Shown here one piece after another: positions 1 through 19,127 of a stretch of 19,127 bases of DNA. The notes beneath the pieces were generated by a model, which worked only from the letters and a program-made list of their open reading frames with translations, was not told where the DNA came from and made no database searches. Every line of letters begins with the position of its first letter. Position 1 is the first letter of the stretch. The position numbers were made by a program, and so were the translations under genes. The DNA comes from a virus. Location of the stretch: the UHGV virus genome UHGV-0215688; one strand, given 5' to 3'.

Positions 1-116
1 CATAACCTGAATCTGAGGCAGCACCTGGCACGGCTGGGACGGAAGTCGCTGTCGTTCTCAAAATCGGTGGAGCTGCATGACAAAGTCATCGGGCATTATC
101 TGAACATAAAACACTA

Positions 117-566
117 TCAATAAGTTGGAGTCATTACCCAGAATTCTATGCTAACGCTCCATGAAGGATCATTTATCAAATGGAATGATAGAGGTGTCGA
201 GCCATGTATAAATGCCAAATTCGCAATCCAAGTCCTTATGCTAAAAACATAATCACCTGGCACATACCCCCCATTATGGCTATTTACACAGTAAATTATT
301 ACCATTATCGCTGATGATATGAAGGTAAGAGGCCACAGCCTCGCCAGTCTATTCAAGAAATATGACGGGATAGACGCCCCATTTCTTACAGAATGGGTAA
401 GCACAAATCCCGAAATGATGAAAAAATATGCAACAGCCAAGTGAGGGCCACTAAATGGCCCGTCATTTTTCCAACCAGTAACAGCATTGATGGCGTGATT
501 TAAAAGCACTACGCAAGCAAAAAGGCCGCGCAAACCATCAACAGCATAGAAGCGTTTAATTTCCAT
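117..566 (-). pseudogene. Acyltransferase family 3 (O-antigen/LPS acyltransferase-like), N-terminal fragment, truncated at 149 aa
   Basis: Translation carries the N-terminal hallmarks of acyltransferase-3 membrane enzymes: RFYAVDGLRGLFACVVLLNH, FFIISGFVL, NRLARLWPL, WSVSIEF. Full-length members are about 330+ aa; here the frame stops at 117 and all three minus frames hit stops shortly after. ATG at 564-566 has no Shine-Dalgarno. Gene is visibly AT-rich against the GC-rich phage backbone. Confidence 0.5.
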
Positions 567-590
567 AACAATTTATTTAAAAAAAGAAAA

Positions 591-596
591 ATTATA
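591..596 (-). promoter_or_regulatory. Candidate -10 hexamer (TATAAT on minus strand) upstream of the acyltransferase fragment
   Basis: Plus-strand attata at 591-596 is a perfect TATAAT on the minus strand, 24 nt upstream of the ATG at 566. No convincing -35 was found. Confidence 0.25.
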
Positions 597-685
597 CTAG
601 AAATATATCATCAACATCTATGCCATTGATGATTAAGTGATGATTGTCACATTTTTATGTTTCTGGCTAGATTGCTGTCAGCGCT

Positions 686-853
686 TTACGCGTTTGACTC
701 AGGTTCGGTGAACGCTCCCTCTTCATAAATCCATCCGATTCCACATGGAATTCCGTCTATTTTAACAACCTTAAAATCATCAAAAATATGACCTTCACCA
801 TCCCATATAACAACATTAACAACTATTCCATCTGTAATTAATGCATATCTCAT
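686..853 (-). CDS. Small hypothetical protein (55 aa) translationally coupled to the tail fibre gene
   Basis: ORF track gives 686..874. The ATG at 851-853 overlaps the fibre TGA stop (ATGA) and has GGAGG 7 nt upstream, so the likely product starts [22 protein letters not shown]. Visibly AT-rich compared with the fibre gene. Confidence 0.5.
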
Positions 854-1776
854 GCAAATTCCTCCACAAGACAAATACCATCAGCACCTTCACCACCATA
901 AAAACGCGTGGAGAAGACCTGCGTGTCATATGCGCCAGCGCCGCCGCCGCCAGGGACTAATGCTTTCGCAATTATCGGTGAAGATACAGTACACTGCCCC
1001 GCTCTTCGGCTGCCACCCCAAAAGCTTGAACCGCCGTACCCATTAAGGAATCTGGTATTACTTTGGCCATCTCCGCCATCTCCGCCGGCTAGATTTACAT
1101 CACCACCAGACCCGGCAACTCCAACGCCGCCTGATGCATATACAGTGGAAGCAGTGGACGGGTTTCCGCCTGTGGCAACCATCCCGCTAAATGTTGAGTT
1201 ACCGCCTTTTGTTGCCTCAGTGCCGCCGGCACCGATAACCACGGCAAAGTTTGTGATATCAGCCACGTTGAACCATTTGATACCTGTAGCGCCTGCAGCC
1301 CCCCCCGCACCGGAAAAGTTATCGGTTGGGGCACCACTATTAAAAGCGCCACCTCCGCCACCACCTCCTCCCGTTAGAGTTACTTTGATGCGCTTCGTCA
1401 GCGGGTTTAGCGTTACTGTTTTTGATGAGGTGATCCACTGCTCGGCAATCTTCCTACCTACGTATCCGTTGGTATCTCCCAAATCAAGGTTTGCGAGAGC
1501 CGTTTTCACCGTGCCATCCGATTTGATATCGCCAAACGGATTCTTGCGGCTTAACAGCAGAGCACGAAGCGCGGTAAGCAACTGGTCGTGCCGCGCCTTC
1601 TCCAGACTGGCACCAGATGCCTCAACAACGCTACAAAGTTCTTCCTGCAACATGTCAAAGTAGTCATCATCCAGATCGGTGGCAGGCGTGCCAGTCTGGG
1701 GGTTACCACGGGTAAAACCGTTCTTACCCGCGCCGAACTTATCCTTCTGCGCGGTTTTCGTGTCTATACGATGCAT
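850..1776 (-). CDS. Tail fibre protein with conserved N-terminal domain and glycine-rich C-terminal region
   Basis: 308 aa, last gene of the tail operon directly after the gp48-like gene. N-terminus [58 protein letters not shown] resembles side-tail-fibre N-termini of Mu/e14-type prophages, as recalled. C-terminal half is Gly-rich with an octa-glycine run. GGAG RBS 6 nt upstream of the ATG. Confidence 0.75.
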
Positions 1777-1779
1777 GGA

Positions 1780-2364
1780 TTACTCCGGATATTTAAAAAT
1801 TACGTAGGTATGCGACGGGCAGAGTTTGTTAAGCACACACTCGACAACGGTGTCGCCCCAGATACGCAGTGCGGAATCACAGGGATCGCCACATGTCATC
1901 CAGGTGGTGTTGGTGGTGGTTGGCATGTTGACATGCCAGTAATACCGCCATTCCGGCGCATTCACCGCGTCAGTACAGGCCGATGAGCAGGTGAACGTGC
2001 TTTTGTCGTATCGCGTGATGGTGGCATCTGGTCTGCCCAGGGCAGCAAGCTGTGCAAGATAAAAATCCTCGTTGATGCCGCCCGCCAGGTTAACCTTCGC
2101 ATCCAGCCGTTGCTGACGCTGGCGAAGGGTCTGCGTTCCCGCCGGAATACATTCATCCGGCAGACCGCACAGACGCTCCCAGCGGTTTATCAGTTCAGTG
2201 GTGGTGCGCGGATCCAGCTCCCGCATCAGGGCATCCGCACGCTGATGAACACGGGTTAATGACGGTGCCGCACCGGCAATCGCCGGATCGCTGGCTGACC
2301 ACGCCGGACCGGGCGGCAACAGTGCCGATAACAGGCGGATGTAATCATCGTTTGTCACGTCCAT
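1780..2364 (-). CDS. Mu gp48-like tail/baseplate protein (YmfQ/DUF2313-like)
   Basis: 194 aa, immediately between the baseplate J-like gene and the fibre gene, which is the gp48 position in Mu-like tail modules. Start overlaps the J stop by about 10 nt. Confidence 0.7.
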
Positions 2365-3413
2365 GAAATCGTCCCCAGTACCGCCAGTTCGTTTTTCGCA
2401 ATGGAGATATTGTCCACCGGTGCAAGCAACTGATGGCTGTATTCCCCGTTCGCACCGGAAATCGCCTCACTGATACGCGACACCTTCAGTTCTCCCTGCG
2501 GATAACCATCACGCAGCAGGAACGAACGCAACTCCGCGGTGATGGCAGCCCGTATTTCCGGTGTATCCGGCGTCACGCGGATATGAAAATCCACCGTATG
2601 TGCCACCGGCCTGAACACATACAAGTCAGAACCTGCCACCGGGGCCAGTGGCCCGATATGTTGTATTGCCGCCGTTTCCGTTGATTCTTCCGGAATGGGA
2701 TTAATCAGGTCACTGCTGGCAATCATCACACCGACAGTTCCCGTTCCCATCCAGTGACGGTATGTCCATGCGCGGGTAATGCCGGGCACTTCTTTAGCCC
2801 AGACGACATAGTCCCCGTCAGCCCCGCCCTGCGGCGTCCAGTAATACCGCTCAATGACGCGGGCGCGCCACGTTTCCAGATCTTCAGTATCGAATCCGCC
2901 AGTCAGGGTATCTGCAACACCGGAAGACGGCAGACCATTCACCGGCGTGACTAGGATTAATGCCGTACCGTCGTCAGCGTTACCGACCGCGCCTGCATTT
3001 GAGCAAGTGATCGGCACACGCAGGACACCACCGGAGCTGGTTGCATCGGCAGTTGCCGTGTACTGAACCAGGTCATCGCGCTGAATCACGCTCCCGGCAG
3101 TCACCTTCAGGCCATCGCTGACACCTTCCCAGCGCATATACCCGCTGGCAGCCGTGGCCCCCTTGCGCGGACACCGTTTCATCGCAGCATGTCGCGCCAG
3201 CCAGGACTCATCGCACAGGTCAGGCAGCATATTCATTGCCAGATAATCGATGTACCCGTAGACCGTATGCAGCGCCGCCGCATACACCTTTGCCCGCACG
3301 TCTTCATCCATGCGCCGGAGCGTGTTGCTGACGTCCAGCCTGGCGAATAAATCGTTACGGAGCATACTGATATTTTCTGCCAGCGTCGGGCGCTGAAATT
3401 CACTGTCCGCCAT
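2355..3413 (-). CDS. Baseplate J-like protein (Mu gp47-like)
   Basis: 352 aa; size and position between the gp46-like and gp48-like genes match the baseplate wedge J family. Start ATG at 3411-3413 overlaps the upstream stop. Confidence 0.8.
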
Positions 3414-3828
3414 GCGTTATCGCACTCCACAGATCATCAAAAGAAATCATTACCGGTCCGTCACGACGCCAGAGAGTGATACTGTTACCCAGTTCATTAA
3501 TCCCGGTACGGCGGATATCCAGATCAATACGGGACACCACGCCGTCATCAATCATCCATTGCAGGCATTCGCGGATATATCCCCTTACCGTCTGCACCAG
3601 CTGATTGGTCAGTTTGCTGCGCTGAAGCAGCCACAGTCGGGAGCCGTAACGGTCATTCTGTACCGCAGGCCAGGTATCCCCCCACCATCCCATCGGGACG
3701 TCGGCGTTGTCATCAGGCTCCGCCCGCCGCCAGGTAAACAGGGAAATCACCACGGCGCGGGTCAGCGGATCCAGCGGTGCGCTGGCGCAGGTGCGTTTAC
3801 CGTTCACCGTCAGCCACAGTTCCATCAT
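3400..3828 (-). CDS. Mu gp46-like baseplate protein
   Basis: 142 aa between the gp45-like and J-like genes. Tandem ATG ATG at 3828-3823 overlaps the gp45 TGA; the second ATG has better GGAGG spacing. Confidence 0.7.
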   Translation of the reverse strand: MMELWLTVNGKRTCASAPLDPLTRAVVISLFTWRRAEPDDNADVPMGWWGDTWPAVQNDRYGSRLWLLQRSKLTNQLVQTVRGYIRECLQWMIDDGVVSRIDLDIRRTGINELGNSITLWRRDGPVMISFDDLWSAITHGGQ

Positions 3829-4373
3829 GCCTCCATCGCTTTATCAGGTTTGTCGGTGTTACTGCCCTGACCGTTCTCTCTGTGACGATGCCCGTTATAG
3901 GCAAGCCGCATCGCTGACATGGTGGTGCCGCCGGAGTCGCACAGGTCTTTCACCTGTCCGGTCACTTCCAGGTCCATTTCAAAACGTGCTTTAGGTGAAT
4001 TGCGAAACGTGATCGTTTTACCTGCACCGTCCACCACGATCCCCTCCCGGGTCAGCGTCACGGACTGCCCCTGATCGTCATAGACAGCCACCTCACCCGT
4101 CTGCAGCCCTTTCAGGCGGTAGCGCCGGTCCGACACCGTAACAACCACCGCATGAGAACGGTCGCCATCCGGAAACAACACCACCGCTTCCGCACCGCTG
4201 TTTGCCCTTGCGGTAAAACCGTAGGGTTCAAGATGTTCAACCCCGGCTTTGGGTTCACCGGCAATCAGGGACACATCCACGGTCTGACATTTCGTGGCGG
4301 CACTGATGCTTTTCACCACGGCCCGCCCAATCAGGCCGAGGAGTTGTCGCTGCATGGCTTCAATCGTCCTCAT
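3825..4373 (-). CDS. Baseplate assembly protein V-like spike (Mu gp45-like)
   Basis: 182 aa; N-terminal region (GLIGRAVVKSI...TVDVSLIAGEPKAGVEHLEPYGFT) is typical of gpV/gp45 baseplate spike proteins. The ATG shares one nucleotide with the stop of the P-like gene (TGATG). Confidence 0.75.
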   Translation of the reverse strand: MRTIEAMQRQLLGLIGRAVVKSISAATKCQTVDVSLIAGEPKAGVEHLEPYGFTARANSGAEAVVLFPDGDRSHAVVVTVSDRRYRLKGLQTGEVAVYDDQGQSVTLTREGIVVDGAGKTITFRNSPKARFEMDLEVTGQVKDLCDSGGTTMSAMRLAYNGHRHRENGQGSNTDKPDKAMEA

Positions 4374-5452
4374 CAGAACGGGTCCTCCTGTACTCTGGCT
4401 TTTTTCTTTTTCCGCGCGCCGGGGGCTTCGGGTTCAGGCAGATAAGCATCAGGTGGGCCGACACGGATTTCCGTCAGGGTGCCGTTCTGGTCCTGAGTAA
4501 ACGTGACTTCCGAAACAAGCAGTTCGGTATTGTCGAAACCACAGACCGGATCAAAGACAATCACCCGCTGGTTGGGCTGCCACAGCGTACCGTTACACTG
4601 TCGCCAGCCCTGCACCACATAGGTGGTTTCATCCGTCCGCGCCGCCCGTTGTCTGGCTTCAAAGTCCGCACGGGCAATACAGCCTGCCCCCGTAGCCTGC
4701 CCTGTCTGCCTGATATACATCGGACGGTAACGGGCAATAAATGCGTCCTCTGTGCGGGCCCGCAGCGCGGTGGTGGTGGCCTCACCGAAATCATCGTCGT
4801 TTCCGGCACGCTGCCCCGCCACCTGGTAAACAGAAAACCGCTCCCGGATACTCTTCTCCGTATCGCAGGAAAGGATGTTTTCCCCGAGTACCAGCGCAGT
4901 ATGTGCCCGAGTTGAGCCAATACCGCCAATCACCAGCCTGCCGTGCGGGTCGTCGTAAGCCAGTGCCTGCTGCTGACCGAGTATTTTGTTGATTACCTCA
5001 ATCACCGTTTCACCGTGATCAGGCTGAACATCAGGAATAACACCCGACGGCGCACCGCTGTTCACCACCTCAATGCCGAAAGGCGCAGCAAGCGCCTGCG
5101 CAATCTGCACCAGCGAGCGTCCGTTAAACTGTGTCGGTTCGGCTGCACAGTCAATCAGGTCAGCCGTCAGACTACGTCCGACAATACCGGTGCTGACCGA
5201 ACGGGAATCGTAACGAACGGGCGTCGCCTCCACCCAGCCGGTGATCACCAGCTCATCACCAATCAGCACTTCCACTTTTGAACCGTTTTTAATGCGCGGC
5301 TGAAGCGTGGTGATACCCTCATCTCCCGGCCACTGGCGGGTGATCTCCACACTGAAATCCCGCGCCAGCCGTTCAATACCGGCACCGATGCGCACCGATG
5401 TCCAGCCATTCCACTCCCGGCCATTTACCCGTAGCGTGACATTGTCGTTCAT
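4373..5452 (-). CDS. Mu gpP-like tail protein (late control D-like baseplate hub)
   Basis: 359 aa following the N gene with an ATGA overlap; N-terminus MNDNVTLRVNGREWNGWTSVRIGAGIERLARDF matches Mu P/gpD-like tail proteins as recalled. Confidence 0.75.
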   Translation of the reverse strand: MNDNVTLRVNGREWNGWTSVRIGAGIERLARDFSVEITRQWPGDEGITTLQPRIKNGSKVEVLIGDELVITGWVEATPVRYDSRSVSTGIVGRSLTADLIDCAAEPTQFNGRSLVQIAQALAAPFGIEVVNSGAPSGVIPDVQPDHGETVIEVINKILGQQQALAYDDPHGRLVIGGIGSTRAHTALVLGENILSCDTEKSIRERFSVYQVAGQRAGNDDDFGEATTTALRARTEDAFIARYRPMYIRQTGQATGAGCIARADFEARQRAARTDETTYVVQGWRQCNGTLWQPNQRVIVFDPVCGFDNTELLVSEVTFTQDQNGTLTEIRVGPPDAYLPEPEAPGARKKKKARVQEDPF

Positions 5453-6777
5453 TGCACTGGCACCTTCAGAGGGATCACCGGCACAAAGCCGGGATGCGTA
5501 ATGGCATTACGCCGGATAATGTCCGCGTCACGCGCCGCGTTATCAAACCAGGTCGCCGCCAGCACCAGCGCGGGTAAAACCTCATCCGGTGTGCGCTGAA
5601 TGATCCGTGCAGACTGTTCAAGGCGCGTGTTGATATCCGCATTCAGATCTGCTTTCACCCGGCGCAGCGCCAGAAACAGCGCATCACTGGTTGTACGGGA
5701 CAACTCCTTATCAATTGCCGTATTCAGTGTGTCGCGAATGTCAGTCAGTTCTTCCCACGTCGGCAGGTCAACCGTGTTTTTCACCGCCGGTGCATTGTTC
5801 AGTGCCGGATGCGTGACGGAAGGCCAGCCAGTGCTCTGCGCGGGTGTTGTTGCCTGCCCCACTGCGGCATTCTGCATCACCGCGGAAGTTGTTGGCGCAG
5901 GCAATCGGGTGACGGCATACGCCGCTTCGCTGATTGCGGTCGTACGAAGGGTGCTGGCAACCACGTTACGCTGCTGCGTCGCCGTGGCGGTGGTTTTACT
6001 GTCCGTTTTCCAGACGCCGCGCGGTTGCAGATCGCTGCCGAGGCTGACACCGGAAAGCGTTTTGATCATGGTGACCAGGTCGCTGGCGTTACCATAAAGG
6101 CGTTTCCCGGTACGCCACATTTTCTGCACCTGCTCAACGAAATTTTTGCCTGACGATGGCGGCGGCAGAAGTACCGAGATATCCCCCTGCAACAGCCTGG
6201 CGGCATCCGATACGGCAGAATCCACCACTTTCATCGCATCAGAAACATACCCCAGCATTATGCTGGCATTACCGATAACGTCGTTCTGCACGAAATCCGC
6301 AACACCATCGATACTGAAACCGCTGAAGCTGTCACTGATGCAGTCATCCAGTGCAGAACAGGATGACATCAGCGTCTGCGCCGTCGCCGCACCTGATGTG
6401 GGGTAAGAGAGTTCTCCTGCTTCGACAAACTTCAGGTCAAAGCGGACAATACGCCCTTCACTTTTCGATGTGCTGACCCGAACTTCCCCGTCAACACAGA
6501 CTTTCAGCTCACCATATGTCGGGTGGACAAGCGTGCCTGGACCGGGTTTATTCAGCGCGTCAATCAGGCGATCGCGCTGGTCAAAGCAGTCATCTCCCAC
6601 CACATAAGCTGTGATGGACGGGCGGAAAGTGATTTTCCCCAGGTCTTCGGTATAGGGTTTGTCGCGGTTTGGGTATTCATGCGTTTCAACCCGACGTCCT
6701 ACCGGGGCCCCTTCATCTTCTACCTTGAACGGAACGCCGCGAAACGACGCTTCAACCAGTCTGTCTTTCCACGCCAT
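5449..6777 (-). CDS. DNA circularization protein N-like tail protein (Mu gpN-like)
   Basis: N-terminal MAWKDRLVEASFRGVPFKVEDEG...HEYPNRDKPYTEDLGK resembles the Mu N N-terminal domain. Listed with the in-frame ATG at 6775-6777; the ORF track starts at an in-frame TTG at 6789. Sits directly downstream of the tape measure and moron in Mu-like order. Confidence 0.8.
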   Translation of the reverse strand: MAWKDRLVEASFRGVPFKVEDEGAPVGRRVETHEYPNRDKPYTEDLGKITFRPSITAYVVGDDCFDQRDRLIDALNKPGPGTLVHPTYGELKVCVDGEVRVSTSKSEGRIVRFDLKFVEAGELSYPTSGAATAQTLMSSCSALDDCISDSFSGFSIDGVADFVQNDVIGNASIMLGYVSDAMKVVDSAVSDAARLLQGDISVLLPPPSSGKNFVEQVQKMWRTGKRLYGNASDLVTMIKTLSGVSLGSDLQPRGVWKTDSKTTATATQQRNVVASTLRTTAISEAAYAVTRLPAPTTSAVMQNAAVGQATTPAQSTGWPSVTHPALNNAPAVKNTVDLPTWEELTDIRDTLNTAIDKELSRTTSDALFLALRRVKADLNADINTRLEQSARIIQRTPDEVLPALVLAATWFDNAARDADIIRRNAITHPGFVPVIPLKVPVQ

Positions 6778-6805
6778 TGTCTGCACCAATATGATTTGTT
6801 ATAAG
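6777..6805 (+). promoter_or_regulatory. Sigma70-like promoter for the moron gene (-35 TTGTCT, 17-nt spacer, extended -10 TGTTATAAG)
   Basis: TTGTCT at 6777-6782, 17-nt spacer, TG at 6797-6798, then TATAAG at 6800-6805; about 65 nt upstream of the moron ATG. Overlaps the start of the divergent N gene. Confidence 0.4.
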
Positions 6806-6869
6806 CTACTCTGTTTCAGACGCTTCTTTCGAAGCGACAGAAAACATTTACCTTTAAGGAGAGGTATAA

Positions 6870-7307
6870 ATGGAAATGTTTTTGCCGTTAATACTGGGTT
6901 TGTTGCTAGCCGTTTTCATAGGACGGTGGGCTTATAAAAAAGAAAAGACCAAGCCCAGAAAAATAATGGCTGCTCTTCTCGGTGCTGTTTTTGGATTCTT
7001 CGCACCACTGATAATCGCAGCGTTTGTTATGACTCCCCCAGAAAAAGAAAAAACTAAAGAGGAGCTTGTTATGGCAAAGCTCACACGCTCTTTGGATGGT
7101 TGTCCACTTGATATGAAAGATCGCGTGAAAGAATCAATGAATGATCCCGATAGTTTTGAATGTATCGAAACTAACGTTATACGTCGTAAAGATGATTACG
7201 TCATGATCATGCAGTTCCGTGGCAAAAACCAATTAGGGGGAATGGTTAAAAATGTCGCCAAGGCGGAATATGACTCAGAGGGAAATTTCGCAAGGTTCAT
7301 CAATTAA
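6870..7307 (+). CDS. Moron: 145-aa two-helix membrane protein with a roughly 90-aa C-terminal soluble domain (candidate superinfection exclusion protein)
   Basis: Only convincing plus-strand gene in the window. Strong RBS AAGGAGAGG 5 nt before the ATG. Two hydrophobic helices (about residues 3-19 and 33-54) separated by a Lys-rich loop YKKEKTKPRK, followed by a domain with two Cys. Strongly AT-rich against neighbours; hairpin immediately after the stop. Confidence 0.75.
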   Translation: MEMFLPLILGLLLAVFIGRWAYKKEKTKPRKIMAALLGAVFGFFAPLIIAAFVMTPPEKEKTKEELVMAKLTRSLDGCPLDMKDRVKESMNDPDSFECIETNVIRRKDDYVMIMQFRGKNQLGGMVKNVAKAEYDSEGNFARFIN

Positions 7308-7311
7308 AAAC

Positions 7312-7334
7312 AATGGGAGGTTTACCCTCCCATT
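7312..7334. terminator. Perfect 9-bp stem / 5-nt loop hairpin between the convergent moron and tape-measure genes
   Basis: aatgggagg (7312-7320), loop tttac, cctcccatt (7326-7334). The tape-measure stop codon (7322-7324) lies in the loop. A T-run follows only on the minus-strand side (GTTTTTAA). Confidence 0.5.
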
Positions 7335-9097
7335 CCAGTCCTCCCTATCCTTGTGTAACCTACATCATGGTTAACATCTATACCTGTGGAACGGCTATCA
7401 GTAACACTCATTCCTTGTGGGGCACCTTTGAACTCAACGGTGATGGATCCTTTCGGTTGAGTCGCCGTTCCCTGTTTGATCTGATAAGGGTTATATCCTG
7501 AACTAGCCACTCCTGTACCATACGCGCCGTAACCACCGGCTCCCCACTGCGCGGCGTTTGCGGCAGCGACCGTATCACTGGCACCATCTGTAAACCACTC
7601 GATAATAGGCTTGAGCTTGTCCCACATATCCTGAAACCACTGCACAACTGGGCCCCAGTTGTTAATGATCATTCCCATAGGAGTCCAGGCGAAAACAGTT
7701 TTGAATAGCTCCCAGCCAGCCTCAAAGTATGGTTTTATGCTTCCCCACATTTCTTTAAAGAATGGCCCAACGACATCCCAATTTGCTATCAGCACCCCGG
7801 CAGCCAACGCAATCCCCCTGATAATTAAACCAATAGGTGAAGCACTAGCGACAAAGGACATTATTTTTAATGCCATACTGGCACCAGCAACGGCAACTCG
7901 AAGTGCGACAAATCCGGCTGCTGCACCCAGCAATGCTCTAACCATGGCAGGATTACGTGAAACAAAGTCAGTTGCTTTTTGAATCAGGGGCATCAACCCC
8001 GCGGCGCTGGCATTAATTTGTGGCAGCAATGCATTCCCAAGCGCCACACCAGCGTGAGTAGCCTGATTTCGTAGAAGCTGTAACTGGTTTGCAGTCGTTG
8101 CTGCACGGGCCTCATACTCTTTTTGCATTGAGCCGGTATACTGCGATGCATCACCAACCATATTGAAGTTTTTCTTCAACAGATCGAGGTTGGTTAACAG
8201 AGGGGCAATTGCGCCAATGGACTCTTTACCAAAAAGAACATTCAATGCCTTCGGTTGTCTGGCCTTATCAAGTTTTGAGATGCTTTCAAGGACCTTCAAC
8301 ATCGTTCCCTGGGCATCCTTTTGCATATCTGAAGCAAGTTTTTTGGAATTAAACCCGAGGAACTGGAACGCCTCCTGCTGCTGTTTAGAACCTCCCGTAA
8401 TTGCCAGCATAAAGTTTTTAATGCCAGTTGCGGCAATTTCCTGTTCAACGCCCACACCTGCAAGTGTTGCGCCCAACGCCGCAATCTGACCCGACGCAAT
8501 ACCAGCAACCTCCCCAAGCGGACCTATGCGGGTAACAATGTCAGAAATCTGCTGGGCGCTGGCAGCCCCGTTGTTTGAAAGATAGTTAATCTTATCTGCA
8601 AGCGAAACCACCTCACCCTGAGTCATTTTGAAAGAGGTTCGCCACTTAGCCATCATCTCGCCGGACTGATCCGCTGATTGATCAAAGGCGACGCCCATTT
8701 TCAGTGCGTCTTCTGCAAATTGCTTCAGGTCTTCCCTTGCAATACCAGCCTGGCCACCTGCGGCTACGAGTTTCGCAATATCATTCGCGGCCATAGGCAG
8801 ACGATCCGACATTTTTAAGATGTCTTCACTCATCTCGGAAAACTGCTGTGGCGTATCGAAATCGACAACTTTACGAACATCAGCCATCTGCGATTCAAAA
8901 TCTATTGCCGCTTTGGCCCCAGCAATAAACGGCGCTGCAAATGCCCCGCCGCCGATTAAATCCCCCATAGAAAAATCAGCTAGACCGCTGGATTTGATCC
9001 CTTTTTGAAACCCTTTGATTTTCTTCTGCATGGAGGACAGCGCAGGAGAAAGCTTATCAACTCCTGTAATCAGGGCTTTAAGTTCAAACTCAGCCAT
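7322..9097 (-). CDS. Tail tape measure protein
   Basis: 591 aa, Ala/Gly-rich with a helical N-terminal part and a Trp-rich C-terminal part (WDVVGPFFKEMWGSIKPYFEAGWELFKTVFAW...). Located directly after the frameshifted chaperone, the canonical tape-measure position. ATG at 9095-9097. Confidence 0.9.
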   Translation of the reverse strand: MAEFELKALITGVDKLSPALSSMQKKIKGFQKGIKSSGLADFSMGDLIGGGAFAAPFIAGAKAAIDFESQMADVRKVVDFDTPQQFSEMSEDILKMSDRLPMAANDIAKLVAAGGQAGIAREDLKQFAEDALKMGVAFDQSADQSGEMMAKWRTSFKMTQGEVVSLADKINYLSNNGAASAQQISDIVTRIGPLGEVAGIASGQIAALGATLAGVGVEQEIAATGIKNFMLAITGGSKQQQEAFQFLGFNSKKLASDMQKDAQGTMLKVLESISKLDKARQPKALNVLFGKESIGAIAPLLTNLDLLKKNFNMVGDASQYTGSMQKEYEARAATTANQLQLLRNQATHAGVALGNALLPQINASAAGLMPLIQKATDFVSRNPAMVRALLGAAAGFVALRVAVAGASMALKIMSFVASASPIGLIIRGIALAAGVLIANWDVVGPFFKEMWGSIKPYFEAGWELFKTVFAWTPMGMIINNWGPVVQWFQDMWDKLKPIIEWFTDGASDTVAAANAAQWGAGGYGAYGTGVASSGYNPYQIKQGTATQPKGSITVEFKGAPQGMSVTDSRSTGIDVNHDVGYTRIGRTGMGG

Positions 9098-9099
9098 TT

Positions 9100-9255
9100 T
9101 TATTGTTCCTGGTTGATGCGGTTGGCCTGCTCAGCAAGTAAACCCAGAACTGAAAACGGTTCGTTGAGCATTTCCAGGGGATTGATGTGCCAGTATTTGG
9201 CGCAATCAAAATAATGATTCAGGAGTTGTCCTGCGCTGAGTTCCCGAGGAAAAAA
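9100..9255 (-). other. Programmed -1 frameshift site and extension of the tail assembly chaperone (G/GT-type fusion)
   Basis: Slippery heptamer T TTT TTC on the minus strand (plus 9249-9255) inside the chaperone ORF. The -1 frame stays open for 49 codons (PRELSAGQLLNHYFDCAKYW...RINQEQ) to TAA at 9100-9102, 2 nt before the tape-measure ATG. No 0-frame gene fills 9100-9218. Confidence 0.6.
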
Positions 9256-9506
9256 CCGACAATATCCCAACTGATAGTGTTCAGATCTGAGGGTTGCATT
9301 TCATCAACAGAACTTGGTGGGATGCTCGCCAAACGAGAAATGTATTTCGCAATTACCCCTGCATCCATTTTCACGCCTGCATCGCCGCTGGCCGTGTAAG
9401 GGAAACCAAGTTCACGAACATCTTTCCCCGTAGGCTCCCGCAGCTCAAGAACGTGGATATCTTCCCCATGGGCTCGAACAGGTTTGCTTAGTTTAATTTC
9501 CTTCAT
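9219..9506 (-). CDS. Tail assembly chaperone (0-frame product)
   Basis: 95 aa between the tube and tape-measure genes; carries the slippery site near its 3' end. ATG shares one nucleotide with the tube stop (TAATG). Confidence 0.7.
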   Translation of the reverse strand: MKEIKLSKPVRAHGEDIHVLELREPTGKDVRELGFPYTASGDAGVKMDAGVIAKYISRLASIPPSSVDEMQPSDLNTISWDIVGFFLGNSAQDNS

Positions 9507-9862
9507 TACTGGTAATCCCCTTCTTCACCGTGGAACTCAAGGTCGACCGTGCCTTCTTCGGCATTATGGTTCGCTTCGCCGTGCAGCCAGGCAGACGACA
9601 GTACATAGACCTGACCGTTCGCCAGCTCGGCAGTGATGGTCATCTCATCAGACGAGGTGATTTTGCTCACCGGAAAATTCTTCGGCACCTTGAAAGTCCC
9701 TTTGACATAAGGCGCACGGTGAGTTTCCTTGCGGTCCACTGAACCGTCCAGGCCGATGATGTCATCATTGACTGTCCTGTTCATGGGCACCTCAATGCCG
9801 CCGGTCAGCGATAGCTGCTGACCGTCAATTTTGAAATAACAGGTTCCACCGATACGGGCCAT
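9506..9862 (-). CDS. Tail tube protein (Mu gpM-like)
   Basis: 118 aa immediately after the sheath gene (TAATG overlap) with GAGGAG RBS; size and position are typical of myovirus tube proteins. Confidence 0.75.
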   Translation of the reverse strand: MARIGGTCYFKIDGQQLSLTGGIEVPMNRTVNDDIIGLDGSVDRKETHRAPYVKGTFKVPKNFPVSKITSSDEMTITAELANGQVYVLSSAWLHGEANHNAEEGTVDLEFHGEEGDYQ

Positions 9863-11358
9863 TATGCAGACTCCTCTGAATACTGAAGACGGAACTGGTT
9901 AACCACGGCAAAGACACGCAACTGGTTAACATAGTCAGGCGGGAACAGCGTGTTCAGGCGGTTCGGATCACTGGCATCACGCTCCACAACCAGGTACTGC
10001 TTAAACAGTTCGTAGTTTTCCACGATCCCCGCACGCTCAAGCTGACGGTAGGTTGCCAGCAGTTCCCCTTTGATCACCGCCGGGGTGACAATCGCCTGAC
10101 CTGGACCAAAGCGGGTACCGTCGCTGGCAAGCTTGTGACGCCCGTACTTACTGGTAATGACGGATTTCAGTTTGCGCAGCACATACGCGCTGGTATGCAG
10201 CGTCTCGCTGTCGAGGTAGCTGTTATCCGCAACACCGTAAGCGTTTTTCCTGTACGTGGTGACATCACGCTGAATGCGCAGCACCCCGCTTTCGACATAC
10301 GCCGTTGCCACGCCATGAGACAGCAGGGTCTGTTGCTCGGTCATCGTGAACCGTTTCCCCTTCGGCGCAGGCAGCATACCCACCAGCTCACCGGTCTGCG
10401 TGGGACGTGCCGGATCGTTGCGAATAAACACCGCTGCGCGGGCGGTACGGCTTGCCGCCAGTTCGTCGGCAGGCGTCTGGGTCTCTTTTTCGTACCCCGC
10501 CAGGGTAATGTGCTGCTGGTTAAACTGGTCACCTGCGGTCACCAGTTCTGACAGCGTGCCGATCTTTGCCGTATACACATGACCATACAGCTGACGCGCA
10601 TAGCTCCAGCGACCGCTGGTATCGTTCATCTCGGTCACCAGCGTGTTAACGGAGGCCGTGTCGTTGAACGGCAGGCCGATATAATCAAACGGCTCATCCG
10701 CCATTGCAGCGACCGCGCCGGTGAGAACCGGAGCGCCCGCTCCGGAGGTACCCGTCGCCACGGCAATCTGTACGCCCGCAGGCAGCACTTCGCCCCCACC
10801 GAAGCCGTAGTAATTGAGGCTGACAGGAATTTCATTCCCGCAAAGCCCCTTATGACGCGCGGTCAGTGTGACCACGCCTGCCGAAGATGAGGCCGTAAAC
10901 GGCAGGGCCGGAACGGCATTGATGGCATCCTGAATACTGCTGGCAATCGTCGTGACGTTATCGCCGTTGGTCACCGGTGCCTGCACGCGGGTACGTCCCA
11001 CATAAACATTCACCGTGCCGGTTTCGGTTGCTGCTCCGGTCACCGTCAGCGTAACCGTTGCCGCCGCGCCTGTGGCTTCCGGAACGGCAATCACATACAG
11101 CTCGCCAAACGGGTCGGTCTGGCGATAAGCCTCGACCATACGCGCCAGCTGACTTCCCGCACCACAAATCTGGCGTGCATAGTCTGCCGACGGCATCAGC
11201 ACCAGACTGTTGGCAACAATCTCTGCACCGTTATTGGCGTGACCAATCAGCAACGACGCTCCGCTGTCCTGTGCAGTATTAGCCGCCTGGTTATCCATTT
11301 CCGCATAAAACAGCGGAACCAGCGTATTCGACGGAATGGTGTTAAAGCTTATCGTCAT
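9862..11358 (-). CDS. Contractile tail sheath protein (Mu gpL-like)
   Basis: 498 aa, first large tail gene after the neck genes and followed by the tube gene; AAGGTGA RBS upstream of ATG at 11356-11358. Confidence 0.85.
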   Translation of the reverse strand: MTISFNTIPSNTLVPLFYAEMDNQAANTAQDSGASLLIGHANNGAEIVANSLVLMPSADYARQICGAGSQLARMVEAYRQTDPFGELYVIAVPEATGAAATVTLTVTGAATETGTVNVYVGRTRVQAPVTNGDNVTTIASSIQDAINAVPALPFTASSSAGVVTLTARHKGLCGNEIPVSLNYYGFGGGEVLPAGVQIAVATGTSGAGAPVLTGAVAAMADEPFDYIGLPFNDTASVNTLVTEMNDTSGRWSYARQLYGHVYTAKIGTLSELVTAGDQFNQQHITLAGYEKETQTPADELAASRTARAAVFIRNDPARPTQTGELVGMLPAPKGKRFTMTEQQTLLSHGVATAYVESGVLRIQRDVTTYRKNAYGVADNSYLDSETLHTSAYVLRKLKSVITSKYGRHKLASDGTRFGPGQAIVTPAVIKGELLATYRQLERAGIVENYELFKQYLVVERDASDPNRLNTLFPPDYVNQLRVFAVVNQFRLQYSEESA

Positions 11359-11524
11359 CGGTATTCACCTTTTCATTCACGCGCCGGATATCACCCGCTG
11401 CTTCACGGCGCAGCCAGTAGTTGTTCTCGTCAACATTTCGCCCTTCGGTGGGCAAAAGGTCACCGCGGGCAGGGTCAGGCACTGACCGCCCTTTAACAGG
11501 TTTGACAAACATGAGGATCCTCAT
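11342..11524 (-). CDS. Small Mu gp38-like protein (DUF2635-like)
   Basis: 60 aa directly before the sheath gene, as in Mu-like tail modules. Start ATG overlaps the upstream stop (ATGA) inside a 14-bp palindrome. Confidence 0.55.
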   Translation of the reverse strand: MRILMFVKPVKGRSVPDPARGDLLPTEGRNVDENNYWLRREAAGDIRRVNEKVNTDDDKL

Positions 11525-12081
11525 GAAGGAAGGGTTATTTCGGTGTGATGTTCGATATCGCCGTCAGGCCCGTTACCGGGATCGAGATAATCAACATCAA
11601 TCGCCAGCGTTTGCAGTTCATCCAGACTGTTCAGCTCATCCTGCTGGCGGGTATCGTCTTCGGTCAGCTCGCTGATGACCGAAAAATCGAACTGATAAAT
11701 CAGCTCATGACGATTCAGATCCAGCAGCGTGCCGCCGTCATAGGTAATCGGGTTACCGCACGCCTCCGGGTTCCAGCCCAGCAGGGCCTTAAAGAGCATC
11801 TGCCGGACATCGTCCACCACATCATACGAAGCAAACTGACCGCGCTCATCACGCCCGTTACTCAGTATGACAACCACGGAGAAGCCCTCTTTCAGCTCCT
11901 GCCAGTAGTCGGTCTGGCTTTTGTTTTCTCCCGGAGAGTCATCACCCGGTACCACATATGCCGCCGGGAGCTTCAGCTTTCCGACCTCCGGCAGATTTTT
12001 GAACTGGGCCGCGCCTGCAACCCGGTTTTCAAAATACGGACAGCGGGCACGCAGCGCAGCAATAACAGGCGTCAGTTTCAT
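11521..12081 (-). CDS. Mu gp37-like tail completion/terminator-type protein
   Basis: 186 aa between the gp10-like and gp38-like genes with ATGA overlaps at both ends; acidic C-terminal third (ELTEDDTRQQDELNSLDELQ...). Confidence 0.55.
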   Translation of the reverse strand: MKLTPVIAALRARCPYFENRVAGAAQFKNLPEVGKLKLPAAYVVPGDDSPGENKSQTDYWQELKEGFSVVVILSNGRDERGQFASYDVVDDVRQMLFKALLGWNPEACGNPITYDGGTLLDLNRHELIYQFDFSVISELTEDDTRQQDELNSLDELQTLAIDVDYLDPGNGPDGDIEHHTEITLPS

Positions 12082-12584
12082 CTGTGTCGTCGCTCCGGCT
12101 TCAGTGATTTACGCAATTCCCGCGCCAGAAAATAGCGTGTCCAGCTGCGGTTCTTTTCAAGAGTTTCCACCATGAAGTTATTACGTGGAGCCAGTCGCCA
12201 GCCGCTGCCACCGGATGCACCACGATGATGACTACGACGACGTTTTGCTCCTCCCCGGACACCAAAAAATAGAAACGCCGGATAGAAGTCACCAGAGATC
12301 ATCCGGTTCCCCTTCCCGTTGCGCTGGTTAGGGGCTATACGTGCCATAAAACCGGGGCGATGTTTACTGGCTCTGGGTACCATATAACCAATCGAACGTG
12401 CCAGGCGTCCGGTCTGATAACCGGGGTTTTCACCCGGTGCCGACCGCGCACGGCGCATCACCAGCCGACGGGCATCACGCATATGACGCTGCCCAATCGT
12501 GACAAACGCCCGCCGGACACGGGCGCGGTTAAAGCGCATCTCCGTGGGCTGCTGAACATCAACGTGCAAAAAGGGAGTCGCCAT
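12078..12584 (-). CDS. HK97 gp10-family neck/tail-completion protein
   Basis: 168 aa, very basic, with the PGENPGYQTGRLARSIGY motif resembling the gp10-family signature (P..P...TG.LRRSI); GGAGG RBS 5 nt upstream of the ATG. Confidence 0.7.
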   Translation of the reverse strand: MATPFLHVDVQQPTEMRFNRARVRRAFVTIGQRHMRDARRLVMRRARSAPGENPGYQTGRLARSIGYMVPRASKHRPGFMARIAPNQRNGKGNRMISGDFYPAFLFFGVRGGAKRRRSHHRGASGGSGWRLAPRNNFMVETLEKNRSWTRYFLARELRKSLKPERRHR

Positions 12585-12969
12585 TGCTGCCTCCGTGACT
12601 CTGCGTAAATTCGCCCAGCTCTGTACACTCCAGCAACAGAAAGCGCCGCGCCCCGTTCAGATCACGCTGACGTTTCACCCGGTACACACTGTCATCACAG
12701 ACCACCTCATAATCAGCAGTGATCCCCCGGCGGTAACGAATGGTGATGTAATGGGTGATGGCGTCCCCGGTCTGCGCGGTTTCCTGCCAGGTGGTGGCAC
12801 TGGTCTGGATAACCTTCGCCCATGTCCGGAACGCAACCGGGTATTGAGGCTCCACGCCAAAGTTATCAGCGGGCATATCCACCCGCTGGCGGATCAGGAC
12901 GCGTTTATTCAGTTCACCGGGGTCCGGCAGAATGTAGGTTGCGCTGGTCTGCGCCTGACTAATTTTCAT
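12559..12969 (-). CDS. Head closure / head-tail joining protein
   Basis: 136 aa following the connector gene (ATGA overlap); pattern fits the head-tail joining family (VIQTSATTWQE...YITIRYRRGIT...YRVKRQRDLNGARRFLLLEC). Confidence 0.65.
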   Translation of the reverse strand: MKISQAQTSATYILPDPGELNKRVLIRQRVDMPADNFGVEPQYPVAFRTWAKVIQTSATTWQETAQTGDAITHYITIRYRRGITADYEVVCDDSVYRVKRQRDLNGARRFLLLECTELGEFTQSHGGSNGDSLFAR

Positions 12970-13289
12970 TGCTGAAAGTACCTGTACGGGCCGACAAGCC
13001 AGCCAAAACTCTGCGGCATGTCGAGTTTCTCCACTTCCGTAACCGACGAGCGGTTTTCGTAAAAATGGCTGATAAGCATCAGCATCCCCAGACGAATATC
13101 ATCCGGCAGGTGCAGCCCGTCCGGATCGCTGTCCGGAATGGTGTCATCCGGTGCATAGAGCTTCCGGTTCAGATACGTTTCCGTCCGCTTTTGTGCCGCA
13201 CAGGCCAGCAGTTGCAGATGGCGGTCATCAGCATCGAAATCCTCATCCAGCCGGAGTTGGGCTTTAATCTCTTCCATTGTCAGAAGCAT
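12966..13289 (-). CDS. gp6-like head-tail connector (DNA-packaging/adaptor) protein
   Basis: 107 aa; N-terminus MEEIKAQLRLDEDFDADD...YLNRKL is typical of gp6-like connector proteins; placed after the major capsid block. Confidence 0.65.
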   Translation of the reverse strand: MLLTMEEIKAQLRLDEDFDADDRHLQLLACAAQKRTETYLNRKLYAPDDTIPDSDPDGLHLPDDIRLGMLMLISHFYENRSSVTEVEKLDMPQSFGWLVGPYRYFQQ

Positions 13290-13291
13290 AC

Positions 13292-13492
13292 TCAGCCCTC
13301 TTTACTGGTCGTGGCTTTTTTCTCTTTTGTCGCTTTACTGCTTTTTGCACTGGTTCCGCGCTCTGCTAACCCGGCCTGAAGTGCAATCTCCTGCACCCGG
13401 ACAGGAAGCTCCCCGTCGTCATACTCACCGGCCCGAATGACCTCAACACGCATACCGTCCGGTGACCATTTCAGATCTTGTTTCAGGATCAT
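13292..13492 (-). CDS. Small hypothetical head-module protein
   Basis: 66 aa with a Lys/Ser/Thr-rich tail, between major capsid and connector genes; no family recognised. Confidence 0.4.
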   Translation of the reverse strand: MILKQDLKWSPDGMRVEVIRAGEYDDGELPVRVQEIALQAGLAERGTSAKSSKATKEKKATTSKEG

Positions 13493-13511
13493 GATTCTTC
13501 ACCCGTCAGAA

Positions 13512-13537
13512 CAGGGGGAGCGGTTCCGCGCCCCCTG
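13512..13537. terminator. GC-rich imperfect hairpin just downstream of the major capsid gene (possible attenuator/RNA-stabilising stem)
   Basis: caggggg (13512-13518) pairs with ccccctg (13531-13537), with further inner pairing; lies in the 50-nt gap after the capsid stop at 13543. No clean U-tract follows on the minus strand. Confidence 0.3.
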
Positions 13538-13542
13538 AATGA

Positions 13543-14748
13543 TTACGCCGCTGCAATCTTCAGCAGTTTGATGGCCTGCGAATCGACCAGCATGCCGCCG
13601 GTGCGTTTGGTGGTATAAAAACCGACAAACGGTTTATTGGTGTACGGGTCACGCAGAATGCGGGTGCCGATACGGTCAACGATGGTGTAACCCCGTTTGA
13701 AGTTACCAAATGCAATGGCTTTCGCATCAGCGGCGATATCCGGCATCTGTTCGTTTTCAGCGATACCGTAACCCGACAGAGAGGACGGCTGCCCCAGATC
13801 CAGCCCCGGACGCCACAGATAGTTACCCTCGCTGTCTTTCAGCAGACGGATGGCAAACAGGCTATTGTTGTTCATCATGAACTTCGCGCCGGTGCGGTGT
13901 GCCTTACGCAGCGTGTAAATCAGTTTGATAATGGCGTCTGCGGTCACCGCCGTCGCGGCGCCGGATACAATATGCTGAAGTTTGCCGAACGCCCGGACCT
14001 TATCGGTTTCATCCGTGGATTCATACGCCAGGAACCCTTTCGGCTTCTTGGTACCATCGCCGGTGGTAAAGGCAATTTCTTCCTGTTCGGCAAATTCGGT
14101 TGCCAGCTCGCTGTTGATCCATGCTTCCACGTTGAAAAAGGCATCATCCAGCATTTTCTGGGTGGCCTGCGGGTTACCGTAGATTTCCCCCATGAAAGGT
14201 TCAATCAGGCCCAGTTTTGAGGTGGCAGTCTGGGAGCGCGCGTCAGTCTCGCCAACCCATCCAGAAGCCGTGCCGCCCAGATTCACCAGTTTTTTGTAGT
14301 CGGAGCCACCAACGGTGATCACCGTGGCTTCCTGGCGCATCACCACTTCATCTTTCAGCAGGGTGAGAATGTTGCGATCCAGTGCTTCCGGCACGGCATA
14401 GCCGCCGTCTTCATCGGTGCCCACCTGTAATGCCTTGCGCTCCAGATCGCGCAGACCATCTTCACGGCCTTTACGCAGGAAGCCCACAAACGCTTCTTTA
14501 TGCTCGGTGGCCAGTTTATTTTGCGCACCACCTGCCGGACGTTTCAGCTCAAGCAGCTCTTTTTCAAGATCGCTTTTGAGGTTTTCCAGCTCGCTGAGTT
14601 TCCCGTTCAGGGTTTCCACCTGCCCGGCAAGCTTGCCTTTTTCCTGCTCAATCGCATCCACGCGCTTGTCGTTCTTTGCTTTGAAGTCGTCAAACTTCTG
14701 CTGCAGCTCCTGCGCGACCTGTTCGACATCTTTAATATCTACCGCCAT
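13543..14748 (-). CDS. Major capsid protein, HK97 family, with N-terminal delta (scaffold-like) domain
   Basis: 401 aa; about 100-aa N-terminal predicted coiled coil (EQVAQELQQKFDDFKAKNDKRVDAIEQEKGKL...) followed by a capsid domain. Directly downstream of the prohead protease, with no separate scaffold gene. AGGAGA RBS. Confidence 0.9.
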   Translation of the reverse strand: MAVDIKDVEQVAQELQQKFDDFKAKNDKRVDAIEQEKGKLAGQVETLNGKLSELENLKSDLEKELLELKRPAGGAQNKLATEHKEAFVGFLRKGREDGLRDLERKALQVGTDEDGGYAVPEALDRNILTLLKDEVVMRQEATVITVGGSDYKKLVNLGGTASGWVGETDARSQTATSKLGLIEPFMGEIYGNPQATQKMLDDAFFNVEAWINSELATEFAEQEEIAFTTGDGTKKPKGFLAYESTDETDKVRAFGKLQHIVSGAATAVTADAIIKLIYTLRKAHRTGAKFMMNNNSLFAIRLLKDSEGNYLWRPGLDLGQPSSLSGYGIAENEQMPDIAADAKAIAFGNFKRGYTIVDRIGTRILRDPYTNKPFVGFYTTKRTGGMLVDSQAIKLLKIAAA

Positions 14749-14762
14749 CGTATTTCTCCTGA

Positions 14763-15413
14763 TTAGAAGTTCAGATTTTTCAGTGCATTCAGTGCAGAGC
14801 TCACATCCTCAGCGTCGCGCAGGGACAGTGCGCCATAGCCCCCGGCCATGAATGCTTTGGCCTGGGTACGGGAGAGTCCGACATCACGCAGGACTCTTTC
14901 GATTTTTTTCTGTTCAGGGATTTCCCCGCGGGCCAGTGCGTTCTTGACGTCGCTGATCCGCGCCTCGTCGTTAGACGGAAACGTCACCAGACTGACTTCC
15001 CAGAGGTCGATTTCTTTCAGCAAAAAGGCTTCTTTGCTCCTGTCGTATTCCCAGTCTTTCAGGACGTACCCAATAGAAAGGCCGGTTAACGAACCGGCCT
15101 TCATGTGTGCATGTGCGCGTTTTGCGAGGGGATCATCATCAATAAGCAACCGTCCCCTGACGTAAAGCCCGACATCGTCTTCCTTCATTTCAGTGTAAAC
15201 ACCGATGGGTTCATCCATGCGGTGCTGCCAGAGCAGCGCAGGTAACGCTTTTCTGTCACTCCACGCCCGCAGGGAAGCAGCAAATGCCCCGGACATCACC
15301 ACATCATCGTGGCTGTCCTTTACACCAAAGACGGAGCCATACCCTTCAAACTCACCGGAGTCACTGACAGATTTCAGACTCAGCGGTACATCAAGACGTT
15401 GTTTCGTCTGCAT
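14763..15413 (-). CDS. Prohead maturation protease (HK97 family)
   Basis: Motif EFEGYGSVFGVKDSHDDVVMSGAFAASL matches the HK97 prohead protease signature. ORF track starts at 15449, but the ATG at 15411-15413 has an AAGGA RBS; overlaps the portal 3' end. Confidence 0.85.
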   Translation of the reverse strand: MQTKQRLDVPLSLKSVSDSGEFEGYGSVFGVKDSHDDVVMSGAFAASLRAWSDRKALPALLWQHRMDEPIGVYTEMKEDDVGLYVRGRLLIDDDPLAKRAHAHMKAGSLTGLSIGYVLKDWEYDRSKEAFLLKEIDLWEVSLVTFPSNDEARISDVKNALARGEIPEQKKIERVLRDVGLSRTQAKAFMAGGYGALSLRDAEDVSSALNALKNLNF

Positions 15414-16632
15414 TGGCGTTATCCTTCTGCTTACCGGCTTTACTGCCATCGGAGGGTTTCGTGGTCATGTTCATCGGTGTGAGATAGACATTCCCACCGG
15501 GACGCGGATTCATATCTTCCAGGTCGCGGCAGTCATTGGGAGAGTAAATTCCCCAGTTAATCCCGGTGGCGTAGGCTTCAAAACGGGACTTCATATCCCC
15601 GCGCAGTAACGCCCCGGCGTTAAATTTGGCGTAATAAACGCCCTGCTTACTTTTTCGTACCAGTCCGGTGTTGATCCGCTGTTCGATGCGGGTCAGATAC
15701 GGCACCAGTGAATAGTTGATAAATCCGAGCCCCAGTTCTTCGATATTGTTGAAGGTGGCGCGATCGGTGTTCTGCACCATGTGCAATGGCACCCGGAACA
15801 GACGACAGATTTCTTCAAGCTGAAACTTGCGGGTTTCCAGGAACTGGCTGTCCTCTGCGTTCAACGCCATCGACTTCCAGTCCAGCCCCATCTCAAGGAT
15901 CATCGGGCGGTGAGCATTGCCAAGCCCGGTGTGACGCTCCTCAAAATCTTTCTTCAGGCGCTCATAAGCCTGATCCGACAGCGTCTGCTCTGTACGCAAC
16001 ACACCCGACGTCACCGCGCCATTGCTGAACAGTCTGGCCCCGTGCTCTTCGGTCGCTGCCGCCAGCGATATTGCCTCGCGGGCATAGGCGATGGGATTCA
16101 GTCCCACCAGACCGTCCAGCGTCAGCGTGCGCACATGCCAGATATCTTCCTGGCTCAGTACATCCGTGGAGCCGTCCGGAAATGTGACCTGGTAAACCGG
16201 TTCCCAGCTACTGTTAAGCTTCGGTACCACACAACCGGGATCGACGGGCAGCAGTTCAGCCACTTCGCCAAATGCTTTCACTTTGTAGGCGTAAAAATTT
16301 CCCCGCAGGCACAGACAGGTGACCACCAGCTCCCAGAACTCCTGCGGCGTCATATAGCTATTGGGATGCGTGGAGATCAGTTTATGCAGACGTTCGCCGG
16401 TGGCTCTCTGCTTCAGGCTGCCGTTCAGGTGATACAGATTGCAGGGCAACATCCCGACCGACTCTGCCAGCACTCTGACGCAGGAAAAAACCGCCGTCAG
16501 TCGCATGGCTCGCTGACTGCTGATCTGCTTTCCGGTATAGGTGTCGTAGGACAACCCGATGGCATCCGCCAGCTCTGCTGACGTGGTCACCGGTGCGTCA
16601 CTTTTTCGTTGAAATAATCCCGAAAAGAACAC
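15391..16632 (-). CDS. Portal protein (HK97 family)
   Basis: 413 aa between large terminase and protease. GTG start at 16630-16632 preceded by GGAGGT and overlapping the stop of the small membrane ORF by 1 nt. Confidence 0.9.
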   Translation of the reverse strand: MFFSGLFQRKSDAPVTTSAELADAIGLSYDTYTGKQISSQRAMRLTAVFSCVRVLAESVGMLPCNLYHLNGSLKQRATGERLHKLISTHPNSYMTPQEFWELVVTCLCLRGNFYAYKVKAFGEVAELLPVDPGCVVPKLNSSWEPVYQVTFPDGSTDVLSQEDIWHVRTLTLDGLVGLNPIAYAREAISLAAATEEHGARLFSNGAVTSGVLRTEQTLSDQAYERLKKDFEERHTGLGNAHRPMILEMGLDWKSMALNAEDSQFLETRKFQLEEICRLFRVPLHMVQNTDRATFNNIEELGLGFINYSLVPYLTRIEQRINTGLVRKSKQGVYYAKFNAGALLRGDMKSRFEAYATGINWGIYSPNDCRDLEDMNPRPGGNVYLTPMNMTTKPSDGSKAGKQKDNANADETTS

Positions 16633-16814
16633 TATTTACCTCCACCAACAGACAGCTGTGTACGGTCGAGATATCGCGCCACCAGCCACGACCAGAACAG
16701 GCACAACGCCCCGGCAACAACAAACCCCGCCGGGGGATAAATCAGCCAAGCACCATACGCCAGCAAAAGCGCCCCCAGCACGCCCACCAGAGGCGCGAGA
16801 ATCAGCATGATCAT
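16632..16814 (-). CDS. Small two-helix membrane protein (60 aa) within the packaging module
   Basis: [60 protein letters not shown]: two hydrophobic helices. GAGGT RBS; its TAG shares a nucleotide with the portal GTG start. GC-rich like the backbone. Confidence 0.55.
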
Positions 16815-16825
16815 AATTACCTCAG

Positions 16826-18559
16826 TTAAAGCGAGCGGATCCCATAGGACTCAATGTGGTCAGACAGCGTGTCTTCTTTCTCGTACAGCATGGCTCTGCC
16901 AACCGCCATAATCAGCGCAACTGCACCGTCAATTTTGTTTTCCGCCTGCTCTTTGACGGGCTTCACCACATCATCGTTACCCGGAATGGTTTTGCCGACC
17001 ACGTTGCCGATACACCAGGTCATGATGGGATTGCCATCATGATGAAAGCGCCCCGATTCAATTGCCGCTTCCAGCTCTTTCATCGGGTCGGACATGTTGG
17101 TGTAGTTCTGAATGATAGTGATGGGGTTCAGGTCTTCATCAGCAAGGTCATGTGACAACCCGGTCGCCCCGAAGGGGTCGATGGGTGACTCACTGACCGG
17201 ACTGATTTTGTTCGCCGCTTTGGCCTCCTCGAGGATGTAGCGATAATCCACCTCCGCACCATCGGTAACGGTCAGAACGCCCATTTCCACCCATTTCTGA
17301 AAGCGTTCGGCTGTCCGTCGATCTTCATTTTTCTCGACGCTGTACACCGTGTCATACGGTACCCAGAAACGCGGGGCCACACTGTAGTAATGCGTTTTAC
17401 CGTCAATCTCGCGGGTATAAAGTCGCGCCATACTGTTCATATCCAGTTTACGCGCCAGGTCAAAGGCCAGAATGCATGGCTGCCCCTCGAACTGCTCAAG
17501 GGTCAGTGATTTATCCTCGCAACTCTGCCAGCTCACCAGGTTGAAATACGCCGAACGCGCCGACACCCAGATATTGAGGTGTTTTGTTTTAAAGACGTTT
17601 GCCAGACGGGCGTTATTTTTCGCACGCTGCTGCTGACTTAACAAAAATTCGCGATAAACCGACACACCAATATTTGGATTGGCTTTTTCCAGCACCTGCG
17701 GGTCGGTCCAGTCGTCACCTTCATCAACGGTATAGATGATCCCGAACAGTTCATCGTTAGGCACCGAGCCGTTGAGCATCTCGATGACTTCCCGCCGTTT
17801 GTCGTAGCACGGCCCCTCAATGTTGTACCCGGCGGTAGTGATAGCCCACATCAGTGGCTGACGTCGCGCCCCCATCCCGGTAAGCATCGTGGTGTAAAGC
17901 GCATCGGTGGCGTGCTCGTGATATTCATCCACCACCGCACAGTGGGGTGATGAACCATCACCGGGGTTACCGATCAGCGGTTCAAAACGCGCACCATCCT
18001 CCTGACGGTTCATGTTTGAGGCGTTAACCTCAATCCCGAACGCTTCCATCAGCATGGGTGTGCGTTTACACATCAGTCTTGCCGGACGAAAGACTTCCCA
18101 TGCCTGTTTCTCCGTCGTGGCACCGGAATACACTTCCGCGCCGAACTCGTTATCACAGGCAAAACAATACAGGGCGACACCGGCAGAGATTGCCGATTTG
18201 CCGTTCTTACGGGGGATTTCGGTATACACCTCACGGAAGCGGCGCAGCCGGGTACCTTTATTGACCCAGCCAAACGCGCAGCAGATCACAAAGAGCTGCC
18301 ACGGCTCCAGCGTGATGGGCATCCTCTTAAATGCCCACTCACCCTTGGTGTGCGGCAACAGCTGAATAAATTTGGCGGCCCGTTCAGCCAGGTCCTTGTC
18401 GAAGCGGTAACGAAACGACTTATTTTTTTCCGCCATCAGGTCATCAAGATGGCGCTGGCAGGCCTGAATCACAAACTGGCAGGCCACAATCTTTCCGCGC
18501 ACGACATCCCGGGCATACTGATTGGCAGCATTTACGTTGGGGTAAGATTTCCGGCTCAT
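16826..18559 (-). CDS. Terminase large subunit
   Basis: 577 aa with Walker A-like PRKNGKS in the N-terminal ATPase region and a C-terminal nuclease-type region; ATG overlaps the small-subunit TGA (ATGA). Confidence 0.95.
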
Positions 18560-19050
18560 GATTCGATGATTTTCAGAAACGGGTTAGTGGCTTTCTTCTT
18601 CCCCGCCAGGCCAATCAGACGCTGGCGGCTGCTGGGGTCGAGTCCGAGCATTGCCCCCGTACTGCTCATCTCGGACTCCTGTTCTTTTTTGGCGGTCAGC
18701 TCCGGATTTTTGACCATACCGCCCATTGCACCGGTGATGGTATTGCCCTGTCTGGCAATATTTTTCACGGCACGTCGCCAGAACTCGTAGGCCACGCACC
18801 ACCGCTCAAGCACCGCGAGGTCAGTCACGCACAGCAGGCCCTGACCGCAGAGTTCTTTAGTTGTCAGTTGCCACATGATCGTAGCGAGAGGGAGATCTTC
18901 TTCAGCGAACCACTCCGGTGGCTCAACACCTTTGATGGGCGTAAAAACAGGTTCATCTTTGTTCAGGGCTCGCTTGCCGGGGTTTCCGGCCAGCGCCTTG
19001 CGCGCCGTTGGCTTGGGGCGACGCCCGGAACGCCCCGCCGTTCCAGCCAT
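18556..19050 (-). CDS. Terminase small subunit (P27 family)
   Basis: [34 protein letters not shown] matches the P27-family N-terminal signature. Listed from the ATG at 19048-19050 (AGGAG 8 nt upstream); the ORF track starts at an upstream in-frame GTG at 19059. Confidence 0.85.
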
Positions 19051-19127
19051 ATGCGGCACTCCTGGTTAAATTTCATTTTTCGCGGGTATAAAAAAACGAT
19101 GGGGCGGGCAGTCCGGAAGACGTCAGG

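Follow-up and report, generated by a model that had tools for sequence, protein, structure and literature searches.

The open reading frame (ORF) near the left end of the viral genome UHGV-0215688, whose 19,127 nucleotides are referred to here as the window, is the 5' part of an acyltransferase-3 (AT3) gene that is cut off by the right end of an IS1 element. The gene belongs to the PF01757 family and lies between the tail-fibre genes and the attachment site of a prophage related to Shigella phage SfV. Very probably, a 768-bp IS1 transposed into this prophage gene of 356 codons, at codon 143; in its intact form the gene is the terminal cargo of the prophage and likely encodes an O-acetyltransferase. 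Knock-outs by IS1 are common and this one is ordinary, the affected prophage AT3 gene being catalogued but uncharacterised. The finding matters little beyond annotation: ORF 117..566 should be labelled an IS1-disrupted AT3 acyltransferase pseudogene and not a short protein.

The acyltransferase gene ends at an IS1 terminus

ORF 117..566 starts with ATG and encodes 149 amino acids that end directly past WSVSIEFW, just as the first-pass annotation had described. It matches the Pfam profile PF01757 (Acyl_transf_3) with an E value of 6.8e-14 and 52.1 bits, the gathering cut-off of the family being 31 bits, and the alignment is restricted to residues 7-145, which correspond to positions 2-135 of the 326 in the profile. 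The original reading as a truncated acyltransferase-3 gene is thus borne out. The same annotation had proposed a comparison with related prophages that carry an intact gene. Such a prophage is present in E. coli CUWW06 (NZ_CP182139.1), where the uninterrupted gene of 1071 bp encodes a 356-residue 'acyltransferase family protein' (WP_115735173.1). Window positions 137-19127 are collinear with the CUWW06 prophage (98.9% identity, one gap), with identity beginning at 137-139 and amounting to 100% through position 3400. This places the break at 138/139, a few bases away from the initial estimate of about 117-135. The native part of the ORF comprises codons 1-142 and two bases of W143, that is the first 40% of the 356-residue protein, while window bases 117-138, which are IS1 sequence, supply the third base of W143, the residues VMTPTY and the stop codon. 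The minus-strand sequence across the junction is ...AGC ATA GAA TTC TG/G GTA ATG ACT CCA ACT TAT TGA. The coordinates of all features are collected in Table 1.

Table 1. Features at the left end of the window
Feature	Position	Strand	Remarks
Right end of 768-bp IS1	1..138	+	Last 138 bp, identical to annotated IS1 of E. coli 100416
Chimeric 149-codon ORF	117..566	-	143 native codons plus VMTPTY and stop from IS1 inverted repeat
5' fragment of AT3 acyltransferase gene	139..566	-	Nucleotides 1-428 of 1071; 100% identical to WP_115735173.1 gene; PF01757 match
AT-rich upstream region of acyltransferase gene	567..706	-	30.7% GC; direct reading
Conserved 55-aa ORF, overlaps tail-fibre stop	707..874	-	WP_162822453.1 in CUWW06; PHROG 14370, unknown function
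Tail-fibre protein, 308 aa, glycine-rich C-terminal domain	850..1776	-	PF21722 Gly_rich_2; PHROG tail-fibre families

The assignment of the left end to IS1 is based on two stretches that are identical to the 768-bp element: the terminal inverted repeat, which ends in ...GTCATTACC at window position 138, and the 3' end of insB, which occupies window positions 1-123 and translates as the InsB C-terminus. The reference copy in E. coli 100416 spans exactly 768 bp from GGTGATGCTGCC... to ...GTCATTACC (L002 6693-7460). When window positions 1-700 were used as a megablast query, 9387 E. coli records from 4963 of 5426 genomes were matched, annotated as IS1 family transposase; these matches span only the first 156-186 bases, and thousands of them reach at least 99% identity. 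Judged by alignment, IS1 is the only structural difference visible between the window and the CUWW06 prophage. The earlier description as a decayed or rearranged gene accordingly holds with respect to the truncation and fails with respect to gradual decay, as window positions 1-138 are the right end of IS1.

Short-read contigs typically end in high-copy repeats, and the window likewise has its first 138 bp in one; this could raise the suspicion that a contig end was misjoined to an IS1 k-mer and that the gene is really intact. We consider such an assembly artefact very improbable, because the junction coincides exactly with the canonical IS1 terminus and the same fusion was assembled independently in one ENA and three Logan contigs. 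These four short public contigs encode the identical 149-residue fusion product and all end a few dozen bases into IS1. An exact-pattern scan for the right junction in species-representative genomes and JGI metagenomes returned no matches.

Complete homologues are full-length acyltransferases

Short polypeptides of this kind do not occur as complete members of the family among the homologues collected. All 52 homologues found at E<=1e-5 carry PF01757, the full-length ones consisting of about 330-410 residues, and the short entries are contig-end partials or frameshift alleles. The first-pass annotation had named complete homologues of about 150 residues as the finding that would overturn it, and none is present in this set. 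Gene callers do report the 149-residue ORF, which is equipped with a start, an upstream region and a stop of its own, and this might speak for a naturally short, complete protein or for an N-terminal module that is functional. This reading is already contradicted and its likelihood is close to nil: the last six codons and the stop are IS1 sequence, the break is situated in the middle of a transmembrane helix, and within the 90% identity cluster the shorter members are again contig-end partials or frameshift alleles, complete ones having 356-358 residues.

The intact CUWW06 allele covers profile positions 2-323 of 326 of PF01757 with 80.1 bits. It is rare, being found in three of 5426 complete E. 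coli genomes. Among deposited phages no match to the intact gene was obtained by megablast, and a tblastn search of 50,697 phage records (E<=1e-5) yielded only relatives of 23-30% identity. NCBIfam provided no meaningful match, and a scan of species-representative genomes returned mostly distant AT3 genes with little context. The enzyme is a representative of an uncharacterised AT3 lineage and as such a new member of a well-known family; as the lineage is uncharacterised, the intact allele could be a modest target for substrate identification.

A run of seven T residues is present at nucleotides 668-674 of the intact CUWW06 gene (AGT GTT TTT TTG). Two alleles of 228 residues, P0061 and P0066, from E. 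coli and Kluyvera georgiana, terminate in ...KSVFWLCA and a stop, as expected if one T is lost. They may reflect slippage-prone inactivation or homopolymer sequencing errors.

Simple insertion or IS1-mediated rearrangement

In the scenario that we favour, IS1 (768 bp) would have transposed into codon 143, and the window begins inside that very copy; six codons and a stop of IS1 were thereby joined in frame to the 5' fragment. IS1 transposition most often results in simple insertion, which is probably, though by no means certainly, what happened here. It makes specific predictions for the DNA beyond the window: the sequence ...AACATAGATGCCCAGAATTCT/GGTGATGCTGCC, the latter being the IS1 left end, should be found 768 bp to the left of position 138, with ...GATGCCCAGAATTCT followed by GGTGATGCTGCC, i.e. 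a 9-bp duplication of CAGAATTCT. The duplicated CAGAATTCT should in turn lead into the rest of the gene (643 bp), then the att core TTTCACGATTACG and finally dacD. The predicted left junction, composed of target duplication and IS1 left end, gave no matches in an exact-pattern scan of metagenomes.

Alternatively, an IS1-mediated deletion or recombination between two IS1 copies may have removed or moved the 3' 643 bp of the gene, perhaps along with the att end and adjoining chromosomal DNA, so that IS1 would have no second gene half beside it. The window does not extend to the left junction of IS1 or to a 9-bp target duplication, if there is one, and a precedent exists in E. coli 100416, which carries an IS1 at the same end of the prophage. 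There, the 9-bp flanks of the element, CAACTATTC and CGAAGATTG, differ from each other, and the 55-aa ORF is connected through IS1 straight to a truncated integrase gene. Since the two flanks do not match, IS1 has mediated a deletion of about 36 kb of prophage, which spared the cargo gene. In this strain (NZ_CM128593.1, L002 5360-8289) an intact acyltransferase gene is followed by IS1 in the 55-aa ORF and then by the truncated integrase gene. For the window, we regard deletion or recombination as possible but rather unlikely, not only because of the general prevalence of simple insertion but also because of two partial coding sequences, P0059 (140 residues, ending in ...SWSVSI) and P0065 (216 residues, starting with EFWASML), which add up to exactly 356 residues. 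Both are contig-end partials with neighbouring NCBI accessions, are probably derived from one E. coli draft assembly and are split at residues 140/141, at most three codons from the window junction. As a lead only, this suggests that at least one strain has retained both gene halves on either side of a repeat; the pair may even represent the insertion allele of the window, complete with its two halves. In keeping with simple insertion, the 3' half of the acyltransferase gene would still be located on the far side of IS1.

The truncated product is predicted to be inactive

AT3 domains are composed of ten transmembrane helices (TMH) that form an acyl-CoA pore, and their hallmarks are an R-X10-H motif in TMH1 and an RXXR motif at TMH3 (PMC9833829). 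Both motifs are present in the window ORF. The fragment 139..566 retains R13-X10-H24, FFIISG (residues 48-53), R73-xx-R76 and W136/E141, and thereby keeps the acyl-CoA-binding arginines and the catalytic histidine. Conservation was read from alignments of 34 and 41 homologues. Among the residues retained, H24, F48, F49, S52, G53, R73, R76, W136 and E141 are invariant and R13 is near-invariant. The conserved residues lost are G200, G282, S285, Y289 (invariant), L290 and H292, and the near-invariant block FLGxISFPLYLLH is situated in the lost part.

An AlphaFold2 model of P0001, a homologue of 90% identity, shows ten long helices (pLDDT 92.1, pTM 0.91) and places residue 143 inside helix 4 (residues 135-150). 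Transferred to the window product, it would leave helices 1-3, the long loop between helices 3 and 4, and half of helix 4, and helices 5-10 of a complete ten-helix AT3 domain would be missing. Because the product stops inside helix 4 and lacks helices 5-10, the window copy is to be regarded as a gene fragment and not as a functional AT3 member. The model strongly indicates that the 149-residue product should be inactive, since the helices that complete the transmembrane pore are absent, and the loss of the FLGxISFPLYLLH block makes inactivity almost certain. The fragment may nevertheless have residual or dominant-negative activity. No bacterial AT3 structure has been solved, and no PDB entry was matched in a sequence search. 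The only neighbour in a fold search of the PDB was human HGSNAT with a TM score of about 0.5; it adds nothing specific and fits the published link within the TmAT superfamily (PMC12423673).

The gene occupies the cargo slot of an SfV-like prophage

From position 909 onward, the tail module of the window is 96-98% identical to those of Shigella phages SfI, SfV, SfII and SfIV. The CUWW06 prophage is complete, measures about 38 kb and resides between dacD and sbcB, being inserted in the 5' end of sbcB. The 13-bp att core TTTCACGATTACG is repeated at both prophage ends. At the end that lies away from int, the acyltransferase gene is the last coding sequence before att, its stop codon being 499 bp internal to the core. 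Part of what was originally the 5' end of sbcB, MMNDGKQQSTFLFHDY, has been left beside dacD, and sbcB itself has received a phage-supplied N-terminus, MTDADKQPTFLFHDY..., in place of its first approximately 15 codons (L007 580-628, 38893-38938). Repeats of TTTGGTAC near both prophage ends resemble integrase arm sites.

The tail-fibre gene is the structural gene nearest to the cargo, and the acyltransferase gene follows between the tail-fibre genes and att, the classical position of conversion genes. The original placement in the cargo slot of an SfV-type prophage agrees with this layout and with the 96% identity of the tail module. Other features of SfV-type phages, namely gtrA-gtrB-gtr(type) genes and integration in thrW next to proA, are not found: the intact CUWW06 prophage has no annotated gtr genes and uses the sbcB site. 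Moreover, the acyltransferase gene is co-directional with the tail genes and opposite in orientation to gtr operons.

The GC content of the acyltransferase fragment (139-566) is 41.6% compared with 54.7% for the rest of the prophage, and the upstream intergenic region is still poorer in GC (Table 1). Direct reading of positions 567-600 revealed no Shine-Dalgarno sequence before the ATG. By direct reading only, a perfect TATAAT was noticed at 596..591 on the minus strand, 24 nt before the ATG; a sigma-70 consensus promoter scan called no full -35/-10 pair upstream of the gene. Low GC and an absent ribosome-binding site had been put forward as signs of a foreign and possibly inactive gene. Both features are real, and they mark foreign cargo; they are not evidence of decay, because the intact CUWW06 allele has identical upstream sequence.

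In the prophages of E. coli and Enterobacter, the 55-aa ORF 707..874, for which no Pfam match was found, always separates the acyltransferase from the glycine-rich tail fibre; it may be a fibre chaperone. A further ORF of 145 residues (6870-7307, plus strand) is inserted between the DNA-circularisation and tape-measure genes on the strand opposite to all tail genes. It corresponds to a hypothetical protein in CUWW06 (WP_061350224.1), has no Pfam match and only weak PHROG matches of unknown function, and may be a second moron. Insertion sequences were seen in related loci as well: in Enterobacter roggenkampii CP116249.1 (L009 6631-7839) an IS256-family (Transposase_mut) gene separates the 55-aa ORF from the AT3 gene, and in SfII (L008 2781-3971) a transposase gene adjoins oacD in the same cargo slot. 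The AT-rich cargo slot appears to collect such elements.

Inferred function of the intact enzyme

Over its full length, the intact enzyme matches PHROG 3333, 'O-acetyltransferase', with an E value of 2e-35. A relative of 41% identity, P0027 (L096 7001-8065), is encoded by the last gene of a polysaccharide cluster beside the his operon (hisI); this cluster also specifies an ABC-transporter, a GT8/DUF4422 protein, UDP-galactopyranose mutase and several glycosyltransferases and in its layout resembles an enterobacterial O-antigen locus of the galactan type. A relative from Acetobacter adjoins a gene for a GT2 glycosyltransferase. By analogy with OafB of BTP1 and Oac of Sf6 (PMC9558356), our best guess is that the intact enzyme O-acetylates a surface polysaccharide, for example O-antigen, altering the serotype and blocking adsorption of related phages. 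Acetyl-CoA would enter the AT3 pore from the cytoplasm, the acetyl group would be passed to a periplasmic sugar, and O-acetylation would change serology and phage adsorption. The designation as a seroconversion gene in the first-pass annotation is a presumption. If O-antigen is acetylated by the intact enzyme, serology and phage sensitivity should not be the same in strains with the IS1 allele as in CUWW06-like strains.

Close relatives of the gene follow tail-fibre genes in prophages of Enterobacter (P22-like) and Yersinia (P2-like), and the same 55-aa gene precedes the acyltransferase gene in Enterobacter prophages. A stretch of about 2.1 kb, comprising the region for the C-terminal domain of the fibre, the 55-aa ORF and the AT3 gene, shares 89-91% DNA identity with Enterobacter and Kluyvera loci. 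One may speculate, with considerable doubt, that these three parts constitute a mobile module of about 2.1 kb common to the SfV-like E. coli prophage, the P22-like Enterobacter prophage and the Kluyvera locus, which would combine a receptor-binding tip with an enzyme masking the receptor of that tip and would be switched off repeatedly, by IS1, by IS256-family insertion or by slippage in the T7 run, when the modification is costly.

Comparison with known systems

The window conforms to IS1 insertional inactivation as it occurs in E. coli and Shigella genes: a canonical terminus of the 768-bp element abuts coding sequence, and read-through into the inverted repeat gives a short foreign tail and a stop. 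Nothing is distinctive in this respect, the right junction alone being contained in the window.

The cargo slot of SfV holds gtrA-gtrB-gtrV and that of SfII gtrA-gtrB-gtrII, a transposase gene and an AT3 gene annotated as 'acyltransferase', which has been named oacD in published work (PMC8973906, PMC9558356). OacD of Shigella phage SfII is responsible for 6-O-acetylation of O-antigen GlcNAc (PMC8973906, PMC9558356). Like OacD, the enzyme considered here is a stand-alone AT3 protein of about 350 residues, encoded as cargo between tail-fibre genes and att of a phage, and the tail module of the SfII carrier is about 96% identical to that of the window. The two genes are, however, oriented oppositely relative to the tail genes, SfII carries gtrABII whereas this prophage carries none, and the window copy is broken by IS1. 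An orthologous relationship with SfII OacD was rejected, as the best E value in BLASTP against SfII_25 was 0.2 and the proteins are related at the family level only.

Oac/OacA of Sf6 and OafA/OafB of Salmonella are phage-borne O-antigen O-acetyltransferases that act in lysogenic conversion and block adsorption of the carrier phage (PMC9833829, PMC9558356). Oac of Sf6 is not detectably close to the enzyme, since no Shigella or Salmonella phage was matched in the tblastn search of 50,697 phage records at E<=1e-5. While OafA and OafB carry an additional SGNH domain that is absent here, the enzyme shares with Oac/OacA and OafA/OafB the R-X10-H and RXXR motifs and the 10-TMH AT3 fold.

Follow-up and report, generated by a model that had tools for sequence, protein, structure and literature searches.

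The DNA analysed here, a stretch of 19,127 nt from the virus genome UHGV-0215688 that we call the window throughout, begins with a broken gene. Positions 1..138 are the right end of the insertion sequence IS1 (the 3' end of insB and the terminal inverted repeat, which ends in AAGTTGGAGTCATTACC), and they match IS1 records from phages and E. coli at 100%. The adjoining 138..566, on the minus strand, encode the 5' fragment, of about 143 codons, of an AT3 membrane acyltransferase (Acyl_transf_3, PF01757, E = 2e-22, from the translation), the ATG of which lies at 566-564. From window position 137 onwards, the sequence is homologous to the acyltransferase gene that is intact in E. coli CUWW06, and the 149-aa open reading frame (ORF) listed for the minus strand at 117..566 is a fusion that runs from the acyltransferase into IS1. 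The intact protein has 356 aa and is present in E. coli CUWW06, 14EC033, and 100416; among 5,426 complete E. coli genomes, the intact gene occurs in three. At the DNA level, no match was found in the phage collection, and the best protein match among deposited phages has an identity of only 26%. In UHGV-0215688, this conversion gene is dead, having been cut by IS1 after about codon 143.

Upstream of the acyltransferase, with respect to the minus strand, lies an AT-rich intergenic spacer of 119 bp (567..685), with a GC content of about 0.34-0.37 as against 0.52-0.57 in the tail genes. It is followed by a 55-aa ORF (686..853, minus strand) without a Pfam family, and then by the gene for a glycine-rich tail fibre of 308 aa (850..1776, minus strand; Gly_rich_2, PF21722), the last structural gene of the late operon. 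In E. coli, Kluyvera, and Cedecea, the 55-aa ORF accompanies the acyltransferase, and longer counterparts, of 60 aa, are found at the same position in Izhakiella and in the contig L012. It should be mentioned that RefSeq treats part of the tail fibre gene in the 45-kb CUWW06 locus (L026, 3105-3407) as a 303-nt “incomplete” pseudogene, whereas the ORF in the window is uninterrupted; the unusual glycine-rich sequence has probably misled the annotation. Elsewhere in the window, between the DNA circularization and tape measure genes, a 145-aa ORF (6870-7307, plus strand; RefSeq hypothetical protein WP_061350224.1) runs opposite to the minus-strand tail operon and resembles a second moron.

The complete element can be seen in CUWW06, where it is a lambdoid prophage of 38 kb inserted between dacD and sbcB, with its integrase beside sbcB. 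Its genes include cI, cro, O, P, and Q, an HK97-type head, and a Mu-type contractile tail, and the acyltransferase is the last gene before the att end on the dacD side. GC content over the acyltransferase and the spacer is 0.34-0.45, against 0.52-0.57 in the tail genes, and the acyltransferase is thus what is usually called a moron, a non-structural gene at a module boundary with a deviating base composition. The order of tail fibre, small ORF, acyltransferase, and integrase recurs in a relative with a protein identity of 56%, and the sequences of the adjoining tail fibre and small ORF share the rarity of the acyltransferase itself (3 of 5,426 E. coli genomes). Both the place and the composition of the acyltransferase gene are classic for lysogenic conversion.

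The spacer contains several short repeated words, and a sequence-only reading had described them as three copies of an 8-mer, spaced at a helical turn around a candidate promoter, that formed an operator or an iteron-like binding site. On re-reading the sequence, the coordinates given for the direct repeat, the inverted repeat, and the TATAAT all proved correct: TGATGATT stands at 627-634 and again at 638-645, with a start-to-start distance of 11 bp, and a repeat search of the window shows that ATCATCAA (607-614) is the exact complement of TTGATGAT (626-633). Three related words do therefore exist, but the longest word common to all three is the 7-mer TGATGAT, and no 8-mer is present three times; the middle copy and the third, inverted copy have the offset 8-mer TTGATGAT in common, not TGATGATT. 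The helical-turn spacing likewise applies to the two direct copies alone, as 20 bp separate the start of the inverted copy from the middle one.

How far chance can account for these words was assessed in several ways. In the window, TGATGATT occurs four times against 0.74 expected, and a comparable 7-mer triple arose in 48 of 20,000 dinucleotide shuffles of 567-685. A cluster test that asked for three non-overlapping copies of one 7-mer, with at least three different letters, inside 40 bp (a test devised after the pattern had been seen) was run on the window and about 167 kb of fetched, partly redundant loci, and it was positive only at the 567-685 locus and at the lambdoid ori iterons, which lie within the prophage replication gene. 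The latter, a TACCTGA/CAGGTAA cluster in the O-type replication gene of CUWW06 (L026, 29156-29215), are the iterons expected of a lambdoid origin and serve as a positive control. The TGATGAT cluster at the spacer is unusual because it is rare in shuffles and almost absent from the other real DNA tested. The earlier statement that it does not look like chance holds to this extent, but the word itself is common in the prophage and the test is a post hoc one: TGATGAT has 21 copies in the CUWW06 locus, 19 of them inside the prophage, where base composition predicts about 4.6, an approximately fourfold excess that resides mostly in coding DNA.

The comparison with relatives is more informative. From contigs of protein homologues, we obtained five distinct alignable alleles of the upstream region, namely the window type, 14EC033, Kluyvera, the metagenome contig L014 (protein identity 86%), and Cedecea (73%). 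The window-type allele is also found in CUWW06, in strain 100416, and in one gut metagenome contig, and the 14EC033 type is also found in three Enterobacter-type contigs. The Kluyvera allele looks like a recombinant of the window and 14EC033 types with a crossover near -66 to -80. For the more distant homologues of Yersinia, L012, and Izhakiella (65-55% identity), the upstream DNA is unalignable and holds no comparable site. By collection, the relatives among GTDB genomes are Kluyvera and Izhakiella only, IMG/VR has only the Yersinia type, and the JGI metagenomes have one identical copy; when IMG/VR was scanned for the motif pattern, the single match was unrelated and due to chance.

Across the five alleles, the three words have had very different fates. 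The proximal copy (607..614, minus strand), which reads TTGATGAT on the gene strand, is the only one that is invariant in all five, and it sits in the spacer/-35 zone of the TATAAT promoter. The middle copy (626..634, minus strand), which forms an 8-bp inverted repeat with the proximal one, reads AATCATCAA on the gene strand in the window, 14EC033, and Kluyvera alleles, has one change in L014 (AATCATTAA), and is lost in Cedecea (ATCTATGTA). The distal copy reads AATCATCA in the window, AACCATCA in 14EC033, AACCGTCA in Kluyvera, TAGATCA in L014, and AGAATCA in Cedecea, and its invariant bases are exactly the TCAC half of a palindrome of the CRP type. In other words, the perfect triple is present in the window-type allele only. 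Conservation had been set beforehand as the check on an operator or iteron-like triple, and in the syntenic relatives the triple is not kept. Because the set of three belongs to one allele only, the alignment does not support the view that the three TGATGAT words make up one functional array.

What is conserved is the cassette around these words. On the gene strand, the blocks that are invariant in the five alleles are G.GAC, TCACT, GCATA, TTGATGAT, ATTT, GTATA.TTT, and the stretch directly before the ATG. With the third codon positions of the acyltransferase gene as a yardstick for constraint (45% identity in Cedecea and 69% in L014), the region from -66 to -1 is 70% identical in Cedecea and 79% in L014, and the 22-mer at -88..-67 is 68% and 77% identical, while -119..-89 drops to 23% and 29% and is effectively unrelated. 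To judge from these alignments, the region -88..-1 is under constraint because it is 68-79% identical, against 45-69% at third codon positions, and the sequence just upstream is unrelated. The homology ends exactly at -88, the 5' edge of the CRP-like site described below.

In the relatives, IS elements have inserted three times independently, in every case farther upstream than about -110. In Enterobacter, an IS256-like element flanked by the target duplication GCGAGTAA sits where the small ORF has its stop codon; in L014, the end of an IS3-family element is found about 113 nt before the ATG; and in strain 100416, an IS1 has removed the rest of the prophage, the gene and 262 nt upstream being kept. 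After such IS-mediated rearrangements, the acyltransferase cassette is thus kept with only 113-262 nt of upstream DNA. In 100416 (L003, 4430-5464), the IS1 stands at the equivalent of window position ~828, the whole prophage is missing, from the small ORF through to an integrase that is truncated, and the intact acyltransferase adjoins dacD. Either the cassette has been retained alone under selection or an IS1-mediated deletion has been caught in passing. A second observation can also be read in two ways. The window-type and 14EC033 alleles differ at 13% of positions elsewhere in the gene and at about 19% just right of 642, but they share a mismatch-free block of 126 nt (517..642; 4381-4506 in L001/L002), which may have arisen through selection or through recombination over a short tract.

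A perfect -10 hexamer, TATAAT on the minus strand (ATTATA on the plus strand, 591..596), precedes the acyltransferase fragment 24 nt upstream of its ATG and is the top candidate in a promoter scan, which bears out the earlier description. It is kept in four of the five alleles and replaced by TATATT in L014, with GTATA.T invariant in all five. The best -35 candidates are poor (TAGATG at a distance of 18 nt and AGATGT at 17 nt), and a stricter consensus promoter scan does not report the TATAAT promoter, the -35 being too weak. A weak -35 is typical of activator-dependent promoters. Two further promoter candidates were set aside: a second promoter on the minus strand with an extended -10, TGaTATATT (610..602), is present in the window type and Cedecea and destroyed in L014 (TGCAAT), and a plus-strand promoter, TTGTCA-18-TAGATT, has a -10 that is not kept in 14EC033. 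The spacer is thus probably the promoter region of the acyltransferase gene, and in UHGV-0215688 it is a functionless promoter relic, inactive because IS1 broke the gene.

Between the -10 and the ATG, a 12-base tract of pyrimidines only, TTTTTCTTTTTTT (579-590, minus strand), is found without a Shine-Dalgarno sequence, and on the gene strand this tract (590..579) makes the position of the start site awkward. The Yersinia homologue has a run of seven G at the equivalent place (L011, 2975-2986). Such homopolymer leader tracts could affect the choice of start site or could slip, and no length variation was seen among the alleles compared.

The most upstream part of the conserved cassette resembles a binding site for CRP, the cAMP receptor protein, the consensus of which is the two-fold symmetric, 22-bp TGTGA-N6-TCACA, acting from class I or class II positions, with class I near -61.5 (PMC10199772) or farther upstream on the same face of the helix. 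The candidate 22-mer, AAATGTGACAATCATCACTTAA (633..654, minus strand), contains the distal TGATGATT copy (638-645), and its core on the gene strand, TGTGA-CAATCA-TCACT (651..636, centre 643.5), matches the consensus at 9 of 10 positions. TGTGA and TCACT are both half-sites of the lac CRP site. In the window, GTGA-N6-TCAC occurs twice against 0.25 expected. Across the five alleles, two of the 10 half-site columns vary, as against nine of the 12 other columns of the 22-mer (hypergeometric, one-sided, p ~0.015, for alleles that are few and related). In Cedecea, the stop codon of the small ORF falls within this site.

The candidate was also scored with a rough symmetric position weight matrix (PWM), which is approximate and was made from 23 classical CRP sites. 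The site scores 9.7 bits in the window, 7.5 in 14EC033, 7.4 in Kluyvera, 13.3 in L014, and 5.4 in Cedecea, where one half-site reads TGGGA. It is by far the best match in each of the five upstream regions (5.4-13.3 bits, the next best being at most 5.4), and the window score is about the leave-one-out median of the known sites (9.5 bits). Counted to the first base of the -10 hexamer, the centre of the site lies 47.5 nt upstream in the window type and 48.5 nt in L014 and Cedecea; in lac, the corresponding distance is 49.5, and a lac-like start would put the centre at -59.5 or -60.5, 1-2 bp off the canonical -61.5. By chance, 9 of 10 matches to the consensus are expected 0.61 times per 19 kb, and five positions in the window reach the PWM score of the candidate, which amounts to about 0.02 per 119 nt before any correction for the dozen or so transcription-factor consensuses tried by eye. 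Taken alone, the CRP-like site is statistically not compelling. Moreover, the upstream regions of the more distant homologues in L012 and Izhakiella have unrelated promoters without a CRP-like site, part of the conservation (the 126-nt block) could be due to a recombination tract and not to selection, given that the alleles are few and related, and the CRP model leaves the invariant TTGATGAT (about -30 to -23) unexplained. On sequence evidence, the action of CRP at the acyltransferase promoter is possible, with a chance that we put clearly below even.

Several other identities for the repeated words were rejected. The words are not the operator of the prophage repressor: the intergenic cI/cro operators of the CUWW06 prophage differ from them, and TGATGAT is unclustered there. 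Lambdoid iterons and operators are similar to the spacer in that a short word recurs several times within 40 bp; they differ in that the spacer copies are not kept as a set, are unrelated to the cI/cro operators, and lie at the late/att end and not at the ori or in the immunity region. Arm sites of the integrase are rejected as well, since the entire acyltransferase gene separates the repeats from the att end, a distance of over 1.1 kb. Among consensuses compared by eye, those of Fur, IHF, PhoP, PmrA, OmpR, the marbox, the DnaA box, and the LysR-type ATC-N9-GAT are poorly matched or unconserved in L014/Cedecea, and for FNR (TTGAT-N4-ATCAA) the words are in the wrong relative orientation. The gtr promoters of Salmonella prophages, which are switched by Dam/OxyR phase variation through four GATC sites inside OxyR half-sites (PMC3688519), resemble the spacer in that a region of repeated sequence, with repeats overlapping the -35, lies upstream of a prophage gene for O-antigen modification. 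Unlike the gtr promoters, the spacer has no GATC anywhere in 567-685, which excludes this mechanism.

Putting these observations together, we propose that the spacer is the sigma-70 promoter and regulatory region of a mobile AT3 acyltransferase moron with putative activation by cAMP-CRP, a reading to which we give nearly an even chance. The acyltransferase would be a horizontally mobile lysogenic-conversion moron of the oac/oacC kind, its place being att-proximal, beyond the tail fibre genes. Sigma-70 RNA polymerase would use the TATAAT at 596..591 in spite of its poor -35, and cAMP-CRP on TGTGACAATCATCACT (centre 643.5, which corresponds to about -59.5 to -61.5 according to where the start site is) would recruit the polymerase through the C-terminal domain of its alpha subunit, an arrangement like that of lac and other class I promoters. 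The three words would then be of different kinds: the distal copy would amount to the N6 of the CRP-type site together with its TCAC half, while the proximal copy would be an invariant 8-mer in the promoter spacer and the middle copy an only loosely conserved element. Of the earlier proposal of a protein-binding promoter, a promoter with probable protein-binding sites would thus stand, but not three words that form one array.

The likeness to the class I promoter lac P1 lies in the TGTGA-N6-TCACT with the half-sites of lac, in the single site upstream of a good -10 and a poor -35, in the place of the candidate site as the most upstream conserved element of its cassette, and in a distance from the centre to the -10 of 47.5-48.5 nt, against 49.5 in lac. 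The spacer differs from lac P1 in that the candidate site would be 1-2 bp short of -61.5 if the start is lac-like, the target is a surface-modification gene of a prophage and not a catabolic one, and an additional invariant TTGATGAT lies in the promoter spacer. With the Sf6 oac, oacB, and oacC genes, the acyltransferase has in common that it is a lone membrane acyltransferase consisting of AT3 only, low in GC, by the tail fibre end near the att site of a temperate phage. Conversion genes of this type are often flanked or struck by IS elements and survive as remnants on prophage decay, as in strain 100416. The insertion at the dacD/sbcB site is a difference, and the likeness rests on gene type and position; SfII and SfV have thrW as their attachment site. 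In S. flexneri 6, the O-acetylase gene oacC adjoins SfII-like tail genes (PMC4206707).

The most serious alternative to CRP activation is that no specific regulator is involved. The repeats would then be a by-product of AT-rich DNA that is rich in GAT and ATC, or of an old 11-bp microduplication (TGATGATTAAG / TGATGATTGTC), the CRP-like match would be a coincidence, and the gene would be expressed constitutively from the TATAAT or by Q-antiterminated read-through from the late operon, or would be silenced by H-NS as is other foreign DNA rich in AT. We regard this as rather unlikely but as a serious alternative, and several of the facts given above speak for it: the fourfold excess of TGATGAT in the prophage, the five other positions in 19 kb that equal the CRP-like score, and the relatives with unrelated promoters, which manage without such sites. 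A scan found no terminator between the late operon and the acyltransferase, and the phage carries the antiterminator Q. Against it, conservation over -88..-1 clearly exceeds that at synonymous sites, the boundary of homology coincides with the edge of the palindrome, and the half-sites are kept while the N6 varies; the rarity of so tight a cluster in shuffles also tells against it. A much smaller possibility is a role of the inverted repeat at the RNA level, where it would serve as a leader structure or, at the end of the late transcript, as a processing hairpin or a weak terminator. ATCATCAA and TTGATGAT could pair as an 8-bp stem followed by AUAUUU, and a 141-nt RNA folds somewhat better than its shuffles (z = -2.2). 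However, the minimum-energy fold is without that stem, which has two G-C pairs only and no proper U-tract, a scan of 567-700 found no terminator, no Rfam family matches, and the stem lies upstream of the predicted -10 and hence outside the acyltransferase mRNA. We consider this extremely improbable.

It may also be supposed that a dedicated regulator uses the TGATGAT copies as its operator and switches the acyltransferase promoter on or off, either as a dimer on ATCATCAA-N11-TTGATGAT, centred at 620 over the -35 zone, or as a winged-helix protein on the two direct copies 11 bp apart. The rarity of the cluster (48 of 20,000 shuffles, and a test on real DNA that picks only the spacer locus and true iterons) suits this view, as do the invariance of the proximal copy in the five alleles and the overlap with the core promoter, the usual place of operators. 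In L014, the inverted repeat is kept at 7 of 8 positions with the same spacing, but this is what the background identity of 79% leads one to expect. Outside the window-type allele, the distal copy always differs at one to three positions, Cedecea has lost the middle copy, and the distal bases that are conserved are those of a CRP half-site. Furthermore, no candidate regulator gene adjoins the cassette in any context examined, the cI/cro operators and ori iterons of the prophage differ in sequence, and the word is unclustered elsewhere in the prophage. A dedicated operator of this sort is quite unlikely, if still conceivable for the closely related alleles, and the preferred reading is still that of a sigma-70 promoter with putative CRP activation. 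An extension of that reading, which we rate as unlikely though less so than the operator, is that the 88-bp cassette ties the surface acyltransferase to the carbon status of the host, through the CRP site and a second factor on TTGATGAT and its inverted partner.

For annotation, these considerations mean that the spacer is to be described as a promoter relic and not as an operator array or an origin-like element. Nothing in UHGV-0215688 depends on it, the acyltransferase being destroyed. The interest of the cassette lies in its intact relatives. Prophage acyltransferases change the O-antigen or other surface sugars and thereby serotype, phage sensitivity, and immune recognition, and to our knowledge the regulation of conversion genes is known in detail only for the phase-variable gtr operons controlled by Dam and OxyR. 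If the carbon-status reading is true, the modification of the surface, and with it the masking of phage receptors and antigens, would be switched by nutrient state, in contrast to the known oac and gtr systems, which are constitutive or phase-variable. If the small family found in E. coli, Kluyvera, Enterobacter, and Cedecea is indeed controlled by CRP, it would represent a different way of regulating lysogenic conversion.

Follow-up and report, generated by a model that had tools for sequence, protein, structure and literature searches.

A small gene overlapping a prophage tail fibre gene encodes a predicted stand-alone relative of the N-terminal domain of Tfa-type fibre assembly chaperones

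The stretch of DNA analysed here (the window, 19,127 nt, virus genome UHGV-0215688) is an SfV/e14-like myovirus prophage of E. coli, which, on the minus strand, extends from the terminase region as far as the tail tip. The last genes are, in order, those of a baseplate J protein (Pfam Baseplate_J), a YmfQ/Mu gp48 protein and a 308-aa fibre, followed by a 55-codon ORF (the small ORF), a spacer and an Acyl_transf_3 gene. The features of this terminal region are listed in Table 1.

Table 1. Features of the distal end of the prophage tail operon
Feature	Position	Strand	Description
IS1 end interrupting the acyltransferase gene	1..136		Context only; homology to the uninterrupted locus begins at 137
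Acyl_transf_3 gene, 5' part	137..566	minus	Pfam PF01757, E 6.8e-14; truncated by IS1; third cassette gene
Spacer, small ORF to acyltransferase gene	567..685		119 bp, GC 27.7%; conserved with the Enterobacter locus L089; part of the cassette
Small ORF, 55 aa	686..853 (stop included)	minus	Predicted stand-alone homologue of the N-terminal beta-sandwich fibre-binding domain of Tfa-type chaperones
ATGA stop/start overlap, fibre gene and small ORF	850..853	minus	Junction of the translational-coupling type; read directly
GGAGG Shine-Dalgarno-like motif	861..865	minus	7 nt 5' of the ATG, within the last codons of the fibre gene
Distal fibre, residues ~108-308	850..1454	minus	TNF-like and glycine-rich tip of the Pam3 gp24 type; presumed client; part of the cassette
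Proximal fibre, residues ~1-107	1455..1776	minus	StfP/SfV orf21-like baseplate-docking region; prophage backbone

Reading the sequence directly places the ATG of the small ORF at 853-851 and its TAA at 688-686. The fibre ORF that precedes it (850-1776, minus strand, 308 aa) ends in ...GAGGAATTTGCATGA; its last codons are GAG GAA TTT GCA TGA and the A of the stop completes the ATGA with the start of the small ORF. The 55-aa ORF and its overlap with the fibre stop had been pointed out in a preliminary description, the coordinates and translation of which proved exact, and the GGAGG ribosome-binding site proposed there is indeed present, at 865-861. An alternative TTG start at 874 would give a 62-aa product; every homologue begins at the MRYAL position instead. 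A scan for promoters and terminators around the small ORF revealed nothing above shuffled expectation in the spacer.

The same description had remarked on the AT-richness of the small ORF relative to the fibre gene, and the values bear it out: 36.3% versus 53.7% for GC and 23% versus 48.5% for GC3, the baseplate genes being at 57-58% GC. The origin of this difference became apparent from comparison with other prophages. Positions 137-1454 of the window are 90% identical in DNA sequence (blastn) to a segment of Enterobacter prophages that have different baseplate genes (L089 4400-5717). The shared block contains fibre residues ~108-308, the small ORF, the spacer and the acyltransferase gene, and its breakpoint coincides with the end of stfP homology and with a fall in GC3 from 58% to 44% inside the fibre gene. 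Because the 90%-identical block, the breakpoint and the GC3 drop coincide, we regard the AT-richness of the small ORF as the mark of a horizontally exchanged host-range cassette. On the other side of the breakpoint, the proximal fibre DNA is 94-97% identical to the 5' ends of stfP in ~1,850 E. coli genomes and in phages SfV, SfI, SfII and SfIV, a match that stops near window 1453-1475; this proximal part also gives a weak match to residues 41-146 of Mu fibre S.

Of 5,426 complete E. coli genomes, just 2 combine the distal fibre with the small ORF; their annotation lists the ORF as a hypothetical protein and gives the fibre as an incomplete pseudogene. For that fibre gene RefSeq (PGAP) calls only the first 303 nt (L001, L002 6915-7217), with the mention 'incomplete, missing C-terminus'. 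The fibre ORF is in fact intact and, with its 308 aa, has the size and architecture of Pam3 gp24 and AH07 gp23; the pseudogene flag is probably a mis-annotation resulting from comparison with the longer StfP proteins.

The third gene of the cassette is a probable lysogenic-conversion surface-polysaccharide acyltransferase. Intact copies of 356 aa are found in Enterobacter and in E. coli CUWW06 and 14EC033; here IS1 leaves only the first ~143 codons (cut at 136/137), so that conversion by this prophage copy has probably been lost. The IS1 end itself (1-136) matches copies in 4,963 of the 5,426 E. coli genomes. As a Pam3-like tip recognises LPS in a Klebsiella phage (PMC12671077), the pairing of such a tip with a surface-polysaccharide acyltransferase would make biological sense. 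Insertion sequences were seen at two other loci of this type. At L090, an IS (Transposase_mut) is inserted between the small ORF and the acyltransferase gene; in Klebsiella Kp4865-2 (L006 4199-5540), the 60-aa counterpart of the small ORF is followed by IS1-like sequence, by a truncated opposite-strand Tfa C-domain and by an ORF for an invertase of the Hin/Gin type. IS1 thus stands beside this type of cassette in two unrelated prophages, that of the window and that of Kp4865-2.

Judged from sequence conservation, the small ORF is a conserved gene, far beyond what a chance ORF would be. Near-identical 55-aa proteins (E 1e-24 to 1e-27) and close homologues of the same length (78-87% identity) occur in Enterobacter and E. 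coli. An exhaustive HMMER search of 1.84 billion cluster representatives with the family profile gave 8,487 matches at E<=1e-3, 1,442 of them at E<=1e-10, and among the 150 matches listed the module starts within the first ten residues in nearly all. When the best 141 new matches were sorted by length, 78 were of 80 aa or less, 19 of 81-115 aa, 40 of 116-160 aa and 4 were longer; in the many 127-160-aa proteins retrieved by the profile, the module corresponds to residues 1-65. A profile search of a word-indexed database returned 138 proteins, nearly all of 51-75 aa; wherever the source supplies a name it is 'hypothetical protein', save for one partial 'phage tail protein'. Searching phages by tblastn with a typical 61-aa member added nothing to the Pseudomonas jumbo phages found earlier. 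Four residues, A4, V11, N13 and G40, are invariant or nearly so throughout the family.

The family is by and large without annotation. No model of Pfam, NCBIfam or PADLOC matched the small ORF (Pfam and PADLOC at E<=1). The small ORF does match phrog_14370, whose function is not annotated (E 1.2e-7, ORF residues 3-54 against profile positions 5-60 of 63). This phrog and a set of uncharacterised 59-165-aa BFVD proteins of uncultured Caudovirales belong to the same family as the small ORF; they carry no functional annotation, and the links to Tfa N-domains and Gly_rich_2 tips presented below are not recorded there.

Conservation in related prophages was one of the points on which the preliminary description had made its proposal depend: the ORF is kept in Enterobacter and E. 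coli, and the pN/pS ratio is 0.27 in the 59-aa clade. It is 0.32 in the 88-aa clade and 0.14 for the N-domain of the fused proteins described below. For the clade of the window itself, comparison with the three closest relatives gave dN/dS values of 0.30, 0.56 and 1.16, each calculated from only 13-16 differences. Two proteins, P0143 (123 aa) and P0174 (110 aa), contain the module twice, in tandem within one polypeptide, which suggests another route to multivalency without a trimerisation domain.

The nature of the module was revealed by its longer relatives. A tblastn search of phage genomes aligned the small ORF to the N-terminus (residues ~1-58) of proteins annotated as tail fibre assembly proteins. 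Goslar gp089 (138 aa) shows 43% identity to it (E 6e-7); the N-termini of Pantoea phage AH07 gp24 (140 aa) and of Pseudomonas phage Peetri_00116 (185 aa, deposited as 'tail fiber protein') were similarly matched. Pfam detects Caudo_TAP from about residue 32-36 onwards in Goslar gp089 and AH07 gp24, and DUF4376 from residue 65 in Peetri_00116; in view of where these domains start, the small ORF corresponds to the part that lies ahead of them. A profile of 19 such fused relatives matches Mu Tfa (gpU, 5yvq_B; E 6e-14), and because it does we consider the fused relatives to be genuine Tfa proteins. Those with Caudo_TAP or DUF4376 are 130-185 aa long. Other C-terminal extensions also exist, i.e. 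a helical tail of ~30 residues in a class of 88-101 aa, and several that belong to no Pfam family.

Links to solved structures were less readily obtained from sequence. Phmmer found no match for the small ORF among the sequences of solved structures; the family profile gave E 1.3 against the chaperone Pam3 gp25, which is not significant on its own, and the profile of the fused class, which reaches Mu gpU, does not reach Pam3 gp25. The C-terminal domain of the fused proteins has no counterpart here: an HMM of the C-domain (15 fused relatives) found none in the six frames of the 19-kb window, with positive controls at E 1e-20 to 1e-29, and the spacer (567..685) holds no remnant of it in any frame.

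The AlphaFold2 model of the small ORF, made from a 95-sequence alignment, has a pLDDT of 91.7 and predicts an all-beta soluble domain with strands at residues 2-7, 10-16, 28-31, 42-44 and 47-49 and no helix. A Foldseek comparison of the model with 350,542 PDB chains, a check put forward in the preliminary description, gave a single match, the Pam3 gp25 chain, with a query-normalised TM of 0.58: the sole hit is thus a fibre chaperone, but at an E value of 0.88 it is not significant alone. Fifty-two model residues superpose on gp25 at 2.2 A. In a library of viral models, the fold matches 138 proteins (best TM 0.65-0.81), nearly all 'uncharacterized' and of 59-165 aa, with a few named tail (fibre) assembly chaperones.

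Pam3 gp25 (PDB 7YPX; Wei et al., Viruses 2022, PMC9608196) is a 162-aa protein with two domains. The first, made up of residues 1-55, is a beta-sandwich of 2+3 strands, which grips the flank of the junction where, in one gp24 subunit, the TNF-like domain meets the glycine-rich one. The interface buries ~550 A2, mainly through beta2 and alpha1, and its small size is considered favourable to release. The second domain, residues 64-162, is helical; it trimerises and caps the distal loops (PMC9608196). The small ORF matches the first of these domains in size and predicted fold and ends where the gp25 linker begins; it differs in that the C-terminal four-helix trimerising domain is absent from it and has no separate gene in the 19-kb window. 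The presumed client is of the same type, the window fibre tip being likewise TNF-like plus glycine-rich, as in gp24. The invariant V11 and N13 fall in predicted strand 2 of the model, which by analogy would be the equivalent of the interface strand beta2 of gp25.

By its sequence and its predicted fold, the product of the small ORF is a homologue of the Tfa N-domain that stands alone. It shares with the Tfa/Caudo_TAP proteins (PF02413; Mu gpU, lambda Tfa, P2 gpG; North et al. 2019; PDB 5YVQ) an N-terminal domain of the fibre-binding beta-sandwich type and a position immediately downstream of, and co-oriented with, a fibre gene; the Caudo_TAP domain that defines the C-terminus of those proteins is missing. 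Since both this C-domain and the trimerising helical domain of the gp25 type are absent, the small ORF should not be filed as a Tfa. The earlier proposal of a 'minimal fibre chaperone' stands to the extent that homology, predicted fold and synteny all support it, but the protein corresponds to one domain of the classical chaperone and not to a separate, smaller kind. The Tfa literature terms the N-domain non-conserved and the C-domain conserved. The opposite is true here: for glycine-rich tips the N-module is the constant element, and its partner is Caudo_TAP, DUF4376, an unnamed extension or nothing. In the part of the literature that our search covered, we found no description of Tfa proteins consisting of the N-domain only.

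The fibre gene gave a second line of evidence. Residues 120-304 of the fibre match Pfam Gly_rich_2 (E 1.2e-8), and a profile of nine tips, that of the window included, matches Pam3 gp24 (7yfw/7ypx_A; E 4e-12) over gp24 residues 77-275, terminal hydrophobic motif included. The association of such tips with the module was determined on 80 IMG/VR loci encoding relatives (10-sequence alignment), in which the gene abutting the module was scored with an HMM of seven known tips. The HMM matched the neighbour gene in 77 loci; in one more, L009, the tip is broken over several frames, and 2 are true exceptions, so that the module comes directly after a Gly_rich_2-type fibre tip in 78 of the 80 viral loci. 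The distance to the upstream gene was -4, -1 or 0 nt in 54 loci and +4 to +9 nt in 24: a tight junction is a trait of the whole family. An acyltransferase lay within the fetched flanks in only 4 loci, which, set against 78 for the tip, makes the glycine-rich tip the constant partner of the module.

The co-occurrence downstream of fibre genes that the preliminary description had suggested looking for extends to all the named phages examined. In Klebsiella Kp4865-2, a 573-aa Gly_rich_2 fibre is followed by a 60-aa ORF, again through an ATGA overlap. The module comes directly after a Gly_rich_2 fibre in Goslar, Pantoea AH07 and Microbacterium WilliamStrong, and after a Gly-rich fibre, the tip being judged from its sequence, in Pseudomonas Peetri. 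In Edwardsiella eiAU, gp07 (Gly_rich_2) precedes an unannotated 60-aa ORF. The tips of Arthrobacter Ingrid, where the module again follows directly, and of Wanchaivirus PDP110P2 (a 308-aa tip protein followed by a 65-aa ORF) were recognised with the in-house tip HMM. The pairing of tip and module holds across myoviruses, siphoviruses and jumbo phages, with hosts from Enterobacteria to Actinobacteria.

All the Gly_rich_2 fibres examined (window 850-880; L003-L088) share a conserved C-terminal motif, in which some four hydrophobic residues precede E/Y and an aromatic residue, the Pam3 version being GIIIVQYF, and in many loci this motif coincides with the overlap at the start codon of the module. 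The 60-aa member that follows gp07 is not annotated in the deposited genomes of eiAU and eiAU-183 (L007 3501-3683; record 10177-10359). The IMG/VR locus closest to the window, L009 (2279-3004), has a module 80% identical to the small ORF and a Gly-rich fibre split over several frames, whether through decay of the prophage or through an error of assembly.

Conservation is higher in the module than in the tips. A Mantel test on 30 representative loci lent no support to co-divergence of the two (Spearman -0.06), a value to be read with the reservation that global identity may be a poor measure for low-complexity tips. The absence of co-divergence fits binding to a conserved stem rather than to hypervariable distal loops.

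Stand-alone forms raise the question of whether the small ORF is a gene in its own right or debris. A vestigial remnant would be a full-length Tfa that has lost its C-domain by recombination, deletion or nonsense mutation, is no longer needed or working, and survives as a short ORF in a young cassette. Short and long forms are indeed interleaved in a neighbour-joining tree of the module, and one of the short ones, P0017 (65 aa), differs hardly at all from the first 64 residues of a 130-aa protein; at its locus, L093, the short ORF stops at an in-frame TAA beyond which a C-domain remnant lies. The dN/dS range in the clade of the window (0.30-1.16), the IS1 that adjoins the cassette, the frameshifted fibre of L009 and the rarity of the module in complete E. 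coli genomes could be read in the same way. Against this, more than half of the top family representatives (the 78 of 141 with at most 80 aa) are stand-alone, and the window, the Enterobacter loci and 39 stand-alone viral loci are all free of a same-strand C-domain remnant. The 55-aa length, the ATGA overlap and the ribosome-binding site are kept in E. coli and Enterobacter on different prophage backbones, isolated phages (eiAU, 60 aa; Wanchaivirus, 65 aa) carry stand-alone forms, and the better-sampled short clades are under purifying selection, as seen from the pN/pS values given above. A remnant is therefore an unlikely explanation, and we concluded that the C-domain is lost repeatedly, giving rise to short forms, many of which are maintained.

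The C-domain HMM also led us to reject, for the window and for 31 of the 39 stand-alone loci, the idea of a split Tfa whose C-domain has its own gene close by. In the remaining eight, all P2-like, the C-domain is on the opposite strand, beside an invertase gene in the Kp4865-2 locus (L006), and probably belongs to the alternative fibre of an invertible segment. An oddity was encountered in a prophage of Enterobacter kobei (L093 4001-4477), where the TAA of the 65-aa ORF is followed, without change of frame, by 93 codons of a Tfa C-domain remnant; the arrangement resembles a recombination joint linking two different Tfa genes. Further downstream are a Caudo_TAP fragment on the opposite strand, a Gp53-like_C tip fragment and an invertase gene, which indicate an invertible fibre segment.

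From the above, the small ORF probably specifies a minimal holdase for the glycine-rich tip of a fibre that trimerises by itself. Homology, fold, synteny and the absence of the C-domain were computed here; what is said below on binding, chaperoning, stoichiometry and release is transposed from the Pam3 and Mu structures. The small ORF would be translated in step with the fibre, by virtue of the ATGA overlap and of its own GGAGG. One small protein would bind each nascent tip at the flank of the TNF-like/Gly-rich junction and, as a holdase, would shield the aggregation-prone glycine-rich loops until they are stacked. Since the small ORF is without the helical trimerisation domain of the classical Tfa, the fibre would have to bring its own three chains into register, presumably through its proximal part; in Pam3, the N-terminal helical domain of the fibre can trimerise without the chaperone (PMC9608196). 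The small protein would then dissociate, which the small size of the interface would favour.

The last of these steps is where another reading departs, according to which the protein is retained on the virion tip as an accessory or cap; until the host is contacted it would shield the tip or modulate receptor binding, whether in place of assisting folding or in addition to it. Mu Tfa has been reported bound to the mature fibre, possibly in contact with LPS, and chaperones of Alteromonas phages have been proposed as transient caps (PMC10579305). The geometry of gp25 further suggests that, with no trimeric C-domain over the distal loops, a lateral 6-kDa domain need not block the receptor-binding tip. 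Retention nevertheless seems improbable to us: gp25 was not detected in Pam3 virions (PMC9608196), its beta-sandwich interface is of the small kind thought to favour release, and the module, besides being more conserved than the tips, shows no co-divergence with them. This last observation also argues against a role as specificity determinant, and together with the absence of gp25 from virions it leaves the accessory receptor-binding factor considered in the preliminary description disfavoured.

The notion of an independent moron at the operon end, or of a partner of the acyltransferase (a lysogenic-conversion, exclusion or membrane accessory protein), is very hard to maintain: the small ORF is AT-rich like the acyltransferase gene, travels with it in one cassette and sits at the end of both operon and prophage, but it has no defence or other family match, its sequence and fold match a chaperone domain modelled as all-beta and soluble, and its constant neighbour is the tip. 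As for the partnership taken separately, it was rejected on the count of 4 loci out of 80.

Small proteins encoded beside a fibre gene which assist or complete the tip are known elsewhere, namely gp38 of T4, gp38 of T2 and S16, and PtsHN10N of C. difficile, the latter raising the solubility of the receptor-binding protein without co-purifying with it (PMC9615553). We detected no homology of the small ORF to any of them. The polyglycine domain of S16 and T2 forms part of gp38 itself. Here it is the fibre that has the Gly-rich domain, and the small protein is predicted to be a plain beta-sandwich; the glycine-rich repeats of the gp38 type (T2, T6, S16) are absent from it.

That a small gene placed after a fibre gene encodes its chaperone is, as a general rule, not new. 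What is new is the identity established at the level of the domain, the strict tie to one type of tip, the size of an unannotated family and the dispensability of the domain called conserved. A family which consists of the N-domain only and keeps to one type of tip suggests that a holdase, and not an external trimerisation scaffold, is what glycine-rich tips need. A candidate function is thereby available for a family of thousands that has no Pfam or NCBIfam model. The gene is easily missed, being hypothetical or unannotated, as in the eiAU record, next to a client fibre that RefSeq flags as a pseudogene. For the engineering of phages or tailocins, swapping a Pam3- or gp38-like tip probably requires that the 55-65-aa gene behind the tip be moved as well. 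It also appears that a receptor-recognition cassette made of a tip, a putative chaperone and a probable surface-polysaccharide acyltransferase moves between prophage backbones of different genera.

One may go further and suppose that the beta-sandwich of ~55 residues is the minimal autonomous chaperoning unit for glycine-rich (Pam3 gp24/gp38-like) tips, Caudo_TAP being an option often gained or lost, and that the stand-alone form might remain laterally attached to the mature fibre, as part of the virion, and tune adsorption. This is a speculative extension, to which we attach a low probability; if the minimal-unit reading were true, it would overturn the view that the C-domain carries the key conserved function of Tfa, and thousands of phage mini-genes now without annotation would receive a function.

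A last observation concerns another part of the window. The only sizeable plus-strand ORF within the minus-strand tail module, at 6870-7307 (145 aa), lies between the DNA-circularisation and tape-measure genes. It is a possible moron; in CUWW06 it is annotated as a hypothetical protein, and in 14EC033 an IS1 is present there.

Follow-up and report, generated by a model that had tools for sequence, protein, structure and literature searches.

Tail assembly chaperones bind the tape-measure protein, and those of phages lambda (G/GT) and P2 (E/E') are made with a programmed -1 frameshift. Among the Shigella serotype-converting phages, SfIV has a chaperone (ORF12) and a tape measure (ORF13) that are less than 50% identical to those of SfV, while the other genes of the tail module are conserved (Jakhetia et al. 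2013, PMC3851460). The original 'moron', gene 15 of HK97, is a superinfection-exclusion gene (Juhala et al. 2000; Cumby et al. 2012; reviewed in PMC3594210); it lies beside the tape-measure gene, and its product gp15, which resembles YebO, blocks DNA entry in a manner that depends on the tail of the incoming phage (PMC3594210). By the criteria of Juhala and Hendrix, a moron is an extra gene between neighbours that are adjacent in relatives, deviates in composition, and has its own promoter and its own terminator.

We analyzed a stretch of 19,127 nucleotides (UHGV virus genome UHGV-0215688), here called the window, which is an SfV-like Escherichia coli prophage, that is, a temperate myovirus with a Mu-type tail and an HK97-type head. 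Its gene order (TerS, TerL, portal, protease, capsid, and further on sheath, tube, chaperone, tape measure, N, P and gp45-48) is collinear with the SfV-like myoviruses. The closest sequence is the prophage of E. coli CUWW06, with 98.9% identity to the window and 100% across 6778-9016. Positions 5400-11400 align to SfV, SfI, SfII and SfIV at 95-98% identity across 54-59% of their length, and outside the block described below the window is 95-98% identical to SfI, SfII, SfIV, SfV and SKA5. Across the whole window we found no Rfam families and no tRNAs. The features that matter here are the following.

5449..6777, minus strand: gene N, Mu N-like DNA circularisation/tail protein (PF07157, E = 4.5e-33), the conserved left flank.
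6778..7321, plus strand: moron cassette of a 92-bp upstream region with Shine-Dalgarno sequence AAGGAG, a 145-aa ORF and a terminator hairpin; GC 0.41.
6870..7307, plus strand: moron ORF, 145 aa, with two N-terminal transmembrane helices and a C-terminal alpha/beta domain of ~85 aa.
7312..7334, no strand assigned: hairpin from a terminator scan, 9-bp stem with a GGGAGG..CCTCCC core, between the converging stops of the moron and the tape measure.
7322..9097, minus strand: tail tape-measure protein gene, 591 aa (PF10145, E = 1.3e-42; phrog_28, E = 5e-126), between the chaperone and the baseplate genes.
9100..9506, minus strand: tail assembly chaperone pair in the style of E/E' or G/GT (PF10109, Phage_TAC_7, E = 4.3e-16).
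9506..9862, minus strand: tail tube gene (PF10618), the conserved right flank.

Our reading is that the low-GC block between N and the tube gene is a recombination mosaic within the tail operon of an SfV-like E. coli prophage, bounded at gene borders and built of at least three independently assorting modules; we give it a probability of about 0.85. The block is ordinary phage mosaicism. Mosaicism at gene borders, swaps of chaperone and tape-measure alleles, and morons are all textbook features of temperate phages, and earlier work had singled out the chaperone and tape measure as what varies in the SfV-group tail, so the result itself matters little; what the natural recombinants described below add is that the chaperone and the tape-measure body form one co-adapted unit, with the adjacent moron free of it.

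The block stands out in base composition. GC content over 6800-9506 is 0.471, against a mean of 0.558 (sd 0.017, minimum 0.502) for non-overlapping blocks of the same size; it ranks 38th lowest among 16,421 same-size blocks, every lower-ranked one of which overlaps it, and differs from the remainder of the window at p = 8e-18 (chi-square). A maximum-likelihood search for two changepoints, blind to coordinates, places them at 6776 and 9525; GC is 0.469 between them and 0.561 beyond. GC3 is 0.40-0.49 in the genes of the block and 0.53-0.66 elsewhere, as the individual genes show (GC, then GC3).

Moron: 0.409, 0.404
Tape measure: 0.489, 0.465
Chaperone: 0.490, 0.469
N: 0.564, 0.611
P: 0.581, 0.619
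Tube: 0.535, 0.639
Sheath: 0.581, 0.653

The shift is seen in GC3 and is absent from GC1 and GC2, so amino-acid composition does not explain it. A leave-one-out codon index measured against the backbone is 0.52-0.63 in four pieces of the block and 0.72 +/- 0.05 in backbone genes (z = -1.8 to -3.8). Since E. coli has a chromosomal GC of about 50.8%, genes at 49%, as the tape measure and chaperone are, lie close to the host mean; the GC-rich part is the backbone, and the moron alone (41%) is AT-rich in absolute terms. Another low-GC stretch lies at 1-1000.

The composition changepoints coincide with breaks in homology at 6777 and 9505. On the left, SfV, SfIV and SKA5 match the DNA of N at 97-98% identity as far as 6765-6777, and the breakpoint is the N start codon (6777, the RefSeq start). 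On the right, the tube protein is 100% identical to those of the same three phages and the breakpoint is the junction of tube stop and chaperone start (9505/9506), where identity to these phages returns to 95-100%; at the DNA level it jumps at 9501 from 55-60% to 95-98%. Between the two breakpoints SfV, SfIV and SKA5 give either no match or 55-70% identity.

The chaperone and tape-measure genes, with the same breakpoints, also distinguish SfIV from SfI, SfII and SfV, phages of the same family. Compared with SfIV and SfV, the window carries a third allele, type A, which is lower in GC and rare in E. coli: a type A tape measure occurs in 4 of 5,426 complete E. coli genomes, while ~630 have related tape measures. 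Over tape-measure residues 1-427, the window is 100% identical to E. coli HCP8S3_I1 (L004), 92% to Edwardsiella, 86-87% to a diverged metagenomic lineage (L035-37), 71% to LSJC7, 55% to SfIV and 26% to SfV; the chaperone DNA is 100% identical to that of HCP8S3_I1 and 55-60% identical to that of SfV. Phylogenies of sheath, tube and P place the window within a tight cluster of E. coli and Shigella phages (98-100% amino-acid identity). Those of tape measure and chaperone place it with HCP8S3_I1, Edwardsiella, L035 and LSJC7, apart from SfV, SKA5, CUPS SST 5/1 and SfIV, and this incongruence supports horizontal exchange. An earlier note on this DNA had called the block AT-richer than its surroundings, as GC, changepoint fit, GC3 and codon usage all bear out, and its forecast of recombination breakpoints near 6800 and 9500 proves essentially right against SfV, SfIV and SKA5. 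It had also held that congruent tape-measure and sheath trees, or GC and codon usage no different from the rest of the operon, would speak against exchange; the trees are incongruent and the differences are there.

The dip in composition might instead be intrinsic, with GC3 of the tape measure and chaperone lowered by weaker codon selection or fast divergence and no recent transfer involved, an explanation that we regard as quite improbable. The tape measure does have a GC3 0.05-0.18 under that of sheath, tube and P in SfV, SfIV, SKA5, Buttiauxella and metagenomic relatives; SfV-type tape measures lie 5-9 GC3 points below their own flanks, and the tape-measure 3' end is low (0.39-0.55) in all enterobacterial relatives. 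In part the dip is a property of the family rather than a sign of import. In the window, however, it is larger (0.46 versus 0.65), extends over the chaperone, whose GC3 in SfV (0.61) shows no such depression, and has no counterpart in Pseudomonas relatives; moreover, the trees are incongruent, and identity falls from 98-100% to 26-59% at exact gene borders.

On the mosaic reading, the chaperone and the tape-measure body (~7700-9505) would be a rare type A allele brought from a more distant relative into a GC-rich E. coli SfV backbone, probably by homologous recombination at the conserved flanks. The nearest relatives of type A outside E. coli are SfV-like prophages of Edwardsiella and other Enterobacterales with lower-GC backbones. 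The Edwardsiella allele is close to that of the window in composition, with GC3 values of 0.49 and 0.44 in a backbone of 0.54-0.59. When we sought a low-GC, near-identical DNA donor of the type A allele, the best relative from outside E. coli was that of Edwardsiella anguillarum (92% amino-acid identity), and at only 76-90% DNA identity to the window's allele it does not identify a direct donor.

The chaperone consists of a 95-aa ORF (9219-9506) with an extension in the -1 frame to 9100 that ends one codon short of the tape-measure ATG. The overlapping -1 ORF spans 9100-9270, and a slippery heptamer, T_TTT_TTC, lies at 9255-9249 on the minus strand. In its PF10109 domain, its heptamer and a -1 extension ending just before the tape-measure start, the gene resembles lambda G/GT and P2 E/E', with a frameshift that is here predicted from sequence. 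Two ORFs antisense to the tape-measure gene (7659-7982 and 8163-8489, plus strand) were taken to be spurious, since they are low-complexity, Ser/Ala/Pro-rich and opposite a well-supported gene.

Comparison with natural recombinants divides the block into three or more pieces, each assorting independently of the others. From left to right these are the moron cassette (6778-7321), the 3' end of the tape measure (7322 to ~7700), and the tape-measure body with the chaperone (~7700-9505). In HCP8S3_I1 the tape-measure body and chaperone are 99% identical to those of the window, and exactly 6778-7321 is swapped for an unrelated OB-fold gene, the alignment stopping at 6777 and resuming at 7322. The moron cassette can thus be exchanged as a unit. 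E. coli CUPS SST 5/1 and ET5 (L005, L006) show the converse arrangement: their moron is 99.3-99.6% identical to that of the window, yet their tape-measure body and chaperone are of the SfV type. The window is ~100% identical to this pair over 6500-7500 and ~100% identical to HCP8S3_I1 over 7800-9700. The tape-measure gene is itself mosaic, with different nearest relatives for its 3' part and its body: the part from 7322 to ~7700 is 84% identical to HCP8S3_I1, 90% to L005 and 92% to L006, while the body (about 7700-9097) is 99% identical to HCP8S3_I1 and unalignable with L005 and L006. The 3' end would then be a separate mosaic patch, and because it is flanked by stretches near-identical to different E. 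coli relatives, crossovers on both sides of it are suggested.

Could the chaperone, tape measure and moron nevertheless be one cassette from one donor, kept together through an action of the moron on the tape measure that belongs to it? The three genes adjoin and share a low GC, changepoint analysis returns them as a single segment, and the moron family and type A are found together in three E. coli genomes and in L035-37. We consider this very improbable. The same tape measure and chaperone accompany another moron in HCP8S3_I1, and the same moron accompanies another tape-measure body and chaperone in CUPS SST 5/1 and ET5. Moron homologues of 63-88% identity occupy the same site in seven further lineages, of which six have an SfV-type tape measure and one the type of the window; counted over the other lineages, an SfV-type tape measure accompanies the moron family in seven of eight. 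The moron, with a GC content of 0.41, stands apart from the tape measure and chaperone at 0.49, the OB-fold moron occurs with several tape-measure types, and the identical tape measure is found with another moron or without any. The three genomes that combine the moron with type A each do so in a different chromosomal context. Together, the combinations in HCP8S3_I1, CUPS SST 5/1, ET5 and the further lineages indicate no cognate pairing between the moron and this particular tape measure.

The earlier note's picture of a horizontally exchanged cassette in a conserved tail operon is accordingly borne out in part: exchange is supported by the breakpoints and incongruent trees, and the notion of a single co-acquired unit that includes the moron fails on HCP8S3_I1, CUPS SST 5/1 and ET5. 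Its expectation that a moron acting on tape-measure-dependent DNA entry would be co-inherited with a cognate tape measure is contradicted by the same genomes and by the prevalence of SfV-type tape measures beside the moron, although the moron may still act at that step. The sample is small, each module being present in 4-6 E. coli genomes, and loci found through the moron are ascertained on it, which leaves room for a weak statistical link of the moron to one type of tape measure; type A and the moron family are indeed found together in two divergent backbones, those of the window and L035-37. As to the order of events, the moron may have been replaced in HCP8S3_I1 or the tape measure in CUPS SST 5/1 and ET5, or the reverse.

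Co-inheritance is confined to the chaperone and the tape-measure body. In all 14 loci compared, the type of the chaperone agrees with that of the tape measure, a co-variation that fits the known binding of chaperone to tape measure; the two would travel together because a chaperone must fit its tape measure.

The third module, at 6778-7321, would be a classical moron. It lies in a hotspot flanked by the stop of the tape-measure gene and the start of N, and its direction of transcription is opposite to that of the late operon. In SfV, SfIV and LSJC7 the tape measure adjoins N and the site is empty, with a gap of 24-46 bp in SfV and SfIV; in the window the gap is 544 bp and holds the 145-aa ORF, an extra gene in the sense of Juhala and Hendrix. 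Its composition deviates from a backbone with GC 0.56-0.58 and GC3 0.61-0.65, and homologues at other loci have GC3 of 0.25-0.43. A GC-rich hairpin follows directly on the stop codon, and its stem is kept in all seven aligned moron-bearing loci. Its T-run is on the minus strand only, so that it reads as the terminator of the tape-measure gene; it probably ends the moron transcript too, at an efficiency that we infer. Upstream, the single sigma-70-like match (TTTCCA-18-TATGAT at 6766-6795) is weak and no better than those in shuffled sequences, and alignment of the upstream regions reveals a TATA(A/G)N motif overlapping the region of the N translation start. An inverted repeat at 6841-6882, over the Shine-Dalgarno sequence and start codon of the moron, was considered as a regulatory hairpin and rejected (z -1.8, not kept in five homologous loci). 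We found no direct repeats flanking the moron, and thus no signature of transposition.

The gene resembles HK97 gene 15 in being a small inner-membrane protein gene of deviant GC within a tail operon, next to the tape measure. It differs in position, lying between the tape measure and N rather than between the chaperone and tape measure, and in being antisense and in a contractile-tailed phage. Pfam and NCBIfam scans of the moron show no YebO-like family, so that, going by the review's description of gp15, a relationship in sequence between the two is not to be expected.

The junction of tape measure and N is a hotspot, occupied across phages by four unrelated envelope-targeted ORFs (counts require >= 80% of the query to be covered, in 5,426 E. 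coli genomes).

The 145-aa protein with two transmembrane helices: 5 of 5,426.
An OB-fold protein (PF12869; PHROG 8545, 'superinfection exclusion Sie-like', E = 3e-41): 38 of 5,426.
A 170-aa signal-peptide protein of SKA5, GC 0.31: 84 of 5,426.
A 175-aa membrane-anchored ORF of Edwardsiella.

The OB-fold protein, which has an N-terminal membrane anchor, is encoded at the identical site and in the same orientation in HCP8S3_I1 and at least 37 other complete genomes. It is unrelated to the moron of the window in sequence and fold, and 'Sie-like' is an annotation label. A single site with at least four unrelated envelope cargo genes, in a prophage family common in E. coli and Shigella, makes a handy place to seek exclusion or defence genes against contractile-tailed phages.

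The moron product is predicted by AlphaFold with a mean pLDDT of 87, as helices 5-24, 28-53, 63-72 and 80-88 plus four strands. The loop between the transmembrane helices has eight K/R and one E (KKEKTKPRK), and the protein is probably anchored in the inner membrane with its C-terminal domain in the periplasm and its N-terminus, too, predicted to lie on the outer side of the membrane, a topology suggested by the model; it would presumably be made in the lysogen. Neither Pfam nor NCBIfam gives a match. PHROG matches are confined to families of unassigned function, among them phrog_3403, and those in BFVD to uncharacterised membrane proteins and lipoproteins of phages. PDB sequences, searched with a profile, gave chance matches only (E >= 0.038), and Foldseek against the PDB returned none at E <= 0.001, with weak NTF2-like and Nudix fragments only. 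In PADLOC no match is significant, the best being the candidate PDC-M38B (E 0.0044).

A superinfection-exclusion role is plausible for this protein, and superinfection exclusion or defence at the cell envelope is the function that we tentatively rank first. Going further, the tape measure/N junction could be a dedicated landing site for envelope anti-phage genes and the 145-aa protein the founder of a new superinfection-exclusion family that blocks delivery of the incoming genome at the inner membrane; this we think possible but doubtful. We put at about even odds that the protein is no exclusion or defence factor at all, and that it serves instead in lysogenic conversion or at the envelope in some other way (stress tolerance, host interaction) or is a non-essential accessory of lysis or assembly. 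It has no significant similarity to characterised Sie or defence families in PHROG, PADLOC or Foldseek searches of the PDB, and its domain belongs to a very large family (5,083 cluster representatives at E <= 0.001, clustered at 50% identity), most of it not obviously phage-borne; members are often fused to a zinc ribbon in the cytoplasm, which points to a general role at the envelope or in signalling. Its orientation against the late operon, however, argues against a virion or late function, and its site is shared with the Sie-like gene. All four distant homologues with a readable context, moreover, lie in lysogeny modules or defence islands: one in a prophage between a repressor-like HTH gene and the integrase, one adjoining an integrase, one in an island that also carries AbiJ-AAA and type I restriction-modification genes, and one beside Abi_C/AbiJ genes. 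These contexts tie a large extracytoplasmic domain family, for which Pfam has no model, to lysogeny modules of prophages and to defence islands.

Every long ORF of the window except one lies on the minus strand. The genes, in order, are:

minus strand, first in gene order: terminase small and large subunits, portal, protease and capsid
minus strand, after the capsid group: head-tail connector proteins and tail terminator
9862-11358, minus strand: sheath
9506-9862, minus strand: tube
9219-9506, minus strand: chaperone, with a -1 extension to 9100
7322-9097, minus strand: tape measure
6870-7307, plus strand: 145-aa ORF (the moron)
5449-6777, minus strand: N
4373-5452, minus strand: P
minus strand, last in gene order: baseplate genes gp45-48

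By megablast, the window belongs with the SfV group of E. coli/Shigella temperate myoviruses (SfI, SfII, SfIV, SfV and SKA5; 95-98% identity), whose matches cover only 54-59% of 5400-11400. The nearest complete genome, E. coli CUWW06, shares 98.9% identity with the window overall, rising to 100% over 6778-9016.

An earlier note had proposed that the chaperone, tape measure and moron were co-acquired as one AT-rich cassette. The compositional half of that proposal holds: GC is 0.471 in 6800-9506, compared with 0.558 +/- 0.017 for non-overlapping blocks of the same size, and a two-changepoint likelihood search to which no coordinates were supplied returned 6776-9525. The deficit resides in third codon positions, GC1 and GC2 being unremarkable. 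GC3 is 0.40 in the moron, 0.465 in the tape measure and 0.47 in the chaperone, compared with 0.53-0.66 in nearly all backbone genes (the exception is the truncated tail-fibre ORF, 0.485), and a leave-one-out codon index relative to the backbone is 0.52-0.63 for four pieces of the block and 0.72 +/- 0.05 for the backbone. The E. coli chromosome is about 50.8% GC, so the tape measure and chaperone lie near the host average and it is the backbone that is GC-rich; the only truly AT-rich piece of the block is the moron. The dip is in part a family trait: SfV-type tape measures have GC3 5-9 points below that of their own flanks, and a low-GC3 tape-measure 3' end is common to all enterobacterial relatives.

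Comparison with relatives places breakpoints close to the anticipated 6800 and 9500. DNA identity to SfV, SKA5 and SfIV is 97-98% as far as the N start codon (6765-6777) and resumes at 95-100% at the tube/chaperone border (9505/9506); between the two, the DNA is unalignable or 55-70% identical. The P, N, tube and sheath proteins are 97-100% identical to those of SfV, SfIV and SKA5; identity falls to 26-55% in tape-measure residues 1-427 and to 44-59% in the chaperone. With one genome searched per species, the closest tape-measure body outside E. coli is that of Edwardsiella anguillarum (92%; chaperone 88%, sheath 85%), followed by 'Enterobacteriaceae bacterium LSJC7' (71%) and Pseudomonas, Azoarcus and Chromobacterium prophages (57-64%). 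Neighbour-joining trees of tape measure and sheath are discordant: for sheath, tube and P the window falls within a tight E. coli/Shigella cluster, and for tape-measure body and chaperone it groups with E. coli HCP8S3_I1, Edwardsiella, the diverged metagenomic lineage L035 and LSJC7. Because the composition is not normal and the trees are not congruent, these sequences support horizontal exchange of this region within a conserved tail operon, as had been suggested. The Edwardsiella allele has a similar composition (GC3 0.49 and 0.44, its backbone 0.54-0.59), which fits import from a lower-GC lineage within the phage family.

Whether the block is one module or several can be read from natural recombinants that occur in complete E. 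coli genomes.

Identity of the window to three natural recombinants over the moron cassette (6778-7321), the tape-measure 3' end (7322-7700) and the tape-measure body plus chaperone (7701-9505)
HCP8S3_I1: unrelated 150-aa OB-fold gene instead of the moron; 3' end 84%; body and chaperone 99.0%
CUPS SST 5/1: moron 99.6%; 3' end 90%; body and chaperone SfV-type, unalignable
ET5: moron 99.3%; 3' end 92%; body and chaperone SfV-type, unalignable

The window is about 100% identical to CUPS SST 5/1 and ET5 over 6500-7500 and to HCP8S3_I1 over 7800-9700; the tape-measure 3' end in between is a third patch with a separate history. Chaperone type matches tape-measure type in 14 of 14 loci, and together with the recombinants this makes chaperone and tape-measure body the co-inherited functional unit. 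Such co-inheritance is expected, since tail assembly chaperones bind their tape measure. Co-acquisition thus survives for these two and fails for the moron, which the same recombinants show to be an independent passenger. The window's rare chaperone/tape-measure allele (type A) accompanies this moron in the window, CUWW06, 2017.10.01CC and 102651, the OB-fold gene in HCP8S3_I1, a different 175-aa membrane-anchored ORF in Edwardsiella and nothing in LSJC7. Identity of the moron to its homologues follows that of the sequences directly adjoining it (N and the tape-measure 3' end) rather than tape-measure allele class, as simple linkage predicts.

In E. coli 102651 (NZ_CP189662.1), the moron and tape measure lie in a remnant adjoining ssrA; the tape-measure gene is truncated by an IS3-family element, and a heat-resistance island (including ftsH, sHSP20-GI, yfdX1/2, hdeD-GI and kefB-GI) follows. 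In ET5 an IS66-family element splits the tape-measure gene just upstream of the conserved 3' end, next to an intact moron. The chaperone gene carries a canonical -1 slippery heptamer, T_TTT_TTC, at 9255-9249 (minus strand); the -1 frame continues for 49 codons to a stop at 9100, one codon ahead of the tape-measure ATG.

The moron ATG is preceded at 8 nt by a good Shine-Dalgarno sequence (AAGGAG), and the cassette ends in a 9-bp hairpin that is common to the converging tape-measure gene and kept in all homologous loci; a promoter for the cassette was looked for and none established. In the protein, two hydrophobic N-terminal helices flank a strongly basic loop (KKEKTKPRK), which by the positive-inside rule would place the C-terminal domain in the periplasm. 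AlphaFold predicts a helix hairpin together with a compact two-helix, four-strand domain (mean pLDDT 87). Searches of Pfam, NCBIfam and PDB gave no match and PADLOC none that was significant; all family members match phrog_3403 (unknown function). Homologues in Buttiauxella and metagenomic SfV-like prophages are 63-88% identical and all 145 aa long. Every one traced occupies the same site, convergent with the tape-measure gene; six lineages carry SfV-type chaperone and tape measure and one (L035-37) carries type A.

With E <= 0.001 as the cut-off, an exhaustive profile search with the moron domain found representatives of 5,083 clusters (50% identity). The domain is C-terminal in most of them, and a membrane segment precedes it in aligned homologues; a zinc ribbon is N-terminal in a sample of the longest representatives and in two homologues from the first search. 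It spans moron residues about 60-145, is predicted to be extracytoplasmic, has conserved motifs MNDPDS and FRGKNxFGG and is duplicated in some members; the Pfam copy searched contains no model for it. Gene context was readable for four distant homologues: one has an HTH repressor-like gene on one side and an integrase on the other, another adjoins an integrase, a third shares an island with AbiJ-AAA and type I restriction-modification genes, and the last is beside Abi_C/AbiJ genes.

Other phages have different genes at the site between tape measure and N: SKA5 has one for a signal-peptide protein, Edwardsiella has the membrane-anchored ORF, and a third occupant is the OB-fold membrane protein, whose match to PHROG 8545 ('superinfection exclusion Sie-like') scores 3e-41. 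At a minimum of 80% query coverage, the moron is present in 5 of 5,426 complete E. coli genomes, the OB-fold gene in 38 and the SKA5 type in 84. HK97 gp15 offers a precedent: this moron adjoins the tape-measure gene, and its product, located in the inner membrane, blocks DNA entry (PMC3594210). Taking homologue contexts, the Sie-like occupant and this precedent together, our best single guess, a tentative one from context only and short of an even chance, is a role in exclusion or defence. Morons and mosaicism at gene borders are classical (PMC3594210), and divergence of exactly the chaperone and tape-measure genes has been published for SfIV relative to SfI, SfII and SfV (PMC3851460). New here are a third, rare chaperone/tape-measure allele in E. 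coli, a division of the block into three modules and the view of the site as a hotspot for cargo genes; the main value is the lead on the moron family.

Elsewhere in the window, identity to CUWW06 is 100% after rounding in every 500-bp bin over 2001-13000. It falls to 96% near the capsid gene, in the two final bins that were sampled (13001-14000), and the majority of the 213 mismatches in the full alignment must be located beyond 13000, which points to another recombination boundary near there. A second compositionally foreign region is the low-GC stretch 1-1000. Positions 1-136 form the terminal part of an IS1 element, and about 4,960 E. coli genomes have IS1A/IS1B copies that match them at 100% identity. 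The element meets a prophage acyltransferase gene at 136/137; that gene is uninterrupted in CUWW06, so the window derives from a strain closely related to CUWW06 rather than from that genome. The minus-strand ORF at 117-566 (GC 0.41) encodes an Acyl_transf_3 protein (PF01757, E = 7e-14) of which 149 N-terminal aa are left; it is probably a serotype-conversion gene of the O-antigen acetyltransferase type, located at the prophage end and shortened by IS1. The tail-fibre-like ORF at 850-1776 (minus strand; 308 aa, Gly_rich_2 domain) is a RefSeq pseudogene lacking its C-terminus, and, in contrast to 2017.10.01CC, no tail-fibre assembly gene follows it, so the prophage may be defective for adsorption.

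Follow-up and report, generated by a model that had tools for sequence, protein, structure and literature searches.

The tail assembly chaperone gene in the virus genome UHGV-0215688 very probably gives rise to two proteins. Within the 19,127-nt stretch of DNA analysed here (the window), a ribosomal -1 frameshift at the heptamer T TTT TTC would yield a 135-aa long form beside the 95-aa chaperone. The site is an ordinary instance of the known chaperone frameshift of tailed phages; the mechanism is not new, and the instance is unannotated. As judged from alignments, its closest relative is the E/E+E' pair of phage P2 rather than the G/GT pair of phage lambda.

The window carries on its minus strand the tail and head module of an SfV/Mu-like E. 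coli prophage, and the chromosome of E. coli CUWW06 showed 100% identity to it over the 721 bases tested. The minus-strand gene order was sheath, tube, chaperone, a 121-nt gap without an annotated gene, tape measure, a Mu-type DNA-circulation gene, and baseplate genes. The tail sheath gene (9862..11358, minus strand, 498 aa) matched Pfam families PF04984, PF17482, and PF17481 and is annotated in the RefSeq record NZ_CP182139. The tail tube gene (9506..9862, minus strand, 118 aa), which lies directly upstream of the chaperone gene, matched PF10618 (E 2.4e-33) and had 98% DNA identity to SfV orf12. The zero-frame chaperone ORF (9219..9506, minus strand, 95 aa), the equivalent of 'G' or 'E', matched PF10109 (Phage_TAC_7; E 1.1e-15, 57.8 bits against a cutoff of 25), a family described as 'tail assembly chaperone proteins E, 41 or 14', and the match, from residue 4 to residue 86, stopped precisely at the slip site. 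RefSeq names this protein 'phage tail assembly protein' (WP_063122705.1). The tail tape measure gene (7322..9097, minus strand, 591 aa) matched PF10145 (E 1.3e-42) and is likewise annotated in RefSeq. The two Pfam assignments bear out an earlier note on this DNA, which had taken these genes to be chaperone and tape measure, and the recognised site firmly identifies both.

The chaperone ORF extends from the ATG at 9506 to the TGA at 9221..9219. Its codons 84, 85, and 86 are GGT (9257..9255), TTT (9254..9252), and TTC (9251..9249), and the slippery heptamer T TTT TTC (9249..9255, minus strand) spans the two Phe codons 85-86 together with the last base of the preceding GGT, in X XXY YYZ phase. 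A slip by -1 would cause base 9249 to be read twice, and decoding would resume at CCT (9249..9247). From there, the -1 frame contains 49 sense codons and closes with the TAA at 9102..9100, giving an extension (9100..9249, minus strand; the 'T' or 'E-prime' equivalent) whose stop is separated from the tape-measure ATG (9097..9095) by the two bases AA (9099..9098). The predicted fusion therefore comprises 86 + 49 = 135 aa. The earlier note had claimed an in-frame T TTT TTC near the end of the 95-aa ORF, a -1 frame open across the gap of about 120 nt up to the tape-measure start, and a fusion of about 135 aa; each of these claims was reproduced, and the strand, which had been left unstated, is the minus strand. 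The predicted tryptic junction peptide of the fusion is LASIPPSSVDEMQPSDLNTISWDIVGFFPR, an example peptide from the extension is ELSAGQLLNHYFDCAK, and the zero-frame C-terminal peptide of the 95-aa form is LASIPPSSVDEMQPSDLNTISWDIVGFFLGNSAQDNS. The motif AGGAA (9106..9110, minus strand), located within the end of the extension and 8 nt upstream of the ATG at 9097, is likely the ribosome-binding site of the tape-measure gene.

The window has 22 minus-strand genes with 5905 codons in total, in which 16 in-frame X XXY YYZ heptamers were found. The heptamer at 9255..9249 had the longest -1 reading of the 16 and was the only one at which the -1 frame outlasts the zero-frame stop (49 codons vs 9 remaining). 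An open -1 frame of at least 49 codons was seen at 7.7% of the in-frame positions of the window, a frequency that, together with the unannotated state of the gap in RefSeq, fits the supposition that the heptamer and its open frame are functionless and that the 120-nt gap is a non-coding spacer. The comparison with related loci speaks against this supposition.

The loci compared (n = 72) consisted of 49 IMG/VR viral contigs, 21 bacterial loci (one genome per species), SfV, Pantoea phage AH07, and the window, and they contained 59 distinct chaperone-gene sequences. About 14 named genera or groups were represented by the 21 genome loci, among them Methylotenera and the GC-rich Derxia of the Betaproteobacteria, and chaperone identity among the related loci went down to about 43-48%. 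The results showed that T TTT TTY occupied the equivalent position in each of the 72 loci. T TTT TTC occurred in 58 of the 59 distinct sequences, and the remaining one, shared by two MAG loci, had T TTT TTT. The codons at the site were GGT TTT TTC in 54 sequences, AGT TTT TTC in four, and GGT TTT TTT in one, whereas elsewhere in the same genes GGT accounted for 30% of Gly codons and TTT for 44% of Phe codons. Such fixation at the site indicates selection on the nucleotide sequence itself, beyond that on the Gly-Phe-Phe peptide. Synonymous divergence was saturated among the 59 distinct sequences, and the heptamer was still kept.

A second in-frame heptamer, G GGT TTT, overlaps the first one codon upstream in many relatives (as GGG TTT TTC), among them loci L005-L012, L027, L042, L046, L047, L050, L055, L058, L059, L062, L069, L071, and others. 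The window does not have it and reads TCG GTT…, i.e. C GGT TTT.

The sequence beyond the site differed sharply between frames. Within 60 nt of the heptamer, stop codons were found in 0/59 distinct sequences for the -1 frame, in 59/59 for frame 0, and in 41/59 for frame +1. In divergent loci, the zero-frame tblastn matches ended at residue 86/87, and the zero-frame tail past the site varied in both length (2-11 codons) and sequence. The extension gave a median pairwise dN/dS of 0.20 (maximum 0.42), and the entropy of the three codon positions in the -1 frame was 0.83/0.70/1.34, the third position varying most. Residues F100, A103, W106, P110, and R130 of the fusion were invariant. With the heptamer invariant as T TTT TTY despite saturated synonymous divergence, with the extension constrained and free of early -1 stops, and with the region homologous to P2 E+E' (see below), the comparative data effectively refute the coincidence, which we regard as the least probable of all the explanations weighed here, with next to no chance of being right.

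It may be asked whether the extension is instead an independent small gene of 56 aa with its own start at the TTG at 9270. A TTG-initiated ORF (9270..9100) is indeed present in the ORF list, the record of phage vB_EcoM-689R6 (locus L076) lists the equivalent segment (386-568) as a hypothetical protein of its own with 60 aa, and the extension matched PHROG 32181 ('unknown function'; E 1.5e-15), a family of such ORFs. However, the TTG at 9270 has no SD-like sequence upstream, and in about 25 of 38 distinct relatives the part of the -1 frame that leads from the upstream stop to the conserved region contained no ATG, GTG, or TTG. Furthermore, conservation of the -1 peptide started exactly at the heptamer. 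An independent start is thus very unlikely, and the members of PHROG 32181 are evidently such extensions, wrongly called as genes of their own, an artefact that arises in annotation where the frameshift is not called. The coding constraint on the -1 frame combined with the missing starts indicates that the extension is a translated segment that can be reached only by a change of frame at or near the heptamer.

Such a change of frame could in principle also occur during transcription, with RNA polymerase adding one U on the T6 run (9255..9250), so that the 135-aa protein would be read from some of the mRNAs by ordinary translation. The homopolymer run is present and invariant, with T7 in the two MAG loci, and the product would be identical to that of the -1 ribosomal shift, so that sequence analysis cannot separate the two. 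Bacterial transcriptional slippage, however, involves stretches of about nine A or T according to PMC5009743, whereas the run here is six in 58 of the 59 sequences. In addition, the T run always lies in X XXY YYZ phase with the zero frame, a phase lock that tandem tRNA slippage needs and polymerase slippage does not, and the homologous event in P2 is annotated and, according to the account in PMC3091744, was published as a translational frameshift. Slippage of the polymerase is therefore considered improbable, and ribosomal frameshifting at T TTT TTC is the preferred explanation.

Phage P2 provided the closest match to the site. As described in the FETUD tail operon account of PMC3091744, which cites Christie et al. 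2002, a -1 translational frameshift at TTTTTTG produces E (91 aa) and E+E' (142 aa) with no downstream structure. The P2 record annotates the -1 frameshift, and its site reads GTC GGT TTT TTG, compared with GTC GGT TTT TTC in the window. BLASTP, MAFFT, and hhalign each aligned the two slip sites in register, and the hhalign comparison of 16 frameshift-corrected fusions with P2 E+E' gave a probability of 87.6% and an E value of 3.5e-6, aligning residues 4-130 with 7-135. P2 E matched PF10109 at residues 7-85. The extension had no Pfam match at E <= 10 and so falls outside PF06528 (Phage_P2_GpE), which P2 E' matches at 1.2e-21; since the hhalign alignment runs through the extension, the relationship to E' appears to be a distant homology outside the Pfam model.

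The resemblance to P2 includes the order of sheath, tube, chaperone, and tape measure, PF10109 N-terminal parts that end at the slip site, and the homologous placement of the slip on a T6 run (GTC GGT TTT TTN). The products are of comparable size (91/142 aa in P2 and 95/135 aa in the window), the extension reaches up to or across the start of the tape-measure gene, and neither has a downstream RNA structure. The two systems differ in the last base of the heptamer, which is G in P2 (A-site UUG, Leu) and C in the window (UUC, Phe), and in a 9-residue insert past the site in P2. Moreover, the other tail and baseplate genes of the window are of the Mu/SfV type and not of the P2 type.

Phage lambda G/GT remains the functional paradigm, its likeness to the window being one of logic rather than of detectable sequence similarity. 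Like the present locus, it has a chaperone gene between the major tail and tape-measure genes and a low-level -1 shift near the 3' end that generates a C-terminally extended form, whereas its slip site is G GGA AAG, as opposed to T TTT TTC in the window, and lambda is a siphovirus. In the summary given by PMC5009743 of Levin et al. 1993 and Xu et al. 2004, 2013, and 2014, the ratio of the lambda products is needed for tail assembly, neither product is found in the virion, and it is for lambda only that binding to the partners (tape measure and major tail protein) is reported as demonstrated. When the window was compared with the G/GT class as defined by Xu et al. 2004, the gene position, the slip site, the missing downstream initiation, and the conservation were all found. 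The earlier note had ascribed the arrangement to the conserved G/GT strategy of tailed phages; this reading was supported, the site and the -1 extension were kept in 72/72 loci, and the nearest relative was P2 E/E+E' rather than the lambda pair.

The tail module as a whole is nearest to that of phage Mu, with sheath L, tube M, the gp45/46/47/48 baseplate, a DNA-circulation protein, and an unannotated gap of roughly 144 nt before the tape-measure gene. The Mu gp41 chaperone (144 aa) is, by the accounts in PMC5009743 and PMC2628397, extended through a -2 frameshift into the +1 frame, in contrast to the -1 shift at T TTT TTC in the window; by sequence inspection, the Mu shift was placed at the G-run ACGGGGGCGA. 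A shift of the gp41 type was considered for the window and rejected because the +1 frame, interrupted by stops as given above, is not conserved. The SfV-type group thus appears to combine a Mu-like tail with a P2-type -1 site in place of the -2 site of Mu. As a side observation on Mu itself, its RefSeq record contains a 144-nt gap at 2988-3131 (locus L053) between Mup41 and the tape-measure gene, throughout which the +1/-2 frame is open; the long product is unannotated there, and the open frame is consistent with the published -2 frameshift.

The following sequence of events is proposed. Most ribosomes would terminate at the TGA at 9221..9219 and release the 95-aa chaperone. A minority would slip while one tRNA-Phe sits on UUU (9254..9252) in the P site and another on UUC (9251..9249) in the A site; the two would move back together by one base on U UUU UUC and re-pair with UUU UUU. 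The -1 frame would then be translated for 49 codons as far as the TAA at 9102..9100, resulting in a 135-aa product that shares its first 86 residues with the short form and then continues into a conserved C-terminal domain of its own. From the P2 E/E+E' homology and the lambda G/GT parallel, the shared N-terminal domain would be expected to coat the tape measure protein, and the extension on the rare long form would recruit the tube protein. The ratio of short to long form, fixed by the slip efficiency, would be the requirement of tail assembly. The production of the fusion, its abundance, and its binding partners are inferred, and the function suggested for the extension draws on weak profile homology combined with analogy. 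The single-sequence structure model of the fusion had a pLDDT of 39, too low to be used.

RNA structures that could stimulate the shift were searched for downstream of the heptamer. The earlier note had pointed to 9200-9248 as the place to look for a stem-loop or pseudoknot. The MFE folds of that region revealed only a small hairpin of 5 bp, CAGGA-caac-UCCUG (9220..9233, minus strand), with a 15-nt spacer from the heptamer. Its fold z-scores were -1.2 to -1.7, which is energetically ordinary, and the stem was broken (CCGGA) in relatives; the hairpin is probably fortuitous. The single-sequence MFE folds of the window and six relatives gave z-scores that were mostly not significant. RNAalifold analysis of 16 diverse sequences detected no conserved downstream structure, with a consensus of -0.31 kcal/mol and no stem within 45 nt, and no conserved hairpin or pseudoknot of the dnaX/IS3 type was found 5-9 nt past the heptamer. 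An Rfam search at E <= 1 returned no match.

An 8-bp hairpin, UGCGCCAG-NNN-CUGGCGCA, was observed about 45 nt past the heptamer in SfV-type relatives (SfV, which is locus L003, L028, and others). It overlaps the conserved D-C-A-x-Y-W-R codons, the equivalent of which in the window lies at about 9205-9187, where CAC (His) replaces CGC (Arg) and weakens the 8-bp stem. As a stimulator, this hairpin was rejected: it is too distant for a classical one, is disrupted in the window, and was without RNAalifold support.

An upstream SD-like stimulator was evaluated in the same way. The upstream anti-SD pairing reached -6.9 kcal/mol, above the gene background, and in the window itself it was only -4.0. 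Compared with synonymous recodings, the pairing was -6.9 vs -6.4 kcal/mol, with a median percentile of 0.49; this control showed that the enrichment is accounted for by the Trp, Gly, and Val codons, and the candidate was rejected. In the dnaX and IS911/IS3 orfAB systems, E. coli ribosomes slip in tandem on X XXY YYZ as they would in the window, but those sites depend on a hairpin or pseudoknot downstream, an SD-like element upstream, or both, and the window gave support for neither kind.

In E. coli, U_UU.U_UU.C falls into the high-efficiency class of -1 motifs; the genes of this species contain it less often than expected, and some IS elements use it (PMC4066793). In a reporter without stimulators, U UUU UUC gave a shift of 0.121%, which the stimulators of IS911 raised to 0.89% and those of IS3 to 7.6%, and bare U UUU UUG likewise gave about 0.12% in E. 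coli reporters (PMC4066793 supplement). The efficiency of the P2 site is stated in PMC5009743 to be 2-3 times the roughly 1:30 of lambda. The slipperiness of the bare heptamer in reporters is therefore separated by a gap of about 60-fold from the efficiency reported for P2. Given the low bare-heptamer rate and the lack of a conserved stimulator among the structures searched, the efficiency at the present site could be much lower than that of P2; conversely, the rate of the homologous P2 site suggests that some context effect may exist in the family. A tentative idea, more doubtful than probable, is that the site depends on an uncharacterised kind of stimulator, for which the invariant (G/A)G on the 5' side, queuing of ribosomes, or the nascent peptide (…W-x-V-x-G-F-F) would be candidates. 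The 60-fold gap makes the family reasonably well suited to studying how efficiency is determined at frameshift sites without structure.

The main value of the site is an annotation correction for the SfV-like group. The RefSeq record of the prophage contains the 95-aa protein only and leaves the gap empty. The chaperone and its extension form two overlapping same-strand ORFs between the tube and tape-measure genes. An annotation of the 135-aa fusion was absent from all the records inspected, namely the prophage RefSeq record, SfV, SfI, SfII, AH07, and EPP-1. Among 5.8 billion proteins searched for an annotated or naturally in-frame fusion, none covered more than 67% of it.

Several minor observations were made in the window. 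A mosaic joint is apparent at about 9499-9507, at the start of the chaperone gene. The end of the sheath gene and the tube gene had 97.5-98.2% DNA identity to SfV, SfI, SfII, and SfIV, and the megablast match went no further than the chaperone start codon. By comparison, the chaperone and tape-measure genes were distant from those of SfV (57% aa identity in the extension) and nearest to those of Citrobacter/Edwardsiella-type prophages.

An ORF of 145 aa lies on the opposite strand (6870-7307, plus strand) between the tape-measure and DNA-circulation genes. It encodes two hydrophobic segments at the N-terminus and is a hypothetical protein in RefSeq. Searches of Pfam and PADLOC with this ORF gave no match, and its PHROG matches were weak and all of unknown function. 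The ORF looks like a moron.

A truncated O-antigen acetyltransferase gene (117-566, minus strand, 149 aa) covers only the first ~135-150 positions of PF01757 and phrog_3333, which are profiles of 326-372 positions, and its continuation was not visible in the other frames. The only other in-frame T TTT TTC of the window is located in this gene at 426..420, where the -1 frame closes after 23 codons, and is probably incidental. O-antigen acetyltransferases are typical serotype-conversion cargo in SfV-like phages.

Follow-up and report, generated by a model that had tools for sequence, protein, structure and literature searches.

The closest known counterpart of the gene considered here is ymfR of Escherichia coli K-12 (b1150), a gene of the cryptic prophage e14 whose product is named in RefSeq as the 'IPR020297 domain-containing protein YmfR'. 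Equivalents are known from phages SfI (gp03), ST64B (Sb3) and phiP27 (a 'putative integral membrane protein'). Our literature search for a function of YmfR returned gene lists, the use of the gene as an integration site, a table of SOS transcripts and a first-round screen of ASKA clones; no functional study was among these, and no structure or proteome report on the protein was found. The gene is lost along with e14 when that prophage is deleted. Replacement of ymfR in K-12 gives no phenotype and the locus serves as a neutral integration site (PMC9145139), and an SOS-inducing compound raises ymfR mRNA by about log2 4.5, together with the mRNA of other genes of e14 (PMC10012262).

The window analyzed here is a stretch of 19,127 nucleotides from the virus genome UHGV-0215688, in which a short ORF on the minus strand separates the genes for the large terminase (TerL) and the portal. 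The initial annotation had singled out this ORF as encoding an unusual two-helix membrane protein coupled between the two. The relevant features, listed from upstream to downstream, are the following:

18556..19059, minus strand: small terminase gene (PF05119), on the upstream side
16826..18559, minus strand: TerL, the large terminase (PF03354 and PF20441), the usual but not obligatory upstream neighbor of ymfR
16820..16823, minus strand: Shine–Dalgarno sequence GAGG of ymfR, 3 nt past the TerL stop and 5 nt ahead of the ATG, read from the sequence
16632..16814, minus strand: ymfR coding sequence, 60 codons plus TAG (98% identity to K-12 YmfR; PHROG 502, E = 1.5e-27; identical boundaries in RefSeq)
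16740..16811, minus strand: predicted transmembrane helix 1, residues 2–25, Gly/Ala-rich and ending in the conserved YGAWLIY (AlphaFold2 and conservation)
16731..16739, minus strand: predicted tight turn Y-P-P, residues 26–28, at the center of a 12-residue family motif and predicted to be periplasmic
16659..16730, minus strand: predicted helix 2, residues 29–52, with a hydrophobic core at 31–46 followed by R47 and R51 (AlphaFold2)
16635..16658, minus strand: C-terminal tail, residues 53–60, variable and predicted to be cytoplasmic, with only the terminal GG[K/E/D] conserved
16639..16643, minus strand: Shine–Dalgarno sequence GGAGG of the portal gene, within ymfR codons 58–59 and 6 nt ahead of the portal GTG
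16630..16634, minus strand: TAGTG stop/start junction, in which the last base of the ymfR TAG is the first G of the portal GTG (16632)
15391..16632, minus strand: HK97-family portal gene (PF04860, E = 1.5e-108), the constant downstream partner of ymfR

The ORF in the window is ymfR itself, a named gene that has already been catalogued, and there is nothing new at the locus. Its product shares 59/60 residues (98%) with K-12 YmfR, the sole difference being S54 in K-12 versus L54 in the window, at a polymorphic position in the tail; six alleles of this codon occur in close relatives, a diversity like that of other polymorphic sites, and codon 54 was not considered further. The description of the ORF as unusual does not hold, given that the gene has a name, that its product matches PHROG 502 ('membrane protein') over residues 1–55 and that the 701-bp ymfR junction is present in 1593 of 5426 complete E. 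coli genomes, under the RefSeq label 'ymfR: protein YmfR'. In an E. coli locus that is 99.9% identical to the window, RefSeq/PGAP sets identical boundaries, with the portal beginning on the last base of ymfR, and phages SfI, SfII, ST64B, phiP27 and 118970_sal3 carry ymfR at 86–98% DNA identity, labeled '(putative integral) membrane protein'. The e14 gene is found in the corresponding place, flanked by what is left of the terminase (aaaE/ymfN) and of the portal gene (beeE), and has the same one-base junction; in the window, by contrast, the flanking TerL and portal genes are both intact. Searches of Pfam and NCBIfam gave no family above threshold for YmfR (the best Pfam match was only TctB, at E = 0.072), and a sequence search of the PDB matched no solved structure.

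Downstream of the window portal lie genes for a prohead protease of the S78 type and for a major capsid protein of the HK97 type. The remainder of the window makes up a Mu/SfV-like module for a contractile tail, with genes for the adaptor, head closure and neck, for the sheath, tube and tape measure, for a DNA-circulation protein and for the hub, wedge and fiber of the baseplate. Because terminase, portal and capsid genes occur together with this tail module, we read the window as the operon for late morphogenesis in a prophage of the SfI/SfII/ST64B/e14 type, for which the locus is ordinary. The GC content of ymfR is 0.59 and its GC3 of 0.656 matches that of TerL (0.64) and of the portal gene (0.664); there is no promoter-like site within approximately 500 nt upstream of it, and shuffled sequence yields equal numbers of promoter and terminator sites. 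On account of this matching composition and the lack of a promoter-like site, ymfR is a native gene of the late operon without its own promoter and not a moron; indeed, none of the marks of a moron (own promoter, terminator, deviating composition) is found in it. A terminator-like hairpin inside ymfR (16796..16769) was discarded as being at chance level, with 6 such hairpins found versus 4.0 ± 2.0 expected. The window does contain a true moron for contrast, at 6870..7307, with a GC content of 0.41.

The details of the ORF given in the initial annotation are borne out. Its coordinates are exact, on the minus strand, from an ATG that lies 11 nt from the end of TerL to the TAG; the ribosome-binding site ascribed to it is present as the GAGG; its stop does share a nucleotide, base 16632, with the portal GTG; its GC-rich, native look agrees with the values above; and its product, a hydrophobic protein of 60 amino acids, is also predicted here to have two helices. 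AlphaFold2, given an alignment of 40 sequences, places these helices at residues 2–25 and 29–52, separated by a turn at 26–28 and followed by a disordered tail, with a mean pLDDT of 76. Across 262 family members the four-residue loop is nearly uncharged (K+R 0.04, D+E 0.04), and the values for basic residues are 0.71 in the N-flank, 0.93 at the end of helix 2 and 1.73 in the C-flank. According to the positive-inside rule, which is well established, this charge distribution leads us to predict that YmfR is an inner-membrane hairpin with both termini in the cytoplasm and the YPPAG turn in the periplasm.

Several observations bear on whether ymfR is a gene at all. The 60-codon ORF is intact in 80/80 of the closest viral contigs (those with a portal at least 99% identical), and its offset is unchanged wherever the full flank is present. 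Against homologues in Klebsiella, Kluyvera, Mangrovibacter, Serratia and related enterobacterial sequences, pN/pS is 0.24–0.35, from synonymous values of 0.50–0.70 that are near saturation and nonsynonymous values of 0.15–0.22. When pooled over 41 DNA variants, pN/pS is 0.27 for codons 1–49 and 0.63 for tail codons 50–60. As judged from these comparisons of sequence, ymfR is a real protein-coding gene under purifying selection.

To follow the gene beyond close relatives, we used a back-translated search for its motif, which returned 32 viral contigs and 19 genome stretches holding 20 sites. The genomes are those of Mangrovibacter, Serratia, Klebsiella, Symbiopectobacterium, Marinobacter, Lysobacterales and three 'Ruminococcaceae' MAGs and, among the alpha-proteobacteria, Reyranella, Shinella, Kaistia, Sulfitobacter and Rhodospirillales. 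In 50/50 loci with enough flank (31 viral, 19 genomic), the motif has a portal homologue immediately downstream. TerL is mostly directly upstream; in loci L005, L011, L027, L032 and L052 some 0.4–1.4 kb of other DNA intervenes and the portal is still adjacent, and in many motif-bearing loci TerL is only distantly related (E ~1e-9). Since adjacency to the portal holds even where TerL is distant in position or in sequence, the constant partner of the small ORF is the portal. Two further homologues, with neighbors labeled by Pfam, lie in the order HNH, TerS, TerL, small ORF, Phage_portal, S49 protease and capsid, and the gene therefore persists when the type of protease changes.

The junction itself is similarly regular. 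Among 48 junctions measured, 39 have a one-base overlap (TGATG or TAGTG), and the other nine comprise a 3-nt gap (four), a 23-nt overlap (three), a 4-nt overlap (one) and a 29-nt gap (one). Purine-rich sequences resembling a Shine–Dalgarno site occur at the matching place in most homologous junctions, and the C-terminal variants of the protein (GG[K/E/D], EG[D/N] or similar) coincide with the purine-rich Shine–Dalgarno sequence of the portal gene. We also considered whether portals accompanied by the small gene have a distinctive N-terminus, but the hydrophobic MFFxGLF/MxGLFG start is found in modules with and without the small gene and hence is no mark of a partnership.

How general this arrangement is was assessed by inspecting the junction in 20 phages, drawn from across the full ranking of the 1485 phage records that contain a portal homologue. 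A short hairpin ORF precedes the portal in 10/20 of these HK97-type modules, at odds with the premise of the initial annotation that such modules canonically run from terminase to portal with nothing between. It is present in SfV (53 aa, unannotated), Ralstonia YO187_2, Vibrio K231, Vibrio pVa-3, Pseudomonas phPA-G (where the end of the record cuts it), Klebsiella Kpn74 (in a frameshifted record), Bacillus phiCM3 (unannotated), Bacillus phi105, Parageobacillus NIIg3.2 (gp03) and Clostridium phiCT453B (unannotated). It is absent, with TerL abutting the portal gene, from the HK97 relative Fraca and from pAN, vB_PR5, Psp6, CF127a, WBeta, Mcat11 and two gut phages, and absent also from Javan57, whose TerL and portal genes are separated by a phd/doc pair and one other gene. 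Outside this sample, PY54 has an unannotated YmfR homologue of 65 aa with a TGATG junction. The hairpin gene is thus common yet poorly annotated; because about half of the related modules lack it, it is dispensable for the HK97 design as such. The records in which it goes unannotated include those of SfV, SfIV, PY54, phiCM3 and phiCT453B, and for SfI, SfV and phiCM3 the start codon annotated for the portal gene seems to be wrongly placed.

When 1.84 billion representative proteins were searched with a profile, 369 clusters (50% identity, E ≤ 1e-3) of YmfR-like proteins were recovered, nearly all of 45–90 aa, and a second search recovered 974 clusters at 90% identity. The conserved core of the family is a stretch of 17 residues that runs from the last part of helix 1 through the turn into the first part of helix 2. 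Because composition can inflate the scores of short hydrophobic proteins, we treated synteny as independent evidence. Among the matches listed there are tandem-duplicated, four-helix versions (P0155, P0165, P0175 and P0233), which hint at a dimeric or oligomeric unit; these duplications of the hairpin were the only such rearrangements, with no fusion of a hairpin to portal or TerL among the matches listed.

The hairpins ahead of the portal in other phages can be related to YmfR by profile comparison. PHROG scans placed them in PHROGs 7105 (SfV, Ralstonia YO187_2), 4810 (Vibrio pVa-3) and 1142 (Bacillus phi105 and phiCM3, Parageobacillus NIIg3.2 gp03, Clostridium phiCT453B), with cross-hits to 502, and hhalign aligned the YmfR family to the SfV/Ralstonia/Vibrio type with a probability of 96.7% (E = 3e-10) and to the Gram-positive (Bacillus/Clostridium) type with a probability of 82.7% (E = 1e-5). 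These hairpins match YmfR in where they lie, in size and in having two helices, helix 1 often opening with an acidic residue and then a conserved Gly, and in a basic C-terminus; they differ from it in their low identity and in lacking the 12-residue core, which is limited to the YmfR branch. We accordingly recognize, at the level of profiles, a YmfR superfamily consisting of PHROGs 502, 7105 and 4810 and probably also 1142, with the caveat that the homology of the Gram-positive branch is probable and is read from scores that composition inflates in hydrophobic peptides. Weak matches of the Gram-positive members to DUF1056 and NfeD_membrane were below threshold and were not relied upon. The members of the superfamily are widespread hairpin proteins of 50–75 residues. 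Of the possibilities offered in the initial annotation, that of a conserved orphan therefore fares best, the family being retained from E. coli to phages of alpha-proteobacteria and probably of Firmicutes, and the conservation that it suggested looking for is present in these far homologues as in the close contigs.

What makes ymfR noteworthy is this generality: a tiny gene for a predicted membrane hairpin holds a fixed place, joined stop to start with the portal gene, in very distant HK97-type phages. We tentatively hypothesize that YmfR is an accessory head-morphogenesis factor that acts with the portal at the cytoplasmic membrane by way of coupled translation, a reading that we consider possible but would not yet expect to prove correct. 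An assembly role is favored because the link to the portal is invariant across types of TerL, protease and tail and across host phyla, and because the stop/start junction is fixed. Under this hypothesis, ribosomes that complete the YmfR hairpin would re-initiate on the portal gene; the hairpin would be inserted co-translationally, tethering the translating late mRNA to the membrane; and since the hairpin would enter the membrane during its synthesis, the portal would be made at or near the membrane, where the hairpin, probably as an oligomer, may help the portal ring to form or the procapsid to nucleate. If YmfR does act with the portal, it would bear on the nucleation of portal-containing procapsids in the HK97 lineage.

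Parts of the evidence run against an assembly role. Sequence conservation peaks within the membrane and at the predicted periplasmic turn, and the tail, the one segment predicted to be cytoplasmic, is short and variable, a pattern that fits poorly with a specific contact to the portal on the cytoplasmic side. The 10/20 sampled HK97-type modules that do without the gene include that of the HK97-like Fraca, and we know of no requirement for a membrane in the assembly of HK97-type procapsids. The stop/start overlap taken alone is weak evidence, since tight packing of genes is general in this operon, and the conserved gene order could partly reflect inheritance of the genes as a block.

The alternative that survives best, although we regard it as unlikely, is that YmfR is a holin-like or lysis-timing protein, a late hairpin that permeabilizes or depolarizes the inner membrane or modulates the true holin and so ties lysis to the completion of packaging. 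Class II holins and pinholins, such as S68 of phage 21, are late proteins of approximately 60–70 residues that have two transmembrane helices and both ends in the cytoplasm. YmfR, itself expressed late, resembles them in size and, by prediction, in its two helices and N-in/C-in topology, and its Gly/Ala-rich first helix and basic C-terminus add to the likeness. However, YmfR is not encoded as part of a lysis cassette, Pfam gave no match to it among holins or any other families, and its place beside the portal rather than the endolysin is conserved across phyla. SfI, moreover, has a canonical holin of its own: the SfI homologue of ymfR lies downstream of Q, S, R, Rz and TerS, and the complete S/R/Rz cassette is found elsewhere, about 2.4 kb upstream of ymfR in the late operon, across the ends of the linear record. 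The published observation closest to this function is that an IPTG-induced ymfR ASKA clone released D-alanine in the first round of a screen whose authors suggested that some positives of that round could stem from growth inhibition or lysis; yet this release was common to 65/392 membrane-protein clones, and the ymfR signal was gone in round two (PMC10299036). The holin-like function suggested in the initial annotation has thus gained no support and is weakened.

Somewhat less probable still is a second suggestion of the initial annotation, that YmfR is a superinfection-exclusion or injection-blocking peptide which shields an infected or induced cell from the entry of further phage DNA. Small inner-membrane proteins of phages often have this function (HK97 gp15 and T4 Imm are examples), and the conserved intramembrane and periplasmic face of YmfR could touch a host membrane protein. 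Against this, a gene with neither its own promoter nor moron-like composition is not expected to be expressed from a repressed prophage, and exclusion genes are not normally fixed beside one structural gene. The spread of the motif, which reaches from Enterobacterales to alpha-proteobacteria and probably to Firmicutes, speaks against a host-specific target, and among the PADLOC defense models 0 families matched YmfR at E ≤ 0.1. The suggestion has therefore also lost ground, with no promoter, functional-looking terminator or shift in GC in its favor.

It is comparably improbable, in our estimation, that the ORF is a translational-coupling leader, whose translation feeds the portal start and sets portal dosage and whose peptide is incidental. 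The one-base overlap in 39/48 junctions, the portal Shine–Dalgarno sequence within the last codons, the weak GTG with which the portal starts in the window and a C-terminal GG[K/E/D] that looks dictated by the Shine–Dalgarno sequence are all what such a leader would show. An incidental peptide, however, would not retain a hairpin and the 12-residue core over 369 clusters, nor the pN/pS near 0.27 in codons 1–49, and half of the related modules express their portal without any small ORF. That YmfR is instead a virion-associated hydrophobic protein, located at the portal vertex and ejected to aid the passage of DNA across the inner membrane of the next host, is very improbable: it is co-expressed with the portal, and the small membrane proteins P20 and P22 of PRD1 do organize a packaging vertex (PMC5850374), but HK97-head tailed phages have no internal membrane, our literature search found no structure or proteome report on it, and a hairpin of 60 residues that is nearly all hydrophobic would not readily stay soluble inside a capsid.

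Returning to the hypothesis of an assembly factor, its extension to the entire superfamily would make the YmfR-like hairpins an unrecognized class of membrane-embedded portal partners, carried by about half of HK97-type phages in both Gram-negative and Gram-positive hosts, that, by inserting into the membrane during translation and through later re-initiation on the portal gene, site portal synthesis and procapsid nucleation at the cytoplasmic membrane. We hold this broader proposal to be rather doubtful.

Among known systems, one with which some records equate YmfR is gpW of phage lambda, which is likewise encoded by a small gene between large terminase and portal. gpW is a soluble head-completion protein, whereas YmfR is a predicted membrane hairpin and has no Pfam match to gpW or to any other family. 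Several newer records nevertheless call ymfR homologues 'head-tail joining protein W', a label that is positional and wrong and should be dropped; a gpW sequence also scored below zero against the YmfR family profile, although this is a weak control.

Two further systems can be set beside the role proposed here. To our knowledge, gene 40 of phage T4 is not adjacent to gene 20, unlike ymfR and the portal gene, and T4 differs from the YmfR phages in portal family and head design. In PRD1, P20 and P22, which are small proteins integral to the membrane, organize the packaging and portal machinery (PMC5850374), but PRD1 has an internal viral membrane and belongs to another lineage. T4 prohead assembly begins at the membrane-attached gp20 portal, which in turn depends on gp40 (PMC9958956); like YmfR in the role that we infer for it by analogy, gp40 is a factor of the phage linked with assembly of the portal at the inner membrane. 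Were the broader proposal true, the principle seen in T4 gp40 and gp20 would extend to the largest group of tailed phages.

The small hydrophobic hairpin ORF that lies directly 5' of the HK97-family portal gene, represented in the window by ymfR, is frequently missing from or misnamed in public records. It is unannotated upstream of the portal gene in SfIV and likewise at the following positions in four further phages (locus coordinates):

1347..1508, hairpin ORF of SfV
2295..2492, hairpin ORF of PY54
1248..1409, hairpin ORF of phiCM3
1184..1375, hairpin ORF of phiCT453B

In SfV (locus position 1450), phiCM3 (locus position 1603) and SfI (2595), the portal start as annotated also looks misplaced when set against the conserved portal N-terminus, which begins at or near the stop codon of the small ORF. 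In the phage records ON470603.1, ON470584.1, ON470580.1 and PQ793804.1, the YmfR homologue carries the label "head-tail joining protein W", which we reject as a positional transfer from lambda without sequence support.

Comparison of portal N-termini (the window from 16632 downwards, together with loci L003-L053 and L134-L153) revealed that HK97-family portals of even very distant phages start with a short motif, hydrophobic or aromatic in character, after which come basic residues (for example MFFSGLFQRK, MAGLFGSLASGLRRR, MIFRQLFRNQ and MGILKGLFRTRD), and that this motif occurs both with and without the hairpin gene. The hairpin–portal pair is itself present twice in a metagenome-assembled genome of Reyranella sp.: in the oriented locus, the hairpin ORF occurs at about 1506..1790 and again, some 4.6 kb away, at about 6111..6383, and a portal homologue follows each copy. 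This arrangement suggests that prophage or GTA-like head modules lie in tandem or nested there.

In modules with an S49/ClpP-type protease, the prohead protease matches the Pfam family NfeD1b_N (loci L157, L158 and L160 and several phage records), and the phiCT453B hairpin ORF has a sub-threshold match to NfeD_membrane; the tie between these modules and membrane-anchored NfeD proteases may be coincidental. Within ymfR itself, codons 7-19 contain a site flagged as terminator-like:

16769..16796, minus strand, 12-bp GC-rich stem followed by TTTTGCTGG

The regional count of such sites around ymfR did not exceed that of shuffled controls.

Two further ORFs in the window both have a GC content of 0.41:

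117..566, minus strand, 149-aa ORF with a partial Acyl_transf_3 profile match (PHROG 3333, O-acetyltransferase)
6870..7307, plus strand, 145-aa ORF, the sole plus-strand gene within the minus-strand tail operon

The match of the former stops after roughly the first 135 of the profile's 326 positions, and the ORF probably represents a truncated conversion gene, of the O-antigen acetyltransferase type, near the end of the prophage. The latter, flanked by the tape measure gene on one side and the DNA-circulation/baseplate hub genes on the other, looks like a classic moron (an independently expressed lysogenic-conversion gene) for a membrane protein: its GC content compares with 0.54 for the window, its ribosome-binding site is strong, a GC-rich hairpin directly follows its stop codon, and its product combines two hydrophobic stretches at the N-terminal end with a C-terminal part that is soluble. 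The product has no Pfam match and only weak PHROG and PADLOC matches. In SfI, the same junction between the tape measure and DNA-circulation genes is only a 46-nt gap, whereas in the window it is occupied by this plus-strand gene.
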